Source of the DNA: a virus
Lineage: Duplodnaviria; Caudoviricetes
Length of the DNA stretch: 64,000 bases
Virus record (IMG/VR): IMGVR_UViG_3300033463_000010
Location: 1-64,000 of that record
Direction: 5' to 3' (one strand)
Positions 1 to 64,000 of the stretch are shown here, in pieces (position 1 is the first letter of the stretch; each line of letters opens with the position of its first letter). The position numbers were made by a program, and so were the translations under genes. The notes beneath the pieces are model-generated. The model ran no database searches. It was not told where the DNA came from and was given only the letters and a program-made list of their open reading frames with translations.

Positions 1-15
1 GCAAAGGTCAAGGAT

Positions 16-549
16 TTGTTCTTGCAGTGGCGTGGCGAAGACGGTGACATTTTCAAGGAAGACTGCGAAAACAGCCTTGCGGAAATGTTCCCGAACTCCG
101 ATTTGAAAGTGCAGTATTCCTTGACCTATTCCCAGGGTGACGGCTTCAACACCTACGGCACCTTGAGCATCAAGGACCTGCTCAACGCAGATTTCAGCAA
201 ATACCCGCTCAACGATTCGGGCATTACCGCACCTGCAAACAAGGACGCTATCCTTGCTGCTTGCGACAAGGCTGACGTTTACGACATTGACCTTGAAGAA
301 AACCGTCGCTACGGCTATTCTTTGGCTGACCGCCTGGAAGTCGTCCCGAACAACGACGAAGACCTCACCGACGAAGACACCGCCCTGTTGAGCGACCTTG
401 AAACCTTTGCCCGTGAAGTAATGGAAGCAATCAATAGCAAGTTTGAAAAGAACGGCTATGACTACTTCTACGAAATGAGCGAAGAAGAAGTCCGTGATAT
501 GGCAGACGCAAACGACTACGAATTTACCGAAGACGGTGAATTAGCCTAA
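16..549 (+). CDS. Acidic phage protein, probably the 3' part of a gene starting before the window
   Basis: Frame open from the window edge; very acidic; C-terminus YDYFYEMSEEEV..ANDYEFTEDG resembles a recurrent phage/plasmid domain. Confidence 0.6.
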   Translation: MFLQWRGEDGDIFKEDCENSLAEMFPNSDLKVQYSLTYSQGDGFNTYGTLSIKDLLNADFSKYPLNDSGITAPANKDAILAACDKADVYDIDLEENRRYGYSLADRLEVVPNNDEDLTDEDTALLSDLETFAREVMEAINSKFEKNGYDYFYEMSEEEVRDMADANDYEFTEDGELA

Positions 550-559
550 CAGGTAAGAA

Positions 560-1582
560 ATGCCACACAAAGCGTTCCTTAAAAAGAAGTCGCTACTTGA
601 CAGGTTCAAGGACGACCACGAACGGACGGGCTACATACAGTCTGCCCGTGCGAAGCATACCTGGAACAATCCGCTTACCAGGCGTAAGCGGACAAAGGAA
701 CTCAACGGGTGGATTAAGTCGTTCGCAGGCAAGAACCATATACGCAAGCTGTCCAGGTTCAACGCACAGCAAGCGGGGCGGTATGAATCCTTACAGGTAG
801 CTCACCCCGACGTGGAGTTTGACTGCCTGCGTTATGCCAACACGCTTGAACTGCCGAACGGTGTATGCGTGAAAGTCTATCCGACAATCCGCTGCCCCCG
901 TAGGTGTGCGTTTGTTTTCCGTGTAATGGGCTTCGGTGAAGTGGACCCCGACTTGAACAAGAATGCGGGAAAACTTAACTATGCCATACACGGGTATTAC
1001 CCCGTATATGGTCTTGAACGCCAACCGTCCGAGGAATTTGACATTTACTGCGACGACGTTAGCGAACTACAAAAATGGTCCGACTGCAACGGTTGGGGTA
1101 TGGGTGTAGGTCCGTCGGCTTCTTCTATGGAAGTTGCCAGGGAAGTCGCAAAGGGCAAAGAAACTATGAAGAACGAAAAGGCTATACCTATAAACTTCAA
1201 TCTGTGCTACACGTTTGACCTTGACGACGAACTTGCTAAAAAGTTTACAGACGGTGCCAAAGGCAATAACAAAATATCTGTCCAACAGAACGACGGATAT
1301 ACCGACGTTTTCTTTGATAAACTAGATGACCTCGTTGATTTCCTGGACGAAGTTGCAGTTGGGGCAGATAGTGACAAGGTTGACAATTCGTTCCGTTATG
1401 CAGTCTTGAATTGCAAACGCAGCAGGATTGACCCTGCCGACTTACAGCCGTGTGCCGACAAGTATGGCGTAAAAACAAAGATTGAAAAGTCTATGAACCA
1501 AAACGGTTTACCCGAATACGAAGTCACGCTGTATAAGGACTTTGACGACGTGTCCGCAACGCTTGTGGACTTTGGATTTTAA
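560..1582 (+). CDS. Hypothetical protein, basic N-half and acidic C-half
   Basis: 340-aa ORF in a co-directional gene run. Confidence 0.6.
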   Translation: MPHKAFLKKKSLLDRFKDDHERTGYIQSARAKHTWNNPLTRRKRTKELNGWIKSFAGKNHIRKLSRFNAQQAGRYESLQVAHPDVEFDCLRYANTLELPNGVCVKVYPTIRCPRRCAFVFRVMGFGEVDPDLNKNAGKLNYAIHGYYPVYGLERQPSEEFDIYCDDVSELQKWSDCNGWGMGVGPSASSMEVAREVAKGKETMKNEKAIPINFNLCYTFDLDDELAKKFTDGAKGNNKISVQQNDGYTDVFFDKLDDLVDFLDEVAVGADSDKVDNSFRYAVLNCKRSRIDPADLQPCADKYGVKTKIEKSMNQNGLPEYEVTLYKDFDDVSATLVDFGF

Positions 1583-1594
1583 CGGAGGCTATCT

Positions 1595-3616
1595 ATGGCT
1601 AAAATTACTGAACGATTTGACCCGTCGCAATATGACTATTTCAAGGCAAGCTACACGCTTGACGGCACCAACCGTGTAAAGAACACCAACGGTATCGTTG
1701 ACGCACAGGGAACGCTTGAAATGGCACAGCGACACGGTGCAACCAACCTTAATTTGGTAGGTGTCAAGGACGGCACCGAAACCGATATTCCGTTGAGCGA
1801 CGTAGGTATTTCCGAAAGCAAGGACGAAGCTATGTCCTTGAAAGGTTTCCTTGAAACCCTGGAAGAAAAACTTGTAAAGCAGTTTGACCTTGACGAAGAA
1901 GAAGTGAAGAATTACCTGGACACTCACACCCAGGAAATGCAGGAACTTTTGGACGACAAGGAATTGTCCCTCAAGGAAAAGGTGCTGTTCGTGCGTAGCG
2001 AAATCACGGGCGAAAAGGACGAAGCTAGGGGACCCGCAGAATATACAGTCCATTCTTACAATGATACCGACGTGGTTCATTATGAAGACGGAACACCCGA
2101 AGAATGGAAGTGTAAACGCTGTGGTGGATTAGAGGGCGGTGAAGACGGTGAACCTTACGGGTATTATATTACAAATTCCAAAGGCAAAACCGTAATGTCA
2201 CCGTTATGCTCCGATTGCGTGGATGATGCCTGTGCTATACTTAATGCAACCCACGGAAATATCAGTAAGGCTCTTGGAGTTTCCGAATCCAAAGGACCCA
2301 CAGAAGAAAAGTTGGGCTACGAAAAGGGACATAAAAACAGCAAAGGCGAAAATGCCCCCTGGGTAATTCGCAGCCACGAAGACAACCGCATTCTTGCGTC
2401 GTTCGCAAAGAAAACAGACGCAGAAGAACATTTGCAGCGTATGAAACAATATAGCAAACAGGAAAGTATGTCCGCTGACGAACTTGACAAGTATATCAAG
2501 GACGTAAAGTCCTTGCTCAAATCCAAGTATGGTATGGACTTCAACGACAAGGACACCTGCCGTCTTAACGTCGGTTGGTTGGAAAAGTTGGACGCTATGT
2601 TCTACCAGGGCAAGCCCGTTGAAGACGGTGCAAAGGAAGTCGCAGCGTTCTGTGGCTACAACAAGAACGAATCCAAGCAGTCCGAAGCGAACGGACCTTT
2701 TGACGCACCTATCAAGGATTGGTATATGGGTGCATACAAGGAAGACGACCTGGGCGACAGGCTCAACGGAACGTTCAAGGGTGCCCTTCAAACCTTGATG
2801 CGTGGCGACGACATTTACGACTACATTGGTGTAGGCGACTCCCTTATTCGTGAACGCCTGTTTAGCAAACTTGCAGCAATGATTGACGTTGACTACGACG
2901 AAATCTACAACGTGTGGCTTAACGAGGGTGCTGCGAGCAACGAACTGACTGCCAAACTTAACAAGATTGGCATAAAGCGAACCAGGACTATCCCGCCCAC
3001 TATCAAGGACAAGGTGAAAAGACTAGGTAGGGGCGTATTACCCCCGAAAATCGTAAAGGTTAAGGGCGAATCCAAGAAATCCGAACGCCTGTTCAATAAA
3101 GCCGAAATGGAAAAAATCGCATTGTCCGAAGCGTCTAGCCTTGACAACTACCGCAGCGACGTTATTTCCGAACTTGTGGTGTCGTTCCATTATGGCGAAG
3201 ACGGGGCAACCAAACTAGCCGACAAACACAGCGACACCATAAATGACGCTTACGTTGAGGGCGAATTGCTCCCGTATGAAACGGCAAGGCTAATCGCCCG
3301 TCAAGACGGAAACGGCTACGCCAACGAAAGCAAGCAATCCAAATCCAAGAAATCCGAAAGCAAGAAATCCGAAGTCCACCTGGAATTGATTGACACAATC
3401 ATTGTTCCGAAGTGGCTGTGGGAAGCCTACAATTTCGGTAATGAATACGGTGAAGACCTGGACGAACACGAACAGAACATTCTTTCGGAGTTCCAGGAAA
3501 AGTATTCCGATTGCCACCTGGACGACGAAAGCGAAGAAGCCTATTTCAGCAGCAACAATGACTTTGATAGTTATGGTGGGCTGTGCTTCACCGTCAAGGT
3601 GTATAAGGAAAAGTAA
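1595..3616 (+). CDS. Modular polyprotein-like protein with ESK(K/Q)SE linkers; candidate internal head protein
   Basis: 673 aa; GGAGG RBS; small domains (including CKRC..CSDC Zn finger) separated by SESK, NESKQSE, GESKKSE and ESKQSKSKKSESKKSE. Confidence 0.75.
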   Translation: MAKITERFDPSQYDYFKASYTLDGTNRVKNTNGIVDAQGTLEMAQRHGATNLNLVGVKDGTETDIPLSDVGISESKDEAMSLKGFLETLEEKLVKQFDLDEEEVKNYLDTHTQEMQELLDDKELSLKEKVLFVRSEITGEKDEARGPAEYTVHSYNDTDVVHYEDGTPEEWKCKRCGGLEGGEDGEPYGYYITNSKGKTVMSPLCSDCVDDACAILNATHGNISKALGVSESKGPTEEKLGYEKGHKNSKGENAPWVIRSHEDNRILASFAKKTDAEEHLQRMKQYSKQESMSADELDKYIKDVKSLLKSKYGMDFNDKDTCRLNVGWLEKLDAMFYQGKPVEDGAKEVAAFCGYNKNESKQSEANGPFDAPIKDWYMGAYKEDDLGDRLNGTFKGALQTLMRGDDIYDYIGVGDSLIRERLFSKLAAMIDVDYDEIYNVWLNEGAASNELTAKLNKIGIKRTRTIPPTIKDKVKRLGRGVLPPKIVKVKGESKKSERLFNKAEMEKIALSEASSLDNYRSDVISELVVSFHYGEDGATKLADKHSDTINDAYVEGELLPYETARLIARQDGNGYANESKQSKSKKSESKKSEVHLELIDTIIVPKWLWEAYNFGNEYGEDLDEHEQNILSEFQEKYSDCHLDDESEEAYFSSNNDFDSYGGLCFTVKVYKEK

Positions 3617-3638
3617 TTCTCTTGTTGAGAAGCATAGT

Positions 3639-3670
3639 AAGGCTCCCGTCCGCAAGGGCGGGTGTCTTTT
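3639..3670 (+). terminator. Intrinsic terminator
   Basis: cccgtcc-gcaa-gggcggg stem followed by tgtctttt. Confidence 0.65.
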
Positions 3671-3674
3671 GCTA

Positions 3675-3703
3675 TTGACCGATTGCAGATAATTTGTTAG
3701 ATT
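3675..3703 (+). promoter_or_regulatory. Sigma70-type promoter for a probable leaderless gene
   Basis: TTGACC-17 nt-TAGATT; ATG 3710 follows 6 nt later. Confidence 0.6.
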
Positions 3704-3709
3704 ATAGGT

Positions 3710-4126
3710 ATGGATAATCAGCCCGCCACCATATCGCAAAATGAACTAGACGCTATCAAAGCCCGTCTTAACCGCAAAATGCTCAACATTACGGAGTATT
3801 CCATAGACGGAATGGAAGCCCTTTTGCATTCTATGGACGACATAGACAACGCCATAGCCCAAAAGGTAAACCTGGACGATGCGTCTGTCCGTGAACTCAT
3901 AGACCTGTCAAAGCAGCGTAATGAATCGTTTAGGGTCCGATTGGATTTTATGAAAGCCCTGTCGGGTCACACCGTAGATACGTCCAACGTTGACGTGGAA
4001 AAGCCCGCAGAAAAGATTGACACGACCACGATTTCCGAAGACGACGCAGAACGTATCAAGGCTGAAATCCTAAAACGTGGTGGGGGAGCCGTTCCCAACG
4101 TCCAGGAAGCCGAAATAGTCAAATAG
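3710..4126 (+). CDS. Helical protein; possible terminase small subunit
   Basis: 138-aa helical ORF with its own promoter; function is a guess. Confidence 0.45.
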   Translation: MDNQPATISQNELDAIKARLNRKMLNITEYSIDGMEALLHSMDDIDNAIAQKVNLDDASVRELIDLSKQRNESFRVRLDFMKALSGHTVDTSNVDVEKPAEKIDTTTISEDDAERIKAEILKRGGGAVPNVQEAEIVK

Positions 4127-4151
4127 CATTTTTGTAAGAAATTATTTTAAC

Positions 4152-4188
4152 AATACCTATTGACAATCAATAGGTATTTTGTTATATT
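4152..4188 (+). promoter_or_regulatory. Promoter overlapped by a palindromic operator
   Basis: TTGACA(4160)-17-TATATT(4183); perfect 12-bp IR AATACCTATTGA/TCAATAGGTATT. Confidence 0.8.
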
Positions 4189-4211
4189 GTAGGTGTAAAC
4201 AACCACGAGGT

Positions 4212-4754
4212 ATGACAATGAAATTCACGAAAAAGGCTTTCCGCTACGCTCTTAAACACAACGACCAAACCCAGGTTTGGTATTTGGCTACGCTCTATTA
4301 CCGCAGACAGCCCGTCCGTGAAGAAGTCCAGGACTTGATTTACAGAATGGCAGATTGTGAGCGGGACCGTGCCAAGGGTCAAAGAATGGCATACGAATCG
4401 CTGCGTAAGGACAGCATTAGGACCAAAATGGCGATTGCCTGGAACAATCGTGGTGCCTACCGTCAGTATGACATTCACTATTTCCGCAAGACCGCCCTGG
4501 AAATGCTCCGCAGGCTCTATGACGAACCGCTGTCTTCCCACACGAAGATACCTATGTTCGGGCACACGCACCTTTATTTCTGCTCCCCCGCCTACAAGTT
4601 CCACGACTATAACAAGGTCTGCACCTGCCTTTTGAACGGACCCCTGGCTAACGATAAGAACGGCAACCGCTACGACCCGCAGGCTGCGTGGTGCGGTAAG
4701 GTCCTGGAACTTGGGGAACGCATCTATAACAAGAAGTGTTCCGAATGTAAGTAA
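4212..4754 (+). CDS. Hypothetical early protein
   Basis: ATG after GAGG RBS and promoter. Confidence 0.65.
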   Translation: MTMKFTKKAFRYALKHNDQTQVWYLATLYYRRQPVREEVQDLIYRMADCERDRAKGQRMAYESLRKDSIRTKMAIAWNNRGAYRQYDIHYFRKTALEMLRRLYDEPLSSHTKIPMFGHTHLYFCSPAYKFHDYNKVCTCLLNGPLANDKNGNRYDPQAAWCGKVLELGERIYNKKCSECK

Positions 4755-4775
4755 TTCGTAAGAAATTATTTTAAG

Positions 4776-4812
4776 AATACCTATTGACAGATGATAGGTA
4801 TTTTGTTATATT
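4776..4812 (+). promoter_or_regulatory. Near-duplicate of the 4152 promoter/operator
   Basis: TTGACA(4784)-17-TATATT(4807); IR AATACCTAT/ATAGGTATT. Confidence 0.8.
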
Positions 4813-4857
4813 ATCGGTGTAAAGGAAAGACAACCACTTCAACCGAGGATAGCACCA

Positions 4858-5709
4858 ATGGAACTCAAAAGGACCTACATTAGAACCGACAGGAACGGCA
4901 CGAAGTATTATGACGTGACATTCCAATGTGATTGGTGCAGTGGCAGGGGCATTCGCCCACAATATATGCACGTCCACGGGGGCGTATGCTTCTACTGCGA
5001 CGGAACGGGTGTTCATAACCGTCAAGTCAAGGAATACACGGCAGAATACGCAGCCAAGTTGGAAGCCAAACACGCTGCGAAGCAGGCTGCTTTCGCTGCG
5101 AAGCAGGAAGCCGAACGTCAAGCCTGGAACCCGCTTGATGCCGTAAAAAAGCAGGGCTTTGGCGAAGTTATGGGCATTGTCGTGGACGCAAAGACGGGCA
5201 AGCCCGTGGAACGCCACGAAAAGGGCAGCAGTTGGCTCTATTTCACGGCAAAGTGCAAGAACATTTGGGACCTGTATTTCACGGACCTGGATAACCCCGT
5301 TATCGCAGAAGACAAGAACTTCCAGGTCGTGCCGATGCCCTGGAACGAAGTGTTCGTCCCGAACTACACCGCTATGGCGTTGCAGTATAACGAAAATATC
5401 TTGCAGACGTTCCTGGACAACCACTACTACGGCTACCCGCAGTGCCCCAAGAGCAACGCTATCGGCACGGTTGGCGAACGTGTGAGCCTTGACGTGACCC
5501 TCAAGGAAATCAAGTCCTGCGACACGTTCTACGGCATCAAATACTACTACACGTTCCAGGACCGCAACTTCAACCTGCTCCGTTGGGACACAAGCAAGGA
5601 CCTGGAAATGGAAGTCGGGACCGCTGTGAAACTGACGGGGACCATCACGAAGCACGAATCCGACTGCTACGGCTCTTACACCTACGTCAACCGCTGCAAG
5701 ATTGCATAA
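4858..5709 (+). CDS. Zn-finger plus C-terminal OB-fold-like protein
   Basis: CDWCSGRG..CFYCDGTG (DnaJ-type Zn motif); C-terminal IGTVGERVSLDVTL..VKLTGTI; RBS aaccgagga. Confidence 0.7.
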   Translation: MELKRTYIRTDRNGTKYYDVTFQCDWCSGRGIRPQYMHVHGGVCFYCDGTGVHNRQVKEYTAEYAAKLEAKHAAKQAAFAAKQEAERQAWNPLDAVKKQGFGEVMGIVVDAKTGKPVERHEKGSSWLYFTAKCKNIWDLYFTDLDNPVIAEDKNFQVVPMPWNEVFVPNYTAMALQYNENILQTFLDNHYYGYPQCPKSNAIGTVGERVSLDVTLKEIKSCDTFYGIKYYYTFQDRNFNLLRWDTSKDLEMEVGTAVKLTGTITKHESDCYGSYTYVNRCKIA

Positions 5710-5723
5710 CCGAGGATAACACT

Positions 5724-6470
5724 ATGGCATCCGTCCACTACCGATTATTCAAGACTTTTAGGGTCCACCTTAACAGGGTGTTCCGTGACCGCTGCGGTAT
5801 CTGCAAATACCGCACGTTCAAGCCCTACGACCCGCTCCCGATGGAACCCTCCAAGTTCGTTTCCAGGCTCTATCAATACTATTGGGAGCCGAACCACCAT
5901 TGGAACGGGGGTCATTTGAGTCAGTTGTATTTTAGGATTGTTTACAAGCCTGCCGAAAAGGTGTGCCTGGTGCTTTACTACTTCAACGACGAACACTACG
6001 GAACTAGGTCCTGGTTCAATCGGGAAGTGCCCTTTAACTATGTCAAGTGGTGCATAAAGAAAGACCCTAACGAACTGCTCCGTATCGTGTTCCCGTTCTT
6101 CAAGGGAAAGCGGTTGCCCGAACGTATGGAAACCCCGTTTGACGCACACTGCGACAAGTTCGCCAAAGAACTAGCCAACTCCGAAGCAGCGTCCAACGAA
6201 CACAAGACCCATATCACCTACTCCGAATGGAAGTTGGCTCAAAGAAAAGCGGTGTTAAAGGTCATAAAGGTGGTAAAGGCTCGCCAGGGCGACAAGCCCA
6301 CCGCTGCCGAATTTGACGCACGTGTGGAACTGCTCAAATCGTTCAACACCCTGCACTACCTAGTCACGCATCCGAACTCAAAGCAGATTTGCGAAGAAAT
6401 GGCTATCAAGATACGGCAGGCACAGGACCGCTGCGAATACAAGGCGAACCTAATGCTTGACCGATGGTAA
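5724..6470 (+). CDS. Hypothetical protein
   Basis: ATG after aaccgagga RBS. Confidence 0.6.
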   Translation: MASVHYRLFKTFRVHLNRVFRDRCGICKYRTFKPYDPLPMEPSKFVSRLYQYYWEPNHHWNGGHLSQLYFRIVYKPAEKVCLVLYYFNDEHYGTRSWFNREVPFNYVKWCIKKDPNELLRIVFPFFKGKRLPERMETPFDAHCDKFAKELANSEAASNEHKTHITYSEWKLAQRKAVLKVIKVVKARQGDKPTAAEFDARVELLKSFNTLHYLVTHPNSKQICEEMAIKIRQAQDRCEYKANLMLDRW

Positions 6471-6496
6471 ACTAAAAATAAGGAAAAGGTAATAAA

Positions 6497-6820
6497 ATGG
6501 ACCCATTTAAGAACTATCTTGAAAAACTCCAATTTTCGGGCTGTCCCTGGAAGCCCAAGAACTATCTTAACACCAAAACCGTGACCTTGTATGACGGTTA
6601 CAGCACCAACATTGACCCCGAAAATATGGAGTTCCACCCTAGTGGTTGCTGCGGTTGCTGCATTGTCCCCGATGATTATATCTTCGGGATTAGGTGCGAC
6701 CACCTTATGTGGTTCACGGGGGAACACGAACGCTTCGGGGACGATAACGGGGGTGTCCTGCTTATGGGGAACCACAAGGGCAGGCTTGTCTTGAAGTTCC
6801 TTTGCGAAGAAGATAGTTAG
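6497..6820 (+). CDS. Small Cys-rich hypothetical protein
   Basis: RBS aagg; GCCGCC motif. Confidence 0.55.
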   Translation: MDPFKNYLEKLQFSGCPWKPKNYLNTKTVTLYDGYSTNIDPENMEFHPSGCCGCCIVPDDYIFGIRCDHLMWFTGEHERFGDDNGGVLLMGNHKGRLVLKFLCEEDS

Positions 6821-6863
6821 ACGTTTTGTCGGGTTCTTGCTATATTACTATCACACGTGATTC

Positions 6864-6943
6864 GTGGGTGCTGCCGTCTGTTGCATCAGTCCTAGCGGTG
6901 GACGGCAGACACCCACACTTTCAAGTTTGATAGGACTGACCCA
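6864..6943 (+). promoter_or_regulatory. Structured 5' leader; pseudoknot covering the RBS
   Basis: Stem 6864-6878/6901-6917; loop TCAGTCCTA (6886-6894) complementary to TAGGACTGA (6931-6939). Confidence 0.6.
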
Positions 6944-7810
6944 ATGACCGAAACTATGGACCCGACAAGAACCACCACCCGCAAGGCTTACAATCCCGAA
7001 GAAGAATGGTTTTTTGTCGCAGAAGCGATGGATATTTTCCACGATAACGCTGACGAACCGCCCGCACAATTCCAATATGACAAAGATGGTATAACCCGAA
7101 TACCTTACACAAACAAGCAGTGGCTCACTTGCACAGGAATGGAAACACCCCCAAGAACAGGGTTGGTGTGGCTCCGACAAGGAATCCATTACAGGGCAAA
7201 AGACCGCCTAATTCACGTAATGCCCATAAAATACTACAAGGGCTTTGAGTGGAAAATTGTATGGTGTATGGTTAAGAATACAATCCTTTGCAGCAAGATT
7301 GCAGGCGTAGGGGTTCGCCTGGAAGCCATAAAGGACACAATCTTCTACTATATCAAGGATTTCACGGATTGCCCCCTAAACCTGGTCCCCCGTGTTTCAA
7401 ATGCGATAGCATTCTCCGCTATGATTATAATAGATGCCTGGTCCGTAAAGAAAGCAGAAGACATTGGCAGCATACAGAAAAAGTATGCGACTACCCGTGG
7501 GGCTACAGATTATGAATGCCGTAATGCTTTGTGGAAAATGCTGAAATCCCACGGAATCGGGGATTTACGGACACGAAAGCAGCAGGAATCCCTAATTGAC
7601 AAAATCATAGGAATGCCCAAGTTTGACCACCTGTCAGCAACGCTAAAACAATCAATCCTGCTGCGATTGCGTAGGGAAAAGTTGCTGAAACCCGCTTACG
7701 GAAAACCCGAAAGCCGTGTGAACGAAATCAAGCAGAAGCAGGCAGCAAAGATACCGCTTACAAGTGCTGAAAGAAAATACAGGGAACGCCATAGAGAATT
7801 ATTCAAGTAA
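6944..7810 (+). CDS. Basic hypothetical protein, possible DNA-binding or replication protein
   Basis: 288 aa; basic C-terminus; followed by an IR-rich intergenic region. Confidence 0.55.
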   Translation: MTETMDPTRTTTRKAYNPEEEWFFVAEAMDIFHDNADEPPAQFQYDKDGITRIPYTNKQWLTCTGMETPPRTGLVWLRQGIHYRAKDRLIHVMPIKYYKGFEWKIVWCMVKNTILCSKIAGVGVRLEAIKDTIFYYIKDFTDCPLNLVPRVSNAIAFSAMIIIDAWSVKKAEDIGSIQKKYATTRGATDYECRNALWKMLKSHGIGDLRTRKQQESLIDKIIGMPKFDHLSATLKQSILLRLRREKLLKPAYGKPESRVNEIKQKQAAKIPLTSAERKYRERHRELFK

Positions 7811-7814
7811 CCCT

Positions 7815-7842
7815 AAAATGCCCGAAATTCGGGCGTTTTTTT
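7815..7842 (+). terminator. Intrinsic terminator
   Basis: aaaatgcccga-aat-tcgggcgtttttt. Confidence 0.75.
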
Positions 7843-7914
7843 ATTTATGGCTATGTTATGCGTTAGGAAAAAGGTAACGTTTTCTATGAATACTTTAAGT
7901 GGGTATTCTGTTAT

Positions 7915-8295
7915 AAAAACGTGACATTTTTATCTCCGTATAGGTATATATGAAGCCCCATACGATGATAAAAATGTCACGCCAGGTTTGGGCACGAAAT
8001 GTTCGCTTCGCTCACATTATCGTGCCTAATCACGCCCTTACGGGCGTGATTGTCTATAAGGGTAGAATTACATTTCTTTAAGGTCGGGGAGTTCCAGGCT
8101 CGTGAAGCGTGAGTAGGAATGAGTGGGTGCGTAAGCACCCACGAATTACACGAATGCTTCGGAGTAGGGAATATGGGGGGTGTTTGGGGGTTGGGTCGGT
8201 TGAATGTATGTTGTAGTGCCTACTATTGGAAATCCGTATGCTTGAGTTAAATCGTCACGAAAGTTCGTATGCACAAGACCCGTTGTCACGTTTTT
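7915..8295. repeat. Inverted-repeat-rich non-coding region (candidate origin or pac region)
   Basis: 15-bp IR 7920-7934/7967-7981; hairpins near 7989-8029, 8028-8051 and 8123-8142; flanking IR aaaaacgtgaca/tgtcacgttttt; G4 motif 8167-8195. Confidence 0.6.
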
Positions 8296-8392
8296 CGCTA
8301 CCTAACTAACAGATTATTTGTTATATTTCCCTACAAGAGCGACAGCCACGCAAACACCAACTACCCTTGTGTGTAAAAGGAAGTTTACGTCT

Positions 8393-10195
8393 ATGGCTGA
8401 AAATGGACTTGCGGGATTAAGCACCGCAGACTTGTATAAGGCTGCTGCGATAGCCGAAGGCTACGAATCCGTCCCTGTTGACATTGAAACGTTCATTAAC
8501 GACCCGTTCTACATTGGCGAAATCTACGGTGAGGGTCGTGTCTATCCCTATTGGTTGGACAAGCTGAAAAAGCTGTTCCCGAACCCGCTTTACAGCCCGT
8601 TCATTGAAGTTTGCATTACGGGGTGTATCGGTGCGGGTAAGTCCACGGTGTCCATTATCGGGGTCCTTTATGACCTGTATAGGGTGACGCTGCTGAAAGA
8701 CCCGCACAAGAAATTCAAGCTAATCCCGACCACGCCTATCGTGATTACGCTCATTACCGCAACTATGGACCTGGCGGGTGCCGTTCTTGCGGACCAACTT
8801 ATAGACGTTATTGGCTGTTCCCCGTATTTCCGTTCAAAGCTGCTTCCAGGCAAGGGCGACAAGATAGACGAAGAAATGTTTCCCCACCACGTAGGTATCG
8901 CCTACGGTTCCCGTATGCGTCACTCTTTGGGCAAGGCTGTCATTGGGGCTATCATTGACGAAGCGAACTTCCAAAACGCAGTAGCGGACCAGGCGGTGCA
9001 GAACTACAACAGCATCCGTCGTCGTATGTTTTCCCGTTTTATGACTAAAGGCGGTGAAGTGCCCTGCCGTATGTGGGTCGTGTCGTCCCGAAACGAAAGC
9101 ACGTCGTTCCTTGAAAGCCATATTGATGCAGAACGCAACAACCCGAAAGTCGCTATCTTTGAGCCTGCCATTTGGGAAGTCCAGGCACACAAGGGCATTT
9201 ACAGCGGGGCGACCTTCCCCGTCTTTATCGGTTCCGACATTGAGCAGCCGAAAGTCATTACAAGCGACGCAGAACTTGACGACTACCAGGGTCGTGTTAT
9301 CCAGGTCCCCGTTGAATACCGAAAGGACTTTGAGAACAATTTGCCTGGTGCCTTGCAGGATTTGGCGGGCGTGGCTACCCGTAACGGTGTGAACCTAATC
9401 TACAACGTGGAAGCCCTGGATAGGTCAATGTGCCTGGAAAACTGTATGACTACGGACGAACTGCACCTTACCTTGAACGACAACGACCAAATCGCTGACT
9501 TTTACAAGGGGAACTTGCCGAAAGGCAAGTATTACGTCCATTTGGACGGTGGCTTGCGTAGCGACCGTTTCGGCTTTGCTATGAGCCGTGTCACGGAGCA
9601 GATAACGGTCACGACCACTTCTGCTGTTAGCGGTGTGGAAGTGAGCAAGATTAGCCCCGCAGTTGAAACCCCGCTTGTGTTCGGTATAAAGGCGTTGCCA
9701 GGGTCCGAAGTCCCGTTTTGGAAGGTCCGTGTGTTCCTGGTTTACCTGCGTAGCCAGGGCGTGAACATAGCCTTGATTACGTGCGACGGCTACCAATCTG
9801 CCGATATGATGCAGCTACTCACGAAGTTGGGATTTAACGTGAAATACGCTTCTGTGGATAAGACCAAAGACCCGTATTTGAAGTTGAGCAGCAACATTCT
9901 TTTGAGTTTGATTAAAATGGCGAAGTCCCGTATTTTGAGGACCGAACTAATTAACCTGCAAAACCTCCCGAAGAAGATAGACCACCCTGCTACAATCGTC
10001 GTGGACGGGAAGCAGGTTGCGGGTGGCAAGGATATTGCGGACGCTGTGGCTTCTAGTTCCTACGAAGCTATCTGTGCTTCTATGACCCTGGGTGCGTCGT
10101 CGCTGCTCCAAATGCAGCAGTCAAAGCCTACACAAATGACTATGCACCAACGCCAGGAATACGTTATGGAGCATTTCTTCAAAATGAAAAGGTAG
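8393..10195 (+). CDS. terL: Terminase large subunit
   Basis: Walker A GCIGAGKS, Walker B AIIDEAN, nuclease motifs VHLDGG, CDGYQS and KDIADAV. Confidence 0.9.
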   Translation: MAENGLAGLSTADLYKAAAIAEGYESVPVDIETFINDPFYIGEIYGEGRVYPYWLDKLKKLFPNPLYSPFIEVCITGCIGAGKSTVSIIGVLYDLYRVTLLKDPHKKFKLIPTTPIVITLITATMDLAGAVLADQLIDVIGCSPYFRSKLLPGKGDKIDEEMFPHHVGIAYGSRMRHSLGKAVIGAIIDEANFQNAVADQAVQNYNSIRRRMFSRFMTKGGEVPCRMWVVSSRNESTSFLESHIDAERNNPKVAIFEPAIWEVQAHKGIYSGATFPVFIGSDIEQPKVITSDAELDDYQGRVIQVPVEYRKDFENNLPGALQDLAGVATRNGVNLIYNVEALDRSMCLENCMTTDELHLTLNDNDQIADFYKGNLPKGKYYVHLDGGLRSDRFGFAMSRVTEQITVTTTSAVSGVEVSKISPAVETPLVFGIKALPGSEVPFWKVRVFLVYLRSQGVNIALITCDGYQSADMMQLLTKLGFNVKYASVDKTKDPYLKLSSNILLSLIKMAKSRILRTELINLQNLPKKIDHPATIVVDGKQVAGGKDIADAVASSSYEAICASMTLGASSLLQMQQSKPTQMTMHQRQEYVMEHFFKMKR

Positions 10196-10216
10196 CTATC
10201 GGTCTATATTACAAGT

Positions 10217-11158
10217 ATGAATGTTTGCGATTTAGATATTGAACTTTGGAAGTTTAGGGACATTTACTTTGACGAGGGACCCCACGTCTATACTGACTCT
10301 TTGGGGACCAAATACACGTCCGTCACCACGTTCGTGCAGCAGTGCGGTGAACACCTGGAACTTGAAAAATATGTGGGCGAGTTCTCACTGCAAAGCGGTG
10401 TCCCGAAGGACGACCTGTTTTCTATCTTTGACGGCAGCTTCAAGGATTTGTCGCTTCCCGTAATTTACGAAATGCTTACGTGCGACAGGGCTGACGTTCC
10501 CGAAGACTTGCTGAAGGCTTTGGTTGCCCGTGACAAGTATAAGTTCTGCGACATTTTGAAATGGCGTGAAATCGCACAGAACTACGCCACGAAGCACAAT
10601 ATGGACGTTGCCGACGTGCAGGCTATGTGGGACAAGAACAAGAACGAGGCTGCGTCTATGGGCACCCAGGTTCACGCCTATATGGAAAACCTGTGGCGAC
10701 GTAAGCATTACGAACCCGAAGTCCCCGTGGGTGACTACGAAACCGTCCGAAAGAACGGGTTGGAAGCCTACAAGTATCTGTGCCGTCGGTTCGTCCCTAT
10801 CCGTAACGAATTTATTGTCTATAAGCCCAAATGGGCTTTGTGCGGGACGATTGACTTCCTGTGTTGGGACCGTGCCGACGACTGCATAGCCATTTTGGAT
10901 TGGAAGACAAACAAGACAATTGACAGGGAAAACCAATATCGCAGGTGCGTGGGTCCGCTTGACGGATTGCCCGACTGCAACTTCACGCACTATTCTGCTC
11001 AATTAAGCACCTACAAGCTGCTCATAGAGAGAATGACAAATTTGCGTGTTGAAGAATTGGCGTTGGTCCACTTGAAGCGTGACGGTTGGGAGTTCATACC
11101 CTGTATGGACTTGAGCGTTGAAATAGGTGCTTATTTGGGCAATAGAAACAAGGGGTAA
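10217..11158 (+). CDS. PD-(D/E)XK exonuclease
   Basis: GTQVHAYME, GTIDFL, ILDWKT and YSAQLSTY motifs. Confidence 0.85.
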   Translation: MNVCDLDIELWKFRDIYFDEGPHVYTDSLGTKYTSVTTFVQQCGEHLELEKYVGEFSLQSGVPKDDLFSIFDGSFKDLSLPVIYEMLTCDRADVPEDLLKALVARDKYKFCDILKWREIAQNYATKHNMDVADVQAMWDKNKNEAASMGTQVHAYMENLWRRKHYEPEVPVGDYETVRKNGLEAYKYLCRRFVPIRNEFIVYKPKWALCGTIDFLCWDRADDCIAILDWKTNKTIDRENQYRRCVGPLDGLPDCNFTHYSAQLSTYKLLIERMTNLRVEELALVHLKRDGWEFIPCMDLSVEIGAYLGNRNKG

Positions 11159-11163
11159 AGATT

Positions 11164-11568
11164 ATGGCAGTTTCAGCCGAAGTAATGAAAGAAGTAATGC
11201 AGGAAGCAGCCGACTACTGCGGTGTTGAAATCGGGGACTTGTCGGACGGCTTCCATACGTTCAACAGCCTTTACAGGCAGCGTTGCGTCCTGTTCGCCAC
11301 GCTTGTAAACCTGTTCCCCGAACATTCCTGGAAATCCAGGAAGCACGAAGACGGCAAGCCGTGTTTCGGGGGCGGTTGGTTCATTGTCTGCATAGACACG
11401 CCCGACGGTCCGTATTCGTATCACTACGAAGACAAAGATTGGGATATGTTCAAGTGCAGGTCCCTGGAACGTGCGAAGCACTTTGACGGGCACACTGACA
11501 AGGACGTTGGCAGGCTCTTGTCGCTTGCTATGCAGACGTTTGCCAAGCATACCCAAAATCTTGCCTAA
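11164..11568 (+). CDS. Conserved phage protein (WDGH-like domain)
   Basis: SDGFHTFNSLY..SWKSRKHEDG..SYHY..FDGHT. Confidence 0.7.
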   Translation: MAVSAEVMKEVMQEAADYCGVEIGDLSDGFHTFNSLYRQRCVLFATLVNLFPEHSWKSRKHEDGKPCFGGGWFIVCIDTPDGPYSYHYEDKDWDMFKCRSLERAKHFDGHTDKDVGRLLSLAMQTFAKHTQNLA

Positions 11569-11578
11569 AATGGCGTAT

Positions 11579-11615
11579 ATCCGTAAGCCGTGCGTTTTGC
11601 CGTTTACGGATTTTT
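11579..11615 (+). terminator. Intrinsic terminator
   Basis: atccgtaa...ttacggat followed by a T run. Confidence 0.55.
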
Positions 11616-11630
11616 ATTTATATTTAGGCT

Positions 11631-12878
11631 ATGGCAACAAAGCGTGATAGGGTAAATCGTGTAAAGGGCTTGGTCTATCTACCGATAGACGGTTCCCGCC
11701 TGGTTAAAGGCGAGCGGGTCACTTTGACGCACGTCCAGGAAGCTGACATTTTCCCCGACGTGATTAAGGACCCTATGGAAATGAGGGAGCCGATAAATGG
11801 CGACGCTGTTGGCGACGCTATCTTTGACGCTATGCTTGATGGCTATTCGGATGATTATTTGGTTTGTGACGCTATGGCTTCTTTTGGAACAGGTAGCATC
11901 GTTCTGCATAAAATTTTGCAGGGTACAGGGTTTGACCCCAATATGCAGTTTAACGTGAGGGTTTCTTTGGGTGGTTCTACCCCTGTTTTATATACTATGA
12001 AAGCGGGTCAAGCGATTATTTTGGAAGATATACGTGACGGTACACCTTATGAAGTTACAGAAGAAATTACTGCGGAACAGTTAGCTGATGGGTACTCTTT
12101 ACAGTCTATTGACCCCGCTCAAGGTGTTGTGAATTATTTGAAAAAAATTGATGTGAGTATAATTAACAAATATGAACGTCCGCAGTTTTATGGAAGTTTA
12201 TTTGTTTCTTTGATTATTACGGGCAATGGGTTTGATGAAGACAAGGTGTTTAAGGTTACTGTACAGTTCAGTGAACCCGTGAATTATTCAGTGGATGGCA
12301 GTGAGCCTATTGCTAGGGCTTCACGTATTTATGTTGCAAGGCTTAAACACGGTCAGTCTGTATTACTTGGGCATATTCTTGTTGGTGCAACTTATAACGT
12401 AGTAGCAGTTCCGTTATCACCACAAGATATTGAAAGTGGCTATGAGTATTCCTCTGTGACGGGAGGTTCGGGTTCCATAGTGCGAGATGCTACGGCTACG
12501 TCTATTGTAAATTACACTTATTACGGAGATACGGGTAGCCTTGTTGTTACCGCCTTGGTGGATAATCCCGAAGACGGGAAACTGTTGCATATAGCTATTA
12601 CGTTTAGCCGTGTAGTAAACTATTCCGTTAATGGTGGTTCGCCCTTACGTGATGGTTCATCAGTATATGTAGCTACATTGGCACATAATGAAAGTGTTGT
12701 GCTTTCCAATATACCTAACGGGGTTTCTTATGCGGTCACACCGTCTATTACTGCAACTGAATTGACAGATGGGTATTCACCCGATACGTCCGATGGCACT
12801 TATCCGAGAAGTGGCACGATATTTTCTAGGAATAGCCCCGAACAGGTTGTAGTCAAGTTTGCGAAAACAAATGAATAA
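11631..12878 (+). CDS. Virion protein with three Ig/CnaB-like repeats
   Basis: Three repeats of GS[IL]..[FL]..V.F..L.H.[QE]SV.L..I..G..Y.V. Confidence 0.65.
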   Translation: MATKRDRVNRVKGLVYLPIDGSRLVKGERVTLTHVQEADIFPDVIKDPMEMREPINGDAVGDAIFDAMLDGYSDDYLVCDAMASFGTGSIVLHKILQGTGFDPNMQFNVRVSLGGSTPVLYTMKAGQAIILEDIRDGTPYEVTEEITAEQLADGYSLQSIDPAQGVVNYLKKIDVSIINKYERPQFYGSLFVSLIITGNGFDEDKVFKVTVQFSEPVNYSVDGSEPIARASRIYVARLKHGQSVLLGHILVGATYNVVAVPLSPQDIESGYEYSSVTGGSGSIVRDATATSIVNYTYYGDTGSLVVTALVDNPEDGKLLHIAITFSRVVNYSVNGGSPLRDGSSVYVATLAHNESVVLSNIPNGVSYAVTPSITATELTDGYSPDTSDGTYPRSGTIFSRNSPEQVVVKFAKTNE

Positions 12879-12893
12879 TGTTATATTGTAGAT

Positions 12894-13433
12894 ATGAGTT
12901 TTAGTGGGATAGACATAGTTCACGAATATAGCATAGACGGGTCTAATTACATAGACCACGGCTTTGTTGTATTAAAGGATTCTAGTGGCACTACCCGTGT
13001 TCCGTTGAACGACTTGCAAGGGTTCAAGGGTGTAAAGACTGTTGAAGAATTGGAATACTTGGCAGGTATGTCTGTAAATGACGTGTATGCTGTATCGGAT
13101 AGTGGCACGTTGGTAAACCCCGATGGCACGGCTTTGGTAATAGTCAAAGGCGACTTGGTTCAATATGACGGCACTAAATGGGTGTTGATGATTCGTCTAA
13201 CGAACTATGTGTCGTTTGAAAAGTTCAAGGACACCGTTGAAATGCTAACCGCTGCCATTGCTAGTGCCTTTGCAGCGGAACACGCCTATACCCGTGAGCA
13301 TATAGAAGAAACTTGGGAAAGTGGAAACCCTCATAATATCAATGCTATTATAGCCGATGGGTTGCGGATGGGTCCTGGGGGTGAGCATACATTGAAGTTT
13401 TACAGGTCTAGTCAGCCCTATCCCGATGAATAA
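12894..13433 (+). CDS. Tail-associated protein
   Basis: FKG..GDLVQYDGTKW motif seen in tail-fibre domains. Confidence 0.55.
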   Translation: MSFSGIDIVHEYSIDGSNYIDHGFVVLKDSSGTTRVPLNDLQGFKGVKTVEELEYLAGMSVNDVYAVSDSGTLVNPDGTALVIVKGDLVQYDGTKWVLMIRLTNYVSFEKFKDTVEMLTAAIASAFAAEHAYTREHIEETWESGNPHNINAIIADGLRMGPGGEHTLKFYRSSQPYPDE

Positions 13434-13453
13434 GTTTAGAATGGAGGTGCATT

Positions 13454-15121
13454 ATGCCCGAAGGACAAGAATTACAGCAGGTGGCACAGATAGCCGATTA
13501 CATTTTGTCGCTTATTCGTGACGATAGTGGTAATCGTTGGCTTATCTTTTCAAAGGGTCTTGAAACCCAAGTAACCGTAGGTCTTAATGGCGATGTTACG
13601 GGTTCTGTCACTACGGACTTTTCGCAGGGGACTGCGGGTCATAGTGGCAATAACCAAATTACTACTACAATCGGAAATAAGAAGGTCACGCATTCCAAGA
13701 TTGATGACAGTGCTGTAGAAAATAATAATATAGCCGACCAAACTATTGAACTTAGTAAGATTGCGTTAAGTGCTTTTGGTAATTCGGACCCCGCTACTGA
13801 TAACGATGGGCATATTACTACACACGCACAACTTGTAAGTTATGTATCAAGCATTCTTCGGGGTTATGGTCAAAACTATGGCGTTTTGAGTGTCGCTGAC
13901 ATTAACGCTATGACTTTGGATAACTTAAACAATGGCGACTTGTGTATTGTAGGGGGTATTGACGAGCAGCACCCCGCCAACGTCATTACATTAGGTAATT
14001 TGACAGTCCGTAATGGCGAAAATTTGATTTTCCATAAGACGGGAACAGGGGCATCAACTACGGGAGTATGGCAGTCTATTGACGGTGAGTTCAAGTTGAT
14101 ACAGACTGCTGTAAGTGACCCCGTATCTAGTGGTAGCGGTATAGATTTTATTGCTACTATATCACAGAACACCAATGGCGAGATTACAGTTACAAAGAAA
14201 TCCGTCCGTATCGCTAATGGGTCGCAGTCGGGCGTGGTTACACTTTCCGATTCGCATACAAGTACGTCGGGGGTGAACGACGGTGCTGCTGCTACGCCAA
14301 AGTCTGTCAAGGACACCTATGATTTCGCTGCAACCAAGGCGACAAAGGTGGCTAACGCAACGGAAAACAATCTTGTAGCGTTGGACGCTAATGGTGACTT
14401 GAAGGATAGCGGTAAGAAGGCTAGTGATTTTGCCACGTCAGCCCAAGGCAGTAAAGCAGATTCGGCAATTCAAGGCGTTAAGGTAAACAACACTGAACTG
14501 ACCAAGGATAGTGCTAACAAGGTAAACATTCCTCTTGCAGTAGCCCCTAACCAATCGCAGTCCGTTGCGGGTAATGATGGTGCTATGTCCAAAGAGGACA
14601 AGGCTCTTGTAGATACAATACCCGACAAGGCAAACAAGGTAGATAATGCAACAGAAAATAACTTTGCAGCCTTGGACGCTAATGGCGACTTGAAAGACAG
14701 CGGAAAGAAAGCAGGCGATTTTGCTGATGTACACCACAGCCACGGCAACATAAACGAGCAGGGTCAGATACTTTCTACGGGTGCAGCAGCCATTTCAAAT
14801 GGTTGTGCTATTGTATATACCGACCAAACTAATCTTATAAAAAAATCTACGGACACGTTTGACGGAAGTTCGGACTATAAGGCTCTTACTCAAAAGGGAA
14901 CGTTTGTAGAAATTGTAAAGGATGTCAAGTTAGGTTCCGCACAAGCGACACCGCTTACGAAAACGAATGGCACTGTTGTTATCCCTATGGCAGCACCTAC
15001 GGGGACGGGTGAAACTAGCGGTTTGATGTCCGCAGCGGATAAGGCTAAACTTGATGGTATTGAAACAGATTCTATAACCGCAACCGACGTTGCCGATATG
15101 TGGGCAGCATTGACCGCCTAA
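13454..15121 (+). CDS. Tail fibre protein
   Basis: GVVTLSD..AATPKSVK repeat, duplicated LDANGDLKDSGKK, GLMSAADKAKLDGI. Confidence 0.85.
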   Translation: MPEGQELQQVAQIADYILSLIRDDSGNRWLIFSKGLETQVTVGLNGDVTGSVTTDFSQGTAGHSGNNQITTTIGNKKVTHSKIDDSAVENNNIADQTIELSKIALSAFGNSDPATDNDGHITTHAQLVSYVSSILRGYGQNYGVLSVADINAMTLDNLNNGDLCIVGGIDEQHPANVITLGNLTVRNGENLIFHKTGTGASTTGVWQSIDGEFKLIQTAVSDPVSSGSGIDFIATISQNTNGEITVTKKSVRIANGSQSGVVTLSDSHTSTSGVNDGAAATPKSVKDTYDFAATKATKVANATENNLVALDANGDLKDSGKKASDFATSAQGSKADSAIQGVKVNNTELTKDSANKVNIPLAVAPNQSQSVAGNDGAMSKEDKALVDTIPDKANKVDNATENNFAALDANGDLKDSGKKAGDFADVHHSHGNINEQGQILSTGAAAISNGCAIVYTDQTNLIKKSTDTFDGSSDYKALTQKGTFVEIVKDVKLGSAQATPLTKTNGTVVIPMAAPTGTGETSGLMSAADKAKLDGIETDSITATDVADMWAALTA

Positions 15122-15135
15122 AGGAGTTAAAAATT

Positions 15136-16467
15136 ATGGCACAGAAGTTTGTAAATCTTTATGAAACGGAAGCAGCCTATACTGCGGACGCATCTAACAG
15201 ACCAAGCACATCATCGGTATCTTATGCCATTGACCAAAACAAGGTTCATTATGATGGTGTGAACATTATTACTACCGCAAGTCCAAAGGTGGGCGATGCT
15301 GTATATGGTGATACTGCTACGGGCAAGGCTATATTCTATGATGGTGCTACATTGCAGACGCAGGCTAGTGGTGCTGACGCAGGAACACCCGTGGGAACTA
15401 CGGGGTTGAAGAAGATTGGCTTTGTTGTGGGTCGTAAGGGTAGAAAGGTTCTTATTCATTGGTGGGAAAGTGACCATCAAGAAAAGTTTGCTGCTGTATG
15501 GCAATGGGAAGTCACTTTAACAACGTATGCAAATCAAACTTGTGTATTAAAACAATACGATGGTTCTGCTATGACAGAAGTATTCCGTTTTACTACAAGT
15601 TCTTCTATAACAACTTTGGACGCATTCGTATCAGAATTGAATACACAATTACGTTCTACGGGTCACGACCCTAATGGGTATAATTGGCATTGCGATAAGG
15701 GGGAGAATTATAATGGTGATACTGTTGCATTGATTACTTGTGATAATAATAGCCCATATCAACGTTATCAAAGTCCTATGTTTGCATCGGACGGAACGAC
15801 TGCGGTATGTTCTTTGACTATGTGTAATTATTTACCTGTATTTAGTAAATTGACCCGTAAGGATGGCAGGTCTTTTGATAACTACGTTGTTATGAATGTT
15901 GATAGGTATATTGCTAATAATTCTAACATAGATTCTATTGGAAACTTGGCATCGTTTACTGCTGACGCAGATTTGGTTGCTAAATATGGTTCGGGTGAAG
16001 CGGGGTTCCGTGCTTATTTGAATGACCAAATGGCTATGATTCCGTGTTCAACTAATGGTTATCCTGTTTGCTACGGAAAATCAAGAGAATGGAGTAAGTG
16101 GTTGGCAGGTAGGGCATATACCAAGTTGGGAGAGTCTTCTACGTCAAAACAGTTTAGTGCTGCTGCTTGGTGTGACTCTGTTGGCATAAGCGGTATATCA
16201 CAGTTGCAGCCTGGAGATTTCTATATGGCAGGTTTTGAAGAAGCTCTGTCATTTATGGGGAATATGGTTTATCCTAATGATATTTTAGATAAGACTACTG
16301 CCAAAATGGGCACTGTCGCGTCCTTGTTGGCTGCTGGCCGTTGGTTATGTGCTAGGCGTTTTACTAGTAGCGCTTGGCTTTTCAACCGTACGGGTGTTTC
16401 CGACGGCGCCTACTTCATTAATACGGCTAGGGTGTCCGCTGTGGCGCTCTTTGATTTGGACGCTTAA
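15136..16467 (+). CDS. DGR target; probable receptor-binding protein with C-terminal CLec-like variable domain
   Basis: Contains the VR at its 3' end; follows the tail fibre gene; AAGGAG RBS. Confidence 0.9.
   Translation: MAQKFVNLYETEAAYTADASNRPSTSSVSYAIDQNKVHYDGVNIITTASPKVGDAVYGDTATGKAIFYDGATLQTQASGADAGTPVGTTGLKKIGFVVGRKGRKVLIHWWESDHQEKFAAVWQWEVTLTTYANQTCVLKQYDGSAMTEVFRFTTSSSITTLDAFVSELNTQLRSTGHDPNGYNWHCDKGENYNGDTVALITCDNNSPYQRYQSPMFASDGTTAVCSLTMCNYLPVFSKLTRKDGRSFDNYVVMNVDRYIANNSNIDSIGNLASFTADADLVAKYGSGEAGFRAYLNDQMAMIPCSTNGYPVCYGKSREWSKWLAGRAYTKLGESSTSKQFSAAAWCDSVGISGISQLQPGDFYMAGFEEALSFMGNMVYPNDILDKTTAKMGTVASLLAAGRWLCARRFTSSAWLFNRTGVSDGAYFINTARVSAVALFDLDA
16318..16452 (+). repeat. DGR variable repeat (VR)
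   Basis: 135-bp ungapped match to the TR; 25 mismatches, all at TR adenines. Confidence 0.97.
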
Positions 16468-16494
16468 AAATTTTTGGCTTCTTAAACTCTTAAA

Positions 16495-16526
16495 GGTGTT
16501 TCGGTGCTTTTCTGCGCCGAAACACC
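16495..16526 (+). promoter_or_regulatory. DGR cis-acting hairpin downstream of VR/IMH
   Basis: ggtgtttcggtgc-ttttct-gcgccgaaacacc 13-bp stem. Confidence 0.8.
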
Positions 16527-16538
16527 GTCCTTAAAGCT

Positions 16539-16943
16539 ATGGCTAATACAAACAACCTATTGTCGTCTAGTATTTATATAGATTGTATGCAGTTATTGTC
16601 TGTAACTAATGAGCTAATCTGTGGTTTTCCTAATTGGCAGAAAGACTGTTTAGGTTCTAGGTTGTTTGGAACATTGACAGACGTAGTTTCGTTATATTCG
16701 GATGCCTACCAAGATAGAAAGTGTAGATTACAGAAATTAGAATCTTGCATACAGTTATTTGGTAGATACGTTGTTTTTATTCGTTGTGGTATAGAAATAA
16801 AGTTAATCAATGAAAAGATGATGGCACGTTTGTTTTTACTTATAGATAAGGTAAATACAGGATTGGGCAAGTATAGGGGGTTCTCTCAAAAGTGCGAGCA
16901 AATAAACGACTCTTCAAACAATGGGGTCGGTGCTGCTGTTTAA
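16539..16943 (+). CDS. avd: DGR accessory variability determinant (four-helix bundle)
   Basis: 134 aa between target and TR; IY..C..L..FP..K..LG..L pattern. Confidence 0.85.
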   Translation: MANTNNLLSSSIYIDCMQLLSVTNELICGFPNWQKDCLGSRLFGTLTDVVSLYSDAYQDRKCRLQKLESCIQLFGRYVVFIRCGIEIKLINEKMMARLFLLIDKVNTGLGKYRGFSQKCEQINDSSNNGVGAAV

Positions 16944-16995
16944 GAGGAGGCTTCGGTATCATTTATACCATTATCGTCAGTAAGCCTTGTCACTA

Positions 16996-17130
16996 GCATC
17001 CTTGTTGGCTAATAACCGTTGGTTATGTGCTAGGCGTAATACTAATAACGCTTGGAATTTCAACAATACGGGTGTTTCCAACAACAACAACTTCAATAAT
17101 ACGAATAGGGTGTCCGCTGTGGCGAACTTA
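16996..17130 (+). repeat. DGR template repeat (TR)
   Basis: AAC/AAT-rich copy of the VR between avd and RT. Confidence 0.97.
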
Positions 17131-17158
17131 AAGGTACACGATTGGGAGAACCTTTCTT

Positions 17159-18373
17159 TTGGTTGAGTTTGAGGATATAATACACGCATATTTGCAGGCA
17201 CGTAAGAATAAAAGGCGTTCGCACGATTCCGTAGTGTTTGAGTTGAATCAAGAACAGAATTTAGTCCGATTATGGAAGTCTGTAAATAATAGGACATTAG
17301 ATACCACTGATAATTATACTTTCGTTGCAAAGGAACCTCATATCCGAGAGATATTTGCTACGGCTATGTCTGTTAGAGTTATACATCATTACTTGGAATG
17401 GCGGTTGCGTCCTATATATGAAAAGTTGTTGCCTAGAAATTCGTTCAATAACAGAAAGAATATGGGGTTGCATAAGGCAATAGCAAAGGTTCGTAAGGAT
17501 ATTAGATGGTTGTCGGATAATTACGACCCTTCGTCTGATACGTGGATAATTCATTTGGATTTTAAGGGGTTCTTTCCTAATGCTGACGTAGAGGTTGCGT
17601 TGAAGCAGCAATTAGACATAATAGATACTTATTATTTTGGGTATGATAAGAATGACTTGAAATATATGATGTCTGCTGTAATGCGTTCGGACCCCGCAAG
17701 GCATTGTCGCAGGTTGGGTTCTATTAGGGATTGGGATATTATACCTAATGGAAAATCTTTGTTTGACAAGCCCGTTGGTATAGGCGGTGCCATTGGGTTC
17801 TTATGTTGGCAGAATGCTATGGGTATATATGCAAGCAATGTTATTAAATGGTTGTCTAGCGTAAGGTTCCATAGGGTAACAGTGTTTGTTGACGATGTTT
17901 ATATAGTGACTACGGATAAGCAGGCTACTTTGGCTATGCTTCCGATATTGCGGGAACGGTTGCAGGATATACACGTGAAATTGAACGAGGATAAGTTTTA
18001 TTGCCAACATTACACAAAGGGCGTGATGTGCTTGGGTGTTATGTGTAAATATAGCCGTACTTATTGCCGTAAAAATTTGTTAAAGCGAGCATTGAAGCGT
18101 GTGGCGTATTGGAAGGGTCAAGTGAGTTCTATGGTATCGTATGACAGGTTGCTTTGTTCCGTAAATACCTATGCCTGCATATTTAGGGACAATAATAATT
18201 ATAAAGAACGTATATTGTTCAAGAACGCAGTTATATCTAATTTTGGGGATTATTTGGAGTGGAACGTCAAGAAGACTTGCTTTGCCCTGCAAAATAAATT
18301 TATATTTAAGGAAAGAATGCTTAAATTTTTCGGTAAGCCCGAAGGGAGTAAAAACTTATGCCTAAAACCATAG
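17159..18373 (+). CDS. DGR reverse transcriptase
   Basis: AYLQARKNKR N-terminus, REIFA, LDFKGFF, AIGFLCWQ, FVDD. Confidence 0.95.
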   Translation: MVEFEDIIHAYLQARKNKRRSHDSVVFELNQEQNLVRLWKSVNNRTLDTTDNYTFVAKEPHIREIFATAMSVRVIHHYLEWRLRPIYEKLLPRNSFNNRKNMGLHKAIAKVRKDIRWLSDNYDPSSDTWIIHLDFKGFFPNADVEVALKQQLDIIDTYYFGYDKNDLKYMMSAVMRSDPARHCRRLGSIRDWDIIPNGKSLFDKPVGIGGAIGFLCWQNAMGIYASNVIKWLSSVRFHRVTVFVDDVYIVTTDKQATLAMLPILRERLQDIHVKLNEDKFYCQHYTKGVMCLGVMCKYSRTYCRKNLLKRALKRVAYWKGQVSSMVSYDRLLCSVNTYACIFRDNNNYKERILFKNAVISNFGDYLEWNVKKTCFALQNKFIFKERMLKFFGKPEGSKNLCLKP

Positions 18374-18942
18374 ACGAAAAGAAACGGAATATAAGCACGG
18401 CAGCAGTAAACGCCATATTGACTACCTTGAAAGCCTATGTGGACTCCAAGGACTCTGCATCGGAAACGGAACTTGCTGACTTGGCTAGGGTTGTTGCAGA
18501 AGCATTGAACGACCTTAACGCCCGTATGCAGACGATTGAAAGTGAACAGGGCTTGCCTTTTGGCGATATTGTTGCCGACAGCATCAATACACAGGTGATT
18601 CCTATGGTCGGTGGCAAAGCTATAGTCCTTACGGGAAGTGGTGCCCCGCAGGTAGCCCCCGACTTCGTGGGTCAGTTCTACATTGACACATCAACCCCGA
18701 ATGTCTATTTCGCTACGGCTACGGGAAATGTTAGCGGGTGGAAGAAACCCGTGTATGACGCTAATTACGTTCACACAGACAACAACTTCACTACGGCTTT
18801 GAAGACTAAGTTGGAAAATCTGTATGACAAGACTACATTGGACAGCATTCTTTCGGGGAAGGAACCTGCATTTACCTTGACGTATGACGCTTCCAATCAC
18901 GCATTGGTAAGTTCAAAGACTATAATAGTTCCGACTACTTAA
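18358..18942 (+). CDS. Tail-fibre-associated protein
   Basis: AEALNDLNARM coiled coil; APDFVGQFYIDT; YVHTDNNFTT motifs. Confidence 0.65.
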   Translation: MPKTIDEKKRNISTAAVNAILTTLKAYVDSKDSASETELADLARVVAEALNDLNARMQTIESEQGLPFGDIVADSINTQVIPMVGGKAIVLTGSGAPQVAPDFVGQFYIDTSTPNVYFATATGNVSGWKKPVYDANYVHTDNNFTTALKTKLENLYDKTTLDSILSGKEPAFTLTYDASNHALVSSKTIIVPTT

Positions 18943-18970
18943 TTAGGTCTTCTTTTTAGGGATTTGTGCG

Positions 18971-20791
18971 ATGGCTGAAAATGTTGAAGAATTGGGTTCC
19001 GTAGAAACACCCCAAACTAGGGATGTTGCTAGGGCTAGTAGTCCTGGTAATTTTTCCGTTGAGGACTTGAGGGATGGGTCTAACATATTTACGCTTGTGA
19101 TGAACCAACTTCATACGATTGCGGAGAGTGTGAATGACTTGAACCAACGTCTTTCTGCACTTGAACAGTTGCAGGGTAGATACGGAAACGTAGTTGCGGA
19201 TTCGGTGGACGCACAGTCTGTAAAGGTTGGTGGCGTGGATGTAATGACACAAGGGGGCGACTACGCCCCGAAGAACCACGCATCGTCACAGACCACCTAC
19301 GGGCAGGCTACCACGGGCAATTACGGACACGCCAAGTTGAGCAATGATACCTTGAACGCCAACAGTACGGGGACGGCAGGCGTGGCTTGCTCCACGGGGC
19401 ATAAACATTCGCAGTATGGCTCACAGTTGTCTGTTGCATTAGGGAACCAAGTTTCTTTGAAAAATAGTAATGGGCAGGTATTAAGCACTATAACAGTAGA
19501 AGCTACGGGTGGACTTACTTATAAAGGCTACCTAAATATGGACCCCCAAATTACAAACCCCGATTACCCTATATCTACTCCCGCTGCCGTCCGTGGCGAT
19601 ATGTATATCTGTAATAAATCGGGTGTCGTTAATGATAGGTGGAATGTGCTTCCAGGAACAATTTTTATTTGTAAGGCAGCATCAACACCATTCGCTTATG
19701 ACCCTATTGACGGATTTTATTACTATAACATAGACCACGCAGACGATTGGGATTGCGTTGTCGTTACTGCAAGCCCATCGGGAAATTTTGTGTTAGGTCC
19801 CGCAGTATCAACTCAAAATGCAGTTGCCCTGTTTGACGGTGTAGGCGGTAATCTGTTAAAAGATGGACCCGTGTATGACCCTAATACAGATACATTAGGT
19901 GTAAATTCTAGGACGGCTTCAAAATGGGCTAATCCTATAAGGGTAAATTTACACGATGGTAAAAATCATTGGGGTTATAATGCTTATATAGATGGTAGCG
20001 GTAATGTTGAAATTCAGTTACCTTTAGTTATACAGGCTAATCAATTCATAGGTCCTCTTAATGGAACGGCAACAAAAGCTACATCTGCCGATATAGCTAG
20101 AACACCCGATGCTGTAAATGGCGATAAACTGCAAATAGGTTCGGGAAATTCTGTTAATGTGGTTAATTGCGTGAATGCTAGCAATGCCGTTTACGATGGC
20201 GGTGGTAATAACATAGCAAATACTAGGTCGTTCAAGTATAATGGGTATAGGCAGCAGTGGGCATATTATTATGGAAAACCTGCAAGTTCCATTATAGACG
20301 TTGTTTCTAATTCTTACAAAATTCTTCATTTTACGGATAATTTAGCTACAAGTTACCCTATATCGGGTATTCATTTAATGATGTCAAACGGGACCCCCCG
20401 TGCTTCGGGTAGTTGGCGACAATGTATTGTTACCATAGACCTAGTTATAGTGGCTAAATGTACGACGGGTAACGAATTGTGCTATGTTGAGTTAGTTACT
20501 ACTGATGGAACAAATTATGTTCCGTTTTGTCCACGTAGTTGTATGCGGTTTGTCGTTATAGGTGATGGTGTTAGTCGTCCCTATAACCTTCATTGTAGTT
20601 TTAGTATAAACCTTTTAGAAGATGGTTACTATGATGCGGATATTTCAAGGTATGCTACGGGGGCTGATGATAGACCTTGTTATTTGGCAGCAAGAACGGC
20701 AAGTGGTTCAGTGCGTATAGATTATTATGTTGTGTGGTCACAAGTTATTGGTCAACGATTTGTAGAGAGCAATACCTATCCGTATGAATGA
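18971..20791 (+). CDS. Tail fibre/spike protein
   Basis: APKNHAS..YGQATT.NYGHAKLS repeat; N-terminus paralogous to 18358. Confidence 0.75.
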   Translation: MAENVEELGSVETPQTRDVARASSPGNFSVEDLRDGSNIFTLVMNQLHTIAESVNDLNQRLSALEQLQGRYGNVVADSVDAQSVKVGGVDVMTQGGDYAPKNHASSQTTYGQATTGNYGHAKLSNDTLNANSTGTAGVACSTGHKHSQYGSQLSVALGNQVSLKNSNGQVLSTITVEATGGLTYKGYLNMDPQITNPDYPISTPAAVRGDMYICNKSGVVNDRWNVLPGTIFICKAASTPFAYDPIDGFYYYNIDHADDWDCVVVTASPSGNFVLGPAVSTQNAVALFDGVGGNLLKDGPVYDPNTDTLGVNSRTASKWANPIRVNLHDGKNHWGYNAYIDGSGNVEIQLPLVIQANQFIGPLNGTATKATSADIARTPDAVNGDKLQIGSGNSVNVVNCVNASNAVYDGGGNNIANTRSFKYNGYRQQWAYYYGKPASSIIDVVSNSYKILHFTDNLATSYPISGIHLMMSNGTPRASGSWRQCIVTIDLVIVAKCTTGNELCYVELVTTDGTNYVPFCPRSCMRFVVIGDGVSRPYNLHCSFSINLLEDGYYDADISRYATGADDRPCYLAARTASGSVRIDYYVVWSQVIGQRFVESNTYPYE

Positions 20792-20821
20792 AGTATTTTA
20801 TTTTAATTTTTTCAAAAAGTA

Positions 20822-20850
20822 TTGACAACCATTTGGTAATTAGTTATATT
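20822..20850 (+). promoter_or_regulatory. Phage promoter
   Basis: TTGACA-17-TATATT with GGTAATT in the spacer. Confidence 0.75.
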
Positions 20851-20891
20851 TAGTGTGTCTAGTGAATAGCCTCTTAACCGAGGATATAACA

Positions 20892-21441
20892 ATGCCACAT
20901 ATAATTTTATTACTGCTGCCTTTGCTAGTTGGAATGGTTGCTTGTGATGATTCTATAAATTCTGCAAATTCCGAAGATTCCAAAGAATTTATAAGTTCAT
21001 CTACGACAACCCTGCAAGAACTAAATGGCGGGGATTCCGTGGAATCCATACGGATAGACAGGGGTAGTTTTAGTTCTAGTGATACCTATATAGAATCGTC
21101 TAGTACCTATGTCAATGATAGCGATTTCAAGAAAATCTGTGTAGGCATTCTCAATGAACTTTTAGATTATTCCATATTGTCCGAGGAAAGACCCGAAGAA
21201 TTGTGTGCAGCAGAAAAGAATGCTTTGCAATTCGTGGGTTTTTTTGAATGGCGAGATACATCGCTGTTTTGAGTTGTTGGACCCTTATTGTCTAGGTTCG
21301 CAAGAAAAATCTATGGGTAGTTATAATTGTTGTAGTATTAACCTGGATTATGATAATGATTTCAAGAAACGGCTCTGTAACGCAAAGAAGTTAAAAGGCG
21401 ACATAGGTTTTGTAGATTGCGATTGTTCCTGCGTGGAATAA
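20892..21441 (+). pseudogene. Lipoprotein split by a frameshift at a T7 run
   Basis: Lipobox MVA-C, Ser-rich linker; deleting one T at 21239-21245 fuses it to the Cys-rich ORF ending 21441. Confidence 0.55.
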
Positions 21442-21603
21442 TTATTTCGGTTCTTTCTTATGAGATATTACACAATAGACAAAATTGATTTTGGTGGGGG
21501 TATTAAGGCTATACTGCCAAAGAAAATCCGTGTACGCAGAAGCGATGACTCCACACAGCAATATATGTATGTGTTATATGCCTTGCTGAAACAAATTCCA
21601 AAC

Positions 21604-22945
21604 TTGACATACTCCCACAAAATCTTGTGGGATTCTAGCAAGCACCCGAAATCGGGTGCTTTTTGCTAAAGGTAGATGTCCCTACCTTTTGTAGATTTAG
21701 AGCAGCGTTTAAGTCCCTGTTGTGGTGTGCCCCACATTCGGGGCAGACCCATTCACGGATATTTACGTCTTTCAACGCTGTATTCTTGAAACCACAAGAA
21801 CTGCACAACTGCGAAGAAGCAAAATACTTGTCTGCATACATAACGGTCTTCCCCGTCTTGTGTGCCACGTATTCCAAAATAGACAGAAACGCATTGAACC
21901 CGAAATCGTTTATGGATTTCTTGAAACGTTTGTCCATACTAGCCAAATCAAGGGTTTCAAACACCATTACATCGTAAGTTTTACACAGCCTATGTGCCAA
22001 CTTCCAATGCAGGTCTGCTCTTTGATTTGTTACCTTTTCGTGTAGTTTTTGTAGCGTCCGCAGCGAGCCTCGTTTCCCTTTTGACTTTGAGTATTTACGG
22101 CTCAAGTTCCGCAGGGATTTTAGGTTTTTCTGCAAGAGTTTCGGAATACAGCAATCCGAGCCGTCGGACGATACAAGAAAGCTGTTTAGGCTGAAATCAA
22201 AGCCAACGATTTTACCCGATTTTGCGATGTTTTCTGCCTTGCTTTCCTGTTCAACGACAACGTATATGTAGTAGCCGTTGCTCTTACGTTTTACTGTTAG
22301 AGTCTTTATCTTGCCGTCAAAGTTCCTGCTGTTCCAATAAGCGAACTCTTTTGCACCTATGCGAACTTTATTGTTATCGTGAAACTTATACCCATACTGC
22401 TTCGTTGTAAAGGAATGATATTTGTTAGCCTTTTGAAAATGCGGGGGATTAGTCTTTATACCTTGCTTTAGGTTTGAAAAGAATAATCTATAAGCCCTGT
22501 CAATCCTGTCCGTAATATCCTGTATAGCCTGCGAGGGAACTTTAGCCCATTCGGGGTGATGTTTCTTTAACTTTGTTAAATGGCGGGATAACCCATATTT
22601 ATTCAAAGATTTATGGTATAAAGCATAATACCTCCTATGGAGGGCTATGCAATGATTGTATATACGCCCTGCGACTACAAGTATGTCATCAAGATACTTC
22701 AAAGCATCCCGATTGTATAGCTTATACTTGTATGTCCGCAACTCTATCATAAATAGCAAAATGTCCTCGAAACACTTAAAATTGGCAGTCAGCATTCCGA
22801 GGACATTCTAAAAATCTAACATTGATAGGAGGACTGCCAAGAACTCTTATCAAATAAAAGTTGTATAAACAATATACAAAAACTTTTCCTAGTTGGCAAT
22901 TAGTTCCAACATCCCACGGCTAAATCCGTGGTTTTTTGTTTCAGC
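21604..22945 (-). mobile_element. IS200/IS605-family (IS1341-type, tnpB-only) element
   Basis: Right end hairpin plus TCAA at 21604; left end hairpin ccacgg-ctaaat-ccgtgg near 22914-22931; TTAC at 22946-22949 (minus strand). Confidence 0.7.
21635..22750 (-). CDS. tnpB: TnpB RNA-guided endonuclease
   Basis: TYKYKLY start; RuvC GFDFS/VFETL/RDLNAA; CSSCG..CPECG Zn finger. Confidence 0.92.
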   Translation of the reverse strand: MIELRTYKYKLYNRDALKYLDDILVVAGRIYNHCIALHRRYYALYHKSLNKYGLSRHLTKLKKHHPEWAKVPSQAIQDITDRIDRAYRLFFSNLKQGIKTNPPHFQKANKYHSFTTKQYGYKFHDNNKVRIGAKEFAYWNSRNFDGKIKTLTVKRKSNGYYIYVVVEQESKAENIAKSGKIVGFDFSLNSFLVSSDGSDCCIPKLLQKNLKSLRNLSRKYSKSKGKRGSLRTLQKLHEKVTNQRADLHWKLAHRLCKTYDVMVFETLDLASMDKRFKKSINDFGFNAFLSILEYVAHKTGKTVMYADKYFASSQLCSSCGFKNTALKDVNIREWVCPECGAHHNRDLNAALNLQKVGTSTFSKKHPISGAC

Positions 22946-23101
22946 GTAAGTTATTTATGGTAATACACGGCATATAGTTTGATTTCTGCGTAGATTTTGT
23001 TAAAATTGCCGATAAATCTATCATTTTGTAATAATCCTTGTTGCTGATTTTTAGGCAGTAATTTATATTTTTGACATATAATCATATAAGGAGTGATACT
23101 T

Positions 23102-23392
23102 ATGCTTAAAATAATCCCCCACGAAGCTAAATCCAAAGAAACGGAGCAGCCCCTTAACAATACAGAAGAAACTTGTGGTAAGCCTAACGAGGATGCTTCC
23201 GCAGCGAGTGTGTTTGACACCCGTAAGAAGGACACATTGTCACGTATTGAAACCTTGCATAAGTTGGTTTCTAGTTTTGAACCGCCTACGGAGGACATAA
23301 CTCACGATACTATTAGCGATATGGATTATATCCTAGAATCCCTTGACGATGTTATTAAGGACATAAAAGACGCTACAGGTCTTGAAGAATAG
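23102..23392 (+). CDS. Small acidic protein with shared N-terminal leader
   Basis: MLKIIPHEAKS; AAGGAG RBS. Confidence 0.65.
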   Translation: MLKIIPHEAKSKETEQPLNNTEETCGKPNEDASAASVFDTRKKDTLSRIETLHKLVSSFEPPTEDITHDTISDMDYILESLDDVIKDIKDATGLEE

Positions 23393-23402
23393 GTTTTAAA
23401 GT

Positions 23403-23783
23403 ATGCTTCGTATAAAGATTCACGAACGTCTTAATGAAGAATTAGGACCTGTTGCGGTTGGCGACCAAATATGGGCATCCGAGGATAGTGCTAGTTCCGT
23501 TACGTGGGAAGAAGCCAAGGCTCTTGCAGAAAAAATAGACGGGTGGCGGTTGCCGACTAAAGAAGAATTACTGCATTTGGTAAATTCAAGTGAGATGTCG
23601 TCTATAACAGACAACCACGACGGGTGGTTAAACGGAAGAAGGTATGCTTCTTATTGGAGTTCCACACCCTATGAAGGTATGAATAAGACTATGGCGTATG
23701 GTATGACTATAAGTCATTTTAATAAGCGTGTTCACGCTTTTCTTGCTACGGATAATCTACGGGTTCGCTTGATAAAAGAATAA
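23403..23783 (+). CDS. DUF1566/Lcl-like C-type lectin-fold protein with shared leader
   Basis: TWEEAK..GWRLPTKEEL..YWSST..VRLIK; N-terminus MLRIKIHE. Confidence 0.75.
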   Translation: MLRIKIHERLNEELGPVAVGDQIWASEDSASSVTWEEAKALAEKIDGWRLPTKEELLHLVNSSEMSSITDNHDGWLNGRRYASYWSSTPYEGMNKTMAYGMTISHFNKRVHAFLATDNLRVRLIKE

Positions 23784-23826
23784 CTTGTTTTATGGCTACG
23801 TGTTAGTATAGGGGCGTATTTAACAT

Positions 23827-25395
23827 ATGAATATCTTCGGTCAGTTTACACAGCGGTTTTTGAACACCTTTGCGGATTACACGATGCTCAACCAAATCGG
23901 GCAGCGTGTGACGAACGTTGAAGAACTAATTGCTTCAAATGAACACGACCGCCAGGTTATTCGCCAAATGGCAAATAACGGGTCGTCCCAAATGTATCTG
24001 CTCACGCAACTCTATGAGCAGTTTACCCGCTATCGTGACGACGTGAACAAGTATGAGCCGTTGAAAGCCCATTACCTTGTTATGGCTATGATTGAAACTA
24101 TGTCATACGATATTCTTGCTGTGGACCCCCGCACCAACCTTACGTTTGACATTACGGTGGACGACCGCTACAACAAGTCCAACGTCGCCAACCAAATCGT
24201 GAACACGTTCCGACGTTCCACGCAGTTGGATAAATACATTTCCAAAATCCTTTTTGACGCTATATTCTACGGGCAGTATTTTGTTGAATACATACGTGAC
24301 AAGCAGGGACATATCGTTGGCTTGAAAGACACGTTCCAACCTGGTTCTATCTTTACGATTACCTTGGAAGGTCTTAATGCCACGCCTATGTATTACAAGT
24401 TGTCCGTGGACCAAACCAACCATATTGAAATCCTGGATAACAAGGAAATCGTGTGCTTGGATATGCAGTCGGACCGCTACCGCTATTCCTTGTCTTCAAT
24501 GAACGTGTCCTTGCAGTCCAGGGACGCTGTTATTGCACAGAATGGTAGTCTAGGTCGTCCGTTCTGCTTTGAACTCTATGACAAACTTACAGCCCTTGAA
24601 ATGTTGGAGCAGTTGGACCTTGCGTCAATTAACGCTTCGCTCCAACGTAACTCACTTGTATCTGTGACGGCTCCCGATGGTCTTGACCTTGAGCAGTTGA
24701 AAGAATTTACAGCCTGGTATGAAAAGGCGATTAACAACACGGGTGGTGATACCGTCACGTCTTACAATCTTGACACTATTCGTATGTATGCAGCCGAAGC
24801 CACGAAACTGCGTGTAATCCCGCAGCAAAGTCAGCGTGGGGCTATTGCTGCTTCCCTGGGTGCTGCCGAAAATGCAAGCGTTGAGGGTCTTCCCGACCGC
24901 ATTAACAACCTGCGTAATCTAATCCTGGATATTAAGTCCATTCCTGCCGAATTTATCTTTACGGGTCGTGACGAACAGAAAGTTGGCGGTGCGTTAAGAC
25001 GCTACGCCCGCTATGCCCGTAAGGTCAAGGCGGGACAGGCTGCTTTGCAGGCGTTCCTGGAAAAGATTGTGACCGACCTGCTTAAATCCTATGGGCACGA
25101 CGTTACGGGCAACCTGGTAATTCAGCAGTATTGTGCTATCAATACGTCCGAACTTGACCGCTTGGAATATGCCGACGCTTCTGCTACCGTGATTAGCAAC
25201 GTCTTTAACGTCCTTGATACTATCGTGAACAATGAGAAGATTGCTCCGTATGTAAACATCAAGGCTTACATCGCTTATGTGGAATCGCTGCTTGACGGTC
25301 TTGCGGGTGCTTCGCAGATTATTAACGTTGACAGGAACAACGCAGACGCAAAGTCTAGCAGCGGTAAGAACGCACCGTTGAAACAGAATGGCTAA
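23827..25395 (+). CDS. Portal protein (T4 gp20-like)
   Basis: 522 aa, helical; FYGQYFVE and IPAEF motifs; fits the T4-like head gene set. Confidence 0.65.
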   Translation: MNIFGQFTQRFLNTFADYTMLNQIGQRVTNVEELIASNEHDRQVIRQMANNGSSQMYLLTQLYEQFTRYRDDVNKYEPLKAHYLVMAMIETMSYDILAVDPRTNLTFDITVDDRYNKSNVANQIVNTFRRSTQLDKYISKILFDAIFYGQYFVEYIRDKQGHIVGLKDTFQPGSIFTITLEGLNATPMYYKLSVDQTNHIEILDNKEIVCLDMQSDRYRYSLSSMNVSLQSRDAVIAQNGSLGRPFCFELYDKLTALEMLEQLDLASINASLQRNSLVSVTAPDGLDLEQLKEFTAWYEKAINNTGGDTVTSYNLDTIRMYAAEATKLRVIPQQSQRGAIAASLGAAENASVEGLPDRINNLRNLILDIKSIPAEFIFTGRDEQKVGGALRRYARYARKVKAGQAALQAFLEKIVTDLLKSYGHDVTGNLVIQQYCAINTSELDRLEYADASATVISNVFNVLDTIVNNEKIAPYVNIKAYIAYVESLLDGLAGASQIINVDRNNADAKSSSGKNAPLKQNG

Positions 25396-25957
25396 AAAAG
25401 ACTATATCTACGTTCACGGCAAGCCTATTCACGCAAAGAAACTAGCGGAGGCTTGTGAGTTTAATAAGGGCTGCTCCCGCTACATAACAGCCCGCAAGAA
25501 AGCCCGTGAACGCTCAAGACAGATTCGTGAAAAGAACGGTCCGCAGTCTATGGAATGGGTGCAGTCCGCTCTTTTCCTGTATGCCTGTAAGAAGTATGGA
25601 TTGAGCAAGGACTTGAAGCGGGCGATATGGGCTTACACCACGGCTATGGTCGTGAAGTTGGAAAAGTTTGTAGCCGACTCCGAAAAGATAGCAGAGCGGG
25701 AGGGTATTGCAGACACGTTCCATTGGGTAGCCTTGCAACTTCGGGCTGCTATCCGACACCACACCAAATTGCTAGATATGTTCAAGGACGAAGAAATTGA
25801 AATCCCGCCCTTGACGAAAGAGGGCAGTTGCATAAGTGGCATTACACACCACCCTACGGACAAGGACACCAACGAAGCGATTTCCTACGTCCTGTCGGAT
25901 TTCAAGCAGCAAAATCCCGAAGCCGAACACCTGCTGCCGAAAAAAGACGAAATATAA
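25388..25957 (+). CDS. Hypothetical protein
   Basis: Overlaps the portal stop. Confidence 0.6.
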   Translation: MAKKDYIYVHGKPIHAKKLAEACEFNKGCSRYITARKKARERSRQIREKNGPQSMEWVQSALFLYACKKYGLSKDLKRAIWAYTTAMVVKLEKFVADSEKIAEREGIADTFHWVALQLRAAIRHHTKLLDMFKDEEIEIPPLTKEGSCISGITHHPTDKDTNEAISYVLSDFKQQNPEAEHLLPKKDEI

Positions 25958-26050
25958 TAGATAGGTTATAGCACTATGTATGTTATTGGAAAATGGTAGC
26001 CTCGGAGAACTGTGCCCATAGACGCTGTGGGTAAAGGAATACGTGAGTAT

Positions 26051-27491
26051 GTGAACTATTTAAGCGTAGAATCGCTTAAACGGATTGTTTTCGCATCAAC
26101 GGGTTTGCGTGTGCCCCGCTATCACTAGCAGGCATAGTGGCAACTCCCTCCACGGTGGCTTGTTCCAAGCACACGGCTCTCTTTGACGAGCCAATCATCA
26201 AGACTACACGGGCAGAATGAGTGTCCCTGTCTAGCGTATAACCACACGAACACTTGTAGATTCTATCCGCAAGTGTGGGATGGTTTATACATCCGCAGGC
26301 AGGGCACATCTTTGTGGTAGGCTCCCACTTTGAAATCTTGAAACTGCGACCGCTCACTTCCAATGCGACAAGTCGCTGTTTCAATAACCCAAGACAGGAC
26401 GATTGGACCTGTTTTCCGAATAACCCTTTTTGCCAACCCTTAATCTGCTCGTCTTGAAAGTAGATTACATCATAATCGGTCGTTAATTTGTGGTATATCT
26501 TGTTGGCGAAGTCTTTTCGTTTATTCGCCAATCTTTCATACTCACGCCTTAACTGACGCATACACCTGTAATATCGCCTTGACTTCTTCTCGTTCTTCCT
26601 AACTCCACGTTTGTTCAGTTTGCGTGACAGGAATTTTAGATAGTCAGTTTCTCGCACATTGCACTTGTATTTGTCACCGTATGACGTTGTTATGGAATCC
26701 TTTATGCCGAAATCAAGACCTACATTGCGGTTGGTAGGAATCCTTTTGGATTTCGGAAGCATAACGCTAACCTTGACGTAATAGCCACTAGACTTACGGA
26801 CAAGTTTAGCGTCCGCTATTTCAAACTTTTCAAACTGCTGTAATTGGTTAATCCCGTGAACCCGAAGTTTACGGAATCCTGGAATTGTAATCCTGCACCC
26901 GTCTAGGATTTGTGTGTAGCCCGTAATGATGGGCAGGCAATTAACTTCGGACTTGAAGTGTAACGCCCCGACCTTGATGCCCATTTTCTTGGCTTTTGCA
27001 AGGTTCACAATGTCCGTCCTCTTTTGGGCTACTGTTGCCCTGTGGAGAACGGACGGGAGTGTTATAGGGCTTTCAACAGGGTTCTTTTTCTTGTCGTAGT
27101 GGACTACATTCTTGTGTTCAGTGTATTTATAATCAAACAGGGATGCACCCTCGTTCTTTTGCGAGAGCGATAGCATATCGTTGATTACCCACTTTGCTTC
27201 CTTAAAGCATTGGGCTAACTTCGTGAACACTTCTTTAGGATTATGGCGTATGGAAACCTTGAGTTCAAAGACACGGCAGACCTGGGTCTGCCGTCTAGCC
27301 CTTGTTTCGGAAATGGATTCCCGAATCCTGGCTTTAGTATCTTCGCTTCTTACTGTTTCCATAATTTGACTTAAACGAGCATCTATCAATACCTAACTCA
27401 AATATAAATTATTTCGTGGCATAGAAGAAATTTTTTATTTCTTATATTCGTTTAGGAGGTCTAGCCCATATCTTAAAGAGGGCTAGTTACC
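26051..27491 (-). mobile_element. IS200/IS605-family tnpB-only element
   Basis: Right end tttaagcg..cgcttaaat-agTTCAC at 26051; left end hairpin ctagccc..gggctag 27461-27486. Confidence 0.65.
26076..27389 (-). CDS. tnpB: TnpB RNA-guided endonuclease
   Basis: GLDFG, YFQDE, CPACG..CSCG, RDTHSA. Confidence 0.88.
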   Translation of the reverse strand: MIDARLSQIMETVRSEDTKARIRESISETRARRQTQVCRVFELKVSIRHNPKEVFTKLAQCFKEAKWVINDMLSLSQKNEGASLFDYKYTEHKNVVHYDKKKNPVESPITLPSVLHRATVAQKRTDIVNLAKAKKMGIKVGALHFKSEVNCLPIITGYTQILDGCRITIPGFRKLRVHGINQLQQFEKFEIADAKLVRKSSGYYVKVSVMLPKSKRIPTNRNVGLDFGIKDSITTSYGDKYKCNVRETDYLKFLSRKLNKRGVRKNEKKSRRYYRCMRQLRREYERLANKRKDFANKIYHKLTTDYDVIYFQDEQIKGWQKGLFGKQVQSSCLGLLKQRLVALEVSGRSFKISKWEPTTKMCPACGCINHPTLADRIYKCSCGYTLDRDTHSARVVLMIGSSKRAVCLEQATVEGVATMPASDSGAHANPLMRKQSV

Positions 27492-27618
27492 AATAGTCTA
27501 TTTGTCATTTTATAGATATATAACAGATAATCTATTGCAAATAGCGTGGTATTATGTTATATTTGTAGTGCGACAACCACGTAATTTGACTCTTTTATAA
27601 AGATAAAGGATTTGTAGT

Positions 27619-28002
27619 ATGCCAAGAAATGTTCCGAAGCGGCGTTGGCTAGATACAGAAATCGCCCTTGTGAAGCAGGGTGAAGTCCCCGAAGGACGAA
27701 CCTACTTGCAGGCTGCGTCTTACGCCCACAAGCACAATATCCCCTGGAAAGAACTTCGTAAGAACACTTGCAAGTGGTGGTGGACACCCACAGAAGACCT
27801 TGCATTAAAAGCAGGTAAGGTTGTCCCCAATCGTTCCTGGGAGTCTATCCGACAGCATAAGGAAGCCTTGGGAATACCCCGTTCTGCAAAGCCCCGATTC
27901 TCCGACTTTAAGGCTTTCAACGAAGCGAACAGCAATTCCATTAACATCATCCACAGAAGCAAGCCGAATGCCCAGGAAGAAGAAACGCCCGAATCCGTTT
28001 GA
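27619..28002 (+). CDS. Small protein with two Myb/HTH-like repeats
   Basis: RRWLDTEIALV and WWTPTEDLAL. Confidence 0.5.
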   Translation: MPRNVPKRRWLDTEIALVKQGEVPEGRTYLQAASYAHKHNIPWKELRKNTCKWWWTPTEDLALKAGKVVPNRSWESIRQHKEALGIPRSAKPRFSDFKAFNEANSNSINIIHRSKPNAQEEETPESV

Positions 28003-28336
28003 CGAATTGTGCAAGCGGTTGGACCCACAGGCTAGTTTTGAAGACAACGCAAAACGAATGTATGACCTGTTGGTTAATGGTAAGTTTGATATGCACACCG
28101 CAGCAGAAATCCTTGTGGAAGCGTCCGTTATGCCGAACCTTGCACAAGAGAATCACAAACTTTGTGCAGCCGTAAAGGACCTTATGCGTAAGTTGGACAA
28201 GGCTGACGAGTGCATACGTGGTTTGTCCGAACAGCAAAAGGAAATGGCTATTGCGTCGCAGGAGGGTGTCACTATTGAAGAAGAACGCAGGGCTGTGAAA
28301 TTTTTGAAGTTCCCAAAGGGTCCGAAAGTAAATTGA
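27968..28336 (+). CDS. Hypothetical coiled-coil protein
   Basis: ATG 27968 after AGAAG. Confidence 0.5.
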   Translation: MPRKKKRPNPFDELCKRLDPQASFEDNAKRMYDLLVNGKFDMHTAAEILVEASVMPNLAQENHKLCAAVKDLMRKLDKADECIRGLSEQQKEMAIASQEGVTIEEERRAVKFLKFPKGPKVN

Positions 28337-28373
28337 CGCTATCTAACTATATACCTATTAAGAGGTAATTATT

Positions 28374-28997
28374 ATGGCACGTAAATTTGTCTTTGACATT
28401 GAAACTACTCCCCGTCCTGGAATTATGGACACGTTCTACCCGCAGTGGGCTGAATCCAAATACCCTGGAAAAGAGGGTCAAGCGTTGGAAGATATGGCTG
28501 CACTTCACGCTGAATTTGGTATGATTTGTGCTATCGCCATTGGTAATGCCTTGACAGACGAAGCACCGAAAGTCTATACGGCAGGTAGCGTTGAAGAAGA
28601 AAAGGAACTCATTAAGTCAGTTACCGATATTTTTGATAGCGAAAACGCTGTCCTGGTCGGTCACAACATTAAGGGGTTTGATATTCCTTTTGTTGCGAAG
28701 CGTTTTATGGCACAGGTCGGGTTTGTCCCCCGTGCCCTTAACTTTGGTGGAAAGAAACCCTGGGAAATCCCGCACATTGACACTATGGAGCTTATGCGTT
28801 TCGGTGGCGGTGCGTCTATGTCCCTGCGTTCCGCTTGTTTGATGCTCAATATCGCAGACCCCAAGGGTTCTGTGTGTGGCTCCGAAGTCCCGCAGTTGTT
28901 CCGTGAGGGCAGGACCGCTGAAATCGGTCAGTATTGTGCGGGCGACGTTGTGGCAGAACGTGAACTTTACAGAAAGATTATGAAGGCTTTGTCTTAA
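28374..28997 (+). CDS. 3'-5' exonuclease (DEDD, PolB-type)
   Basis: FDIET, GHNIKGFDIPF, YCAGDV. Confidence 0.9.
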   Translation: MARKFVFDIETTPRPGIMDTFYPQWAESKYPGKEGQALEDMAALHAEFGMICAIAIGNALTDEAPKVYTAGSVEEEKELIKSVTDIFDSENAVLVGHNIKGFDIPFVAKRFMAQVGFVPRALNFGGKKPWEIPHIDTMELMRFGGGASMSLRSACLMLNIADPKGSVCGSEVPQLFREGRTAEIGQYCAGDVVAERELYRKIMKALS

Positions 28998-28999
28998 TT

Positions 29000-29512
29000 A
29001 TGGCTCATAAAATTTACATTGGTATTGACAACGGTACGTCGGGCACTATCGGTTGGATGGGCGACGGCATTGAAACGGGTTTCGCTGAAACCCCTAAATT
29101 TGAAGAACAATCCTACACGAAGGCTGCGAAGAATATCAGCCGTATTAAGCGTTCCGCTTTGCGTGAATTGGTATTGAAGATTTTGGGCGATAATCAGCCG
29201 TGCGAAGCAATCGCAGTCCTGGAACGTCCCCGTGTGAACCCGAAGCAGTTTGTCACGACGCTTTCGGCTATGCGGGCGTTGGAAGCGACGCTTTGTGTTT
29301 TGGAAGATTTGGGCGTTCCGCTTACCTATACGGACTCCCGCCCGTGGCAAAAGAAAATGTTGCCCCAGGGCTTGAAGGGTTCTGCCGAACTCAAGAAAGC
29401 ATCCAAGGAAATAGGTTGTCGTCTTTATCCGCAGTTCGCAGAAGAAATCAAGAAGCATAAGGACGCAGACGGGTTGCTTATTGCTGAATGGGCAAGCAGG
29501 GAGCGTTTATGA
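29000..29512 (+). CDS. RuvC-like Holliday junction resolvase
   Basis: IGIDNG, AVLE, PWQK, DADGLLIA. Confidence 0.85.
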   Translation: MAHKIYIGIDNGTSGTIGWMGDGIETGFAETPKFEEQSYTKAAKNISRIKRSALRELVLKILGDNQPCEAIAVLERPRVNPKQFVTTLSAMRALEATLCVLEDLGVPLTYTDSRPWQKKMLPQGLKGSAELKKASKEIGCRLYPQFAEEIKKHKDADGLLIAEWASRERL

Positions 29513-30480
29513 GTAGTATAATTGAGCAGCAGGATTTGGTGGCGACACCTGTTGACATTGAAACGTTCGTAAAGGACCCGCAGTATCTAGGGAGTATCGT
29601 TGGCGACGGTATTTACCCGTATTGGTTGGAGCAGTTCAAGAAAATCTATGCTGCTTCCGAGGGTTCCCCGTTCTTTCTGTCGGAGTATAGCGAAGTCCTG
29701 TTTGCGGGTGCTTTGGGAGCAGGCAGAAGTTTTGCTGCTATCGTAGGGTTCCTGTATGAACTCTATATCCTTACGCTTGTTAAGGACCCGCACAAGAAAT
29801 GGTCCCTGCTGCCGACTACACCGATTGATTTGGTGGTAATTACTGCGGACGCAAGCAATACGCTTCTTTCCGACCGTATCTTGGACTGCATTAACGTGTC
29901 CCCGTATTTCAAGTCTATCCTGTTGCCGAATAAGGGTTCCGCTCTTGAATCCGATATGTTCCCCAACCACGTGGGTCTTGCTATTGTGGCTAATAATCGG
30001 TTATTGTTGGGACGTGCTATTTTTGGTGCTATCGTGGATGATAGTTGCTTCCCGCAGGAAAAGCCCCTGTGCGATTTATGGTTAAAGAACATATCCGAAC
30101 TATACATTTGTTCGTGGCGACGTGGGTTTTCCAGGTTCGGCTGTGCAGGGACTACACCGCTCCGTATGTGGGTAGCCGTGGCTTCAAGTTCTCCCTTGTA
30201 TGCCCTGGTTGACGAACGTAGAAAACGTGGCTATGGCATATACTATGTTTCTCCGTCTATTTGGGAAACACAGGCGTTTAAGGGTATCTATTGCGGTGAT
30301 ACGTTCTCCGTGTTTGTAGGTTCCGATACGGAACCCCCGAAGATTGTCACGGACATAAACGACCTTGTAAAATACAAGGACAAGGTTATCCAGGTTCCTG
30401 TTGAATACCACCAGGATTTTGAAAAGAATATCCGTGCTGCTGTTCAAGAATTGGCGGGCATTCCCGTCGCAAAGTTTTAA
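29509..30480 (+). CDS. Truncated paralog of the terminase ATPase domain with degenerate motifs
   Basis: Collinear with the TerL N-half (PVDIETF, YPYWL, KDPHKK, PTTPI, IWE.QA.KGIY, QVPVEY); Walker A GAGRS, Walker B VDDS; no nuclease domain. Confidence 0.85.
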   Translation: MSSIIEQQDLVATPVDIETFVKDPQYLGSIVGDGIYPYWLEQFKKIYAASEGSPFFLSEYSEVLFAGALGAGRSFAAIVGFLYELYILTLVKDPHKKWSLLPTTPIDLVVITADASNTLLSDRILDCINVSPYFKSILLPNKGSALESDMFPNHVGLAIVANNRLLLGRAIFGAIVDDSCFPQEKPLCDLWLKNISELYICSWRRGFSRFGCAGTTPLRMWVAVASSSPLYALVDERRKRGYGIYYVSPSIWETQAFKGIYCGDTFSVFVGSDTEPPKIVTDINDLVKYKDKVIQVPVEYHQDFEKNIRAAVQELAGIPVAKF

Positions 30481-30519
30481 TCACAAAACCGCTGTGTGTC
30501 ACAGCAAAGGAAAACTAAA

Positions 30520-31098
30520 ATGGCTACTAAAAAGGCTGCTCCGAAAACTGAAACCAAAGTCGCACCGAAAGTAAAGGTGGTCGCCCCGAAGAAGGACGTG
30601 AAGTCTGCTCCGAAGAAAGACGTTAAGGCTGTCGCTCCGAAGAAGACCGCTCCGAAGATTATGGCGAAGTTGGTTCCCGCCAAGGCTGATGCTGCTCCGA
30701 AGCAGCAGGACCAGGGCTACGTTGTCCTGGAACACGACCTGCTTACGCAGAACTACACGATGATTATCCACGAAGCGGATTACAAGTTTAACGCTCCGCA
30801 CCACTTCAAGGTTATTGCTGCGAAGCCCGACACAGAGGGCGAACATAAGGGGCAGAACCGTGTAATCGCCATTGTTAATTTCCAGGAAGGACCGATTAAG
30901 GAAAATGGCGTGAATGGCGTTGCAAATGAAGATTTGCTCGGTATGGTCCTTGCCCGACTTGAAGGCTTCCAAAACAGCGAATACAAGTGCCGTGAAAACG
31001 CTTGTGCCATTACGAAGATTGAAGAAGCCCTTATGTGGCTCCGCAAGAGAACTAACGCCCGTGTGAAGCGTGGCGTGGAAGGCACTTCCAAGGTCTAA
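30520..31098 (+). CDS. tad1: Tad1-family anti-Thoeris nucleotide sponge with Lys/Ala/Pro-rich N-terminal extension
   Basis: NAPHHF..VNFQEGPIKENGVNGV.NEDL..RLE.FQ..CRENA.AITK.EEAL.WLRKRT..RGVEGT signature. Confidence 0.88.
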   Translation: MATKKAAPKTETKVAPKVKVVAPKKDVKSAPKKDVKAVAPKKTAPKIMAKLVPAKADAAPKQQDQGYVVLEHDLLTQNYTMIIHEADYKFNAPHHFKVIAAKPDTEGEHKGQNRVIAIVNFQEGPIKENGVNGVANEDLLGMVLARLEGFQNSEYKCRENACAITKIEEALMWLRKRTNARVKRGVEGTSKV

Positions 31099-31112
31099 CA
31101 GGGGGACGCACA

Positions 31113-31406
31113 ATGGCTAAAAAGAACGTGAAGAAACAGGCTCCGAAAAAGAGCCTTGCAGAAGTTATCGTTGACCTTGAACTTGAATTTGACGTAGTTG
31201 CAGGCAACGTAGAAAGACTTGACGCTGCCCTTAATCGTGGCGATAGTTTCGCCAAGGAAGTCGGGGACGAACAATACAATCTGCTTTGCCGTCAATTCAA
31301 TGCTATGGTTGAATATCGTGACACGTTGGGCATTCGCCTTGCCTTGCTCCGTCGTAAGAACGCAAAGGCTATTGAAGACGCTGCACTTGCAAAGGAGGGC
31401 AAGTAA
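31113..31406 (+). CDS. crAss001_48-like small helical protein
   Basis: LL.RQ..AM..Y...L..RL motif. Confidence 0.6.
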   Translation: MAKKNVKKQAPKKSLAEVIVDLELEFDVVAGNVERLDAALNRGDSFAKEVGDEQYNLLCRQFNAMVEYRDTLGIRLALLRRKNAKAIEDAALAKEGK

Positions 31407-31867
31407 TGGCAGATTCTACGCAAGATACCCTTGCACACCGCCAAATGGTCGTGGACTTCGCCACAGACTTCTGCACTGACATTATGGATAGGGCAGAATG
31501 CCACGACGAATCCAAACTTCACGAACCCGAAAAGGAACGCTTTGATTTTGTTGGGACCCATCAGCATTTGTCAAAGCACACCTATGGTTCCGACGAATAC
31601 AAGAAATCCCTGGAATACCTGGGACCTGCGTTGGAACACCACTACCAGGCTAACGACCACCATCCGCAGCATTTTGAAAACGGCATTGACGGAATGAACC
31701 TTATGCAGTTAGTAGAAATGTGGTTGGATTGGCTCGCAGCCTGCAAGCGAAACAAGGGTGGCAATATCCGACAATCGCTTGAAGTGAACAAGGACCGCTT
31801 CGGGTTGTCCGACCAACTGTATCACATTCTGTGCAACACAGCAGATGCTATTGAACAAAAGGGCTAA
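31406..31867 (+). CDS. HD-superfamily protein (DUF5662-like)
   Basis: H..HDESK..HHY..N.HHPQH..MWLDW. Confidence 0.75.
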   Translation: MADSTQDTLAHRQMVVDFATDFCTDIMDRAECHDESKLHEPEKERFDFVGTHQHLSKHTYGSDEYKKSLEYLGPALEHHYQANDHHPQHFENGIDGMNLMQLVEMWLDWLAACKRNKGGNIRQSLEVNKDRFGLSDQLYHILCNTADAIEQKG

Positions 31868-32000
31868 CTATGGCAAAAAGCAAAGAATCCATTTGCAACA
31901 CCTGTAATTCCAAGACTTATTGTGCAAACAGGGCTTTGGGTGTGACGGATTGTATCAATTACAATAAGTTCCCCAAGCCGTCCGCAGACGAAGCAAAACG

Positions 32001-32291
32001 ATGAATGCTTACGCTAACAAACTGCTTGCAAGAGCCGAGGGTATTTGGCACAATCTAGGGCTGTCGCTCAATGGGAAGAACTCCCAGGAACACGACGGCT
32101 ATACGTCCCTTGAATTGATTTTCCAGGATATTACCCCCGCCCAGGCTGAAATGCTTGTATCACAAATGAGCAAGGCTTTTAGGCGGGCGAATATCTATTG
32201 GAAATCAGCAGAAATCGGGAAGAAGATTTGCGTTGAAATCCCGCCTATGGGTTCGGGGACCCCCGTTCCTATGAAACGCAGTTGCAGGTAG
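32001..32291 (+). CDS. Hypothetical protein
   Basis: 96-aa ORF in an operon. Confidence 0.5.
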   Translation: MNAYANKLLARAEGIWHNLGLSLNGKNSQEHDGYTSLELIFQDITPAQAEMLVSQMSKAFRRANIYWKSAEIGKKICVEIPPMGSGTPVPMKRSCR

Positions 32292-32312
32292 TAACCACTT
32301 TGTTTATATTTT

Positions 32313-32448
32313 GGGAGCAGGACGGTTTGTAGCCATTCCGTCCTGTTACTTCCATAAGGGTGGAATAGCCCTACGTCGCTACTTTGGTAGCAGGCTCATT
32401 GGCGTGGGGCGGGGCAGCGTAGTTCTCGGTTTTCTACGCTGCCTTTTT
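32313..32448 (+). ncRNA. Putative small structured RNA
   Basis: TATATT at 32305; three stem-loops; ends in a terminator ggcagcgtag..ctacgctgcc-ttttt. Confidence 0.6.
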
Positions 32449-32449
32449 C

Positions 32450-32478
32450 TTGACAGCCACCAGGTAATTTGTTATATT
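32450..32478 (+). promoter_or_regulatory. Phage promoter
   Basis: TTGACA-17-TATATT with GGTAATTTGT. Confidence 0.75.
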
Positions 32479-32504
32479 TAAGGGACCTAAACAAGAGGTT
32501 CAAA

Positions 32505-33203
32505 ATGCCCATTACGATTATCAGTGTTACCGAAAACCCGCTCCAACTCATAGGTGAGTCCGCAGGTATTTGTTGGAATGCACCCGTTGACGACCCGCAG
32601 AAGAATATCCTTCGTGCGATTTCCTGCATTGAAGCGGACCACGGGCGTGTCCTGGAATATCCCGATATTACGATTGTGATTGACGGTAAGTCTGCCCGTG
32701 CGTTCCGTGAACTCTATACGCACATTGGCGGTGGACCTACCCGCCTGCAATCGTCCACCCGATATGTTGACGAAAGCAACTTTAAGTATTATACGCCCCC
32801 GTCCTGCCAAAAGGACGGTGTGCGTGAAGTTTACGAAAAGGGTATGAAGCAGGTTGCGGAATTTTACGGGGAGCTTATTGAACTAGGTGTTCCCCGTGAA
32901 GACGCAGCTAACGCCCTGCCGTTGGGTATGGATTCAAAGGTGGTGTGGAAGATTAACCTGCGTTCCCTTGTGAACTTTATGAACAAGCGTCTTTGCAGCC
33001 GTGCCCTTTTGGAAATCCGTCAGTTCGCAAACGAACTTCGCACCCTGCTTATGAAGATTAACGTAGAATGGGAATGGATAGGCGAAAACCTTTTCGTGCC
33101 GTCTTGTGAACGCTACAAGTTCCTTAACAAGTCTATGTGCTTCTGCATTGAGAAGAAGGGTTGCGGTCGCCACAAGTATATCAAGGATTGCACTCTTGAC
33201 TGA
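32505..33203 (+). CDS. thyX: FAD-dependent thymidylate synthase
   Basis: HGRVLE, REL.TH..QSSTRYV, REDAANALP, INLRSL..RLC.RA..EIR. Confidence 0.9.
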   Translation: MPITIISVTENPLQLIGESAGICWNAPVDDPQKNILRAISCIEADHGRVLEYPDITIVIDGKSARAFRELYTHIGGGPTRLQSSTRYVDESNFKYYTPPSCQKDGVREVYEKGMKQVAEFYGELIELGVPREDAANALPLGMDSKVVWKINLRSLVNFMNKRLCSRALLEIRQFANELRTLLMKINVEWEWIGENLFVPSCERYKFLNKSMCFCIEKKGCGRHKYIKDCTLD

Positions 33204-33537
33204 AAAGATTGATTGGAAAGAAGTTCGGTCCCGTATCTTGGAAACTCCCGTGGTGGTTCCACCGAAGAAGCCGTCACGCAAGGTGGACTCCGAAAAGTCC
33301 AGGGAAAAGGGGAAGCGGTTCTATGACGCTCATAAGGACGACCCCGTTTTCAAGGAAAAGAAGTCCGTAAGCAATAAGGCTTATAAGGACGCACACAAGG
33401 ACGACCCCGAATACAAGGCGAATAAGTCCGAATATAACAAATTATACAAGTTGGCTCATAAGGACGACCCTGTTTTCAAGGCGAAAAGAGCCGAGGCGTG
33501 TAGGCGTTATAGGGCAAAAAAGCGTCTTGCAGCCTAA
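33196..33537 (+). CDS. Basic protein with three AHKDDP repeats (start uncertain)
   Basis: Repeated AHKDDP(V/E)(F/Y)K. Confidence 0.55.
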   Translation: MTEKIDWKEVRSRILETPVVVPPKKPSRKVDSEKSREKGKRFYDAHKDDPVFKEKKSVSNKAYKDAHKDDPEYKANKSEYNKLYKLAHKDDPVFKAKRAEACRRYRAKKRLAA

Positions 33538-33547
33538 TCAGCGATTT

Positions 33548-33574
33548 ACCCCGATACCACGTATCGGGGTTTTT
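33548..33574 (+). terminator. Intrinsic terminator
   Basis: accccgatac-cac-gtatcggggt-tttt. Confidence 0.8.
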
Positions 33575-33609
33575 AATTATATTTAGGTTGAATAAGAGGA
33601 TATTGACTT

Positions 33610-34038
33610 ATGGCAAAGAGAATACCCGCAAAACAAGTAGTCCGTGCAGGGACAGAATCCGATTTGCGTGAGAAACTTATTGACCGTGAATTGGGCTTCT
33701 GTGATACGGAAAAATCCCTGTATATTATGCGTGACGGTATTTTGCACCCCCTGTCTAGGGTATTCACTGCGGTTTACGGTGTAACTACCCGTGTGCAAAT
33801 ACAGGAAGCTATAGACGCAGGGGCTTTGGTAGTTTTGCGAGGGTTGAGCATCTACGGTAACACTGTGGATGTTTATATGGTGCTATCGTCTGTGCAAAAA
33901 TCTACTTCGGGGTATGATACTTACACGTTTGGTTCCTCATTGGATATTCAAGGGGATAATGCTGTGTTTTATTGGGCTAAACTGACAGGCTCTAGTTGGT
34001 CTAACGGAGCTAGGACTGTGACGGGTAGTTCTGTATAA
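33610..34038 (+). CDS. Virion-associated protein with Mtd-N-like motif
   Basis: RELGFCDTEKSLYI. Confidence 0.45.
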   Translation: MAKRIPAKQVVRAGTESDLREKLIDRELGFCDTEKSLYIMRDGILHPLSRVFTAVYGVTTRVQIQEAIDAGALVVLRGLSIYGNTVDVYMVLSSVQKSTSGYDTYTFGSSLDIQGDNAVFYWAKLTGSSWSNGARTVTGSSV

Positions 34039-34052
34039 GTTGAGGTAGGACT

Positions 34053-34826
34053 ATGCGTATAACGAAAGTAAATCAAAGAATTTCACGACTTGACGAACAG
34101 TTGAGCAAACTGCTCTATTTGAAAGAACACCCGAAGCGTCGTCTTCACGAATCCTTGTCCGATTGGGCAGACCGTGAAGTGCAAATTGCCTGTAAGGGTG
34201 CGGACGGCTATGGTGCAGGCTGCTATCAGTCGGCATTGAAAGCGTTCCGTTCTCTTATGGACGACGGGCATAGTGGATTTTCTATCGGCTGCACGAAAGC
34301 AATCTTGAACAGATTGATTGACGGCAAGCCCCTTACGCCTATCAATGACGTGGACGACGAATGGAATAGTGAATCCGATTTTTATGGGGAAGATGGGCAT
34401 TATCAGCACAAACGTGCGTCGTCTGTATTTAAGACGGTGAACCCCGACGGCTCCGTGGAATATAGCGACGTTGACAGAACCGTGTTGGTTGAAGTTGCCG
34501 ACGACGGCACAGAAACAACGTGGCATAGCGGGTTAGCGTCCAAACTTGTAAATGAAATTGTAGGACCGATAACGTTCCCGTATTACCCTAGTGCTAAACC
34601 CTACAAGGTTTATGCCCACCAATTTGATTCTGTGAATGCAGAAGTAGGTTGTTTTGATACGTCGCATATCTTGAAAATCGTGGACCCCGACGGAAACGAA
34701 ATTGATTGTGAACGTTTCTATGTTGAAAGTGGGGACAGGGGCTTCCAGGAAGTAGGACGTGAAGAATACGCTGCACGTGTTTTGTCATACAGAAATGCCC
34801 TCAAATCCCGTGTAGCAAATAAATAA
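34053..34826 (+). CDS. Conserved phage protein with basic N-terminal leader
   Basis: GHSGFS..RLIDGKPLTPI..DEW..YQHKR.S.VFK; leader ends RRLHES. Confidence 0.65.
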   Translation: MRITKVNQRISRLDEQLSKLLYLKEHPKRRLHESLSDWADREVQIACKGADGYGAGCYQSALKAFRSLMDDGHSGFSIGCTKAILNRLIDGKPLTPINDVDDEWNSESDFYGEDGHYQHKRASSVFKTVNPDGSVEYSDVDRTVLVEVADDGTETTWHSGLASKLVNEIVGPITFPYYPSAKPYKVYAHQFDSVNAEVGCFDTSHILKIVDPDGNEIDCERFYVESGDRGFQEVGREEYAARVLSYRNALKSRVANK

Positions 34827-34870
34827 TTTTACTTTGTTTGTGAATTTATTATATTGGCGAGGATAAAACT

Positions 34871-35131
34871 ATGGAGCAATTTGTGGAAATTCTAACAGGA
34901 TTATCTAGCATTATCGGTGTTCCCGCAACATTATGCCTTGCTTGGGCAGTTTTTGTGATAAAGGACCACGCCAAAAGAATTAAGCAACTTGAAGACGACC
35001 TAAAAGAAGCGGACAAGAACCGTGCAGGTGAATTGAACGCTATCTACGACCGCATTAACCAAATGGCTTCGGACGTTTCCTTTATCAAGGGTGCCTTGTC
35101 CGAACGCTACACAAAGGACGGTATGAAATGA
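34871..35131 (+). CDS. Putative holin
   Basis: N-terminal TM helix plus coiled coil; upstream of a peptidase. Confidence 0.55.
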   Translation: MEQFVEILTGLSSIIGVPATLCLAWAVFVIKDHAKRIKQLEDDLKEADKNRAGELNAIYDRINQMASDVSFIKGALSERYTKDGMK

Positions 35132-35598
35132 ACGTCTATTCCATAACTATGAACAAGCCGTGTCTTGCTGTGACACCGTTAGGCGACAGGTATTACAAGT
35201 TATCCCAGGACACCGATATTATGGTCCATACCGATATTGGTTGCCTGGAAATGTCTATCAAGGCGGGGTTCGTCACGAATTTCCGCAGTGGTGGCAGATT
35301 TGTTGACGGGTTCGTTGACCAGGTGGGCGACGAAAAGAAATCGCTTATTTATCTAATCCACGATTTGTTCTATACCCCCTGTGACGATTGCAACGGGGAA
35401 CACCCCGTAACCCGTGAGTTCGCAGACGAATTTCTGCGTGACGGGCTTGAATGGGCAGGTATGGGTAAGTTCAAGCGTAATGTGGTTTATTACTCCGTCC
35501 GTGTGTTCGGGAAGAAGGCTTACGAAGAAGACGACCACTTGACCGACACTAACAGGGTCCTGTTCACATTCAAGTGGTCCGCAAAGGAAGCGGGGTAG
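35128..35598 (+). CDS. DUF1353-like protein
   Basis: GFVTNF.S, IHDLFY, ADEF..Y.SVR.FG. Confidence 0.7.
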   Translation: MNVYSITMNKPCLAVTPLGDRYYKLSQDTDIMVHTDIGCLEMSIKAGFVTNFRSGGRFVDGFVDQVGDEKKSLIYLIHDLFYTPCDDCNGEHPVTREFADEFLRDGLEWAGMGKFKRNVVYYSVRVFGKKAYEEDDHLTDTNRVLFTFKWSAKEAG

Positions 35599-35602
35599 TT
35601 GT

Positions 35603-36016
35603 ATGACGCTCACTGAATACTTGAAGCACTTTATCGGTCGCCCGTATATTTGGTCGGGGGACGGAACGGGAAAGTCACAGAACGGCTTTGATTGCAGCGG
35701 ACTTGTCCTGGAGGGTCTTTGGGCTTTGGGGCTTTATACGGGTTCGGATGTGACCGCCCAGGGACTTTACAATTTTCTTACAAAGCAGGCTAATTGGCGG
35801 GAGGGCAACATAGACCACGCCAATGACTGCGATATTCTGTTCTTTGGTAAGTCCACCGAAAAGATTACCCACGTTGCAGTCGCTCTTGGGGACGGCTTAA
35901 TGCTTGAAGCGGGCGGTGGCGGGTCGTCCTGTAAGACCGCTGCTGCTTCTACGGGATTTGTCCGTGTAAGACCTATCCGCAAGGACGTGGTGGCTTGCGT
36001 CTATTTGAAAAAGTAG
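35603..36016 (+). CDS. NlpC/P60 cell-wall peptidase (candidate endolysin)
   Basis: GRPYIWSG, FDCSGLV, THVAV. Confidence 0.88.
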   Translation: MTLTEYLKHFIGRPYIWSGDGTGKSQNGFDCSGLVLEGLWALGLYTGSDVTAQGLYNFLTKQANWREGNIDHANDCDILFFGKSTEKITHVAVALGDGLMLEAGGGGSSCKTAAASTGFVRVRPIRKDVVACVYLKK

Positions 36017-36049
36017 CCATTGTGCTATATAAATAGGGAGGGACTATCT

Positions 36050-36382
36050 ATGGAATTGCTGTTTCAATTAACGTCCATCGGCTTGTCTGTGTGCCTGCTT
36101 CTATCCTGTGTGTATATGGTGAAGCAGGTCCGCAAGGCTATGGAGCAGTTCCAAAAGTTTGAGAAGTTGTTTAGGGCTTTGCGGGAAGCGAATACAAAGG
36201 CTCGCTTTATGGCAACGTCCGTAAAAGACAAGGTGACGTTCCTGGAAACTACCTTACAGGACTTGCAATCCCAAATAGATATTCTCTTACATACACCGAA
36301 TAACCCGCCTAAAACCGAGGTAAACAATGGCAACAACGACGTTAGTTCTTCTAATTCTGTTGATTCTGTCGGTAATCACTAA
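36050..36382 (+). CDS. Membrane-anchored coiled-coil protein (possible spanin)
   Basis: N-terminal TM plus coiled coil in the lysis cluster. Confidence 0.45.
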   Translation: MELLFQLTSIGLSVCLLLSCVYMVKQVRKAMEQFQKFEKLFRALREANTKARFMATSVKDKVTFLETTLQDLQSQIDILLHTPNNPPKTEVNNGNNDVSSSNSVDSVGNH

Positions 36383-36530
36383 CATTTTGCTTGCAATCCG
36401 TGTGGTTGTGCTGCGAAATTATTTACATTTATTTGAAGCGAAGATAGGCGAAATTGAATTGCGTCTGTCCCCTAAACACATTCAAAAGGAACTGAAAAAT
36501 GAACAAGAACAAAAAACTGTCCGCACTTGA
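36327..36530 (+). CDS. Small membrane protein
   Basis: Hydrophobic N-terminus; aaccgagg RBS. Confidence 0.55.
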   Translation: MATTTLVLLILLILSVITNILLAIRVVVLRNYLHLFEAKIGEIELRLSPKHIQKELKNEQEQKTVRT

Positions 36531-36885
36531 AGCCTTAATCAGCAAGCGTCGTTCCCGCCTGCAGGCTGCACAGAATAAGTCTGTGCAGAAGAAAGTGGAA
36601 CAGCCGAAAGTTGAAGCCCCCAAGGTAGAACAGCCCAAGGTTGAAGAAGTCGCTGAAACCCCGACTGCTCCGATTGTTGAAGAAGTCGCTGAAACCCCGA
36701 CCGCTCCGATTGTTGAAGAAGTCGCTGAAACCCCGACCGCTCCGATTGTTGAAGAAGTCGCTGAAACCCCGACCGCAGAACCGCAGGACGAAGCACCGAC
36801 CGCAGAAGAACCTGTTGAGGTCGTGGAAGCCGAAGTCAAGCCGAAGCGTCGCAACCGCAAGAATCGTGAGGTTGAAAATGGCTAA
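36499..36885 (+). CDS. Acidic repeat protein
   Basis: (I)VEEVAETPTAP repeats. Confidence 0.65.
   Translation: MNKNKKLSALEALISKRRSRLQAAQNKSVQKKVEQPKVEAPKVEQPKVEEVAETPTAPIVEEVAETPTAPIVEEVAETPTAPIVEEVAETPTAEPQDEAPTAEEPVEVVEAEVKPKRRNRKNREVENG
36640..36776 (+). repeat. 36-bp tandem repeat, about 3.8 copies
   Basis: gttgaagaagtcgctgaaaccccgac(t/c)gctccgatt. Confidence 0.95.
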
Positions 36886-37030
36886 ACAGAAAGTTGACGA
36901 AGTAATCGTCAAGGTCCCGCAGGGGACCAAAACCGTGAAGATTGAATTTGGGAATGCCCCGTCTAACGAAAACGTTGGCGGTAAGGGTTCCCGAAAGAAA
37001 ATCTGCGATTAACCGATAAACCGACACCCT

Positions 37031-37930
37031 ATGGATATTCTAATACCGTTCGTTGAATCTAACGACGACGCTTGGCTTGACGTATTCCTAAAAGCCAAGA
37101 ATTTGCACCCGAAGAACGAAAAGGCACGACAGATTTTCTTTGTGCCGTTTCGTCGTCGTTATTCTAGTCACGGGTTGTTTAAGTATTGGTGGCGAGCCTT
37201 GGAACAGAACTACAAGTCCTTGGGCAAAGTCCACTTGCTGCTTATGCAGCCGTCGCAGTTCCCGTCTTTCTTGAACAAGGACGACCCCCGAATTGTGGTT
37301 CACTATCATAATGAGTTCATTCCCGAAAAGCACCGCCCGTGCTTTAATAGTGCAACTATTGAGTTGTGTGCTATCAAGGAATTGGATTTGAAGGGCAATT
37401 TCATATTGGCAAATGACGATATGTATGCCAACGCTCCTGTGGACGATACCTGCTTTGAGCAGGACGGCAAGCCGTTAATGTTCATTGAGGGTCGTGACGC
37501 TTATGGGGCGTTCAATCAGTTCCGAAAGACGCTTACCAACGGGCATAAGTTGGTTATGGACCATTACTGCAAGCCCCTGCCTTATTACCATTGGCACCAT
37601 TTGTTCCAGGTCTATAACGCTGAATTTTGCAAGTCGTTCTTGAATGACGAATGGGAGCGTATTTCAAAGGGATTGGGTAAGTGGCGACGGGACCACGACT
37701 ATAACCATATGCTGCTAATGATGGCACAGAACATTAGCGGTATGGCGGTCCACAGCGACAAGTTCCCGCATATCGGTTATTTTGAAATGCCTACGTTCTC
37801 GCCCCAGGTTTATGCGGAAGCCGACACCCGCCAGGTTGTCTGCTTTAATGACACTACGGGCAAGAATGACAAGACCACCCGTGAGTATTTGGCAAGAAAA
37901 TATCCGAACAAGAGTTCTTTTGAAGTTTGA
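37031..37930 (+). CDS. Stealth-family sugar-1-phosphate transferase
   Basis: DILIPFVESNDDAW (CR1), H.EFIP..PCFNSATIE..ANDDM (CR2), CFND..YPNKSSFE (CR4). Confidence 0.85.
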   Translation: MDILIPFVESNDDAWLDVFLKAKNLHPKNEKARQIFFVPFRRRYSSHGLFKYWWRALEQNYKSLGKVHLLLMQPSQFPSFLNKDDPRIVVHYHNEFIPEKHRPCFNSATIELCAIKELDLKGNFILANDDMYANAPVDDTCFEQDGKPLMFIEGRDAYGAFNQFRKTLTNGHKLVMDHYCKPLPYYHWHHLFQVYNAEFCKSFLNDEWERISKGLGKWRRDHDYNHMLLMMAQNISGMAVHSDKFPHIGYFEMPTFSPQVYAEADTRQVVCFNDTTGKNDKTTREYLARKYPNKSSFEV

Positions 37931-37960
37931 CGCTCCCTAGAATTATATATATTTAGGGAT

Positions 37961-38302
37961 ATGGATTTTAACCACGATTATGACGGCACTAACGAATTGC
38001 TCGTTGTGGGCAGTCGTGAACGCTTGCAGGCTTGCAAGTGCGTGATTTTGGCGTTTGGGGATTTGGGTTATACGGACCCGCCCCTGCCCGATTTGAGTGA
38101 AGCTATCGGTGACTTTACGGATTACGACGGGCAGACCGCTGTAAAGAATAAAATCCGTGAAATCCTAATCCGCTCGCAGGTAGTCCGTGACGACGAAATC
38201 CTGGGCATTGATATAATTTCACAGGTTGGCGACGAAAGGTTCACCGTGGACTTGCAACTAACGTTCGGTAATGAAACTTTTGACGTAAACGGGATAGTGT
38301 AG
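37961..38302 (+). CDS. Putative gp25-like baseplate protein
   Basis: Size and position before the baseplate wedge gene. Confidence 0.45.
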   Translation: MDFNHDYDGTNELLVVGSRERLQACKCVILAFGDLGYTDPPLPDLSEAIGDFTDYDGQTAVKNKIREILIRSQVVRDDEILGIDIISQVGDERFTVDLQLTFGNETFDVNGIV

Positions 38303-38312
38303 AGGTTAAAGT

Positions 38313-40316
38313 ATGGCTCAACAGTTCTATGACCATTTTGCATTAGCGAACCTGTCCATACAGGAACGCTTGGGGCGTTCCGCAGCCACGCTTAATAAGG
38401 ACTCCGCAGTATTTGGGCAGCAGACCCGTTCGTTCTTGCAGATGCTTATGTATGGGCTTGACGCTATCACAGCCCGTTCCGCTTCGCACCTGCTCAATAT
38501 GGACGTGCTGTATAGCAACGACGCTTACTTGCTGAAACTTGCGGAAGGCATTCTGCTTAACAGCGTTGAGTCTATCACTCCCCCGAAGATTAACGCTGCA
38601 ACTCCGTTCCGCTTTTGGTCGGAACGCTCTTACACCCGTTGGAGTTCGCTAGGGACGATTTCGCTGAAAGACGGGACGAAGACGAACCTTATTGTGTTCA
38701 AGATTGACGCAACAGGTCACGTAGAAGGCTCCGACCTGGGGACTGAATACGAAGCCCTTTACTGTGCGGGCGACTACGTGCAGCAGACTATTGACAGCGG
38801 TTTTGACGGTTACACTCCTGGTATTTTTGCACCCGTGCTTATTCCCGAAACCTACAAGTCCGTATGGTCGGAGTCCGTTGAAGTTAAGTTGGAAATGGAT
38901 AGCGACGAAGACCCTATTTATCCGAAACTTGCCTGGTCCCTGGACGAACTTTTGTCTATGCCGAACGCAGACGACGCAGCCTTGATTCAGCATACCGCCC
39001 GTGGTATGACGCTGACCCTGGGTGACGGGGAAATCTTTGGCAAGGCTTATAACGGTGGCAGCGGTAAGGCTCATATTAAGCAGGTCATTGTGACCTACGT
39101 TAAGTGTGAAAGCCTTGCCCCTGTGGACCATTCTTCCATAAAGTTCAATTCGGACATTACGGAAATGTTCCTTAAAGGTGAAAGCACTCCGTTGCTTTCG
39201 CCTATGAACACGGGTGACACCCCGACTTCTTTGCGTTCCCGTGCCATAGCGGAATTTTTCGCTGCAAGCAAGATTACGGACGAACGTGACCTTGTGACCG
39301 AGGTTAGTAAGATACCGTTCGTGAAGTCCTGCTATGGACGCAGGGAGTATAATTGGTCTTCCTGGGTTACGGTATCTATGCTGTTAAAGGGCTATAACGA
39401 TTCTAAATACGGTCGTAACACAAAAGAACGACTGTTCTTTAACCGTTATAAGTATAGCAACTACCGTCGTTACAATCCTGGTGAAATGGTAGTCTATGGG
39501 ACGAACCTTTATGTTTGCTCCGACCCGAACCACAGGGGTGTTCCGTCGGCAAAGAACGGTTGGGCGTTCTATATGTCCTTGACGGACGGCAACAAACTTT
39601 CGCAGATTTACCAACGCTATTACCCGTCGTCCTGTGTGTATGACAATGCCACAATCGTGCTTTCGGGTCTAGTGTTGAAGAACCGCAGGTATTGGAGCGA
39701 AAACGGTATTTACTACCAGGGTGACGTTGTTTATCATTCAAAGACGAAGCAGCTTTGGCTTGCGTTGCGTGACGGTGGGCAGACTGTTGAACCTGGTAGC
39801 GAAGACGACGTGTCGCTGTATAGCGAAAACAGATTTTGGGCTACCCGTGAAGAAGCCGTTGAACTTGACGACGACAGTTCTACGGAGCAGGTCTATAACC
39901 TGTCTTACAAGTTTGACGACTACGAACAACTGACACAGGCTATCTTTGAATCCGAAATCAAGGGTTATTTCAACATAGCGGGCAAGTTGGGATTTACGTC
40001 TGTTGTGGTTGAACCGCTTGGGCAGGTTGGCGTAAGCGTTGACATTCAATACACCGCCCCTTATACGATGCAGCAGCAGGTCCGAAAGGCTATTGAAGAC
40101 TATGTTTGCTATCACGTAGGTAAGACCCTGGAAGCCGATACGCTCAACTCTATGCTTACTGAAAATTTCAACTTGTCGTCCGTCTATGTGACGATTAAGT
40201 TGGACTCTGTGGATAACTCGCAGAACGGTATTGAGTTGGTCTTGCCGTCGGCTACCTATGTGCCACCTAGCCTGCTCAATGTATCACTTAAAGAATATCT
40301 TGGAACGAGGAAGTAA
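38313..40316 (+). CDS. Baseplate wedge (gp6/J-like) protein
   Basis: LTLGDGEIFGK, TYVKC, TGDTPTSLRSRA..KITDERDL. Confidence 0.65.
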   Translation: MAQQFYDHFALANLSIQERLGRSAATLNKDSAVFGQQTRSFLQMLMYGLDAITARSASHLLNMDVLYSNDAYLLKLAEGILLNSVESITPPKINAATPFRFWSERSYTRWSSLGTISLKDGTKTNLIVFKIDATGHVEGSDLGTEYEALYCAGDYVQQTIDSGFDGYTPGIFAPVLIPETYKSVWSESVEVKLEMDSDEDPIYPKLAWSLDELLSMPNADDAALIQHTARGMTLTLGDGEIFGKAYNGGSGKAHIKQVIVTYVKCESLAPVDHSSIKFNSDITEMFLKGESTPLLSPMNTGDTPTSLRSRAIAEFFAASKITDERDLVTEVSKIPFVKSCYGRREYNWSSWVTVSMLLKGYNDSKYGRNTKERLFFNRYKYSNYRRYNPGEMVVYGTNLYVCSDPNHRGVPSAKNGWAFYMSLTDGNKLSQIYQRYYPSSCVYDNATIVLSGLVLKNRRYWSENGIYYQGDVVYHSKTKQLWLALRDGGQTVEPGSEDDVSLYSENRFWATREEAVELDDDSSTEQVYNLSYKFDDYEQLTQAIFESEIKGYFNIAGKLGFTSVVVEPLGQVGVSVDIQYTAPYTMQQQVRKAIEDYVCYHVGKTLEADTLNSMLTENFNLSSVYVTIKLDSVDNSQNGIELVLPSATYVPPSLLNVSLKEYLGTRK

Positions 40317-40319
40317 CCT

Positions 40320-41087
40320 ATGGAACAAATGCCTGCTGCTATCGTTGATTTCGCTGCTGCTTTGAAGTTGCTTGGGCAGTCCCAAAGCGACGTTGCCGAA
40401 ATCGTAACAAAGTGGGACTTAATCTGTAATACCGACACGCCCCGCACTGTTGAAATTCAGTTGTCTAACGGGGTTCATAAGGTAGATAACCTCGCTAAAA
40501 TCCGCAACGATTTGATTAAGGGTTTGTCCCTTGATGAACCGAAAGTAAAGTCTGTGCAGTTTTCGGCATACCGTGTGAGCGGTAGAATTTCCGCTACGGA
40601 CCGCATATCTAATGCGTGGCACGAAGCAGAGGAAGACCCGTATGAACCGACACGGGTGGGTTGGGAAACTTCGGCACGTTTTGGCAATTCGGATATTGAA
40701 TCCGTGTGTATGCCTACTACGTCCAACATTACCGTGCGTATGAGTGCCTTACGCCCCGTTATCTTTGTCGGTTGGGCTACGGGGACGGACGGCAACCCGA
40801 TTACGACGTTTGACATTCACATAAAGTCTATGCAATCTGCGTGGTCTAGTTCCTTGTATAGCGAAAAGCAGTATTATACCAGGACTACGTTTGTGAATAC
40901 GAACCCTAACGGTGACGACGTTACGATTAGACTTTGGTATGACGATACTAACCCGAATGGCTATTTTACCCGTGTGCTGCCTGTTCGTAAGAGTTTCACT
41001 GTTCTTGTTTGGGCTGCTCTTGGGCAAAACCTGGTGAACATCTTTGAACTTAAAGAAGATATTGAGGGGGAACTGACTAATGGCTAG
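40320..41087 (+). CDS. Putative baseplate/tail protein
   Basis: Position in the structural operon. Confidence 0.5.
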   Translation: MEQMPAAIVDFAAALKLLGQSQSDVAEIVTKWDLICNTDTPRTVEIQLSNGVHKVDNLAKIRNDLIKGLSLDEPKVKSVQFSAYRVSGRISATDRISNAWHEAEEDPYEPTRVGWETSARFGNSDIESVCMPTTSNITVRMSALRPVIFVGWATGTDGNPITTFDIHIKSMQSAWSSSLYSEKQYYTRTTFVNTNPNGDDVTIRLWYDDTNPNGYFTRVLPVRKSFTVLVWAALGQNLVNIFELKEDIEGELTNG

Positions 41088-42312
41088 TATTGCAGATAGC
41101 TCTACTTCTCTTGAAGCTATGAAGTCTGCCAACGACGACTTCGTTGAACTCATTTTGAAGTTGAAGTCCCTGCTTAATGGCAAGGAACCCGTCACGTTCA
41201 ATATGGGTAAATACAGTATAACCGTGCAGTCCGTCCTGGATTTGATTTCTAACTACAAGGACGGCAAGTTTGACGAACTGTATTTGGGCGGTCAAGGCGT
41301 TGGGAAGAAAGTCAAGTTGTCCGTTGACGCTAACGGTAATTTGTGCGTCACCGATACCGACGGCTACAAGGTTTCCGTATCGTGCAGCAAGATAATTTCT
41401 GCGACCATTCAGCAGTGCTACGCAAAGTATGTCACTGCAAAAGACGTGCGTATAAGTTCGCTTGAAGGCAGGACTTCTGTTAAGGGTGGTTCCGTCAAAT
41501 TCTCTAATATGTCTTTTGAGAATTTGAAAGTCAACAACCTGGAAGCACAGAAAGTCAAGACTAACGTTTTGAACGTTGAGTCTGCCCTTAACTGCGACGG
41601 CATTCTTCTTACGGGTGTTCGTAAGTTTGCTCCGCAGCTTGTTCGTAGAATGTTCTATCGTGACAACAGCCCGATAGACAATGCAGCGAACTCGGTAGTT
41701 ATTGAAAACAACGTGTGGAATATGAACGCAGGTGGCGGTAAACTTTCCCCGCTTGATTTTGGGTTCTCGGAGGCAGAAAACCCGACGCAGTTGCAGGCTA
41801 CTTCTGCGGTGCCCGACATTATTCAAATTTGTGGGAATAATAAGTTTAGTGATTTCACGACACGGAGTCAAGTTTTCTTTAAGACATACAAGCAAGCTAT
41901 GACCGTCCCTGGGAATGTTGCTGCGTATGTGTCTGCTCCGAACAGCGATAGCTACTATGATATAGCGTTTGAGGGCAGTAACTATTCGTTTGCTGCTTTA
42001 ATGGCATTCCCTACGGGTGGTTTTTCTTCTACGCTTACAGAAAAGGGTGCGTTATACCTTACGTCGTTCTCTGCCAACGATATTGGTAAGGAAATCTATT
42101 ATCAAACCTATGACCAGGATTGGTATATTTACAGGACGATGATTTTGGCGTATTCGTCTGCAACTGCAAAGATACCCGCTGTTGGTTTCGGTGCTTACAC
42201 GAAAATTCCTAAATACTCTTGTGTTCGGTTTATCGTGGGTTGCACGGACGAAACCAAAACCGAGGGTTCGTCTTCTTCAAGAACTGTAACTTACTCTTTG
42301 GATTTATCGTAG
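41080..42312 (+). CDS. Putative baseplate/tail protein
   Basis: Beta-rich; coupled ORF. Confidence 0.5.
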   Translation: MASIADSSTSLEAMKSANDDFVELILKLKSLLNGKEPVTFNMGKYSITVQSVLDLISNYKDGKFDELYLGGQGVGKKVKLSVDANGNLCVTDTDGYKVSVSCSKIISATIQQCYAKYVTAKDVRISSLEGRTSVKGGSVKFSNMSFENLKVNNLEAQKVKTNVLNVESALNCDGILLTGVRKFAPQLVRRMFYRDNSPIDNAANSVVIENNVWNMNAGGGKLSPLDFGFSEAENPTQLQATSAVPDIIQICGNNKFSDFTTRSQVFFKTYKQAMTVPGNVAAYVSAPNSDSYYDIAFEGSNYSFAALMAFPTGGFSSTLTEKGALYLTSFSANDIGKEIYYQTYDQDWYIYRTMILAYSSATAKIPAVGFGAYTKIPKYSCVRFIVGCTDETKTEGSSSSRTVTYSLDLS

Positions 42313-42315
42313 CTT

Positions 42316-43698
42316 ATGTTGAACGCTCATACTGCCATACGGACTTTTAGGGAACTTCAATTTGACGTAAGGGCTTTCCTTTACGCCCTGTATGACATTT
42401 ATCCCGCAGAGGGTCACGAAGACAAGGGCGTTGTTGAAATCAAGTGGTCCGACGGCTCCGTTGACGTTGTTCCGACCTTTGAGTTTGTTCGGGGTATGTG
42501 CAACGCAACGTTCTTGAAAGTTATTGTTGGCGGGTTAGCAGAACTAATCCCCGAAATTACTACAATCCCTATCCAGGGCGGTAAGTATCAAAAGACTACG
42601 CTCAACCTGGACATTAAGGGTGCCCCGCTCAAGGCTAACTTCCCCGAAATCGGTGATACCGATACGGATTTGACGGTTGACGGTGGAACGATTGTAAAGC
42701 TAGTCGCAGACACCGTTGAACTTCCGTATGACGCAGTTATTTCAAAGGTGGAAGCTACCGAAGAACTTTATTCTACTAATGCCGACGCTACGTCCGCTGA
42801 AATCGGGCAGCTTTATCTTGAAAACGGCAGCATACTGACACGGGGCGACTCCCCGTATTCCTACCCGTTTACGCTTGACTTGTCAAAGGTTGCGTGGAAC
42901 CAGGCTTTGCAGTTGGGGACCAGGTTTAGAGGTTCGTATGACTTATCCTGCTACACGCAGACGCAATACAGCGGGAATGCCGTAGGGTTGTTTAAGGTTA
43001 CGGGTTATTTCCGCTACGATACCGTAGGCTATGCCGAATACGCAGGTCATTTCAAGCGTTATCACGCAGGTGTTATCGTTGAAATTCCTGTGTTCAAAAG
43101 CATATCCTATGGCGGTTCTGCAAGGGGTGGTAGTTACACTAACATAGAGTTTGAAACTTACCCTATGCCAAAGGTGAATTACCCCGATTATAGTATGACC
43201 GAGGAAATGCCCGTTTCGGAAATTCCGAACATAGTTATGCTCTATCCGTTCAAGGAAACACGAACAAAGGACCATTGGTATGGCACCTGTTATATGACGC
43301 TGCGTGAGCCTACCGAGGACGAACAGGATAGGATTGTGACTGTCCGCAACCCGACTTCAAAGACGCTTAAACTTTGCAACGCTTGGGCGTTTTCTGTTGC
43401 GAATAAAAGGCGTGAAACTGTAAGGGGCGGTTCTAATTGGATTAGCTCTGCTGTAAGAGCAGCCACGGATATTGCTATCGGGTTTAGTAGCCCATTCTTG
43501 GGTGCAGCCGTAGTAGGCGGTGCTTCTACGACTACACAGGACGATACGGTTTACGGCTCCGTTGAAGATTTGAACTATATTGAAATCCCCCCGTTTTCGG
43601 CAATAGATTTCCTGTTCCAATGGGAAATTAAGGGTGGACTTCTGTATGCGTATATGCTCCCAATGTTTATGCCGTTGACGGGCGACGGTAACGATTAA
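42316..43698 (+). CDS. Putative baseplate/tail protein
   Basis: Position in the structural operon. Confidence 0.5.
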   Translation: MLNAHTAIRTFRELQFDVRAFLYALYDIYPAEGHEDKGVVEIKWSDGSVDVVPTFEFVRGMCNATFLKVIVGGLAELIPEITTIPIQGGKYQKTTLNLDIKGAPLKANFPEIGDTDTDLTVDGGTIVKLVADTVELPYDAVISKVEATEELYSTNADATSAEIGQLYLENGSILTRGDSPYSYPFTLDLSKVAWNQALQLGTRFRGSYDLSCYTQTQYSGNAVGLFKVTGYFRYDTVGYAEYAGHFKRYHAGVIVEIPVFKSISYGGSARGGSYTNIEFETYPMPKVNYPDYSMTEEMPVSEIPNIVMLYPFKETRTKDHWYGTCYMTLREPTEDEQDRIVTVRNPTSKTLKLCNAWAFSVANKRRETVRGGSNWISSAVRAATDIAIGFSSPFLGAAVVGGASTTTQDDTVYGSVEDLNYIEIPPFSAIDFLFQWEIKGGLLYAYMLPMFMPLTGDGND

Positions 43699-43709
43699 GG
43701 GGTTTGCTA

Positions 43710-46691
43710 ATGAACGATTTCATTGATACAAGTTACAAGCGTTCCTACATTGTAGTGTCTGCGTCCGCAGACGGTGTTGTTCTGCGTCCTGTTGAAGACG
43801 AAACCTTGCTGTCCTATTGGCGTGAATTTTTGTCGGGTTACATTACTGACCCGCTGCCCGAAGACGTGACACCGATAATCACGCTCACGCAGTTGCCTAT
43901 TGAAGTTTTGAAAGTTGACGCTTATGTGGATTACGTCGTGGAATATCCCCGTGTGTCCGTGTCTTATGGCAGCTATTCCGTTGACGTATCGGATAGGGTT
44001 TCGGTGAATCACCCGAACCCCGAAACGCCTGGGTTGTATGCCCTGGACTTCACGATTTCAGTGAGTGGCGAAAAGACTACACCGATTTGGCGTTCCTGGG
44101 TTTCTATTGAGGAACCTCCGCTGCTCCGACATATTGTGACCCCGTGGAACCGCTCTAACAAGGCTCTTGCGGACTTGAACCGTCTTGTCATTGAGCCACA
44201 GTTTAACGAGGCTCTTTACGAAGCAGGTGTGCCCATTTACAACTTCCAACAGGCTAACGCTCCCGCAGCGGTCAGTCAGTTTGCTGCGTTGAAGTATAAG
44301 GATGCCCGTGCTATCGTGATTGACAACCGCCTGTTTATTTCGGGTCCACGTCTGCCTGTTGGAACCGAAGTGACCGTGAACGGTATGACCCGTATGTTGG
44401 GTGTTACACTTGTTTGCCCGCAGTTCTCTAACCAGGACGTTTACACAAAGGGCGACGTGGTTAGCTACTGTGGTTCGGACTACTACGCACTTGACGACGT
44501 TCCGACAAGAAAATACCCCGACCCGAACGACGAAACGAAGACTATAACGGGTAGCGTCTTGCCGACGGCTACTTTTTCCGAAGATGGGGTGGACCGCACG
44601 TATTGGCTGCGGGGTTGCTATTATTCCGTTGCTCCGATGTATTTGCCCGACGGTGAGTATGAACTAACGTCGCTTTGGGCGGTCCTGGACGTGAGCGGGT
44701 ATATGTTCAAAATGGACCTGCTCCGTGCGTTCCCCGTCCGTCACTATTGGGGTCATTACGACAGAAAGTATTTCCTGGATTACGCAGCGGGCGACCTGGT
44801 GTCGGTTGTTGACGACAACGTAATTACGCTCTATCAGCGTAACGAAACGTCCATAGCCGAAGACGGTATTGAAGAAGCCTACCGCCCTGGTCACTATTTG
44901 AACCCGCATTGGACGGAAGTGTATTCTGCGTCCAATAATTCTATGCTGCGGGACCCGATTATCAAGCCTTACACTAATTCCACGAATGCGGTAATTAGTA
45001 AGACGTGCCCCGCCCGTGAAGAAGCATTCCGTATTTATGCGAAGTTGGTTGACATTCCGTTCGCACTTGTGGACGCATTGGGTTCAAAATACAGCGTCCT
45101 GTTATGGGCGTTGCTTTACAGGACCCGTGAAACGTTCCCAGGCATTAAGGCTGCGATGAACGCTATCGGTATGGAATTATCCAACCTGCGTAGGGCTAGT
45201 CCGTCCGTTGTCTATTCGCAGTATAGCGAGGGCGGTATTCAGTCCGAAATCAAGGACGTTTATACCGAAATCGGAAAAGTCAAGGAAATCGCAAAGTCCG
45301 TAAAGGCTGACAAGGTTTGGACCGAGGGGCGTTCCTTGCTGTATAAGGACGACCCCGACGTTGACGTTCCGTGGATTAGGTATTCGCAGGAAGGCGAAGA
45401 CCCCGACACCGTTTGGATTTACAAGCGTAACAGCGGAACGTCGGACGCAGGTAGTTGGGAAAAGTTCTATTCGTTTGTCCATATCGGTAGCGATAGGGAT
45501 ATTTCGGAATATGACTACTCCGTGAACAACCGCTATTACAGGGCAGACGCAAGCCTGTTGGACCGTTTGGCAGAAGACGGTGTTATTGATATGGGCGACG
45601 GCTTGCAGTGGATTGACGACGACACCTTTGTGGGCTTGTCGCTCGCACTCACTACGCTGCTTTCCTACGAAATCCCGATTTACATTTATTTCCGTTTGAA
45701 GGTCCGTCTTGCGACCGTCGGTCACACCCGTCTGCGTGGGATTTCAAAGCCTGTGTTCTTGCAGGATTCCTGGGGCGGTCCTATCGGTCTTAAACTGTTC
45801 CCTGGCAAGTATTTTGATTTTGTAACTATGGAAGTCGTAGAATGCTATCCGACTGTGTTCTATGTCTATGCGGACGACCCCGAAGACAAGCCGTCAAGTG
45901 ATAGCCCCGACACGGATTGGACGAAGTGCGTTGAGTTCGTGGATATGGGCACCTACCGTTATTACCCGTTTGACAGGGCTGTTTACTTGCGTATAAAATA
46001 TACGGGTGACAACGCTTCGCTTATTTACAGGGTAGCCCGTGGCATTGACTACGACGATAGAGAAGAGGGCGTAACCCGTTTCAAGTGGTGTTGGACTTCC
46101 CGTTACACAATCGGCTGTCTAGGCAACTCCGAATCGCCAGGAACAGACGATTACAAGGTTCGTCCAGGCGACCACGGTTTTGACGGCTTTGAAGACGCTA
46201 CTCAAATGAACCCGACGGACAACGACCGCCACGGCTCCGATATTTACTTGTGCAAGGGTATCGCTGCAATTACGCTGCGTATCGCTACGGACAACTTGAA
46301 AGTTACCGCAGAAGCTATGCAGTGGCAGTATATTTTCAATGACCCCGAATGGACTATGGGTGATACGGAGGACGCTTTGCGGTTTGCGGGTTGGCACCCA
46401 CTTGACGGTGTGAAAATGATAGGCTGTTGGGTTGGTGACGTTGCGTCCTTTAAGAGTATGATTTACAGGGTTACGTCACCCGAAGTAAGCAATTTGGAAT
46501 GTCAGTGGGACACCGACGAACCTACCTTAAAAGTCCGTGGTGGCATTCCACGCTTCCTGTATCTGTGGGACCGCCAGGGGTTCATTAGGGGTATGCTTAT
46601 CGTCCCGTTCACGGACCGTTTGGTTGACAAGATAGACAATCCAGGCGAGGACGATTGGCAGTTCAAGTTTACGTTTGATGTAAGTGAATAG
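43710..46691 (+). CDS. Large baseplate-associated protein
   Basis: ~994 aa; Y.KGDVV.Y carbohydrate-binding-like repeats. Confidence 0.55.
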   Translation: MNDFIDTSYKRSYIVVSASADGVVLRPVEDETLLSYWREFLSGYITDPLPEDVTPIITLTQLPIEVLKVDAYVDYVVEYPRVSVSYGSYSVDVSDRVSVNHPNPETPGLYALDFTISVSGEKTTPIWRSWVSIEEPPLLRHIVTPWNRSNKALADLNRLVIEPQFNEALYEAGVPIYNFQQANAPAAVSQFAALKYKDARAIVIDNRLFISGPRLPVGTEVTVNGMTRMLGVTLVCPQFSNQDVYTKGDVVSYCGSDYYALDDVPTRKYPDPNDETKTITGSVLPTATFSEDGVDRTYWLRGCYYSVAPMYLPDGEYELTSLWAVLDVSGYMFKMDLLRAFPVRHYWGHYDRKYFLDYAAGDLVSVVDDNVITLYQRNETSIAEDGIEEAYRPGHYLNPHWTEVYSASNNSMLRDPIIKPYTNSTNAVISKTCPAREEAFRIYAKLVDIPFALVDALGSKYSVLLWALLYRTRETFPGIKAAMNAIGMELSNLRRASPSVVYSQYSEGGIQSEIKDVYTEIGKVKEIAKSVKADKVWTEGRSLLYKDDPDVDVPWIRYSQEGEDPDTVWIYKRNSGTSDAGSWEKFYSFVHIGSDRDISEYDYSVNNRYYRADASLLDRLAEDGVIDMGDGLQWIDDDTFVGLSLALTTLLSYEIPIYIYFRLKVRLATVGHTRLRGISKPVFLQDSWGGPIGLKLFPGKYFDFVTMEVVECYPTVFYVYADDPEDKPSSDSPDTDWTKCVEFVDMGTYRYYPFDRAVYLRIKYTGDNASLIYRVARGIDYDDREEGVTRFKWCWTSRYTIGCLGNSESPGTDDYKVRPGDHGFDGFEDATQMNPTDNDRHGSDIYLCKGIAAITLRIATDNLKVTAEAMQWQYIFNDPEWTMGDTEDALRFAGWHPLDGVKMIGCWVGDVASFKSMIYRVTSPEVSNLECQWDTDEPTLKVRGGIPRFLYLWDRQGFIRGMLIVPFTDRLVDKIDNPGEDDWQFKFTFDVSE

Positions 46692-46850
46692 TAGTCCTTA
46701 AATAAAAGTTGCATTTATAACTAAATAAATGTATATTTAGTGTAAAGATTGTTAGAAAGTTACGGTTCTAATAATAGGAAGAATTTTTAAGAAAGCCTGC
46801 AAAGGCTTAATCCTGTCATTACCGTAACTAATGGCAGGATTTTTTGTTTT

Positions 46851-48089
46851 ATGGTAATCACAAAAGGCATAGAGTTACGGTTAGACCCTACGAAGGCACA
46901 GAAGATATACTTCAATAAGTGTATCGGTTCCGAACGTGTAGCCTATAACGCTATGCTGAATACGAAGATTACATTGTATCGTAATTATGGTGTTAAGAAT
47001 TTTAGCCCTAATTGGAGTTCATTAAAGGACTTCTATCCGTGGATGAAGGACGTAGATAGTCGTTGCCTTAATTATGCTAAAATAGAAGTGGAAACGGCTT
47101 TTAAGAATTGGTTTAGGTCTTTGAAAAACGGAGGAAATGTAGGTTTTCCAAAATTCAAGAAAAAGGCACACGCAGGAAAGTATCATAACACTTCAATGCC
47201 TAGCACACCCGACAGATTGTTCAAGGGTAACAGGATATTCATACCTGTAATCAAGTGGGTTAAGTTTAGGGGCTATAAGAATTTAGACCTTAAACATATC
47301 AAGAAAATCCGCAACTTAACTATTAAGCGGACGAACACAAATAAGTATTTTGTGTCTGTATGCTGCGATGTAGAAGTTCAAGAATACGAACATACAGGTA
47401 GTTGCGTAGGACTTGACTTGGGTGTTAAGGATTTAATCATCACTTCAAGTGGTGAAAAGTTTGAAAACAAGCACTTATTGAAGAACTCCGAAAAGCGTAT
47501 AAAGCATTTACAAAGAATTTTATCTAAAAAGAAGAAAGGCAGCAAGAACCGTGAGAAAGCACGGCTTAAACTTGCTACCGCCTATGAGAAACTAGGCAAC
47601 AAGAGAAAAGATTACCTTCATAAACTGACAACGAAAATTGTTCGTGAGAACGACATAATCTGCATAGAGGACTTGAATGTTCGTGGTATGCTCAAAAACC
47701 ATAAACTAGCAAAGTCTATATCCGATTGTTCGTTCTCAATGATACGGTTTATGCTGTCATACAAGTGCGGTTGGTATGGACGAAAACTTGTCGTGATAGA
47801 CAGGTGGAGTCCGACTAGCAAGTGCTGTTCCTGTTGCGGACACGTTATCCCCGTTATTGGCTTGGGTGTGCGGGAGTGGGTCTGCCCTAAATGTGGTGTT
47901 TGCCACGATAGGGACGTAAACGCAGCAAAGAACATACTTGATGAAGGTTTAAGACTTTTAGATGTAGGGTGCGTTCCACCCGAATTTAAGCCTGGGGAGA
48001 ACCCGCCTATGGATGACCGTCTAGCGATAGACCTAAAAAGTAGTGGTTCTGCGAAGCAGGAATCCTGCACGGCATTAAAGTGCGGGTAG
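46851..48089 (+). CDS. tnpB: TnpB RNA-guided endonuclease; right end hairpin plus TTCAC at 48094
   Basis: GLDLG, CIEDL, CSCCG..CPKCG, RDVNAAKNI. Confidence 0.93.
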   Translation: MVITKGIELRLDPTKAQKIYFNKCIGSERVAYNAMLNTKITLYRNYGVKNFSPNWSSLKDFYPWMKDVDSRCLNYAKIEVETAFKNWFRSLKNGGNVGFPKFKKKAHAGKYHNTSMPSTPDRLFKGNRIFIPVIKWVKFRGYKNLDLKHIKKIRNLTIKRTNTNKYFVSVCCDVEVQEYEHTGSCVGLDLGVKDLIITSSGEKFENKHLLKNSEKRIKHLQRILSKKKKGSKNREKARLKLATAYEKLGNKRKDYLHKLTTKIVRENDIICIEDLNVRGMLKNHKLAKSISDCSFSMIRFMLSYKCGWYGRKLVVIDRWSPTSKCCSCCGHVIPVIGLGVREWVCPKCGVCHDRDVNAAKNILDEGLRLLDVGCVPPEFKPGENPPMDDRLAIDLKSSGSAKQESCTALKCG

Positions 48090-48189
48090 TTCACGCAATA
48101 TACCAACAGGATTATATTTGTTAGTCGTAGTATAATATATTATATTTAGACTGTATGTTAAGGAACAAAGCCCTGGAGGAATTTTAGCT

Positions 48190-48996
48190 ATGGCGACCAA
48201 ATATGATATGCTCACTAACGAGGGTAGCCTTGCGTTAGCCCGTGCCGTTTCTACGGGAGCTAAACTTGTAATCCGTGGGGCGACGCTCTGTAATGTTTCT
48301 AGCGGTATGGCTTCGGTGGACGAAGTGGCTGCACTTAAATGGTCCGATATTTCGTCGTTTGCTCTTGAAGACGCAGACTTGCCCTGCACAAGCTACCTGC
48401 CGTGTATGTATGACAGCCAGGGTGCCGAAACGGGAAAGCCTATTGCTGCCCTGGATATTGAGTTTACGTTTATGCCGTCGGGTGACGTTGAATACAACGT
48501 TATAGCTGTTTTGGCAGACCTTTACTATATGTTCGCCCCGTTCGCAAAGAACGGCAACTACAAGACGGGTGACACCGTTTGGTATTTGGGCAACAACGAC
48601 GTGTATGAGTATTACCGCTGTATTGAATCCGTGGATAGCTCCGATTACCCGCAGAACGATACGACCCATTGGGAGTCGGTTACGGTTTACAACCAACTTG
48701 ACACGTCCGTGTATAACGGCAATCTGCAATACAAGACAATCAGCGACGAACCTATCTTGCTGTATGTTTCAAAGACGGCAGGCGTTGTCAATATCGGTCC
48801 CGAAATTGAAATTGACTACAAGGTTCGTTTGTATCTTGAAGGTGTCAAGAACGCTGCGGACGTTAAGGAATACGTTGTCTTTGATACGTTGGGTCCCGAA
48901 TTTATGGCTTCCACACAGATGGTGCTTTTGGCTGAATTTGCCGACGCTATGAAGCATATCCGTGACGTAGCCGTTGAACGGGCGGGGAGGTCCTAA
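48190..48996 (+). CDS. Tail-fibre attachment/baseplate protein
   Basis: LTNEG..ALA N-terminus typical of tail-collar/fibre proteins. Confidence 0.5.
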   Translation: MATKYDMLTNEGSLALARAVSTGAKLVIRGATLCNVSSGMASVDEVAALKWSDISSFALEDADLPCTSYLPCMYDSQGAETGKPIAALDIEFTFMPSGDVEYNVIAVLADLYYMFAPFAKNGNYKTGDTVWYLGNNDVYEYYRCIESVDSSDYPQNDTTHWESVTVYNQLDTSVYNGNLQYKTISDEPILLYVSKTAGVVNIGPEIEIDYKVRLYLEGVKNAADVKEYVVFDTLGPEFMASTQMVLLAEFADAMKHIRDVAVERAGRS

Positions 48997-49587
48997 ATGG
49001 CTGTTAGTCTGCGTGACGTTCTTGACGAAGAACTTAACATTGAAACCGAAGAACTCATTACGGACGAAGTTATCCTTCGTATGTATCGTAAGGCGGTTCA
49101 TTGGTATCGTAAATACCGTCTGTTCCCCCGCACGAACACCTACAACTATTCCATTGAAAGCAGTGACTACGTTCCCGACATTCTTATGGACCAGGTTGTT
49201 ACCGTTGACGGTAAGACGGGTAAGTTGTCGGAGTTCGTTGAAACCAGGACCAGGGTGTTTAACGGGACGGGGACAATTATTGTCACTATCGCCTTGAATG
49301 CGAATAACGCTTATTTGGCGGGTCTTCCCGAAGAATTGGAAAACCTGTTCGTGTCGCACTGCAAGGTCGTGATAGGTCAACGCTTGAAGTTCTCTAAATA
49401 CCCGTCGCAGCCGATTGAGTTGGACGGTCCAGGTATGTTTGCCGAGGGGACTGAGGGCGTTGAGTATTGGAAGAACTTTATTATGATTAACCGTGACTGC
49501 GACCCCGAAAACATTACGGACTTGCGTAACGAAGCCTACACGGGCATTCCAAAGCCGTATTTCTATTCGGGCAGACGGGTTTGGTAA
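48997..49587 (+). CDS. Neck/head-completion protein (gp13-like)
   Basis: LNIE..RKAVHWY..IGQRLKFS..ELDGPGMFAEG. Confidence 0.5.
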   Translation: MAVSLRDVLDEELNIETEELITDEVILRMYRKAVHWYRKYRLFPRTNTYNYSIESSDYVPDILMDQVVTVDGKTGKLSEFVETRTRVFNGTGTIIVTIALNANNAYLAGLPEELENLFVSHCKVVIGQRLKFSKYPSQPIELDGPGMFAEGTEGVEYWKNFIMINRDCDPENITDLRNEAYTGIPKPYFYSGRRVW

Positions 49588-49598
49588 AAGGGGATTTT

Positions 49599-51347
49599 AT
49601 GGCTAATGTCACTAGGGGCACACTGCTTGCCACTTTAAAGGAATTGAGAAAACATAAACGACCGAAGACTTCAACGGCTGCTGTGTCTGTGCAGGCTATT
49701 TGCCCGAAGCAGGTGGTTACGGCTGACAGAAACGCTGAATTGAAGGCATCCATTGAAAGACGTAGGGCTGTTTTGAATGGGGGGTTGAACAAACCCTTTT
49801 ATGTTTTATCCATTGACGATATTTCATTACTGAATAGGTTGGTCACTTTACACGATTACAGAACTCCATATAACGGTGAACAGTATGGGGAATTGTTCAT
49901 TCATTGGTTTTATCGTAATAGGTCAAGGGATTGCTTGTCTAGGTGCGAAATTTTCCATTTGAATATGTTGCAGTATTTCAATGCGGTGGACAAGGTGAAA
50001 GTAATCCACGTTCGTTGTGCGTCTATGCTCCCTATGACGGGTGCTATGCAGAAGGCTGTTGAAATTTTGTCTTGTGGCAGGGCTACGGTTGATTTTAAGA
50101 TTGTCCAACAGAAGTCATCGTGGGAGTATGATACTTTCAAGGAATGTGTGGAGTATGCTTCTAATTCGGGGGCATTCGTGTATTATACTCATTTTAAGGG
50201 GGTTTCCCGAATAGGGGACGATACATTAGGTATGGACCGTAAATATGTGCAAGATAGCACCGATTTGGATGTTTTGTATTGGTGCTACTTGCTGTATATG
50301 GGTCTTTTTGGTAATAAGGTTACAGCAAATGCAGTAGGACCTATACGAACAAACAATCACAGATTATTAAAAGTATATTCCGATAATGATTGGACCCGAA
50401 ATATCAAAGATAATCAAGACTTTTTTTATAGGGGTAGTTTTCAAGGTTTTTCGGGAATAGCCTTAAACGAAAACTTAAAAGAATTAGGGGTTTCTTTGGA
50501 AAAAACATTACCCGTGGGGACACATACAGTTGAGTTGTGGTTAAGTGCTGTTTTTAAAGAGAAAGAAATATACTCCATACCTTTTACAAGCCTTTCTATG
50601 AATACCCCTGGTTATCACGAATATGCAAAGAACGTATTTCCGTTGCATAAGAATTTGTTTAAGGCTGCTTATACTGTGGTAGATAAATTAGTATTGTCTA
50701 GGATTGTGGTATCTATGACATCTTGGAAAGCACGTATAGGTAATGTATATGCAGTTATCCAAAGTCTATTGAATCAATGCCGTGTCCCTAATTCTATTGA
50801 GTTAAATTTGGCTATTGTGGAATTTCCTAATAAAGAAAAAGACTTACCCATAGACTTACAAAATCTTGTGAATGATTCCAATTTAGTTCATATAAATTGG
50901 GTTAAAAAAGATACTAATGTGTTTAAGAAAATAATACCTACTTTACAGAAGTATATTGGCGAAGATTACATTATGTTATCTGTGGACGACGATATTATTT
51001 ATGATTCGGCATATATCACACAAATGCTTTGTTTATTGGGTAGTGCTGATGTGGCTTGTGCCGATATAGGGTATGTAGGCTTTAAGTCTATATGCCGTTC
51101 AAGTGTGTTTGGTCCCGATTTTTGGGAATTACTGACAAATGACGTGGTTAATTGTAGAGTGGATGATGCCTATATTTCGGAATACCTTAATCGTAAAAAA
51201 GCGGTATGCGTATATGAGCCTCGCAAGGAAATACTTTCATTGCTGCACGATTATAACCCTGTATCGCCTAATAGTTCTTTTTTGGAAGGGTATTCAGCAG
51301 AAAAACTTAAAAAGGCTCATTTGGCTGTTATGGAAGCCTTAAAGTAA
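49599..51347 (+). CDS. Two-domain glycosyltransferase-like protein (C-terminal GT-A/GT2)
   Basis: YYTHFKGVS; VVSMTSW..R..KKIIP..SVDDDIIY..DDAYIS; AT-rich. Confidence 0.75.
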   Translation: MANVTRGTLLATLKELRKHKRPKTSTAAVSVQAICPKQVVTADRNAELKASIERRRAVLNGGLNKPFYVLSIDDISLLNRLVTLHDYRTPYNGEQYGELFIHWFYRNRSRDCLSRCEIFHLNMLQYFNAVDKVKVIHVRCASMLPMTGAMQKAVEILSCGRATVDFKIVQQKSSWEYDTFKECVEYASNSGAFVYYTHFKGVSRIGDDTLGMDRKYVQDSTDLDVLYWCYLLYMGLFGNKVTANAVGPIRTNNHRLLKVYSDNDWTRNIKDNQDFFYRGSFQGFSGIALNENLKELGVSLEKTLPVGTHTVELWLSAVFKEKEIYSIPFTSLSMNTPGYHEYAKNVFPLHKNLFKAAYTVVDKLVLSRIVVSMTSWKARIGNVYAVIQSLLNQCRVPNSIELNLAIVEFPNKEKDLPIDLQNLVNDSNLVHINWVKKDTNVFKKIIPTLQKYIGEDYIMLSVDDDIIYDSAYITQMLCLLGSADVACADIGYVGFKSICRSSVFGPDFWELLTNDVVNCRVDDAYISEYLNRKKAVCVYEPRKEILSLLHDYNPVSPNSSFLEGYSAEKLKKAHLAVMEALK

Positions 51348-51366
51348 TAGATTTTTTAATAGGGGC

Positions 51367-51396
51367 TTGACCCCCTGTTGGGTATTTTGTTATATT
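51367..51396 (+). promoter_or_regulatory. Phage promoter
   Basis: TTGACC-18-TATATT with GGTATTTTGT. Confidence 0.65.
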
Positions 51397-51415
51397 AACT
51401 CCGCAGGAGTTATTT

Positions 51416-51736
51416 ATGATTACGTCTATCCCCGAAAAAGAATTACCTCAAAACAATTCAGCAGTGTCCCGTTTGATGGATATAAACAAAACACATTTTA
51501 ATAACGCAGGTGTTTATTACTATCAAGTGAAGACGGTTTTTAGTGGTAGGACATTACCCGAACATTTCATATACGAATTGTATGCCCCGTATAAGCATAC
51601 AAACGGTAATGGGGATATTGTTACCGATTGGTTTATTTTTGGTTCGGATGATTCCGATGAAGACATAGCCTCGGAACTTAAAGCGTATCACGAACATATT
51701 ACTATGGCGTGTGTTAGCCAAAAGTTTAATAATTGA
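51416..51736 (+). CDS. Hypothetical protein
   Basis: Own promoter and AGGAG RBS. Confidence 0.6.
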   Translation: MITSIPEKELPQNNSAVSRLMDINKTHFNNAGVYYYQVKTVFSGRTLPEHFIYELYAPYKHTNGNGDIVTDWFIFGSDDSDEDIASELKAYHEHITMACVSQKFNN

Positions 51737-51749
51737 TAGTTACGGGTTG

Positions 51750-52805
51750 TCAGTCCCAAACTCTAACCCCATTAACAAGTTTCCAATGCCTGCCTAGTTT
51801 TAAGCCCCGCATTTTCGCTTTAGATTCTTCGGACATTTTACGACCTTTTAGGGCTTCACTAATTTTTCGTCTATGTTCTTCGGAAAATTTTAGGGTTCCG
51901 TTTCTTTTTTTTGTTTCAAGCATTTTATTTGTTACACTAGGGTCCCGTTTACGTCCTGTTAGTGCTTTTGATAATTTGTCACGTTGTTGTTTTGATATTA
52001 CACGACCTTTAGCACTCTCACTTAATTTCTTTTTATGTTCGTCGGAAAATTTTCTGCCTTTTAATACTTGCGACAGATGCAATTTTTGTTCTGCGGTTAA
52101 TGGTTTACGGGGTCCACTATGTTTTCCTTTTTGGGACTCACTCATTTTCTTTCGGGTTTCTTCTGTTACAGTTGTCCCTAGTTTATTAAGTCTGTTGCTT
52201 ATTCTTATGCGTTCCCGACCTTCATCTGTTAAGTAATCGGGATGCCCTTTACGGATAGCTGACAGGTTTGTTTTTTGTTCTGCTGACCATTTATGTCCCT
52301 TGTGGGCTTCACCATTCTTACGCCTAGATTCTTCGCTAACAGAATGACCTTTTAGTGTGTTTGATATACGTTGGCGTTGTTCTAGGCTTACAGGCTTTCC
52401 TTTGCGGATTTTGGAGGAATACTCGTTTGCTAGTATGACTGCGTTTTGATATTCTAGGGCTAGGTCATCTATGGTTTCTTGTGTTATTTCTTTTATGTCT
52501 TGTTTTGTGGTATCTATCATATACTTAAAAGCAAGAGCCATTTTGTATTTGTATGGACTTTTTGCAAGTATGTAGTAGTAATAATGGATAATTAGGTGTT
52601 GTGCAAACGGAAGGCTTATTATGTTATCGGGTTCGTTATCCACAGGCTCATTTAGCATACGGCTAAATGATTTTGGGAATTTGTGATGATAGGCACGGTT
52701 GCGAACACGCTTTTTAGGGTATTTATCATATTGGGCAAAGATTTCTAAAACTTTTTGCCATTCGGGTTTATCCGTGTAGAATACTTGTGTGTAATCGTGA
52801 GTCAT
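51750..52805 (-). CDS. HNH-type homing endonuclease with many NUMOD3 repeats
   Basis: YHHKFPKS..DN...L...H...H; repeated SEE.RRK.SE..KG. Confidence 0.85.
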   Translation of the reverse strand: MTHDYTQVFYTDKPEWQKVLEIFAQYDKYPKKRVRNRAYHHKFPKSFSRMLNEPVDNEPDNIISLPFAQHLIIHYYYYILAKSPYKYKMALAFKYMIDTTKQDIKEITQETIDDLALEYQNAVILANEYSSKIRKGKPVSLEQRQRISNTLKGHSVSEESRRKNGEAHKGHKWSAEQKTNLSAIRKGHPDYLTDEGRERIRISNRLNKLGTTVTEETRKKMSESQKGKHSGPRKPLTAEQKLHLSQVLKGRKFSDEHKKKLSESAKGRVISKQQRDKLSKALTGRKRDPSVTNKMLETKKRNGTLKFSEEHRRKISEALKGRKMSEESKAKMRGLKLGRHWKLVNGVRVWD

Positions 52806-52906
52806 AGGTATTTCTAAATATAATAAAATTGCAGTGTTAGCGACATACTGACTTACTAATTATTAAAGTATTTCATAAAATTTTTCAAAAATTTTAACAA
52901 AACCTG

Positions 52907-52935
52907 TTGACAATAGGCAGGTAATTTGTTATATT
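52907..52935 (+). promoter_or_regulatory. Phage promoter
   Basis: TTGACA-17-TATATT with GGTAATTTGT. Confidence 0.8.
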
Positions 52936-52979
52936 TATATCGTAAAGAGAAAACAATCACTTCAACCGAGGACAGCCCT

Positions 52980-53384
52980 ATGAAATACCTGTTAATCCTT
53001 GCAGCCCTTTTGTTCACCGCCTGTGCAGAAAACCCGTCCGCACCGTCCACATACGCCAGGGAATGCACCCACAGGTTTGAATCAGCGGAACCGCTCACAA
53101 TCCTGTCCGACTCCACCTACGCAATCGGCTCCCACGAATACGTCGCCCCGCCCGACACCCCTATGGGCAACTTCCTTTATACCCGTTCGGGATTTATGCG
53201 GAAGATTGAATCCTGCTACAATGACGGCTTGACCGTCCGTGGTGAAATGACAAGTGACGAAGTAGCCGAACACGTCCTTAACCTTTGTATTACACCCGAA
53301 GACGAAATGGCAGCGTTTATGGCGGGGTATGAACTCCCGAAGCCCATAAACGTGACTTACCTGGGTGCAGATTGCAGGGAATAA
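52980..53384 (+). CDS. Lipoprotein
   Basis: MKYLLILAALLFTA-C lipobox; aaccgagga RBS. Confidence 0.75.
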   Translation: MKYLLILAALLFTACAENPSAPSTYARECTHRFESAEPLTILSDSTYAIGSHEYVAPPDTPMGNFLYTRSGFMRKIESCYNDGLTVRGEMTSDEVAEHVLNLCITPEDEMAAFMAGYELPKPINVTYLGADCRE

Positions 53385-53421
53385 TGTATATTTAAGGTGT
53401 TAAACTTTAATCGGTTCTTGA

Positions 53422-53958
53422 ATGGCTTACAACTTTGACTTGGGAACAGCAGCGTTACGTCGGGCGTTAAGCCCAAGGACTTACACCTTGCGGTGTAAGA
53501 TTCTTGAAATTGGACCCTTCTACAAGGTCCAATGCACAATGAACGCCAAGGAAGAAGTCCACCTGGACTTTTGGGCGAAACCGCTGCTTTCCCTGTCATA
53601 CTCTTACGAAGTTGACGACGAAGTTATAGTTGAAGTCCGTTCCCTGTGCGAAGCCTATATCCTGGGTCTAGTCAAGGAACTAGCCGAAACGAACACCGCA
53701 GAAGAATTTTATTTCCGCTTCGGCAAGAATATCGCAAAGGGACGCAAGGACGGCACCACGTTTGAGTTCAAGGGTGGCGACGACGGGTTCCGTGTGGAAC
53801 ACTCGCCCGCAGGGACCACCGTTGAAACGAAGGGTGTTCTTTCGCTCACGGGCGATATGGTTATGATTGGCGACGGTATGGGTCTTGGGCTGAATTGTAA
53901 TACAGCCTGTCCGCTTATGGGTATGCACGTCCCGACGCAGCAGAAAACATTATTTTAG
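53422..53958 (+). CDS. Baseplate spike (gpV/gp5-like) protein
   Basis: OB-like N-terminus, beta-helix-like middle, C-terminal CPLMGMH metal tip. Confidence 0.55.
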   Translation: MAYNFDLGTAALRRALSPRTYTLRCKILEIGPFYKVQCTMNAKEEVHLDFWAKPLLSLSYSYEVDDEVIVEVRSLCEAYILGLVKELAETNTAEEFYFRFGKNIAKGRKDGTTFEFKGGDDGFRVEHSPAGTTVETKGVLSLTGDMVMIGDGMGLGLNCNTACPLMGMHVPTQQKTLF

Positions 53959-53971
53959 CCAGGAGGAACTT

Positions 53972-54358
53972 ATGCAGATGAACATTAAGGTTCACGAAGC
54001 GTCCAACAAATACAAGTTTTCCTATGGGGAAGAAATAGGAATTAAGACTTTTACTTCTAATTCCGCTATGCCCCTAGTGTCTTATGACAAGCAGATGGCG
54101 AAGTTCCGTAATGGTATTGACAATGTTCGTGTTTATCCTAACGGAACGGGTGATGGGATTTCGGTGCAGATTTTTTGTAGTTCCGATGAAGCCAGGTTTG
54201 CTACGCCCGATATTACGTCTATGAATATCAAGTATGTGGGCGATAGTAATAACTATGCTCAAATGATTCAAACGGCACTTTGCTATGTCGCTGACATTCT
54301 TGACTATCGTAAGTCTATCGTAGAAACGCTCAAGGCTTCGGGTGTTATTAACGGTTAG
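53972..54358 (+). CDS. Hypothetical protein with shared leader
   Basis: MQMNIKVHEAS; AGGAGG RBS. Confidence 0.65.
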   Translation: MQMNIKVHEASNKYKFSYGEEIGIKTFTSNSAMPLVSYDKQMAKFRNGIDNVRVYPNGTGDGISVQIFCSSDEARFATPDITSMNIKYVGDSNNYAQMIQTALCYVADILDYRKSIVETLKASGVING

Positions 54359-54373
54359 TAGAGGTTCGTCCTT

Positions 54374-55150
54374 ATGATGCAGTCCATAGCCATACAAGCC
54401 TATTTCGCTCAAATGCGGAATTTCTTTACCAGGCAGGGCTTTGACGGTTCTATGAAAGTCTGCTATGGTTCGGACGCAGAGGGTCCGCAGCGTATTTTGG
54501 ACCAGGACCTAGCCGACAAGAAAATGGAACGCAAGTCCGAAACCAACCGTGAGAATGTCCGTGAAGCCCCGTATTCCTACCTGTTTTGGACCAGGGATTC
54601 CTTGAAGAACATTGTCCGTCGTTCCATACGCCTGCAAGACGGAGTGGCACCCGACGGGCGGTTGAAGTTCAAGAAGACCGTTTCGGCAGAATTTGGTATG
54701 GGTTGCGTCCTGGTGTCTAACAAAATGGAATTGATTGAGGATTTCGCAGAAGCGTTCGCAGCGGAATACCAAAACGTTCATAACGTCCCGATTAACTTGA
54801 AGTTCGCCTATGAAACCCGCACAAGCACAGCAGAGGGCGGTTATGATACGGCAGGCTTGAACGCAACGATTATCCAGGACCTTGGGACCGAGGAACCTAT
54901 TTCGTTCCGACAGGGTGACTTGTTTTCGTATAGTTGGAACGTCCGTTTCCTGTTGCAGTTCGTGAGCGAATTTGCCGATTGGAAGACAGCCCCGTTGCGT
55001 TCCGTTGTCGTTGACCTGTATAACAAGCGTGGCATTCCTCTCGCTTCTATGGATTTCAACGGACAGCCCGAATGGAAAGAATATGTCGCAAAGGACGGCA
55101 CAAAGGTAATCGTTCCCAAGGACGCTTACGTTGAAGTTGAGAAACCCTAG
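54374..55150 (+). CDS. Putative tail completion/neck protein
   Basis: Size, beta-rich content and context. Confidence 0.4.
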   Translation: MMQSIAIQAYFAQMRNFFTRQGFDGSMKVCYGSDAEGPQRILDQDLADKKMERKSETNRENVREAPYSYLFWTRDSLKNIVRRSIRLQDGVAPDGRLKFKKTVSAEFGMGCVLVSNKMELIEDFAEAFAAEYQNVHNVPINLKFAYETRTSTAEGGYDTAGLNATIIQDLGTEEPISFRQGDLFSYSWNVRFLLQFVSEFADWKTAPLRSVVVDLYNKRGIPLASMDFNGQPEWKEYVAKDGTKVIVPKDAYVEVEKP

Positions 55151-55275
55151 TAGGTAATTTGTTATATACTATGGTTGTGCCCGAAGTAATGCTCATTTTG
55201 CGTGTTCCCCTGTTGCACGACGGGGGAATTTGTTGTTATTTTTAAGAACGTAAAAACTAAACCAGGAGTTTATTT

Positions 55276-55899
55276 ATGCAGTATGTCGTTGACGAATCCT
55301 TAACCAACTTCAAGTTTTGGAGTGGTGCTGCTGACAACGCCAAACTTTTAGAATACAGCGAATTGCAGGAATTGGATGATGTTCTTCCCGAATACTTTAA
55401 TACGGGCGACGGGAACCTCCCGACTGCAACTGAAATCAACGATATGTTTTGGTTTGATTTCGCCACTGTCTGCGAAGCCATCGGCTTGCAGTATGACGAA
55501 GAAAAGGGCGAAATTATCCGTGACAACGACGAAAGCCGTAAGAAGCGTTCCGAAGCCAACGGCAACGACAAGGTGGGTAAGCAGAACTTCACCTATGCAG
55601 AACTTGAAGATGCCTGGAACAAACTCAACGCCCGCATTCAGCGTGACCCGTTTGACAAGGACAATCCCCCGTCGGGTGGTTATGACATTCGCAACGGATA
55701 TGCCTGTGGCGAACGTGATTGGAACGATTGGCACATTGACTTTTCCCTTGACGCTGTTAAGAAAGCCCTTGAAGAAGTGGCTGAACCGATTAAGGAAGGC
55801 GACCTTGAAGTTTACTACAATGACAAGGACAATAATCAAGCCGATTCCGACAATCACGGTATCTTTATCATTGACGGCAAGATTGACACCATTTACTAA
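55276..55899 (+). CDS. Two-domain acidic protein with ESRKKRSE linker
   Basis: FKFWSGA..TEINDMFWFD domain, linker, second domain. Confidence 0.7.
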   Translation: MQYVVDESLTNFKFWSGAADNAKLLEYSELQELDDVLPEYFNTGDGNLPTATEINDMFWFDFATVCEAIGLQYDEEKGEIIRDNDESRKKRSEANGNDKVGKQNFTYAELEDAWNKLNARIQRDPFDKDNPPSGGYDIRNGYACGERDWNDWHIDFSLDAVKKALEEVAEPIKEGDLEVYYNDKDNNQADSDNHGIFIIDGKIDTIY

Positions 55900-55919
55900 T
55901 TGCAAAGGGGTTCTTGGAT

Positions 55920-56933
55920 ATGGCTAATTGGTCTATCAGTTATACAGACGTTTTTGGTAAGAAGAAAGTTGAATCGTTCACTAGCCAGGGTGCTGCCCAG
56001 GCTCGCTATGAAGAACTCATTCCCCGCACTTACGGGGATTTGGGCGACCTTGTGAACGTGACCGCACCTATCCGTTCCGCTGTGAAAGTTTCGGAAGGTA
56101 TCTTTTACGGGTCTGCCGACAAGAAAGACCCGAACCGCTATGCCGACGGCAAGGAAGAATGGGACGATTTCAAGGACGTGGTTCGTAAGTTGCTTGCTGA
56201 ATTTGACGACCGTGCTGAAACAAAGTTCTTCAAGGTTGTCCCGATTGGTAATGACAACTACGAAATCTATTTCAAGGGCGACGGGGACAAGTTGTCCGAC
56301 CTGCTCTTTATGAGCATTTATCAAAGTGCGATGGGCGAGCCGACTTTTAACGTTATCAAGGGCGACGTTAGCGACGCTGTGTTTGACGACGCTTATGACA
56401 TTGTTGAGCCGTATATCGCAGACGTGTTCCGTATGGCTTATGACGACGGCAACACGGGTATTGTCCGCAAGTTCTATTCTAGCGATGACTTCCACAAGTC
56501 GTTGAAAGAAGATTGTGGGGGTGCGTCTGCTGCGTCGCTTGGAGCAGTCCCGACCGCCACCGTCCGTCCGTCTAACAAGCGTGAGTCTGTGACTTATGAT
56601 AAAGCGAAGACTATGGACGACTGCTATGCAGCGGTAAATTCTACCATTATGGATGACCCTGCTGTTACGTCGTTAGGTCTTTATGTTATTAAGGACGAAC
56701 ACGCTAGTCCGTCGTGTAGTGCGGTATGTATCTATGACTCCGCAGACAAGAACCCCAATAAAGACCCGATTCTTGGGTTTGAGTTCTATGACAACGGGAT
56801 ATACCACGTTGTTTGGTATGAAGACAATGAAGACATTTCCGAAGGTCCTATTAGCAAGTATGGTTCCGCTGCTAAACTTGTGGATTTCTATAAGAATGAT
56901 ATTGTGGAATACTTGCAGCGTTCTAAAAGTTAA
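55920..56933 (+). CDS. Modular acidic protein
   Basis: Segments separated by KVSE, LKE and KRES. Confidence 0.65.
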   Translation: MANWSISYTDVFGKKKVESFTSQGAAQARYEELIPRTYGDLGDLVNVTAPIRSAVKVSEGIFYGSADKKDPNRYADGKEEWDDFKDVVRKLLAEFDDRAETKFFKVVPIGNDNYEIYFKGDGDKLSDLLFMSIYQSAMGEPTFNVIKGDVSDAVFDDAYDIVEPYIADVFRMAYDDGNTGIVRKFYSSDDFHKSLKEDCGGASAASLGAVPTATVRPSNKRESVTYDKAKTMDDCYAAVNSTIMDDPAVTSLGLYVIKDEHASPSCSAVCIYDSADKNPNKDPILGFEFYDNGIYHVVWYEDNEDISEGPISKYGSAAKLVDFYKNDIVEYLQRSKS

Positions 56934-56960
56934 ACTAAAACCAACCGAGGCAAAAACACT

Positions 56961-58004
56961 ATGCAGATTGCAGAAGACTATATTCCGTTTAAGTGTGAGT
57001 TCATTGACGACATTTCCCGTGTTGACGAATCCGCACAATCCGAAGTTGCTAAAAGTGGTGGCACCATTCTCGCCATTGTCAAGGGTCAGCATTTCTGCCC
57101 TGGCAAGGTAAGCCGTAACCACCGCCTTTATACTCCCGAACTTTGGGAAGAAGCAGGTAAGGACGAAGACGTGCAGCGTAAGTTGACCAACGGACAAATG
57201 TTCGGTCGTATCGGTCACGAAGCCGAAATTACCGACGAAGATATTGCCGACGGCAAGTTTAGCCACATTACCCGCAACATTGATTGGAAGACGGGTATCG
57301 CTGAATCTGTTATCTACAATACGGATATGGGTAAGACGCTTTACACTATCCTTCGTGCGGGCACTACTATGTTTGTCAGTTCCCGTGCCGATGGCGACTA
57401 CGAAGGTAAGGACGAAGACGGCAACGATATTCTTGACCCGAAGACCTACAAACTTGAACGCTTTGACTTTGTGCAGGACCCTGGGTTCCTGGACGCAAAG
57501 CCGAAGATGATTTCCGAAAGCAAGCAGAATGAAAAGATTGAAGAAACCGTCAAGGAACGTGTCGCAGAATCCCTGCTTTCGCTTGCAAAGGAACTTGGGG
57601 CACCCGTTGAACTTGACGGCAGCACCTACGTCGTAGAAAGCCTGGAAAAGAACACTGTTGAAATGACAGATTGTGACAAGGGCACAGGCGACACTTACAA
57701 GTTTGAAGACTTTACCGAAGTGACCGAAGACATTAAGCAGTCTATCGTGAAGTTCGTTGAAGGCTTGCAGGAAGAAGTGAAGCAGTCCGCAGACACTATC
57801 CGTGACTTGAAATTCGCTAACAAGAATGGCTTGAACGAAGCCTACGTGACCGAACGTCGTCGTGCAGGTGCTACTTACGAAGCGATTGAACGTGAGCAGC
57901 CCGAAACGCAGACCTTTAAGGTCCTGGAAGCAAAGGCACCCGCCCGTGAAGCCGAAGACAACGACGGGTCCTTGATTGGTTATATTCTCGGCAGCAAACG
58001 TTAA
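56961..58004 (+). CDS. Prohead protease (T4 gp21-like)
   Basis: SRNHRLY, GRIGH, SH, VSSRADG, FDFVQDPGFLDA. Confidence 0.9.
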   Translation: MQIAEDYIPFKCEFIDDISRVDESAQSEVAKSGGTILAIVKGQHFCPGKVSRNHRLYTPELWEEAGKDEDVQRKLTNGQMFGRIGHEAEITDEDIADGKFSHITRNIDWKTGIAESVIYNTDMGKTLYTILRAGTTMFVSSRADGDYEGKDEDGNDILDPKTYKLERFDFVQDPGFLDAKPKMISESKQNEKIEETVKERVAESLLSLAKELGAPVELDGSTYVVESLEKNTVEMTDCDKGTGDTYKFEDFTEVTEDIKQSIVKFVEGLQEEVKQSADTIRDLKFANKNGLNEAYVTERRRAGATYEAIEREQPETQTFKVLEAKAPAREAEDNDGSLIGYILGSKR

Positions 58005-58016
58005 GGATGGCTCATT

Positions 58017-58337
58017 ATGGCTAAAATGAAAATCAAGGTTCACGAAAGCAGTAAAAACGAAGAAAAAAGTGTCGTAGATTTGCTTGCGGTTATGGACACT
58101 CCAAAGTATAAGCAGGACTTTGAAAAGATTAAGGCTGCTTACGATAACTTTGAAAAACTTGCAGACAGCCTGGGCTATCGTATTGCGGTGGACCCCGATG
58201 AAGAATATCAAGCCGTCCTGCTTCCCAAGAGTATCGTGAATGACGTGTATTTGGACCAACACGCCAACGCTAAATTTTTGGATGGGACAAAGCCGTTGTC
58301 TAGCATAGTCCCTGTCGTATTAACGTATCATAAGTAG
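58017..58337 (+). CDS. Hypothetical protein with shared leader
   Basis: MAKMKIKVHESSKNE. Confidence 0.65.
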   Translation: MAKMKIKVHESSKNEEKSVVDLLAVMDTPKYKQDFEKIKAAYDNFEKLADSLGYRIAVDPDEEYQAVLLPKSIVNDVYLDQHANAKFLDGTKPLSSIVPVVLTYHK

Positions 58338-58347
58338 AGGGCTGTCT

Positions 58348-58614
58348 ATGCCAAAGTTGAAGATTATGGTCCACGAAGCCAAGTCCGACCTTGAAAAGCA
58401 GATTACGAAAGAATGTGTCCGTCTTGGATTGGACCGCCTGGTTAATCGTGGCTATTCTTCACGGATAGTCCCGACTTACGGCAATTACATTGAAAAACAC
58501 AAGGATGAACCTGTTGAACAAATCGCAAAGTATATCTACGACACGGAACAGCGTGAGTGGTTCAAAATGCGTGGCGGTTTCAATATGTTCGGTCTTTTTG
58601 GCAACAGAGGTTAA
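58348..58614 (+). CDS. Hypothetical protein with shared leader
   Basis: MPKLKIMVHEAKS. Confidence 0.65.
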   Translation: MPKLKIMVHEAKSDLEKQITKECVRLGLDRLVNRGYSSRIVPTYGNYIEKHKDEPVEQIAKYIYDTEQREWFKMRGGFNMFGLFGNRG

Positions 58615-58619
58615 GCACT

Positions 58620-59237
58620 ATGGCACTCCGAATTAACATACACGAAAGCAAGAAGACAGAAGCCCAGGGTCTTGTGTTTCTGCCCGATGGCTTGAAATCC
58701 GACATTGAATACGAACTCCCGTCGCTTTACAGGGCTAACGGACTTGCTGTGTTCAAGGGTAAGGAAGAAGTTGAACCCGACGCAGCCTGGGACGTAGAAG
58801 ATATGTCCTGGGACGTTGACGAAGCCACCGTGTGCGACGATTACCTTATGGTCGCTTTCAAGGACAATCCTGGTGCCGAAAAGGTCAAGTCCATTATGGC
58901 TGACGAATACAAAAAGGCTGTTCTGCCCGAAGCCCTGGAACTTGTCGGCTACATTGACGTGGGTGCCCTGCGTGACGCTTACGCCAAGCAGATTGTGGAC
59001 GCTACAAAGGGCAAGGAATTTGAACTAGGCTACTACCTGGGCGATATTAACGATATGGGTGACGTTCCTGGTGGAATTGACAATGCCTATACCGAAGACG
59101 GGGAAGTTAGTTGTATGGTCGGTGCTTTCGGTTTCGTCGTTGCCGAGGCTGCTAACGGCAGCGAAATCAAGGACACGCAGTCCGCAGACGAAGCCTTGAA
59201 GTTGGTTGAAGAAATGTATAACAAATACAAGGCGTAG
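58620..59237 (+). CDS. Acidic protein with shared leader
   Basis: MALRINIHESKKTE. Confidence 0.65.
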   Translation: MALRINIHESKKTEAQGLVFLPDGLKSDIEYELPSLYRANGLAVFKGKEEVEPDAAWDVEDMSWDVDEATVCDDYLMVAFKDNPGAEKVKSIMADEYKKAVLPEALELVGYIDVGALRDAYAKQIVDATKGKEFELGYYLGDINDMGDVPGGIDNAYTEDGEVSCMVGAFGFVVAEAANGSEIKDTQSADEALKLVEEMYNKYKA

Positions 59238-59245
59238 GGCTGTCT

Positions 59246-59635
59246 ATGGGCTTGAAGATTAAAATGCAAGAAGCGTCCAGGAATGACGAAATCCTGGGCT
59301 TGCTTTCGGAAAAGGGTTTTACCGTGGACCAGGAAGCAAGCGATAGGGAGGACCGCCTGGTAGCCTATAAGCAATATAAGGCTCACGGCTACTGCGTCGG
59401 GGATGTTACGTTAGTTGTCAAGTATGACGCATACGTGAACCGCAGCCTGTTTATGAACGTGCTGTCTAATAGTTATGCTAACATTAGACTTAAACGTTCC
59501 GATAGTATCTTTGAAACGTCTATCGTGGATAATCGGGATATGGTTAATCTTGAAGAAGCCCGTCGCTGTATCGGTAATGCCGAACGTGCGGTAAATATGT
59601 ATATTTCAGCATTAGAAACAATTTACGAGGTATAA
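59246..59635 (+). CDS. Hypothetical protein with shared leader
   Basis: MGLKIKMQEAS. Confidence 0.65.
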   Translation: MGLKIKMQEASRNDEILGLLSEKGFTVDQEASDREDRLVAYKQYKAHGYCVGDVTLVVKYDAYVNRSLFMNVLSNSYANIRLKRSDSIFETSIVDNRDMVNLEEARRCIGNAERAVNMYISALETIYEV

Positions 59636-59637
59636 CT

Positions 59638-60675
59638 ATGTTTAACTGCTCTATGCAAAAGAAGAAAGAAAGCCTTGCCAAGCAAAATGAATACAAGCGT
59701 GGCGAACTTGATTTTAGGGGTGGCTTTGACTTTAACGGTAAGCCGAAGAAGTCCGTTATTTCCAAGATTAGCAAAGCCCTTGATAAAGCGGGCATTTCCG
59801 CAGTCGTGGACCCGTCGGGGGAACGCTTGGAAGTTCCCTTTGGCGATGATGCTGTGTATATGACGGCTATGAGCCAAAGTTATGGTTCTAGCAAGTGCAG
59901 TTATGTCAATGTTCGCCAAAAGAGCGACCGTAGCACTGACGTGGGTGTTTATAACGTTGGGGATGCCGTGAGTGTCGTGCAGGAAATTACACAGGGGCTA
60001 GACGCTCCCAATGAATCCAAGAAATCCGAATCCGCAGCAGGTCGTTCGTTCTATGACGAATTTATTGCCGAACGTGCCCGTGATATTCTTGAAGAATACG
60101 ACGTGAACGAAGCCCAGGGCGGTATGTGCGATTATTGGTATAACATTGGCGACGGTGTTGAAGATATGGAGCGTGACGACCGCAGTGGCTTTTTCTCTTA
60201 TAACGATGGTGGTGTTCAAAAGACTTGGATGACTACCCCGTTTATGCTTGCGGGCGGTGGCTACCTTGACCCGAAGACGAAACCCGAATATGACCGCCTC
60301 CGTAAGAACTGCGAAGACGACTATCGTGAAGAATGCGAAAAGAATGGGGTTGAGTGCGATTTCAGTTCCGAAGAATACTATGAATTTGAAGACACCTGGT
60401 CCCAGGAAGGTCTTGAAATTTTCGCTTATGCGGAAATTATGCTTTATAGCCGTAATTCCGACCGTGACGAATATACGCTTATTGCCCGTATCAGCCGTAG
60501 TTTTGACTATACCTACGGACGTAACCCGCAGGACGATTTGAACATTGAAATGGATTTGACTTCGGAACAATTCACGAAGGAAAACGCAGACAAGTTCTTC
60601 GCTGCTGTTGAAGAAGCATTCGCCAACTATTCGTTTGACGATGGCGACAAGGAAATTAACGTTAAGGCAGATTAA
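59638..60675 (+). CDS. Two-domain protein with CSMQKKKESL leader and NESKKSES linker
   Basis: Motifs read from the translation. Confidence 0.7.
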   Translation: MFNCSMQKKKESLAKQNEYKRGELDFRGGFDFNGKPKKSVISKISKALDKAGISAVVDPSGERLEVPFGDDAVYMTAMSQSYGSSKCSYVNVRQKSDRSTDVGVYNVGDAVSVVQEITQGLDAPNESKKSESAAGRSFYDEFIAERARDILEEYDVNEAQGGMCDYWYNIGDGVEDMERDDRSGFFSYNDGGVQKTWMTTPFMLAGGGYLDPKTKPEYDRLRKNCEDDYREECEKNGVECDFSSEEYYEFEDTWSQEGLEIFAYAEIMLYSRNSDRDEYTLIARISRSFDYTYGRNPQDDLNIEMDLTSEQFTKENADKFFAAVEEAFANYSFDDGDKEINVKAD

Positions 60676-60699
60676 GTCTGCAAAGGAAAAGGTAAATCT

Positions 60700-61473
60700 A
60701 TGGCATACAAATGCTCTATGCAGAAGAAAAAGGAAAGCCTTAACACGAAGGCTGAATCCGCTAACTCCAACTATTATTTCAGTATATGGACTGAAAATTA
60801 TCCCAAAAATGGCAAAGAACCCACACGTTATATTAACGTGTATGAGCCTTCGTCTTGTAAGGGTTGGTATGACGTTACAAAGGAATATGACGACGCTTAC
60901 GAAGAAGAAATGGAACTCCGTAATGGTAATGTAAATTACACCTATATCGCCAAGAAAGTTATTGATAAAATTATTTCGGGTGCCATTAAGCCTTGTGATG
61001 ACCCGTATGACACTATCCCTAACTTTTCTAGGTGGTTCAAGGAATATCCGTTTAACATAAGTGAACACACCCAGGATTTCCTGGACGGGAAGTATGGTTC
61101 TCGCAGCGAATCCAAGAAGCACACTTGTTCTATGCAGAAGAAAAAAGAAAGTCTTGCTGCGAAGAAGTCCAAGAAGTGCGAAGGCTTTATGGATGACCTG
61201 CCGTATGACGCACCCGTAGCCATTGAAACCCTGTGTTCCGAAATTATGAGCCACACCGAAGAATTTACCATTGAAGACGCAGCCGTGGCTGAAATGTGCG
61301 GTAAGTGGTATATTCGTGATTACGCAAATGGTTCTACCGCAGCACAGAACGAAGACGAATTTGTTGACGAAATCCTTGCAGGTCTTTCGGGCAGTCCTTT
61401 GGACGGCTCCCCGTTCGGTGCAGCCGAAGCCGAAGAATACGCCAGGAAGATTTACAACGAAGTCGTTGCTTAA
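60700..61473 (+). CDS. Two-domain protein with two CSMQKKKESL motifs
   Basis: N-terminal and internal copies. Confidence 0.7.
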   Translation: MAYKCSMQKKKESLNTKAESANSNYYFSIWTENYPKNGKEPTRYINVYEPSSCKGWYDVTKEYDDAYEEEMELRNGNVNYTYIAKKVIDKIISGAIKPCDDPYDTIPNFSRWFKEYPFNISEHTQDFLDGKYGSRSESKKHTCSMQKKKESLAAKKSKKCEGFMDDLPYDAPVAIETLCSEIMSHTEEFTIEDAAVAEMCGKWYIRDYANGSTAAQNEDEFVDEILAGLSGSPLDGSPFGAAEAEEYARKIYNEVVA

Positions 61474-61497
61474 AGAAATCCTACGACAAAATCATCA

Positions 61498-61527
61498 AGG
61501 TGCCCCGATTGTTCGGGGCACTTTTTG
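61498..61527 (+). terminator. Intrinsic terminator
   Basis: aggtgccccga-ttgt-tcggggcactttt. Confidence 0.8.
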
Positions 61528-61822
61528 TATGCCCATTTTCTTTCGTATAAATTAAATATAATAGATTACCTAATTTATATAACAAATTACCTACAACTTA
61601 TAACTAGGTAATTTGTTATATTTGACATTTTTTGACATTTTATTCAAAACTTTTTCAAAATCGCACAAAAATTTTATTATATTCTGTTGTCAAAGGGAGG
61701 GCAATTTCCCTGCCAATACTTGTCGGCAATTCTTATTACTGACAAATTCCCTTGTAGGAGGGTGGCTTTCGTAGAGCCATCTCTAACTAACAAAAAACAA
61801 CCCTATCAAGGAGAGCATTATT

Positions 61823-62320
61823 ATGCTTAAATTCCGCAAGAAACTCCGTGAAGAAGACAGCATCGTGGAAGTTGGCGACGTTAAGTTGGATGCCAAGGAA
61901 ACCGAAGTTGTTTTCGCTGACGAAGAAAAGGACATCCAGGTTGTCGTTTCCCCCGACCCCGAAAACGAAAACTCTGTGACCGTCGCAGTTCTTACTAACT
62001 CCAAGGAAGACGTGGAAGAAGAAGAAGTTCTTGGTTCTGCTTCCGTTGAAGGTAGTGAAGATAAAGGTGCTGAAGAATCCCGCAAGGCTGCTCGTCGTGA
62101 GGCATTCCGTAAGCGTCTTGAAGCCCGTCGTTCTGCAAAGAAGCAGACCGCACCCGCCCGCAACGAGGCTCGTGCCGAAGCGTTCCGCAAGCGACTTGAA
62201 GCCCGTCGTGCTGCAAAGAAAGCAGAAGCCAAAACTTCTACTTCCACTGCCGAAGCCCGTAAGAAGGCAATCGGTGAAGCACGTGCGAAGTTCCGTTCCA
62301 AAATTGGCAAGAAAGCCTAA
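61823..62320 (+). CDS. Prohead scaffold/core protein
   Basis: Acidic N-half, duplicated EAFRKRLEARR; directly upstream of the MCP. Confidence 0.6.
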   Translation: MLKFRKKLREEDSIVEVGDVKLDAKETEVVFADEEKDIQVVVSPDPENENSVTVAVLTNSKEDVEEEEVLGSASVEGSEDKGAEESRKAARREAFRKRLEARRSAKKQTAPARNEARAEAFRKRLEARRAAKKAEAKTSTSTAEARKKAIGEARAKFRSKIGKKA

Positions 62321-62338
62321 CCCAAAGGAGAAGACATT

Positions 62339-63988
62339 ATGAAGACTTCCGTTGAAGAAATGTCTAATCAGAAATACAACCGCCTCGTAGAATCCTACGA
62401 AGCCCGCTATGGCAAGCAGTTTGAAGCCCTTGCCAAGTCCCCGTCGTTCAAGGGCACCTTGTCCAAGAACGCTATGTTCAACCTTGGTCAGCAGATGGAC
62501 AACTACAAGCGTTACGAAAGTTTCGTGAACGAAAATTCCTCGGCTTCTAGCCTTGGTGTGTTGCCCCGTGTTGCTCTTGACCTTATTTCTGCTACCTACG
62601 CACTTTCTATTGCTCCGCAGTTGGCAAGTGTGCAGACGCTTGAAGAATCCCAGGGTCTTATCTACTTCAAGAAGACCTTTACCCACGGCTATCCGCTGAC
62701 TGCCCAGGAAGGACTTCCGTCCCTGCCCGAAGACAGGTGGATGGGTGCCGACGGTAAGTTTGAAGGCGACAAGACTTTCGCAGGTGCCTGGAAGAAGTGG
62801 CTTGACACCCGTGGTCGTCCCGTTGCAGGTCCCGACACCGAACTGACTGCCGAACAACTCGCAGCCAAGAACTTTGACGCTATCACTTTCAACGCCCTCA
62901 AGGGTTGGCAGGCTTCCCCGACGCAGTATATGAGCGAACGTCAGTTTGCTATCGCTGCCGACGGTTCCGCTACCATTAAGTATGGCGTGGGCAACCTCCG
63001 TTGGAACACCCCGATTAACGTCCGTCTTGTTGACAAGAACGGCAACGTTGAAGACGTGGTTGGTGTTTGCGGTGGTCCTGGTCAGTTGCCGACTTTCTAT
63101 GGTAAGGTTTCCGTGACCGCTGCTGCTGTTGGTCCCGACCTTGTTCTTACCATTCCGACGGGCTACCAGGGTGGCGTGACTTATGACGTTGACTTTGAAA
63201 AGGCTCCCGACGTTCCTGCTATTGAATACGCTCTTGACAACAAGGTTGTCAGTGCCGAAATCATTGGCTTGAAGGAAATGATGGGCACGTTCAAGTCTTT
63301 CCAATTCAACAAGCGTTTTGGTAAGGCTGCGTCCGACGAAGTTCTTGCTGACCTTACGGGTCATATGGCTATGGCTGAATCCGAAAAGATTCTTGCTGCC
63401 TATGTCCGTTGTGCTAACAAGTGGAAGCCGATTACCTGGAATCTCAACAAGACCGCAGGTATCAGCGAATTTGAACACCGTCAGTCTTTCCTGTATGCTA
63501 TCCAGGCTGCTTCTGCTGCTATCGGTAGCCGTGCAGGTAAGGGTCACGCTAACAAGATTGTTGCGGGCTACGTCGCTTGTCAGTATATTGCGTCCCTCCC
63601 TGGTTTCCGTCTTGCTCCGCAGACCAACCTTGTGGGTCCGCACGTGTATGGCACTCTTGAAAACGAAGGTATCACGGTTATCCGTTCCAACACCATCGTT
63701 GCCCCGAACGAAGTTATCTGTGCTTACAGCAGCGATAACAGCCCGTTTGAAGCACCTGTTGTGTGTGCAACGTATATGCCTGTGTTCCTCACCGACACTA
63801 TGCCTGTTGCCGACAACCCGTTCCAAACGCAGCGAGCAATCGCTTCTTGGAAGGCTATTGAACCTGTGGTTGCCGAATTTGTGCAGCGTATCGTCATCAC
63901 AAATGATGCCGAAGCACCTGCCGACGTGAACGTGTTCCTTACTACCACCCCGAACGGTGGCAGCGGTAGCGGTTCTAGCAACGGCTAA
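62339..63988 (+). CDS. Major capsid protein (T4 gp23-like)
   Basis: LASVQTL..GLIYF, KVVSAE..L, A..IGSRAGKG.AN.IV, ATYMP; 549 aa. Confidence 0.9.
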   Translation: MKTSVEEMSNQKYNRLVESYEARYGKQFEALAKSPSFKGTLSKNAMFNLGQQMDNYKRYESFVNENSSASSLGVLPRVALDLISATYALSIAPQLASVQTLEESQGLIYFKKTFTHGYPLTAQEGLPSLPEDRWMGADGKFEGDKTFAGAWKKWLDTRGRPVAGPDTELTAEQLAAKNFDAITFNALKGWQASPTQYMSERQFAIAADGSATIKYGVGNLRWNTPINVRLVDKNGNVEDVVGVCGGPGQLPTFYGKVSVTAAAVGPDLVLTIPTGYQGGVTYDVDFEKAPDVPAIEYALDNKVVSAEIIGLKEMMGTFKSFQFNKRFGKAASDEVLADLTGHMAMAESEKILAAYVRCANKWKPITWNLNKTAGISEFEHRQSFLYAIQAASAAIGSRAGKGHANKIVAGYVACQYIASLPGFRLAPQTNLVGPHVYGTLENEGITVIRSNTIVAPNEVICAYSSDNSPFEAPVVCATYMPVFLTDTMPVADNPFQTQRAIASWKAIEPVVAEFVQRIVITNDAEAPADVNVFLTTTPNGGSGSGSSNG

Positions 63989-64000
63989 TTGCTTAACTCC

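Follow-up and report, generated by a model that had tools for sequence, protein, structure and literature searches.

We analyzed a window of 64,000 nt from the 213-kb genome of an uncultured phage. Near its start, the window carries a polyprotein ORF of 673 aa (75.9 kDa, pI 4.9), built of eight modules and seven junctions. It comes last in a + strand unit that begins near position 206,989, crosses the circular junction and contains at least six leader-tagged genes. A previous sequence-only reading had counted about seven domains: the modular build was borne out and all linkers it listed are present in the ORF, but the count was one short, the junction DEARGPAE (aa 142–149) having been overlooked. 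The features at the locus are:

1..549, + strand, 3′ part of an ORF across the circular junction, two modules around a CSMQKK-type linker (phrog_5162)
560..1582, + strand, upstream ORF of 340 aa, in the same frame as the polyprotein; TAA, then GGAGG, then ATG
1595..3616, + strand, polyprotein ORF
1595..1612, + strand, N-terminal MAKITE, a degenerate KI-x-HE leader ending in Glu
1613..1810, + strand, module D1, aa 7–72, alpha/beta, pLDDT 81–91
1811..1828, + strand, linker 1, SESKDE, aa 73–78, pLDDT <50 at 75–78
1829..2017, + strand, module D2a, aa 79–141, helical
2018..2041, + strand, linker 2, DEARGPAE, left member of an imperfect direct repeat (24 nt) on either side of D2b
2042..2281, + strand, cassette D2b, aa 150–229, Cys-rich, with two CxxC pairs
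2282..2308, + strand, linker 3, SESKGPTEE, aa 230–238, right copy of the repeat flanking D2b
2309..2452, + strand, module D3, aa 239–286, three strands and a helix, basic (pI 9.4)
2453..2464, + strand, linker 4, SKQE, aa 287–290, with Ser 291 next
2465..2665, + strand, module D4, aa 291–357, helical
2666..2686, + strand, linker 5, NESKQSE, aa 358–364, then ANG (to aa 367)
2687..3064, + strand, module D5, aa 365–490, a helical core (aa 365–446) and a basic proline-rich tail
3065..3085, + strand, linker 6, GESKKSE, aa 491–497, holding an 18-mer that recurs at 60013
3086..3322, + strand, module D6, aa 498–576, helical
3323..3373, + strand, linker 7, NESKQSKSKKSESKKSE, aa 577–593
3374..3613, + strand, module D7, aa 594–673, alpha/beta, weakly DUF6926-like
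3645..3662, + strand, terminator-like hairpin closing the transcription unit

The linkers are disordered and lie between modules, as had been anticipated: AlphaFold2 placed seven of seven junctions in stretches of pLDDT <50 between confident modules (pTM 0.28). The model was poor over D2b, which is probably a zinc ribbon. When the whole model was compared with the PDB by Foldseek, nothing was found at E ≤ 0.001. Against BFVD there was one marginal whole-model match (E 5e-4, TM about 0.1), single modules matched small uncharacterised phage proteins, and a protein named DUF6926 was matched with probability 1.00, the aligned part of the polyprotein model not being reported. D7 scored 17–20 bits against DUF6926 (PF21977) in three relatives, below the Pfam cut-off of 27, and this sub-threshold family was the sole Pfam match in nine large relatives. 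D5 modelled alone reached pLDDT 88 and had no Foldseek match in the PDB with E ≤ 0.001. A PDB profile search, Foldseek and VIA-align with D5 gave weak helix-turn-helix-like rows only, the best of the VIA-align rows being of the LuxR/GerE type (Z 4.7, rmsd 2.7, 64 residues). Such weak matches of a predicted structure do not show that the D5 fold is new.

The ORF had no match in Pfam or PHROG, its neighbours had no useful match there, and neither database assigned a recognised function to any of modules D1–D7. Searching 50,697 phage records by tblastn gave no match. Homology to IPI, IPII, IPIII or Alt was not found with Pfam, PHROG or tblastn against the same records, and Pfam detected no MPTase, ArdC-N, methylase or LPD domain in the ORF or in the nine large relatives.

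The polyprotein has 208 metagenomic homologs, and 120 relatives resolved into 92 architectures. D3 was kept in 85 of 85 aligned relatives and D7 in all of them; D1 was present in some and absent in others. The D2b slot held 0–4 cassettes with 52 distinct fillings. Cassette counts from the clustering are approximate because the stricter clustering still holds composite families; single-linkage clustering lumped modules together and was dropped. Stand-alone homologs, as had been expected for independent domains, exist for D3 (P0206, 62 aa), D7 (P0142, 95 aa) and D5, which has 194 IMG/VR relatives, mostly stand-alone genes of about 76 aa. Cassettes turn over at the linkers. Relatives that lack D2b carry one hybrid copy of the 24-nt direct repeat, linker 6 is the left breakpoint of a cassette insertion in P0038, and head-module ORFs 64282, 65316 and 68862 of the 213-kb genome have matches among the cassettes of the relatives' polyproteins. 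The sequence-only reading had suggested that repeated linker DNA provides microhomology for domain shuffling. The indel breakpoints in linker DNA and the flanking direct repeats agree with this suggestion, and content is indeed variable, but shuffling is not free: modules mostly keep a collinear order with slots for insertions, and two of them have changed places in one relative, P0066.

The same linker occurs in the head module, 52 kb away, and its presence in ORFs 55276, 59638 and 60700, claimed from the sequence alone, was verified. The relevant features there are:

55276..55899, + strand, ORF with a DESRKKRSE-ANG linker
56961..58004, + strand, putative T4 gp21-type prohead protease (phrog_207, E 3.6e-22)
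58620..61473, + strand, head-module ORFs with the same linker or leader (58620–59237, 59246–59635, 59638–60675 and 60700–61473)
62339..63988, + strand, gp23-type major capsid protein, with V-N-E at aa 63–65

The strict hexamer, defined as ES[KR][KQR][SNT]E, was found 12 times in the proteome, against 0.05 expected from composition and 0.03 from within-protein shuffles. All 12 hexamers of the 213-kb genome are coding. Three lie in the polyprotein ORF, eight in the head module (one of them in the prohead-protease ORF) and one in a neighbouring gene of the same operon as the polyprotein; the remaining roughly 300 genes have none. Thus, 11 of 12 hexamers fall in the polyprotein and head module, which make up 7.9% of residues (binomial P about 8e-12). 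The shorter ES[KR] occurs six times in the polyprotein, against 0.68 expected (P about 5e-5). In head-module proteins the motif lies within short N-terminal leaders, and in the protease ORF it lies at nt 57516–57533, at the end of the catalytic domain. The 18-mer of linker 6 has exactly two copies in the genome, at 3068 and 60013, as the sequence-only reading had held.

The Glu that precedes each module is constant while positions P2–P6 of the junctions vary. It stands directly before D1 in 10 of 10 distinct contexts, before D2a in 34/34, D3 in 44/44, D4 in 3/3 and D6 in 37/38, and E238, E290, E588 and E593 are invariant in the 85 aligned sequences. The six ESKKSE sites are encoded by four nucleotide versions, and this synonymous variation points to selection on the peptide. 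It opposes a purely DNA-level recombination signal as the source of linker conservation, which was rejected. However, the Ser codons of the linkers in this phage are biased (15 TCC and 5 AGC of 20); in the same genes, both codons together account for 58%.

Leader and linker are interchangeable at the D1 junction. Relatives carry there either a linker or a KI-x-HE leader, which is N-terminal or, in a fusion, internal: some orthologs start LKIKIKE, TIKLHE or TIKVHE immediately before the same D1 start, with a full KI-x-HE-type leader in P0010, P0002 and P0107, and other relatives have an ESKNE linker. The KI-x-HE leader opens at least 14 ORFs of the genome. In MAKITE, I-T-E fits hydrophobic-x-Glu, yet the leader has six residues, compared with 10–20 in a T4-type leader. 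In about half of the relatives, ORF 560–1582 and the polyprotein are joined into one ORF. The first part of ORF 560–1582, about 73 aa, is a conserved basic module; the basic N-terminal module that heads many relatives is on a separate upstream ORF here. The same sigma-70-like element was found upstream of the polyprotein operon, of two downstream units and of head gene 55276. Judged from sequence, such a promoter tells nothing about the timing of expression of the polyprotein operon.

A putative prohead protease of the gp21 type and a capsid protein of the gp23 type are both encoded in the genome. The capsid ORF scored 40.6 bits against Pfam Gp23, above the cut-off. The protease call for ORF 56961 comes from PHROG; this ORF scored 21.9 bits against Pfam S77, below the cut-off of 27, and phmmer found no match among PDB sequences. 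The proteases of T4, phiKZ and SPN3US cleave after Glu, and that of SPN3US cuts off its own C-terminal propeptide (PMC10052503, PMC5694885), a loss of the own C-terminal part described for giant-phage head proteases of the phiKZ gp175/SPN3US gp245 type (PMC10052503). The K-S-E of the linker has Lys at P3, and not Leu/Ile as in T4 or Ala/Ser/Gly as in phiKZ-type sites. The ORF 56961 protease would need a different subsite preference.

D5 also occurs in a polyprotein of an independent lineage. In L077, the portal (phrog_213) and a phrog_207 protease flank the gene of a D5-bearing protein of 780 aa, which has about 10 ES-[VI]-N-E linkers; T4 core genes 67/68 occupy this same position. The P0147 contig has an equivalent gene within its head module; no relatives of this lineage were found in IMG/VR.

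These data suggest that ORF 1595–3616 probably encodes a cargo polyprotein that is loaded into the capsid and cleaved behind Glu residues by the gp21-type protease, much as if T4 internal proteins had been concatenated. The presence of the motif in the protease ORF and in head leaders, the invariant Glu before the modules and the interchange of leader and linker strengthen the link to the head protease that the sequence-only reading had proposed, and each in-silico check suggested there gave a favourable result. The product would comprise eight mini-proteins in a row, each of 6–15 kDa and folding by itself, enter the prohead core and be cleaved by the gp21-type protease after the Glu that ends each linker; the folded pieces would then remain in the head and pass into the host with the DNA. 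The near-identical linkers may double as recombination joints, by which cassettes would be gained, lost and exchanged between the polyprotein locus and head-module cargo genes. We infer packaging, cleavage by the ORF 56961 protease, retention and ejection of the pieces and any anti-host role, and the word "effector" is applied to the modules in the same inferred sense. Several points argue against the cargo reading: (i) the Lys at P3; (ii) the N-terminus, which is a degenerate leader, and the location of the basic module on a separate ORF; (iii) the 52-kb distance from the head module and a promoter of a type that also precedes unrelated genes; and (iv) a protease call based on PHROG, together with modules that have no recognised function.

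The predicted pieces, at 6–15 kDa, fall in the size range of T4 internal proteins. The internal proteins (IPI, IPII, IPIII and Alt) have a capsid targeting sequence and go into the prohead core, the gp21-type protease cuts a short N-terminal leader off them after Glu, they are highly diverse between related T-even phages, and IPI*, at least, acts against restriction (PMC3012670, PMC5694885). The polyprotein would resemble them as small prohead-core cargo with a Glu-ending leader, degenerate in this ORF, and in its diversity. T4 internal proteins differ in being encoded by separate genes with their own leaders, whereas here eight modules share one frame with internal sites, and in the residue at P3; there is no sequence similarity. 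ASFV pp220/pp62 and retroviral Gag are single precursors with repeated short sites that are matured in the particle by a virion-associated protease. They yield fixed structural parts, whereas the polyprotein is a variable cassette set, and no homology links them. The head and ejection proteins that are substrates of phiKZ gp175 and SPN3US gp245 are cleaved after Glu at a short motif, with several sites each and often Ser at P1′ (PMC10052503). In those giant phages a single mature protein is left once the additional cuts have broken up a long propeptide, whereas the segments between sites are folded modules here, and several of these modules occur elsewhere as stand-alone genes.

Polyvalent proteins (Iyer et al., 2017, PMC5512222) share with the polyprotein many unrelated small domains in mosaic, fast-changing architectures, and are likewise predicted to travel with the DNA. 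The eight modules of the ORF fall within the 2–15 unrelated domains of that class, and the 92 architectures among 120 relatives are mosaic. It is conceivable, although unlikely, that the ORF yields an uncleaved multidomain protein of this sort, a single polypeptide, packaged or not, whose linkers are flexible spacers and recombination joints. The predicted beads-on-a-string architecture and the indels that break in linker DNA fit such a protein, a D5 homolog lies within P0156, a classical polyvalent protein of 2183 aa (ArdC-N, MPTase, LPD3 and LPD25), and some polyvalent proteins are packaged unprocessed, e.g., the N4 virion RNA polymerase (PMC5512222). A spacer, however, needs no invariant terminal Glu, has no use in short N-terminal leaders or in a protease ORF and would not interchange with the KI-x-HE leader, and the synonymous variation and the absence of the motif from the remaining ~300 genes likewise oppose it. 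Unlike polyvalent proteins, the ORF has no hallmark domain detected by Pfam and no peptidase of its own, and its linker is uniform, lineage-specific and common to head proteins.

Cleavage of the linkers by another Glu-specific protease of host or phage, in the cytoplasm or after entry and not in the prohead, would accommodate the unusual P3, the distance from the head module and the early expression that a sigma-70-like promoter allows. We regard it as improbable: the motif co-occurs solely with head-module proteins and the prohead protease, the equivalent genes of L077 and the P0147 contig are inside head modules, and no second protease was seen in the annotated part of the window. The polyprotein is very improbably a disposable filler of the prohead core or scaffold, like T4 gp22, gp67 and gp68, whose pieces leave the head and have no role in the next host. 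The L077 counterpart is placed like T4 genes 67/68, and in T4 the core proteins end up as short cleavage fragments (PMC5694885). Folded domains of 6–15 kDa would, however, be too large for capsid pores, so many architectures misfit an essential structural role, and in many unrelated phages D5 stands as a gene of its own.

If cleavage of the linkers takes place in the prohead, this phage family would pack a changing assortment of small proteins in concatenated form and not as single genes with a leader each, a mode of cargo packing for which no published description was found in the literature. This would explain the fast turnover of cassettes between close relatives and make roughly 40–80 uncharacterised cassette families candidate injected factors. 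An invariant Glu and a lineage-specific linker common to head proteins would mark cargo in metagenomic phages, and the polyprotein would serve as a natural model for capsids engineered to carry several foreign proteins. More tentatively, and with slightly more doubt than confidence, several tailed-phage lineages may have cargo polyproteins in which exchangeable cassettes are joined by a lineage-specific protease site, cut in the prohead into an injected cocktail, with the linker serving as the recombination joint. Such polyproteins would be a protein-level analogue of the integron for injected counter-defence factors. The linker types were E-S-K-K-S-E in this phage, E-S-V-N-E in L077, [YM]-A-[KD]-G-G in marine contigs and A-S-R-K-T-A in P0147.

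The ORF at 1595–3616 (+ strand) encodes a protein of 673 aa, and all linkers named in the sequence-only reading were present in it. About seven domains had been counted there; the multi-module build was borne out, but a junction at aa 142–149 had been overlooked, and there are therefore eight modules (D1, D2a, D2b, D3, D4, D5, D6 and D7) and seven junctions. An AlphaFold2 model of the polyprotein, with an alignment of 85 relatives as input, had a pTM of 0.28. D1, D2a, D4, D5, D6 and D7 were mostly confident and D3 was moderate; D2b, a Cys-rich module found in few relatives, was poorly modelled. As predicted for disordered linkers, stretches with pLDDT <50 matched 7 of the 7 junctions. The low-confidence region at aa 465–514 consists of the basic, proline-rich D5 tail followed by a linker and a short helix. 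Cleavage after every linker Glu would release pieces with computed masses of 6.1–14.9 kDa, those of D3 (pI 9.4) and D5 (pI 9.0) being basic and all others acidic. Like the T4 internal proteins, the low-confidence C-terminal tail of D5 (2930–3064, aa 446–490), just before linker 6, may bind DNA.

The window covers the first 64 kb of one contig of 213,231 bp (G000). The contig is circular, with ends that overlap by 255 nt with one mismatch, leaving 212,976 unique bases, and on sequence grounds its source is a large tailed phage whose relatives are metagenomic contigs only (210–227 kb). The features used below are:

G000 212,4xx–213,231 plus window 1–549: junction-spanning ORF, two modules with an internal CSMQKK-I-ESL linker
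3645–3662: terminator-like hairpin, end of the polyprotein's + strand unit
3675–3703, 4160–4188, 55151–55275 and G000 ~206,950–206,988: copies of a promoter-like element
56961–58004: T4 gp21-type prohead protease (phrog_207, E 3.6e-22; Pfam S77 below cut-off)
62339–63988: gp23-type major capsid protein (Pfam Gp23 above cut-off; nearest isolates ~30% identical)

The capsid protein carries V-N-E at aa 63–65, immediately before its conserved core. Since cleavage of T4 gp23 occurs after residue 65, this is likely a propeptide site.

The strict linker hexamer, ES[KR][KQR][SNT]E, occurs 12 times against 0.05 expected from proteome composition, always in the coding + frame. Three copies lie in ORF 1595–3616, eight in the head module (57.5–69.8 kb) and one at 211317, within a gene of the same operon as the polyprotein; 11 of the 12 fall within 7.9% of the proteome (P ~8e-12). 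The 18-mer reported as identical at two sites indeed occurs exactly twice genome-wide, at 3068 and 60013.

Four observations make protease sites a better reading of the linkers than spacers: (i) the Glu is invariant, (ii) the motif occurs where nothing needs linking, (iii) linker and leader interchange, and (iv) selection appears to act on the peptide. The residue before a module's first conserved residue was Glu in every distinct context of D1 (10/10), D2a (34/34), D3 (44/44) and D4 (3/3) and in 37 of 38 for D6, D7 was preceded by Glu or Glu-Gly in 29/29, and E238, E290, E588 and E593 are invariant columns among the 85 aligned sequences; P2–P6 vary widely. The motif is also found at aa 186–191 of the protease, directly behind the catalytic domain, and within the first 15–35 residues of head-module ORFs 58620, 65316 and 69690. 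The SPN3US protease gp245 cleaves off its own C-terminal propeptide (PMC10052503), and cleavage after Glu is common to the T4, phiKZ and SPN3US proteases (PMC10052503, PMC5694885). At the D1 junction, a KI-x-HE-type leader is N-terminal in relatives P0010 and P0107 and internal, behind a fused upstream module, in P0002; P0003 and P0004 have an ESKNE linker instead, and the window has a shortened, degenerate leader, MAKITE. At least 14 ORFs of the genome, among them several head-module ORFs, begin with the KI-x-HE leader. Four nucleotide versions occur among the six ESKKSE sites, so that linker conservation looks like selection on the peptide; even so, Ser codons favour TCC.

The reading that we find most likely, and reasonably probable, is that ORF 1595–3616 encodes a cargo polyprotein that would be loaded into the prohead and then cleaved by the gp21-type protease after Glu. 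Its mode of action would resemble that of the T4 internal proteins, to whose family it does not belong by sequence. Our literature search found no published account of concatenated cargo of this kind.

The polyprotein gene closes a + strand unit, which begins behind a divergent gap at ~206,9xx and runs across the circular junction. This unit holds at least six leader-tagged genes and includes a 506-aa ORF bearing a strict hexamer as well as the junction-spanning ORF. In the junction-spanning ORF the C-terminal module matches phrog_5162 (unknown function), and the CSMQKK-type linker also heads ORFs 59638, 60700 and 65316. Head-module ORFs 64282, 65316 and 68862 of this genome have matches among the cassettes of relatives' polyproteins. 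Roughly half of the relatives have the upstream ORF 560–1582 fused in frame to the polyprotein; in the window the two genes are separate, ORF 560–1582 ending in TAA and being followed by a GGAGG ribosome site and ATG. Its first ~75 aa (560–790) form a strongly basic module of ~73 aa ending in Glu, which heads the polyproteins of many relatives, distant ones included (P0164, P0187, P0191, P0200), and may serve in loading or DNA binding. Its FLKKKSLL stretch is similar to CSMQKKKESL, a leader found on head-module ORFs. The promoter-like element (TTGAC-type −35, TG-extended TTATATT-type −10, then GGT) precedes the polyprotein operon, two downstream units and head gene 55276.

Polyprotein homologs (n = 208) range from 449 to 1133 aa, and segment BLAST placed the boundaries of module presence or absence exactly at the linkers. 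D3 and D7 were present in 85/85 aligned sequences. The D2a–D3 slot holds 0 to ~4 cassettes in 52 distinct versions, with one hybrid linker left where it is empty. D2b is bracketed by 24-nt imperfect direct repeats (2018–2041 and 2282–2305), of which relatives without D2b keep a single copy. A blastn comparison of P0038 with the window gave three collinear blocks, both breaks being inside linker DNA, and the cassette inserted in P0038 carries its own K-K-S-E end. At the level of sequence, the proposal that linker DNA serves as a recombination joint is well supported. Domain shuffling held for content, with 92 architectures among 120 proteins and several dozen cassette families (counts from approximate clustering), but not for free order: modules are mostly collinear with insertion slots, the exception being P0066, in which D6 lies ahead of D5. 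After linker 6, RLFNK-x-E-x-E (3086–3140, aa 498–515) stands ahead of four or more unrelated cassette families in relatives, which extends the shared joint beyond the linker, to ~39 nt.

A homolog search over 1.84 billion representatives gave 1345 matches. Stand-alone homologs, as had been anticipated, exist for D3 (62 aa), D7 (95 aa), D6+D7 (219 aa) and, many times, D5 (77–125 aa). Among its 194 relatives in IMG/VR, D5 is a separate gene of 72–128 aa in ~70 of 80 fetched loci; it also lies inside a 2183-aa protein with LPD3, LPD25, ArdC-N and MPTase-PolyVal, a polyvalent protein of the classical kind. Modelled alone, D5 was predicted with confidence (pLDDT 88) as a helical domain. PDB profile and structure searches gave no convincing solved relative of D5, and Pfam and PHROG (Pfam on nine large relatives too) matched no known function to any module.

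D5-bearing multi-module proteins elsewhere have different but uniform linkers:

L077:9308–11650 (15.7-kb IMG/VR contig): 780 aa, ~10 small modules, ~10 ES-[VI]-N-E linkers
P0147 (143-kb ENA contig): 926 aa, two D5 copies, A-S-R-K-T-A-type linkers, adjoining cement (PF23968) and sheath genes
L045, L064 (20–6181, 8726–13630), L070 and L004:3057–6917: giant genes with numerous small modules and [YM]-A-[KD]-G-G linkers, up to 2053 aa

The L077 linkers agree with the hydrophobic-x-Glu rule of T4. Genes there run from the large terminase through the portal (phrog_213), a 290-aa ORF and the polyprotein to a 199-aa phrog_207 protease (E 1e-49) with K-V-N-E in its own N-terminus. The L077 polyprotein occupies the place of T4 core genes 67/68 and is an independent case of a polyprotein in the head module. 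In several marine contigs the [YM]-A-[KD]-G-G linkers are concentrated in giant genes, two or three side by side with dozens of copies, and are nearly lacking from the genes next to them; Gly-Gly ends recall adenain/ASFV-type cysteine protease sites. These lineages suggest a general arrangement, and their differing linkers are what one would expect if each followed its own protease. One of the marine giant genes carries a Zeta_toxin/AAA_33 kinase domain. In L003, a related 212-kb contig, polyprotein neighbours (1866–2417 and 10327–11937) have a Fib_succ_major domain (PF09603), a hint of a Fibrobacter-like host.

Follow-up and report, generated by a model that had tools for sequence, protein, structure and literature searches.

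The large terminase subunit (TerL) is the best-documented protein pattern sensed by the NLR-like immunity of bacteria. On its own, the ATPase domain of TerL is a strong activator of EcAvs2 and of every Upx homolog tested, and EcAvs2 touches the terminase-bound ATP and its Mg2+ shell via a bridging ATP (Evans et al., Nat Commun 2026, PMC13601566). TerL-ATPase-like proteins that are not terminases, T4 vs.8 and Ksap2, engage Avs2 as well (PMC13601566; PMC11564622). T4 vs.8 is a stand-alone, nuclease-less protein of 219 amino acids, encoded by the phage away from its packaging genes and homologous to the ATPase domain of its own TerL. With both Walker motifs (A and B) intact and canonical, it activates EcAvs2 and is toxic in its presence, and the authors speculate that TerL-ATPase-like proteins may be anti-defense factors that Avs2 learned to sense (PMC13601566). 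Because TerL is the best-documented pattern of this type of immunity, phages with a dead second copy of the sensed domain would be natural experiments on the handling of an unavoidable immune signature.

Short proteins related to terminase ATPases are found in other phages as well. Phage 186 has a short ORF (CDS 1215–1961, annotated as 'terminase large subunit; similar to Orf12') that represents a short extra copy of the ATPase part of its own TerL; this ORF is located inside the packaging operon, between the terminase and portal genes, and belongs to a different TerL lineage than the protein described here. The gp16 proteins of the phi29 type are active and essential packaging ATPases of approximately 330 amino acids that have no nuclease domain.

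Here, we describe a short paralog of the TerL ATPase domain ('pseudo-terminase'), encoded at positions 29509..30480 (plus strand) of the window, the 64-kb stretch of DNA that was analyzed. The window is the first part of a 213,231-bp virus record (97% complete) from an uncultured jumbo phage. As in TerL proteins (its own parent and those of HK97, T4 (gp17), Sf6 (gp2), D6E, and PhiV-1), the fold of the paralog is that of a TerL-type ASCE P-loop ATPase, and 14 of 17 invariant residues are kept. In contrast to these proteins, it lacks the RNase H-fold nuclease domain, carries an arginine for the Walker A lysine and an aspartate for the catalytic glutamate, evolves several-fold faster, and is dispensable in one relative, while about half of the members of its family (hereafter the short family) have a predicted membrane anchor in place of the nuclease. 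It shares with phi29-type gp16 the approximate size and the lack of a nuclease, but gp16 is an active motor, whereas the paralog is without the catalytic residues and exists alongside a complete TerL.

The resemblance to T4 vs.8 is close in terms of origin and location, as both are nuclease-less, phage-encoded homologs of the ATPase domain of the own TerL and reside away from the packaging genes. They differ in length (323 vs. 219 amino acids) and in the state of the Walker motifs, and no sequence relation between the short family and T4 vs.8 was detectable (hhalign probability 0.9%). Because of this low probability, we regard the paralog as an analog of T4 vs.8 with an independent origin, not as a member of the same family. 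Together, the short family, T4 vs.8, and the short ORF of phage 186 suggest a repeated emergence of stand-alone terminase-ATPase paralogs; in that case, this class of proteins is worth testing as decoys, triggers, or packaging regulators. The short family would be an independent, well-populated, and clearly selected example, with an unusually clean signature in which nearly only the catalytic residues are lost, and with the membrane tail anchor as a new element. Among the papers on terminase decoys or second terminase copies, we found none that describes this family. The copy in the window is of limited direct value for experiments, as the phage is uncultured.

A second copy of the terminase ATPase domain

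The ORF at 29509–30480 is intact and encodes 323 amino acids. Its ATG overlaps with the TGA of the upstream gene for a RuvC-like protein of 170 amino acids (ATGA, read directly from the sequence) and a GGGAG sequence is found 8 nt upstream of the start. The stop codon is located at 30478–30480, and the next gene, encoding a Tad1-like protein, begins at 30496. BLASTP aligned the product with that of the ORF at 8318–10195 at 47% identity over 315 amino acids (E 3e-92). The alignment is collinear and covers the N-terminal half of the long protein. The paralog itself stops where the ATPase domain does (ELAGIPVAKF), with nothing nuclease-like following. The initial annotation, made on the sequence of the window, had described an intact gene in ATGA overlap with ruvC, a collinear copy of the N-terminal half of TerL, a missing nuclease domain and a position far from the packaging genes, and we could read all four from the DNA, with terL at a distance of 19 kb. 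No further TerL copy was found by tblastn of the window, and the complete 213,231-bp genome contains only two TerL-like places, TerL and the paralog.

Neither the paralog nor TerL could be assigned significantly to a family in Pfam, PHROGs, PADLOC, or NCBIfam, and searching the PDB by sequence and by profile yielded no match. Precomputed matches to PF27249 (MJ0330_N, an N-terminal P-loop domain) exist for the proteins P0001 (99% identical), P0003, and P0011, and in an Atlas cluster (score 0.97) this domain is assigned to 91% of the members. As no Pfam, PHROG, or NCBIfam model recognizes TerL, we verified the identity of the long ORF through homologs, a structural model, and inteins. Annotated TerLs of Rhizobium jumbo phages match the protein at 37% identity along 90% of its length, and more distant matches are TerLs of Maribacter, Vibrio, and other phages. 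An AlphaFold2 (AF2) model based on 36 homologs had a pLDDT of 86, and the top 26 Foldseek matches of this model were all full-length large terminases (HK97, E 1.8e-15); T4 gp17, Sf6, D6E, and PhiV-1 are among its matches, and its C-terminal half matches the nuclease domain of the G20c terminase. In relatives, terL is interrupted at the P-loop by inteins of two kinds, LAGLIDADG (in the relative G001) and HNH (in G003). By these lines of evidence, the long ORF is a genuine TerL; it is the parent of the paralog. This ORF opens with a TTG at 8318, but since homologs align from Met25 (position 8390), the full-length large terminase, the only one of this phage, probably spans 8390..10195 (plus strand).

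A split or intron-interrupted terL was ruled out as the source of the short gene, as a complete TerL exists and the short proteins form a clade of their own. The RuvC-like protein and the paralog are also not recognizable as a permuted split of a second TerL, the RuvC-like protein having no similarity to the nuclease half of TerL.

Fold and active-site residues

Structural modeling of the paralog with AF2 yielded a confident model (pLDDT 90, pTM 0.90), for which the top Foldseek matches were large terminases or their ATPase domains (PhiV-1, HK97, T4 gp17, Sf6, D6E, and P74-26). Together with the identity to its own TerL, this places a TerL-type P-loop ATPase fold in the paralog. Within this fold, both nucleotide-handling motifs are degenerate. 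The Walker A motif (G67-A-L-G-A-G-R73-S74, 29707..29730, plus strand) has kept the P-loop glycines but carries R73 instead of the lysine of the canonical GxxxxGK[ST], where TerL reads GAGKS. In the Walker B motif (A-I-V-D177-D178, 30028..30042, plus strand), D178 replaces the catalytic glutamate of the canonical hhhhDE, where TerL reads IIDE. These are exactly the changes from GAGKS to GAGRS and from DE to DD that had been noted in the initial annotation. The equivalent conservative substitutions in T4 gp17, K166R and E256D, reportedly abolish function, in work attributed to Rao and Mitchell in 2001 and Mitchell and Rao in 2006.

To see which residues of the domain are generally required, we used a reference set of 36 diverse TerLs (28–63% identity), in which 17 residues of the N-terminal domain are invariant. 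Thirteen of these are kept in all 29 short paralogs and one more in 27 of them. Substantial variation is limited to K84, E191, and S215, the last being the serine of the RRxxSRF helix. The Walker A lysine is invariant in the 36 TerLs and in all eight TerLs of the clade, but in the short paralogs the position is occupied by arginine in 22 of 29, by lysine in 7 of 29, and by cysteine in one further member. Likewise, the D-E pair of Walker B is present in 8/8 clade TerLs vs. 0/29 short paralogs; a glutamate is found at the catalytic position in only two of the 29, and otherwise D, T, L, C, A, or S. The glycines of the P-loop, like the aromatic YPYW block upstream, do not vary in the short family. 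The adenine-binding motif, the coupling motif, and the arginine finger are not mappable by homology, because hhalign of the family against T4 gp17 (no significant alignment) and against T4 vs.8 was insignificant.

Judged from these residues, the paralog is a predicted pseudoenzyme, in which selection would act on the fold and its surfaces and not on hydrolysis. Given the intact P-loop glycines and the YPYW block, the paralog may still bind nucleotide. Some members of the family may even hydrolyze ATP, because seven of the 29 retain GK[ST] together with a D-D at Walker B. These features, and the DNA metabolism genes found upstream, would also fit a still-active NTPase that uses the P-loop arginine or lysine with an alternative acidic residue, and works as a translocase on DNA or a helicase-like factor during replication or recombination. 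We consider such an enzyme improbable: the canonical D-E pair is missing from every member, the Walker A lysine is replaced in most, and the range of residues at the catalytic position is not expected under selection for hydrolysis.

Family, selection and natural loss

A search of 5.8 billion proteins identified at least 28 short homologs of 308–367 amino acids with 40–99% identity, from many independent assemblies, several of them encoded on contigs of 219–230 kb. An exhaustive profile search of 1.84 billion representatives gave approximately 10 short clusters at the 50% level (308–392 amino acids), and all matches below these were full-length or intein-bearing TerLs. We constructed a maximum-likelihood tree from 29 short proteins, eight clade TerLs and, as outgroup, five distant TerLs of 30% identity. 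In this tree, from a quick search and with some long branches, the short proteins all group in a single clade (SH-aLRT 98), the sister of the clade TerLs (88). The sequences thus give good support, though not beyond doubt, for one ancient duplication of the ATPase domain, in the ancestor of the clade of ~215–230-kb phages.

Pairwise dN/dS values of the short gene against the window copy are 0.09 (L003), 0.14 (G001), and 0.19 (L005), compared to 0.11–0.15 for the Tad1-like gene and 0.02–0.035 for the neighboring core genes. On the basis of these values, the short paralog is under purifying selection. The initial annotation had proposed dN/dS and conservation in relatives as checks on its reading, with neutral decay or absence from close relatives counting against it. 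Selection rather than neutral decay was found, and conservation was extensive, in the at least 28 homologs and in eight of nine syntenic relatives, with loss from a single one (G003, see below). Pseudogene formation through neutral decay is ruled out by the dN/dS values and the intact ORF, and an assembly artefact by the occurrence of the gene in many independent assemblies. That the gene is functionless, as a decaying duplicate or an artefact of annotation or assembly, would agree with the loss in one relative and with the lack of a family profile match. We find this hardly credible, in view of the dN/dS range, the intact reading frame in all of the distinct homologs, the confident predicted fold, and the retention of 14 of the 17 TerL-invariant residues.

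The paralog evolves several-fold faster than TerL. Between the window and G001, the N-terminal domain of TerL is 95% identical and the short gene 91%, but these values are 74% and 47% for the window and G002, 75% and 44% for the window and G005, and 93% and 40% for G002 and G005. Among its syntenic neighbors on the replication side, the short gene is the least conserved (42–46% vs. 55–92%). The region as a whole is mosaic between genomes, and fast divergence is for this reason not peculiar to the short gene; a horizontal exchange of cassettes specific to the paralog could likewise not be demonstrated.

A hydrophobic tail of ~20 residues follows the ATPase domain, after a short linker, at the C-terminus of 21 of 43 family members. 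The members with this tail make up one subclade of the tree, whereas the subclade of the window copy is without it. This tail is a predicted C-terminal membrane anchor, carried by about half of the family.

The relative without the paralog, G003 (215,310 bp, 100% complete), encodes a TerL ~86–89% identical and a RuvC-like protein 88% identical to those of the window. No ATPase-like domain was found at the position of the paralog in this genome. Directly after ruvC, again in ATGA overlap, there is a remnant ORF of 66 codons, in which the start codon is joined in frame to the linker and transmembrane tail of a P0011-type paralog. As this complete genome keeps only the 66-aa remnant, the ATPase domain of the paralog is dispensable for at least one natural genome, which speaks against an essential but not against an accessory role.

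These data bear on a possible role of the paralog as a regulator or non-catalytic subunit of the packaging machinery of the phage itself. Using the surfaces it shares with TerL, the dead domain would bind TerL itself, the portal, or a partner resembling a small terminase, and would tune or delay packaging or, in its membrane-anchored form, retain portals or proheads at the membrane. Nearly all non-catalytic TerL-invariant residues are indeed kept, among them the PVDIETF...YPYW block at the N-terminus and, in the RRxxSRF helix, the invariant arginine, and the gene is present in most syntenic relatives. Prohead initiation in T4 is membrane-associated, which the transmembrane tail in half of the family recalls. 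A packaging role nevertheless seems rather unlikely to us: the paralog diverges much faster than the TerL it must fit (40% vs. 93% for G002 and G005), is deleted from a complete relative, and lies 19 kb from terL amid replication and anti-defense genes instead of structural genes, and a ring motor would be expected to be poisoned by a subunit that does not hydrolyze ATP.

Genomic neighborhood and candidate roles

The paralog is the last gene of a run that starts with a 3'-5' exonuclease (DNA_pol_B_exo2, 28374..28997, plus strand; PF10108, E 1.2e-16) and continues with the RuvC-like Holliday-junction resolvase (29000..29512, plus strand; phrog_1770, E 1.2e-12). The order exonuclease, RuvC-like, short paralog is kept across eight relatives, including G001, G002, G005, and the contigs of L005, L006, L011, and L012. 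The ATGA or near-ATGA coupling of the last two genes occurs in the window, L005, L006, and L007, while an 80-aa ORF (L012, G005) or an insert of ~670 bp (G001) separates them elsewhere.

Downstream of the paralog, three genes with similarity to anti-defense sponges or inhibitors lie within 4.3 kb. The first encodes a sponge-like protein of the Tad1/Acb2 family, whose N-terminal extension is rich in Lys, Ala, and Pro (30496..31098, plus strand; PF24729, E 5.8e-6, 26.8 bits at a cut-off of 27; phrog_2428, E 6.5e-44). The adjacent gene (31113..31406, plus strand; PF21825, E 3.3e-9) encodes a Sequestin homolog (related to crAss001_48), an anti-Thoeris sponge; the Sequestin family was experimentally shown to sequester 3'cADPR (bioRxiv 10.1101/2025.07.12.664507). 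A homolog of Tad3, an inhibitor of type I Thoeris, follows 3.6 kb from the paralog (34053..34826, plus strand; PF25185, E 1.5e-29). The paralog is thus situated where a recombination module meets a variable stretch in which anti-Thoeris sponges are often present. The initial annotation had placed it directly upstream of tad1, and in the window it borders the sponge cluster as described. The linkage itself is not conserved: the window, G001, L005, L006, and G002 have the Tad1/Acb2-like and Sequestin genes downstream, L011, L012, and G005 do not, and Tad1 is present in G003 although the paralog is deleted there. A strict functional linkage to Tad1 was rejected for this reason.

The constant position behind ruvC raises the possibility that the paralog is a partner of the RuvC-like resolvase. 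The two proteins would form a two-piece terminase-like enzyme, with an ATPase-like part and an RNase H-fold nuclease part, that finds branched DNA from replication and resolves it before packaging or in the course of it. In T4, endonuclease VII is associated with the packaging machine. Wherever the paralog occurs among the relatives, in eight of them, a RuvC-like gene lies upstream, often with coupled reading frames. This adjacency weighs little, as the region is wholly collinear in these phages. The RuvC-like protein persists in G003 despite the deletion of the paralog, the two genes are separated in L012, G005, and G001, and their identities do not run in parallel (for RuvC and paralog, respectively, 80% vs. 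42% in L011 and 58% vs. 62% in L005). Considering also the lack of sequence similarity between the RuvC-like protein and the nuclease domain of TerL, we give this partnership little credence.

We favor, at a probability of about 40%, a reading in which the paralog is a binding-only TerL look-alike that acts in phage-host or phage-phage conflict. The reasons for this preference are that the paralog evolves fast, is occasionally lost, and lies in a variable region beside anti-defense sponge genes. Having lost the catalytic residues, we infer, the paralog would be unable to act as a packaging motor, and would instead work by binding a partner that also recognizes the ATPase domain of TerL; in doing so, it would possibly carry a nucleotide that it does not hydrolyze. 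As an accessory look-alike, it would titrate or divert a TerL-binding factor, for which a host immune sensor or inhibitor, or the packaging-interference protein of a rival mobile element, are candidates. In about half of the family, it would act from the inner membrane through the C-terminal tail anchor.

The conservation of the gene in eight of nine syntenic relatives, always downstream of the recombination module and often coupled to it, counts against a role in conflict. Because of this constant site downstream of the exonuclease and RuvC-like genes, a role in DNA metabolism or packaging would also fit. Three relatives keep the paralog without the anti-defense neighbors, which counts against a conflict role as well.

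The initial annotation had proposed that the paralog is a decoy for terminase sensors of the Avs type. A decoy for Avs1-3 is one sub-case of the conflict reading, possible but unsupported, to which we assign roughly one third of the probability of that reading. As a true decoy, the hydrolysis-dead, nucleotide-locked copy, either soluble or attached to the inner membrane, would fill the pocket of a TerL sensor (Avs1-3-like or Upx-like) or of a TerL inhibitor, block productive oligomerization, and shield the real terminase; T4 vs.8 and the short ORF of phage 186 would then represent the same trick in independent lineages. We regard this mechanism, taken as a whole, as quite unlikely. A search of the literature for an Avs decoy of the TerL-mimic kind found none.

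A mimic of the N-terminal domain of TerL appears at least as likely to trigger Avs2- or Upx-type sensors as to block them, because the ATPase domain of TerL suffices to activate EcAvs2 and Upx, and T4 vs.8 is toxic with EcAvs2. By analogy, the paralog plausibly engages such sensors, with activation and not blockade as the default expectation. Whether the degenerate active site or a tether to the membrane could alter this outcome is a matter of speculation. For the phage that carries it, a mimic could even be a liability, since TerL ATPase domains activate these sensors, and this also counts against the conflict reading.

Variation within the short paralog and at its locus

In approximately half of the family of short paralogs (the nuclease-less copies of the TerL ATPase domain), all within one subclade, the nuclease domain is replaced by a C-terminal hydrophobic tail anchor. 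Among the short-paralog proteins, the tail is carried by P0011, P0013–P0017, P0020, P0021, P0023–P0027 and P0029, and it is also present in the short paralogs of the related contigs L006, L011, L018, L020, L022 and L034 and of the related genome G002. The subclade to which the short paralog of the window belongs lacks this tail anchor.

The complete relative G003 retains a remnant ORF of 66 codons (L070:6934–7137), which overlaps the stop codon of the RuvC-like gene via ATGA. In this ORF, the start codon is fused in frame to the linker and transmembrane helix of a P0011-type short paralog, the ATPase-like domain having been removed cleanly by an internal deletion. In a 91%-identical relative (G001), an inserted extra ORF of approximately 200 aa (L074:7605–8277), to which no function is assigned, separates the short paralog from the RuvC-like gene.

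The terL gene and its inteins

The terL gene of the window (8390–10195) is immediately followed at its 3′ side by a gene for a PD-(D/E)XK exonuclease (10217–11158, plus strand; phrog_298, PF12705), and no recognizable small terminase gene adjoins it. In relatives, the P-loop of terL is the site of in-frame inteins, of the LAGLIDADG type in G001 (L008:175–3081, a 969-aa frame) and of the HNH type in G003 (L024:1594–4578, 995 aa) and G006 (992 aa); terL inteins are present on several further contigs as well. The window terL and every short paralog are free of inteins.

Accessory genes of the window and a hint of the host

Homologs from three distinct signal-sponge or Thoeris-inhibitor families are found within a 4.3-kb segment of the window: a Tad1/Acb2 hairpin homolog (30496–31098), with an N-terminal extension of approximately 70 aa that is rich in Lys, Ala and Pro, a Sequestin homolog (31113–31406; PF21825) and a Tad3 homolog (34053–34826; PF25185). 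An insertion of approximately 1.66 kb, bounded by genes encoding 189 and 127 aa, holds a TnpB-like gene (26076–27389, minus strand; 437 aa, OrfB_IS605 and Cas12f1-like TNB domains), and at the matching site the related stretch L005 contains only approximately 110 bp.

Many of the related contigs appear to derive from gut or rumen-type metagenomes. The product of one gene on a relative's contig (L011:10017–10733) contains Fib_succ_major, the Fibrobacter succinogenes major paralogous domain, which, together with this apparent origin, hints at the host.

Follow-up and report, generated by a model that had tools for sequence, protein, structure and literature searches.

The gap between the gene for a 96-aa protein and thyX in a large phage genome holds an element of about 135 nt that belongs to a real, conserved family of structured phage RNAs. 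The element lies at roughly 32314-32448 on the + strand of the window, the 64-kb stretch of DNA that was analysed, which forms the first 64 kb of a 213,231-bp IMG/VR virus genome (G000) estimated to be 97% complete. It consists of four consecutive hairpins, the last of which is an intrinsic terminator with a loop complementary to the extended Shine-Dalgarno (SD) sequence of the phage. On the strength of this complementarity we put at about even the chance that the element is a trans-acting small RNA (sRNA) whose terminator loop pairs with the shared leader and ribosome-binding site (RBS) of about 35 promoter-proximal genes. The features of the locus are as follows.

32001-32291, + strand: gene for the 96-aa protein, which precedes the RNA in every homologous locus and served as the query of the homolog search
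32282-32287, + strand: weak -35 candidate TTGCAG (3/6 matches), with a 17-nt spacer to TATATT
32305-32310, + strand: -10-like box TATATT(TTG); every homolog has such a box, TATATT or TACATT, ahead of stem 1
32316-32347, + strand: hairpin 1, stem 32316-32325/32338-32347, with the 12-nt loop UUUGUAGCCAUU at 32326-32337
32350-32365, + strand: hairpin 2, UUCCAU-AAGG-GUGGAA
32368-32410, + strand: hairpin 3, outer stem 32368-32377/32401-32410 and inner stem 32378-32382/32387-32391
32392-32400, + strand: 3' bulge of hairpin 3, AGGCUCAUU, which holds the invariant CAUUG
32411-32449, + strand: terminator, stem 32411-32422/32434-32445, with the 11-nt loop UUCUCGGUUUU at 32423-32433 and a U tract to 32449
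32450-32478, + strand: thyX promoter TTGACA-N17-TATATT (11/12 matches, TG extension; repeat family D1)
32505-33203, + strand: thyX (Pfam Thy1, E = 2.7e-37)

Folding of positions 32305-32455 on the + strand gave a minimum free energy of -68.9 kcal/mol, compared with an average of -45.3 for shuffled sequences (z = -6.46). The distance from the -10-like box to stem 1 is 6 nt in the window and up to about 13 nt in other homologs. This box was not called by the promoter scan, the -35 candidate matching at only 3/6 positions. The thyX promoter, which is separate from the RNA and sets its 3' boundary, belongs to a promoter family that recurs through the phage genome. The terminator loop reads UCCUCGGUU in most homologs and UUCUCGGUU in the window, and its opening energy of 0.01 kcal/mol indicates that it is fully accessible. 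The TATATT box (32305-32310), loop 1 (TTTGTAGCCATT, 32326-32337) and the terminator loop (TTCTCGGTTTT, 32423-32433) agree with the sequence-only reading, in letters and wherever it gave a position. It had described three stem-loops, whereas the + strand folds into four hairpins; GCTCATT was likewise read correctly and lies at 32394-32400, but the 'stem 2' to which it had been assigned is hairpin 3, where the motif occupies the 3' bulge.

The phage belongs to a clade with genomes of about 213-216 kb whose source is probably the rumen, many of the related loci seemingly coming from rumen or gut metagenomes according to their sample names. Near and distant BLAST searches of GenBank phages gave no match and hence no annotated relative. 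The neighbouring genes include Acb2/Tad1-like, Sequestin (PF21825), DUF5662 and Tad3-like genes, and their order is kept in relatives. The 96-aa protein had no match in Pfam or PHROG. Its AlphaFold2 model (pLDDT 82) has an (alpha-beta-beta)x2 fold, for which a Foldseek search of the PDB found no informative match, the best being designed proteins and PilO/EpsM-like domains with E > 0.001. A role of this neighbour as an RNA chaperone was considered and is unsupported, the model showing no recognisable RNA-binding fold.

A homolog search with the 96-aa protein identified 22 related proteins and about 30 loci in IMG/VR, ENA, Logan and JGI assemblies, and at most of these loci an RNA homolog sits directly after the 96-aa gene. 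A covariance model was built from 15 sequences, and the model alignment contained 16 sequences representing about eight distinct variants. Searches with this model found exactly one copy in G000 and one in each of two related complete genomes, G001 (215,310 bp) and G002 (215,686 bp). In the 16-sequence model alignment 90.3% of the cells assigned to pairs were able to pair, compared with 40-53% when the partners were slid by 1-3 columns, and 30 of the 43 pairs carried compensatory changes on both sides, values matched by none of 500 shuffles; an alignment fitted to the model inflates these numbers somewhat. Independent analysis of a plain MAFFT alignment with RNAalifold still recovered compensatory changes in 19/27 pairs. 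The changes were spread over hairpin 1 (7/10 pairs), hairpin 2 (4/6), the outer stem of hairpin 3 (8/10, with 98% of cells paired) and the terminator stem (7/12). Many positions are G-U pairs in several homologs, and as these fit only the + strand, this was taken to be the transcribed strand.

The loops, which the sequence-only reading had allowed might prove unconserved, were instead kept while the stems changed. Three unpaired motifs were conserved in this way: loop 1, (U/C)UUGUAGCCAUU; the bulge of hairpin 3, GCUCAUUG; and the terminator loop, UC(C)UCGGUU. Nothing else in the RNA is conserved as strongly as the first two, which are nearly invariant. Among the 15 rows with a loop 1, 12 have UUGUAGCCAUU unaltered and one more has a C to U change; L006 and L007 differ. 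The CAUUG of the bulge (C85 A86 T87 T88 G89) is invariant in 15/15 sequences, L006 and L007 included, and is the sole motif kept in every homolog. CUCGGUU is present in the terminator loop of 15/16 homologs, over different, covarying stems. Loop 1 has other sequences in L006 (the locus of G001), L007 and L008, and L006 also has another terminator loop.

Several known identities were excluded. No Rfam 15 family matched at the gathering threshold, either in the whole window or in the related loci. Relaxing the search to E values up to 10 over 32100-32700 returned only a mammalian lncRNA, at 10.9 bits against a gathering threshold of 70, which is a chance match. The Infernal search, which had been proposed as a check on the element, thus matched no known family with a different role. 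ARAGORN found no tRNA or tmRNA gene in the window, and the fold is one of four consecutive hairpins. A TnpB omega-RNA or IS200/IS605 end was rejected since most loci have the RNA without tnpB, and where tnpB is present neither its position nor its orientation relative to the RNA is fixed (upstream on the same strand in L026, upstream on the opposite strand in L021, downstream on the opposite strand in L018). Nor is the element a small protein gene: the open frame shifts among homologs, and in L016, L017, L018 and L007 all three frames are closed by stops.

The complementarity of the terminator loop was analysed against the gene starts of the phage. In the 213-kb genome 372 genes were called by a simple ORF-plus-SD heuristic, which makes the calls approximate, and the tests compared 371 initiation regions with 342 internal windows. 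The loop complements AACCGAGGA, the extended SD of the phage; the loop of the window itself, which is without one C, pairs with AACCGAGGA via a G-U and is a perfect complement only to AACCGAG. The shorter form AACCGAGG occurs seven times in the window, where 1.9 copies would be expected, and the whole genome contains 40 copies of AACCGAG and 37 of AACCGAGG. All but two of the latter (35/37) precede an ORF of 40 codons or more, at a distance of 3-12 nt from its start, and in 22 of the 35 cases a phage TTGACA-N17-TATATT promoter lies immediately upstream. The sites share a leader, TTGACA-N17-TATATT...(G)TAAAGRAAAGACAACCACTTYAACCGAGGATAGCnnAATG. The predicted target sites in the window, where the sequence-only reading had listed six genes, are the following.

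4841-4849, + strand: predicted target AACCGAGGA, RBS of gene 4858, in a conserved leader with a promoter at 4784-4817 (families D1, D2, D13)
5708-5716, + strand: predicted target AACCGAGGA, RBS of gene 5724
20876-20884, + strand: predicted target AACCGAGGA, RBS of gene 20892, behind a promoter at 20822-20855
36313-36320, + strand: predicted target AAAACCGAGG, RBS of gene 36327
52964-52972, + strand: predicted target AACCGAGGA, RBS of gene 52980, behind a promoter at 52907-52940
56943-56950, + strand: predicted target AACCGAGG, RBS of gene 56961

In the 30 nt that precede start codons no 8-mer is commoner than ACCGAGGA and AACCGAGG, each found in 25/371 regions against 0.85 expected. The consensus terminator loop had an exact 8-mer match in 26/371 initiation regions and in 0/342 internal windows. 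A count this high was equalled by one in 1000 shuffled loops, the shuffles reaching up to 27 matches. Some complementarity to an SD is expected of every C/U-rich loop. Duplexes of the window's own loop at or below -11 kcal/mol were formed with the same numbers, 26/371 initiation regions and 0/342 internal windows. As a rough estimate, a random 11-nt loop would complement either of the two top 8-mers with a probability of about 1e-4 (4 positions x 2 words / 65,536). The claim that the terminator loop is antisense to the recurring RBS is thus statistically solid and extends from the six genes first named to about 35, which are not independent observations, the leaders being paralogous cassettes. 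RNAcofold of the whole sRNA showed no difference in energy between the 371 initiation regions and 171 internal windows; it was set aside as a target test because cofolding cannot represent a hairpin loop that pairs with a second strand, and loop-only duplex and opening energies were used instead.

The relation between loop and leader was also compared across genomes. AACCGAGG occurs 37 times in G000 and 34 times in G002, whose RNAs both carry CUCGGUU, and 11 times in G001, seven of these at RBSs, where the terminator loop is UCAUCC. The correlation between loop sequence and AACCGAGG count fits the pairing model, in what is a very small sample of three genomes. G001 still uses (A)CCGAGGA RBSs, with a more variable 5' flank, although its RNA is without the CUCGGUU loop, indicating that the coupling of loop and RBS is not obligatory. 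Loop 1 of L007 and L008 reads UUGGUUGUUG instead, the complement of ACAACCAA; the latter forms part of GACAACCAACC, a leader motif of G001, whose leaders are the ones compared here.

A second anti-leader element was found near 205,575, on the minus strand like the two genes that flank it. It is a terminator with a large loop that holds AUCCUCGGUCGUGGUUGUCU, and 20 nt of this loop are antisense to the leader AGACAACCACGACCGAGGAU. A homolog is present in G001 at about 189,328. Like the four-hairpin RNA, this terminator exposes a loop antisense to the same leader and RBS. It differs in consisting of one hairpin, placed where an operon ends, and in its longer antisense stretch, about 20 nt compared with only 9-11 nt in the four-hairpin RNA; the latter also has a -10 box of its own and two additional invariant loops.

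Loop 1 had been described as antisense to the start contexts of several genes, and the sites do exist: the window holds 13 copies of AATGGCTA, where 2.2 would be expected, among them those at the gene starts that the sequence-only reading named, and AAUGGCUA, the complement of loop 1, ranks high among the 8-mers that span start codons (9/371). Both are common because the phage favours Met-Ala-Lys/Thr starts, a frequent N-terminus, with ATGGCT the commonest combination of start and second codon (20/371). The match of loop 1 to AUGGCUA, the commonest start context, is marginal, and so is the enrichment: exact 8-mers were found at nine initiation regions compared with two controls, and 15 of 1000 shuffled loops did equally well. 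Loop 1 duplexes at or below -11 kcal/mol showed no preference for initiation regions (12/371, against 15/342 internal windows), and the altered loop 1 of G001, UUCGAGUCAUU, has no matching start sites in that genome. For these reasons loop 1 was rejected as a general anti-start seed. A longer match, AATGGCTAC, is found at only two real gene starts, those of the Tad1-like gene 30520 and of a 211-aa gene at 202,722 on the minus strand. The latter is the only gene with both sites, a AAAAACCGAGGAAA RBS and AAUGGCUAC, and it tops both rankings. No Pfam or PHROG family matched its product, and the related genomes G001 and G002 have no ortholog; although the best dual-site candidate, it is therefore not a conserved target.

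The bulge fared less well as a start-codon seed. Its complement CAATGAGC stands at no gene start, with 0 exact 8-mers at initiation regions and no enrichment; the proposal that GCTCATT is directed against AATGAG at starts therefore did not hold, and the bulge was rejected as an anti-AAUGAGC seed. By eye, CAAUG appeared commoner among the starts of the leader class, an observation on paralogous leaders that we record as a lead only.

If the pairing model is correct, the sRNA would be independently transcribed and end at its own intrinsic terminator, and the exposed terminator loop would pair with AACCGAGGA on about 35 phage genes and so cover the SD. Most of these putative targets are the first gene behind a sigma-70-like TTGACA-N17-TATATT promoter and have the leader ...GACAACCACUUYAACCGAGGAUAGC..AUG. 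Covering the SD would block or modulate 30S binding on the whole class, and the sRNA may act together with the second anti-leader terminator loop. We infer that the RNA is produced and pairs in vivo, and that initiation is modulated, most simply by repression rather than activation or stabilisation. The target class is presumed to be early because of its sigma-70-like consensus promoter. The earlier proposal of a trans-acting translational regulator is thus still the best reading, by way of the terminator loop only, and not by way of loop 1 or the bulge as start-codon seeds. It counts against the pairing model that one sRNA would have to titrate about 35 mRNAs, that the window's loop reaches 9 bp only with a G-U pair, that G001 retains the RBS without the loop and that the RNA is dispensable.

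How the RNA is made bears on two of the alternatives. Among the homologs the terminator and its U tract are conserved. So is the -10-like box, even though the stretch before it, which takes in the end of the 96-aa gene, differs from one homolog to another. What follows the RNA is not constant: thyX, equipped with its own promoter, in the window and L013-15, DUF7487 in L010 and L016, or a gene that begins 'MADEIDW...' in L006, L007, L019 and L022. In L021 and L026 a TnpB element lies between the 96-aa gene and the RNA, which is still intact. Because of the conserved box and terminator, the varying downstream gene and the intact RNA beside TnpB insertions, we favour a stand-alone sRNA of about 135 nt that would have its own promoter. 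The -35 candidate is weak and not conserved, and the RNA may arise, in part or in full, from transcription of the upstream operon, as its 3' end. The element could then be no regulator in trans but simply the structured end of the operon that runs from the Tad1-like gene to the 96-aa gene, a leaky terminator that shields the operon mRNA against 3' exonucleases and sets the level of read-through into the next gene. The element always follows the 96-aa gene, and some read-through is required in L006, L007, L019 and L057, where some 20 nt without a promoter separate the U tract from the next gene. We nevertheless consider a role confined to the operon end quite improbable, as a protective structure needs stems and not invariant loops of 8-12 nt, the -10-like box is kept just upstream of stem 1, and the RNA has stayed intact where TnpB separates it from the 96-aa gene. 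The same four loci have the layout of box, RNA of about 135 nt, terminator, RBS and gene, which could also be that of a cis-acting attenuator or riboswitch-like leader whose terminator serves as the expression platform for the downstream gene. Such a leader is very improbable: the downstream gene is not constant and often has its own promoter, as it does in the window, no conserved antiterminator pairing was seen by eye in the aligned homologs, the 5-bp CGUAG/CUACG alternative of the window is absent from L022, and no Rfam riboswitch matched. Membership of the riboswitches or attenuators was rejected on the lack of a constant downstream gene and of a conserved alternative pairing.

The pairing model leaves the two most conserved loops, UUGUAGCCAUU and GCUCAUUG, unexplained, and for this reason we give substantial weight to a reading that is otherwise doubtful, namely that the RNA acts mainly through these two motifs by binding a phage or host protein, a host RNA or a host defence component (as a decoy), with the RBS match secondary or incidental. 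Loop 1 and the bulge favour initiation regions little or not at all, CAUUG alone persists in every homolog, including L006 and L007 with their altered loop 1, and the RNA lies within a conserved block of counter-defence genes. From this neighbourhood a defence-related role is conceivable, but gene neighbourhood alone is weak evidence; the co-travelling 96-aa protein offers no recognisable RNA-binding fold, and similarity to Rfam families, tRNA or tmRNA was not found. Binding of such a partner would, moreover, leave unexplained both the conservation of CUCGGUU over covarying stems and its match to the top RBS 8-mer. An unlikely extension of the pairing model would give one of the two invariant loops that bear CAUU(G) a part in initiation-site recognition: in a three-point clamp the terminator loop would hold AACCGAGGA while that loop paired with the (C)AAUG start 6-8 nt downstream. 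In the RNA the bulge comes before the terminator loop, which fits antiparallel pairing with an mRNA in which the SD comes before the AUG. Such a clamp, if true, would combine with the sister loop at about 205.5 kb into an all-RNA, class-wide silencing of early messages, an RNA counterpart of RegB/RegA of phage T4. Loop 1 and the bulge themselves suggest an additional partner.

Bacterial sRNAs with comparable loops are known. In RepG of Helicobacter pylori a C/U-rich terminator loop controls translation by pairing with a G-rich stretch of a 5' UTR (PMC8295292). LhrC1-5 of Listeria monocytogenes have exposed C/U-rich sites, including one in the terminator loop, that bind the SD and block initiation (PMC4132741); RNAIII, RsaE and SprD of Staphylococcus aureus, which are UCCC-loop sRNAs, are comparable. 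The phage RNA resembles RepG in being a putative stand-alone sRNA with a C/U-rich seed in the terminator loop. It differs in that RepG is bacterial and acts on one operon via a variable G-repeat, whereas the proposed phage target is a fixed 9-nt extended SD on about 35 genes; the phage RNA also has two further conserved loops and no sequence or Rfam relationship to RepG. LhrC carries three redundant copies of CUCCC...UUUU and acts on host envelope genes, whereas the three sites of the phage RNA differ from each other, only the terminator loop matching the RBS, and its proposed targets are a viral temporal class. Two features of RepG/LhrC-type RNAs were found here: an accessible SD-complementary loop, and a seed conserved over a covarying stem. 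Judged by its sequence and fold, the element may represent an undescribed phage sRNA family of RepG/LhrC type, distinguished by its phage origin, a private RBS, the sister element and two further loops.

Among phages, c4 of P1/P7 and sar of P22 are small RNAs that keep a phage mRNA from being translated, their exposed loops pairing with its RBS region. Each acts on one neighbouring transcript (ant or icd-ant), c4 being processed from the same transcript and sar being cis-antisense. The RNA described here would differ in acting on dozens of unlinked genes that share a leader. Known cases of regulation by phage-encoded sRNAs mostly involve one RNA and one neighbouring gene, and a limited search of the open-access literature found no phage sRNA aimed at a shared early leader. 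In phage T4, RegB cuts GGAG in early SDs and RegA represses translation initiation. These may be functional analogues, in that they bring about a class-wide shut-down of early mRNAs, by proteins there and by an RNA loop here. If the pairing model is true, large phages could exert temporal-class control by RNA-RNA pairing and not by proteins such as RegA and RegB. It would also explain why these phages keep their unusual extended SD (AACC + GAGGA), which presumably reaches beyond the usual pairing with the 16S anti-SD.

Of 21 IMG/VR matches to a pattern made of the two invariant motifs, only four proved real in a covariance-model search, and the rest were due to chance. The RNA is dispensable, since it is absent from some relatives (L009, L068 and L070) and interrupted by insertions in others (L018, L012, L024 and L069). 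In L018 and L012 the insertion is of mobile DNA at hairpin 2.

A promoter family of the form TTGACA-N11-TTTGTTATATT was found throughout the phage, with copies in the window at the following positions and many more across the genome.

3675-3708, promoter copy
4160-4193, promoter copy
4784-4817, promoter copy
20822-20855, promoter copy
32450-32483, promoter copy
52907-52940, promoter copy

In at least 22 cases the promoter is followed by a conserved leader of approximately 35 nt (GTAAAGRAAAGACAACCACTTYAACCGAGGATAGC), while a second class of genes is served by AAAGGAA-type ribosome-binding sites in place of the leader type. A second terminator hairpin carries, in its large loop, 20 nt antisense to the leader of the presumed early genes (AUCCUCGGUCGUGGUUGUCU). 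This hairpin lies outside the window and is retained in the related complete genome G001 at about 189,328. Also common to both genomes is a small hairpin, GCUCGGCUUCAAAACCGAGAAUGCC, in which an RBS-like AACCGAG is present in a non-RBS context.

Full record, about 205,530-205,610, minus strand, second anti-leader terminator hairpin (locus L066)
Full record, about 66,790-66,815, minus strand, hairpin GCUCGGCUUCAAAACCGAGAAUGCC
G001, about 44,700-44,760, hairpin GCUCGGCUUCAAAACCGAGAAUGCC

The four-hairpin RNA is located within a block of apparent counter-defence genes (window 30496-34826), and relatives keep the gene order Tad1, Sequestin, DUF5662, 44-aa gene, 96-aa gene, RNA.

30496-31098, Acb2/Tad1-hairpin-like gene (score 26.8 bits; cutoff 27)
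31113-31406, Sequestin/crAss001_48-like gene (PF21825)
31406-31867, DUF5662 gene
34053-34826, Tad3-like gene (PF25185)

With its own promoter, thyX (window 32450-33203) appears to have been inserted as a cassette, with the RNA on one side and the 'MADEIDW...' gene on the other. When the window was compared with loci L006, L019, L057 and L068, relatives either lacked the cassette or carried DUF7487 plus thyX instead.

Mobile DNA is drawn to the RNA locus in relatives, at the sites listed below.

L018, 1760-2290
L012, 960-1055
L024, 1815-3235
L069, from 1401
L021, 1795-2994
L026, 1305-2507

Hairpin 2 of the RNA is split in L018 by an insert of approximately 215 nt, and at the same point in L012 by an insert unlike that of L018. 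In L024 and L069, which belong to two different lineages, loop 1 is broken after UUUGUA by an insert of approximately 1.4 kb, whose 405-aa ORF belongs to no known family. IS605-type TnpB genes adjoin the RNA in three loci, each in a different arrangement.

In-frame tandem repeats were also observed at window 33325-33513, where ORF 33106-33537 contains three 63-nt units (AHKDDPxFKxKK...), and in ORFs around 36640-36776, where 36-nt units are seen as three overlapping 65-nt copies spaced 36 nt apart.

Follow-up and report, generated by a model that had tools for sequence, protein, structure and literature searches.

Many otherwise unrelated proteins of a 213-kb uncultured phage begin with the same short peptide, which is likely to be the lineage counterpart of the T4 capsid targeting sequence (CTS), that is, a T4-style capsid-targeting propeptide. 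The consensus of this leader, M-x(0-4)-[LM]-K-I-[KR]-[VLI]-H-E-[SA], opens ~19 ORFs in a genome-wide scan. As can be seen in Table 1, which covers the window (the whole 64,000-nucleotide stretch presented above), several of these ORFs are grouped around a gene for a gp21-type protease. Cleavage of the tag after its Glu by this protease is very probable, and a role of the tag in targeting proteins to the head is, on balance, probable; as for injection of the cargo into the host, we give it an even chance.

Table 1. Tagged, jointed, and head protein genes in the window (arrows, predicted cuts)
Coordinates	Strand	Product	Leader, joints, and other features
1595..3616	+	Multi-module protein, 673 residues	ESK(K/Q)SE joints; three ES[KR][KQ]xE sites and related ones
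23102..23392	+	Tagged cargo ORF, 96 aa	Degenerate leader MLKIIPHE↓A; N-terminal match to the matrix of 17.9 bits
23403..23783	+	Tagged cargo, C-type-lectin-like domain	Leader MLRIKIHE↓R
34053..34826	+	Tad3-family (anti-Thoeris) protein	33-residue leader ending KRRLHE↓S
53972..54358	+	Tagged cargo ORF, 128 aa	Leader MQMNIKVHE↓A
55276..55899	+	Two-module protein without tag	Joint D-ESRKKRSE-A
56961..58004	+	Prohead maturation protease, T4 gp21/Peptidase S77 type, 347 aa	
58017..58337	+	Tagged cargo ORF, 106 aa	Leader MAKMKIKVHE↓S; 31.6 bits, top matrix score in genome
58348..58614	+	Tagged cargo ORF, 88 aa	Leader MPKLKIMVHE↓A
58620..59237	+	Tagged cargo ORF, 205 aa	Leader MALRINIHE↓SKKTE↓A; position conserved in relatives
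59246..59635	+	Tagged cargo ORF, 129 aa	Leader MGLKIKMQE↓A; family conserved in clade
59638..60675	+	Two-module protein	N-terminal second-class tag MFN-CSMQKKKES-L; ESKKSE joint at residues 126-131
60700..61473	+	Protein with CSMQKKKES twice	N-terminal copy; internal copy after ESKKHT
61823..62320	+	Putative scaffold protein, 165 aa, Ala/Lys/Arg/Glu-rich	Conserved KKLRE-[ED]D
62339..63988	+	Major capsid protein, T4 gp23 type, 549 aa	Pfam Gp23, E 2.7e-10

The Leader Is Enriched at ORF Starts

A sequence-only reading of the window had listed eight ORFs that open with the leader (23102, 23403, 53972, 58017, 58348, 58620, 59246, and 34053, the last with a longer leader ending RRLHE-S). All eight starts were verified, each preceded at 5-12 nt by a Shine-Dalgarno-like run of purines; the members of this list are therefore real, but the list is too short, the genome total being ~19. 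We searched ORFs of at least 40 aa, translated from all six frames of the entire 213-kb genome, with the regular expression [IVLM]x[IVLM][HQ]E[ASRG], with no Met required, and 20 ORFs matched, at least 12 of them only a few residues away from the start codon. For a chance share of qualifying windows of ~9%, this corresponds to a binomial P of ~1.6e-8. A position matrix trained on 12 seeds gave 16 matches at a cut-off of at least 14 bits, every one of them N-terminal, and 0 matches in the reversed-sequence control; the 15 best matches in six frames are all at ORF N termini. The N-terminal enrichment is thus far beyond chance. The tag is N-terminal-specific, yet it also occurs internally, behind the joints of multi-module proteins. 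Tagged genes are scattered across the genome, beyond the head module. Several of them lie in operons whose host-type promoters may be early, so that co-expression with head assembly can only be presumed, a point that we counted against the CTS reading.

The Leader Precedes a Diverse and Variable Set of Cargo

In keeping with the sequence-only reading, the protease gene is directly followed by four tagged ORFs (intervals of 5-12 nt), with the putative scaffold and capsid protein genes farther downstream. Counting tagged and jointed ORFs together, six are closely spaced behind the protease gene, 2-24 nt apart, and a search for strong terminators between these six gave none. The 53972 and 58348 ORFs have no family match in Pfam or PHROG; the same holds for the 58017 ORF, which has no homologue among the sampled relatives. 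Homologues of 58620 sit after the protease gene in three relatives (L001, L004, and L011). Its AlphaFold2 model (pLDDT 79) falls below 50 at residues 1-16, and the tag is disordered in this model; fold searches returned a generic ferredoxin-like arrangement and nothing else, and the mature protein would be very acidic (pI 4.2). The 59246 family comprises 28 representative proteins in a profile search, in which the domain is preceded by tag variants, by a minimal MKE↓S, or, in a two-module protein, by an internal joint plus tag; a fold search with this ORF gave no match.

Tagged ORFs elsewhere include members of recognizable families. The C-type lectin fold suggested for part of the cargo is borne out in 23403 by a match to Pfam Lcl_C (E 1.4e-10, residues 23-124); tagged homologues of this protein are present in relative G003, and there are Fib_succ_major matches among the relatives' cargo. 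The neighboring 23102 ORF has a homologue in L015 that bears the leader MAMCIKVKE↓AKKCE. The 34053 protein matches Pfam PF25185 Tad3 over residues 34-143 (E 1.5e-29, 102.6 bits for a cut-off of 27), residue 34 corresponding to profile position 2, and the Tad3 structure PDB 9B7D (E 1.4e-3). Homologues without a tag start with MSMxDWAxREV, and homologues within the clade read ...HE↓SLSDWADREV, some of them opening with the canonical MKIKIHE. The predicted cut in 34053 would expose S-L-S-D-W-A..., in register with position 2 of the untagged M-S-M-x-D-W-A starts. The tag lies outside the folded domain: in the Tad3 and 59246 families, homologues have it absent or variant before the same domain start, and residues 1-16 have low pLDDT in the 58620 model. 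The refuting condition set by the sequence-only reading, homologues with the motif built into a folded domain, was thus not borne out. Binding and inhibition of ThsB is a Tad3 function known for the founding family member only (PMC13728456). A SAM lyase is also among the tagged cargo, which makes two anti-defence proteins with Tad3; part of the cargo is therefore probably an anti-defence kit, which would be present before any phage gene expression.

The tagged proteins are mutually unrelated, as first noted from their sequences: once the first 14 residues are removed, no pair in the 213-kb genome clusters (BLASTP, E < 1e-4). Together, this phage and its relatives have 59 tagged proteins, which make up 46 cargo families without relationship to one another, and 27 of the relatives' 40 tagged ORFs have no homologue in the 213-kb genome, at protease identities of 54-87%. 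These counts bear out the idea of a portable tag, and the other points of the sequence-only reading that sequence data can check were upheld as well. DNA matches to the tag numbered 13, 9, and 5 in relatives, on the forward strand throughout, with 0 in the control. Mature cargo is mostly acidic, which we counted against the CTS reading; T4 IPII and IPIII are basic proteins.

The tag might instead be a protease-removable propeptide on structural proteins of the prohead core or inner body, which would take part in building the head and later be degraded or kept as packing, rather than on effectors delivered to the host. This would account for the fixed place of the 58620 and 59246 families by the protease gene across the clade, and for an ORF at 69690-71195 whose 501-residue product, helical and acidic-tailed, carries a tag variant and a joint. 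It also has precedents, since gp21 likewise cuts the T4 core proteins gp22, gp67, and gp68 (PMC7411985), and phiKZ inner-body proteins are abundant and clustered (PMC13282480). However, of the 46 cargo families, 39 have just one member among close relatives, a turnover typical of arms-race genes and not of structural parts. Moreover, Tad3, SAM lyase, and the lectin-like domain have no plausible structural role, and the tagged genes are spread genome-wide instead of being confined to the head module. We consequently regard a purely structural role as unlikely.

The Tag Resembles Glu Sites and Joints in Head Proteins

The gene next to the tagged ORFs does encode a gp21-type prohead protease, as previously suggested. 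Its product matches phrog_207 'head maturation protease' (E 3.6e-22), and a profile of 14 relatives, among which His86 and Ser140/141 are invariant and the catalytic His and Ser thus conserved, matches T4 gp21 (PDB 5JBL, E 8.8e-4). The match to Pfam S77 (PF03420) scores 21.9 bits, below the cut-off of 27; PF03420 is listed in the precomputed annotation of homologues with 54-73% identity. Candidate self-cut sites are PKMISE-SKQNE (with E186-S187 invariant) and the C-terminal TFKVLE-AK; PKMISE-SKQNE and the pattern [FY][KR][IVM]xE[AS] are conserved in the protease. The capsid protein, which matches annotated major capsid proteins in tblastn, displays N-Y-K-R-Y-E↓S (residues 56-62), a candidate site for maturation that is kept (YKRYE[SA]) in relatives with ~50% identical proteases. 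The 61823 product, which has no family match, is called a putative scaffold only from its composition and from its place, flanked by the protease cassette and the gene for the capsid protein; its KKLRE motif is kept in relatives, where it is sometimes internal.

Proteases of the gp21 family cut after Glu (PMC5694885), a rule that suits the tag, whose last residues are hydrophobic-x-Glu before a Ser or Ala (PMC5694885, PMC9026906). Across 57 tagged proteins, the tag is 7-11 residues long (mode 10), with Ile at P5 in all 57, His at P2 in 50, Glu at P1 in 54, V/L/I at P3 in 54, and Ser or Ala at P1′ in 36. P1′ is Arg or Lys in 12 tags, and two tags of the 213-kb genome have Asn in place of Glu at P1, points that we counted against the CTS reading; both tags with Asn have a further Glu site within 3-5 residues. 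The conserved P1 Glu and P3 V/L/I, the similar Glu sites in the protease, putative scaffold, and capsid protein, the ES-KK-x-E joints, and the Tad3 register all tie the tag to the adjacent gp21-like protease.

The joint motif ES[KR][KQ]xE occurs 14 times in called proteins vs. 0.64 times in composition-preserving shuffles, and is concentrated in multi-module proteins of the head module. Both these ES-KK-x-E joints and a second tag class, C-S-M-Q-K-K-K-E-S, are found inside 53972-61473. Modules that follow a joint in the 213-kb genome correspond to stand-alone tagged ORFs in relatives. The C-terminal module of 59638 (60019-60672) is 59% identical to a stand-alone ORF of L004 opening with MSKMKIRVHE↓SSGSAG, so that joint and leader occupy equivalent positions. 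Similarly, the C-terminal module of 55276 (55567-55896) is 66% identical to a stand-alone ORF of the relative L036 opening with MSNMKITLHE↓S; the N-terminal part of 55276 matches phrog_5149. Against the CTS reading, some multi-module head proteins (55276 and 1595) start untagged, so that there must be another route into the head as well.

It is very unlikely that the tag is recognized by non-capsid machinery, whether as the target of a modifying enzyme, as a degron for a host AAA+ protease limiting protein lifetime, or as an address for another compartment. Short basic-hydrophobic N-terminal motifs can, as is generally known, serve as ClpX signals. Yet, such recognition leaves unexplained the near-invariant Glu followed by Ser/Ala, the ES-KK-x-E joints, the motifs shared with the protease, capsid, and scaffold proteins, and the exact register with untagged Tad3; furthermore, a search for the radical-SAM domain (PF04055) gave 0 matches in the 213-kb genome and was positive in 14/14 control genomes. 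That the conservation reflects mRNA or translation initiation, with a Lys-rich, A-rich start boosting expression instead of a functional peptide, is scarcely credible: AAA and AAG codons do abound in the tag, right behind the start codon, and every copy is served by a good ribosome-binding site, but L, K, I, V, and S codons vary synonymously among copies, so that the peptide and not the DNA is conserved, A-richness leaves P5 Ile, P2 His, and P1 Glu unexplained, and tag copies also occur internally after joints in multi-module proteins.

Proposed Mechanism of Capsid Targeting

For a T4-style propeptide, we propose the following scenario. Each tagged protein would start with a flexible peptide in which hydrophobic and basic residues alternate ([LM]-K-I-[KR]-[VLI]-H), and which would anchor it to the core of the assembling prohead. 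The gp21-type protease, once active in the prohead, would then cleave after the Glu that ends the tag, and often again five residues on (S-K-K-x-E), as well as at ES-KK-x-E joints and at comparable sites within its own sequence and in the scaffold and capsid proteins. The small peptides would exit the head, and the folded cargo would remain with the DNA and enter the next host cell alongside it. The cargo set would turn over fast, and a few tagged families kept beside the protease gene may be structural core proteins instead.

Comparison with Known Systems

Mullaney and Black reportedly described the capsid targeting sequence of T4 internal proteins in 1996. To our knowledge, its sequence has no evident similarity to the tag, so the link between the two rests on analogy and on the common protease family. 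The T4 CTS is present on IPI, IPII, IPIII, and Alt and is removed by the gp21 protease (PMC9026906, PMC3012670, PMC7411985). It consists of 10 residues, of which residues 8 and 10 govern processing and more N-terminal ones targeting (PMC9026906); with its modal length of 10 and its conserved P3 V/L/I and P1 Glu, the tag has the same geometry. The idea put forward here is therefore not novel, since it equals the T4 CTS concept (PMC9026906, PMC3012670), and the tag is probably an expanded form of the T4 "load into head, then clip" signal. The likeness extends to a short (~10 residues), here putative, N-terminal propeptide that is common to unrelated proteins and ends in hydrophobic-x-Glu, a gp21-family protease with candidate self-cut sites flanking the catalytic domain at both ends, a gp23-family capsid protein, cargo loci that are highly variable between relatives, and anti-defence cargo (T4 IPI* inhibits a restriction enzyme). 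In contrast to the four cargo proteins of T4, the 213-kb phage has ~19 tagged ORFs and 6-8 jointed multi-module proteins. It further differs in the unrelated sequence of its tag (as far as we know), the genome-wide scatter of tagged genes, the mostly acidic cargo, the second tag class CSMQKKKES, and the fixed ES-KK-x-E joint grammar.

With phiKZ, 201phi2-1, and SPN3US, the phage shares a jumbo genome, a gp21-like protease, and, as features predicted here, cutting after Glu, many head-internal proteins, some of them clustered (PMC5694885, PMC7411985, PMC13282480), C-terminal self-processing of the protease, and propeptides thought to target the prohead. However, cleavage sites in those phages are A/S/G-x-E and most propeptides exceed 100 residues (PMC5694885). 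The tags of the 213-kb phage, with 7-11 residues and V/L/I at P3 as in T4, do not fit head processing of the phiKZ/SPN3US type.

Incorporation into the head of P1 is, as far as is known, ordered by protein-protein dependencies and not by one short shared tag. The P1 Dar system (DarA, DarB, and Hdf) places anti-restriction proteins in a myovirus head and delivers them with the DNA (PMC12810830, PMC9024508), a role for which the tagged cargo would be a counterpart. The protein families involved are unrelated to the tagged cargo. Encapsulin cargo-loading peptides are short and portable and bring unrelated cargo into an HK97-fold shell; they are usually C-terminal and uncleaved, and bind the shell protein directly, with no protease. 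The tag of the 213-kb phage resembles them as a portable peptide for unrelated cargo and differs in being N-terminal, predicted to be cleaved, and accompanied by a protease.

A short N-terminal tag is shared by otherwise unrelated proteins

The sequence-only reading had named eight ORF starts with a common leader, and we found all of them, each with a Shine-Dalgarno-like sequence upstream. In a six-frame translation of the whole genome, 20 ORFs match a regular expression of the tag written without its Met, at least 12 of them a few residues from the start codon, as compared with ~9% expected by chance (P ~1.6e-8). A position matrix gave 16 matches at 14 bits or more, all of them N-terminal, and the same scan of reversed sequence gave none. 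When weaker variants are counted, about 19 ORFs of the genome are tagged, eight of which lie inside the window. Once their first 14 residues are cut off, no two of the genome's tagged proteins are similar. The copies of the tag vary synonymously in their codons, which points to selection on the peptide; a DNA-level repeat as its source is ruled out because the codons differ. When IMG/VR was scanned for the exact pattern M-K-I-K-V-H-E, the matches were the known relatives and some 10 strays without Ser or Ala next, which look like chance.

The tag is 7 to 11 residues long from Met to Glu, most often 10. Among the 57 distinct tagged proteins tabulated for this phage together with its relatives, the residue before the predicted cut (P1) is Glu in 54, P2 is His in 50 and P5 is Ile in all 57, with Val, Leu or Ile at P3, Lys or Arg at P4, mostly Lys at P6 and Met or Leu at P7. 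On the other side of the cut, P1' is Ser or Ala in 36 proteins and Lys or Arg in 12, and P5' is often a second Glu (S-K-K-x-E). Two tags here have Asn instead of Glu, and both are followed by a further Glu site 3-5 residues on.

A gp21-like protease and candidate cutting sites accompany the tag

The protease ORF matches a head maturation protease PHROG (3.6e-22) and, weakly and below the cut-off, Pfam S77. Across the clade its homologues range from 35% to 99% identity, and those at 54-73% carry PF03420; a PF03420 search of the phage's own genome gave no match, and neither did control searches. A protease profile built from 14 relatives matches T4 gp21 (PDB 5JBL), and the invariant His86 and Ser140/141 align with positions that read Ala in the 5JBL chain, which are presumably catalytic substitutions that inactivate the enzyme. 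The capsid protein is of the gp23 type. Proteases of the gp21-type family cut after Glu (PMC5694885), and Glu sites related to the tag are conserved at the places in head proteins where a protease of this kind acts (see table). The predicted complex between protease residues 1-195 and the first 60 residues of cargo 58620 scored 0.01, which is neither support nor counter-evidence.

Other elements were seen nearby. A likely terminator, made up of a hairpin with an 11-bp stem and a T-rich run after it, lies between the protease-gene operon and the ORF before it. A strong promoter-like class, often with an AACCAC-rich leader next to it, has about 25 copies genome-wide, and -10-only copies also exist. 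The head module also contains, on the opposite strand, a 351-residue ORF; it has many G-H/K-x-x-S-E-E-x-R-x-K-x-S repeats and looks like a putative homing endonuclease with NUMOD-type repeats, and the N terminus of a 412-residue ORF resembles IS200/IS605-family TnpB/OrfB proteins.

Features of the phage genome and its head proteins
Feature	Position	Detail
Tagged ORFs	window 23102, 23403, 53972, 58017, 58348, 58620, 59246	23403, C-type-lectin-like Lcl_C domain cargo
Tagged ORFs shortly past capsid gene	genome 64282, 68862, 69690	69690, tag variant
Second island of tagged ORFs	genome 207-212 kb	210915, ParB-like nuclease domain cargo (weak)
Lone tagged genes	genome 82978, 101628, 117039	82978, SAM lyase cargo
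Tad3 homologue	window 34053-34826
Protease	window 56961-58004
Putative scaffold	window 61823-62320
Capsid protein	window 62339-63988
CSMQKK-type second peptide	window 59647-59676, 60712-60741, 61126-61155; genome 65334, 93467, 212866	also in relatives L001, L003, L004, L010-L013, L060
Candidate site P-K-M-I-S-E-S-K-Q-N-E	end of protease catalytic domain	E186, S187 invariant; T4 gp21 aligns with PKEITES
Candidate site [FY]-[KR]-[IVM]-x-E-[AS]	close to protease C terminus	conserved
Candidate site Y-K-R-Y-E-[SA]	~10 residues ahead of capsid protein's conserved core	conserved
Candidate site K-K-L-R-E	putative scaffold	conserved
Promoter-like TTGACA-N17-TGTTATAT(T)	e.g. window 4158-4200, 52905-52945
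-10-only copy	e.g. window 55160	upstream of protease operon
Hairpin, likely terminator	window 55204-55229	after ORF 54374-55150
Putative homing endonuclease	window 51750-52805	minus strand
TnpB/OrfB-like N terminus	window 46851-48089

Modules are exchanged at a conserved joint

The motif E-[SA]-[KR]-[KQ]-x-E occurs 14 times in called proteins, versus 0.64 times in shuffles, and its carriers are the multi-module proteins of the head module and cargo island, together with the protease. Modules are swapped at these joints. The C-terminal module of ORF 59638-60675, which here follows ESKKSE, is a stand-alone tagged ORF in the relative L004, and that of ORF 55276-55899, which follows ESRKKRSE, stands alone and tagged in another relative, L036. 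At genome 208212-208790 (3213-3791 of locus L009), M-T-R-K-L-T-I-K-V-H-E-S follows, in frame and stop-free, a 100-residue frame ending in G-E-S-K. The region may encode one two-module protein whose tag is internal, or else two separate genes.

ORFs 59638, 60700 and 65316 begin with a second conserved peptide, C-S-M-Q-K-K-[KI]-E-S-[LF]-x-K-x-x-E. Both here and in relatives, further copies lie within proteins, following ESKK joints or at other sites, and one is C-terminal. Its Cys is invariant and its codons differ synonymously, and it may serve as a second address or as a special joint.

The tag is portable and its cargo turns over rapidly

The window covers the opening 64 kb of one phage contig, which is 213,231 bp long. 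The last ORF of this contig (L009 7450-8232) runs on into the first ORF of the window (16-549), the two having LFLQWRGEDGDIFKEDCENSLAEMF in common, so the record closes on itself and is circular or terminally redundant; the second cargo island therefore adjoins the multi-module protein at 1595-3616. No known phage matches the region at the DNA level (blastn). Judged by the capsid protein, the closest cultured phages are the Rhizobium Cuauhnahuacvirus phages (~30% identity), myoviruses of 100-200 kb that have no cargo cassette and that encode the protease next to, or fused with, the capsid protein.

The same tag is present in IMG/VR relatives whose proteases are 54-87% identical. Three large relatives have 13, 9 and 5 matches to the tag in their DNA, all on the forward strand, and none to the reversed pattern. 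No homologue exists anywhere in this genome for 27 of the 40 distinct tagged ORFs of relatives, and when all genomes are pooled, the 59 tagged proteins fall into 46 families, 39 of which are singletons. In relatives with ~50% identical proteases (L016-L018, IMG/VR contigs of ~130 kb), the tag reads M-x-K-I-x-L-V-...-E-A, the tagged genes are found upstream of that for the protease, no cassette separates the protease gene from the scaffold gene, and the scaffold itself has a tag-like start (M-S-I-K-I-L-K-K-F-x-G-K-K-S-E). A profile search with the family of cargo 59246 found the same domain behind MRMKIRLHE/S, MRITVRE/N, MMHIHVNE/S and MRIKMVE/A, behind a minimal MKE/S and, in a two-module protein, behind an internal joint plus tag.

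Most of the cargo has no match in PHROGs or Pfam; beyond the SAM lyase, Lcl_C, ParB-like and Tad3 proteins, almost none has a known domain. Of 32 cargo proteins scanned from relatives, only three matched Pfam (two Fib_succ_major and one DUF6293_C). The AlphaFold model of cargo 58620 (pLDDT 79) is confident apart from residues 1-16, a stretch that coincides exactly with the tag and the S-K-K-T-E-A-Q after it. Fold searches with the models of 58620 and 59246 gave no functional lead (Foldseek E >1e-3), the best VIA-align hits being to generic ferredoxin-like domains (Z ≤8.1), and ESM Atlas yielded no usable match for 58620.

The Tad3 homologue matches Pfam Tad3 (1.5e-29) from residue 34, which corresponds to profile position 2, as well as the solved Tad3 chain 9B7D. 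Untagged Tad3 homologues of 212-232 residues start M-S-M-x-D-W-A-x-R-E-V, and those of this clade have 30-35 extra residues ending in K-R-R-L-H-E, followed by S-L-S-D-W-A-D-R-E-V; in some relatives this extension starts with a canonical M-K-I-K-I-H-E. The predicted cut after the leader Glu would thus recreate the native N terminus. A review describes the N-terminal helices of Tad3 as engaging the active site of ThsB (PMC13728456).

Discussion

The proposal that the leader addresses cargo to the head is borne out as far as sequence reaches, and the evidence supports, to that limit, a tag for capsid targeting and processing in the style of T4, in a jumbo-phage lineage that is distant and uncultured. 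We infer that the tag is cut and that the cargo is loaded into the head and injected. A purely structural role for the tagged proteins fits a few families, those that are conserved, and is at odds with the turnover of the cargo and with its enzymes. An effect at the level of nucleic acid or translation alone would leave both the invariant Ile, His and Glu and the internal copies unaccounted for. A tag for a radical-SAM maturase is not supported, the genome having no radical-SAM domain.

If the capsid-targeting tag works as in T4, sequence alone labels the proteins that this lineage injects with its DNA. Such proteins are difficult to identify, and those of T4 and P1 include anti-restriction proteins. 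The labelled set is large, changes fast between close relatives and already includes two recognized counter-defence families, Tad3 and SAM lyase. It is possible, although we lean somewhat against it, that the tag marks a pre-loaded anti-defence arsenal of dozens of fast-turnover, capsid-borne proteins that act before phage gene expression. The packaged proteins, among them the Tad3 anti-Thoeris inhibitor and the SAM lyase, would then act in the first seconds of infection, and the active N terminus of the Tad3 inhibitor would be made only by the head protease. Were this true, the tag would allow numerous new injected counter-defence proteins to be found from sequence alone, a handful of genomes yielding at least 46 families, nearly all of them lacking a known domain. 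Packaging inhibitors against signalling-type defences such as Thoeris would then also be a new tactic. The tagged set is a ready candidate list for screens against bacterial defence systems, the compact 9-10-residue tag with its defined joint could be tested as a signal to bring foreign proteins into phage heads, and the versions of the tag across the clade are a natural experiment on address-receptor co-evolution.

The layout of the tag matches that reported for the T4 capsid targeting sequence (CTS), in which the processing determinants are residues 8 and 10 of 10 and the targeting determinants are more N-terminal, and in which Asp at residue 10 prevents cutting yet still allows loading (PMC9026906). 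The CTS has already been suggested as a general loading route for varied proteins in T4-like phages (PMC9026906). The capsid-targeting principle, established for T4 (PMC9026906, PMC3012670, PMC7411985), is unchanged by our finding; compared with T4, the system described here appears expanded in scale, with a joint grammar of its own.
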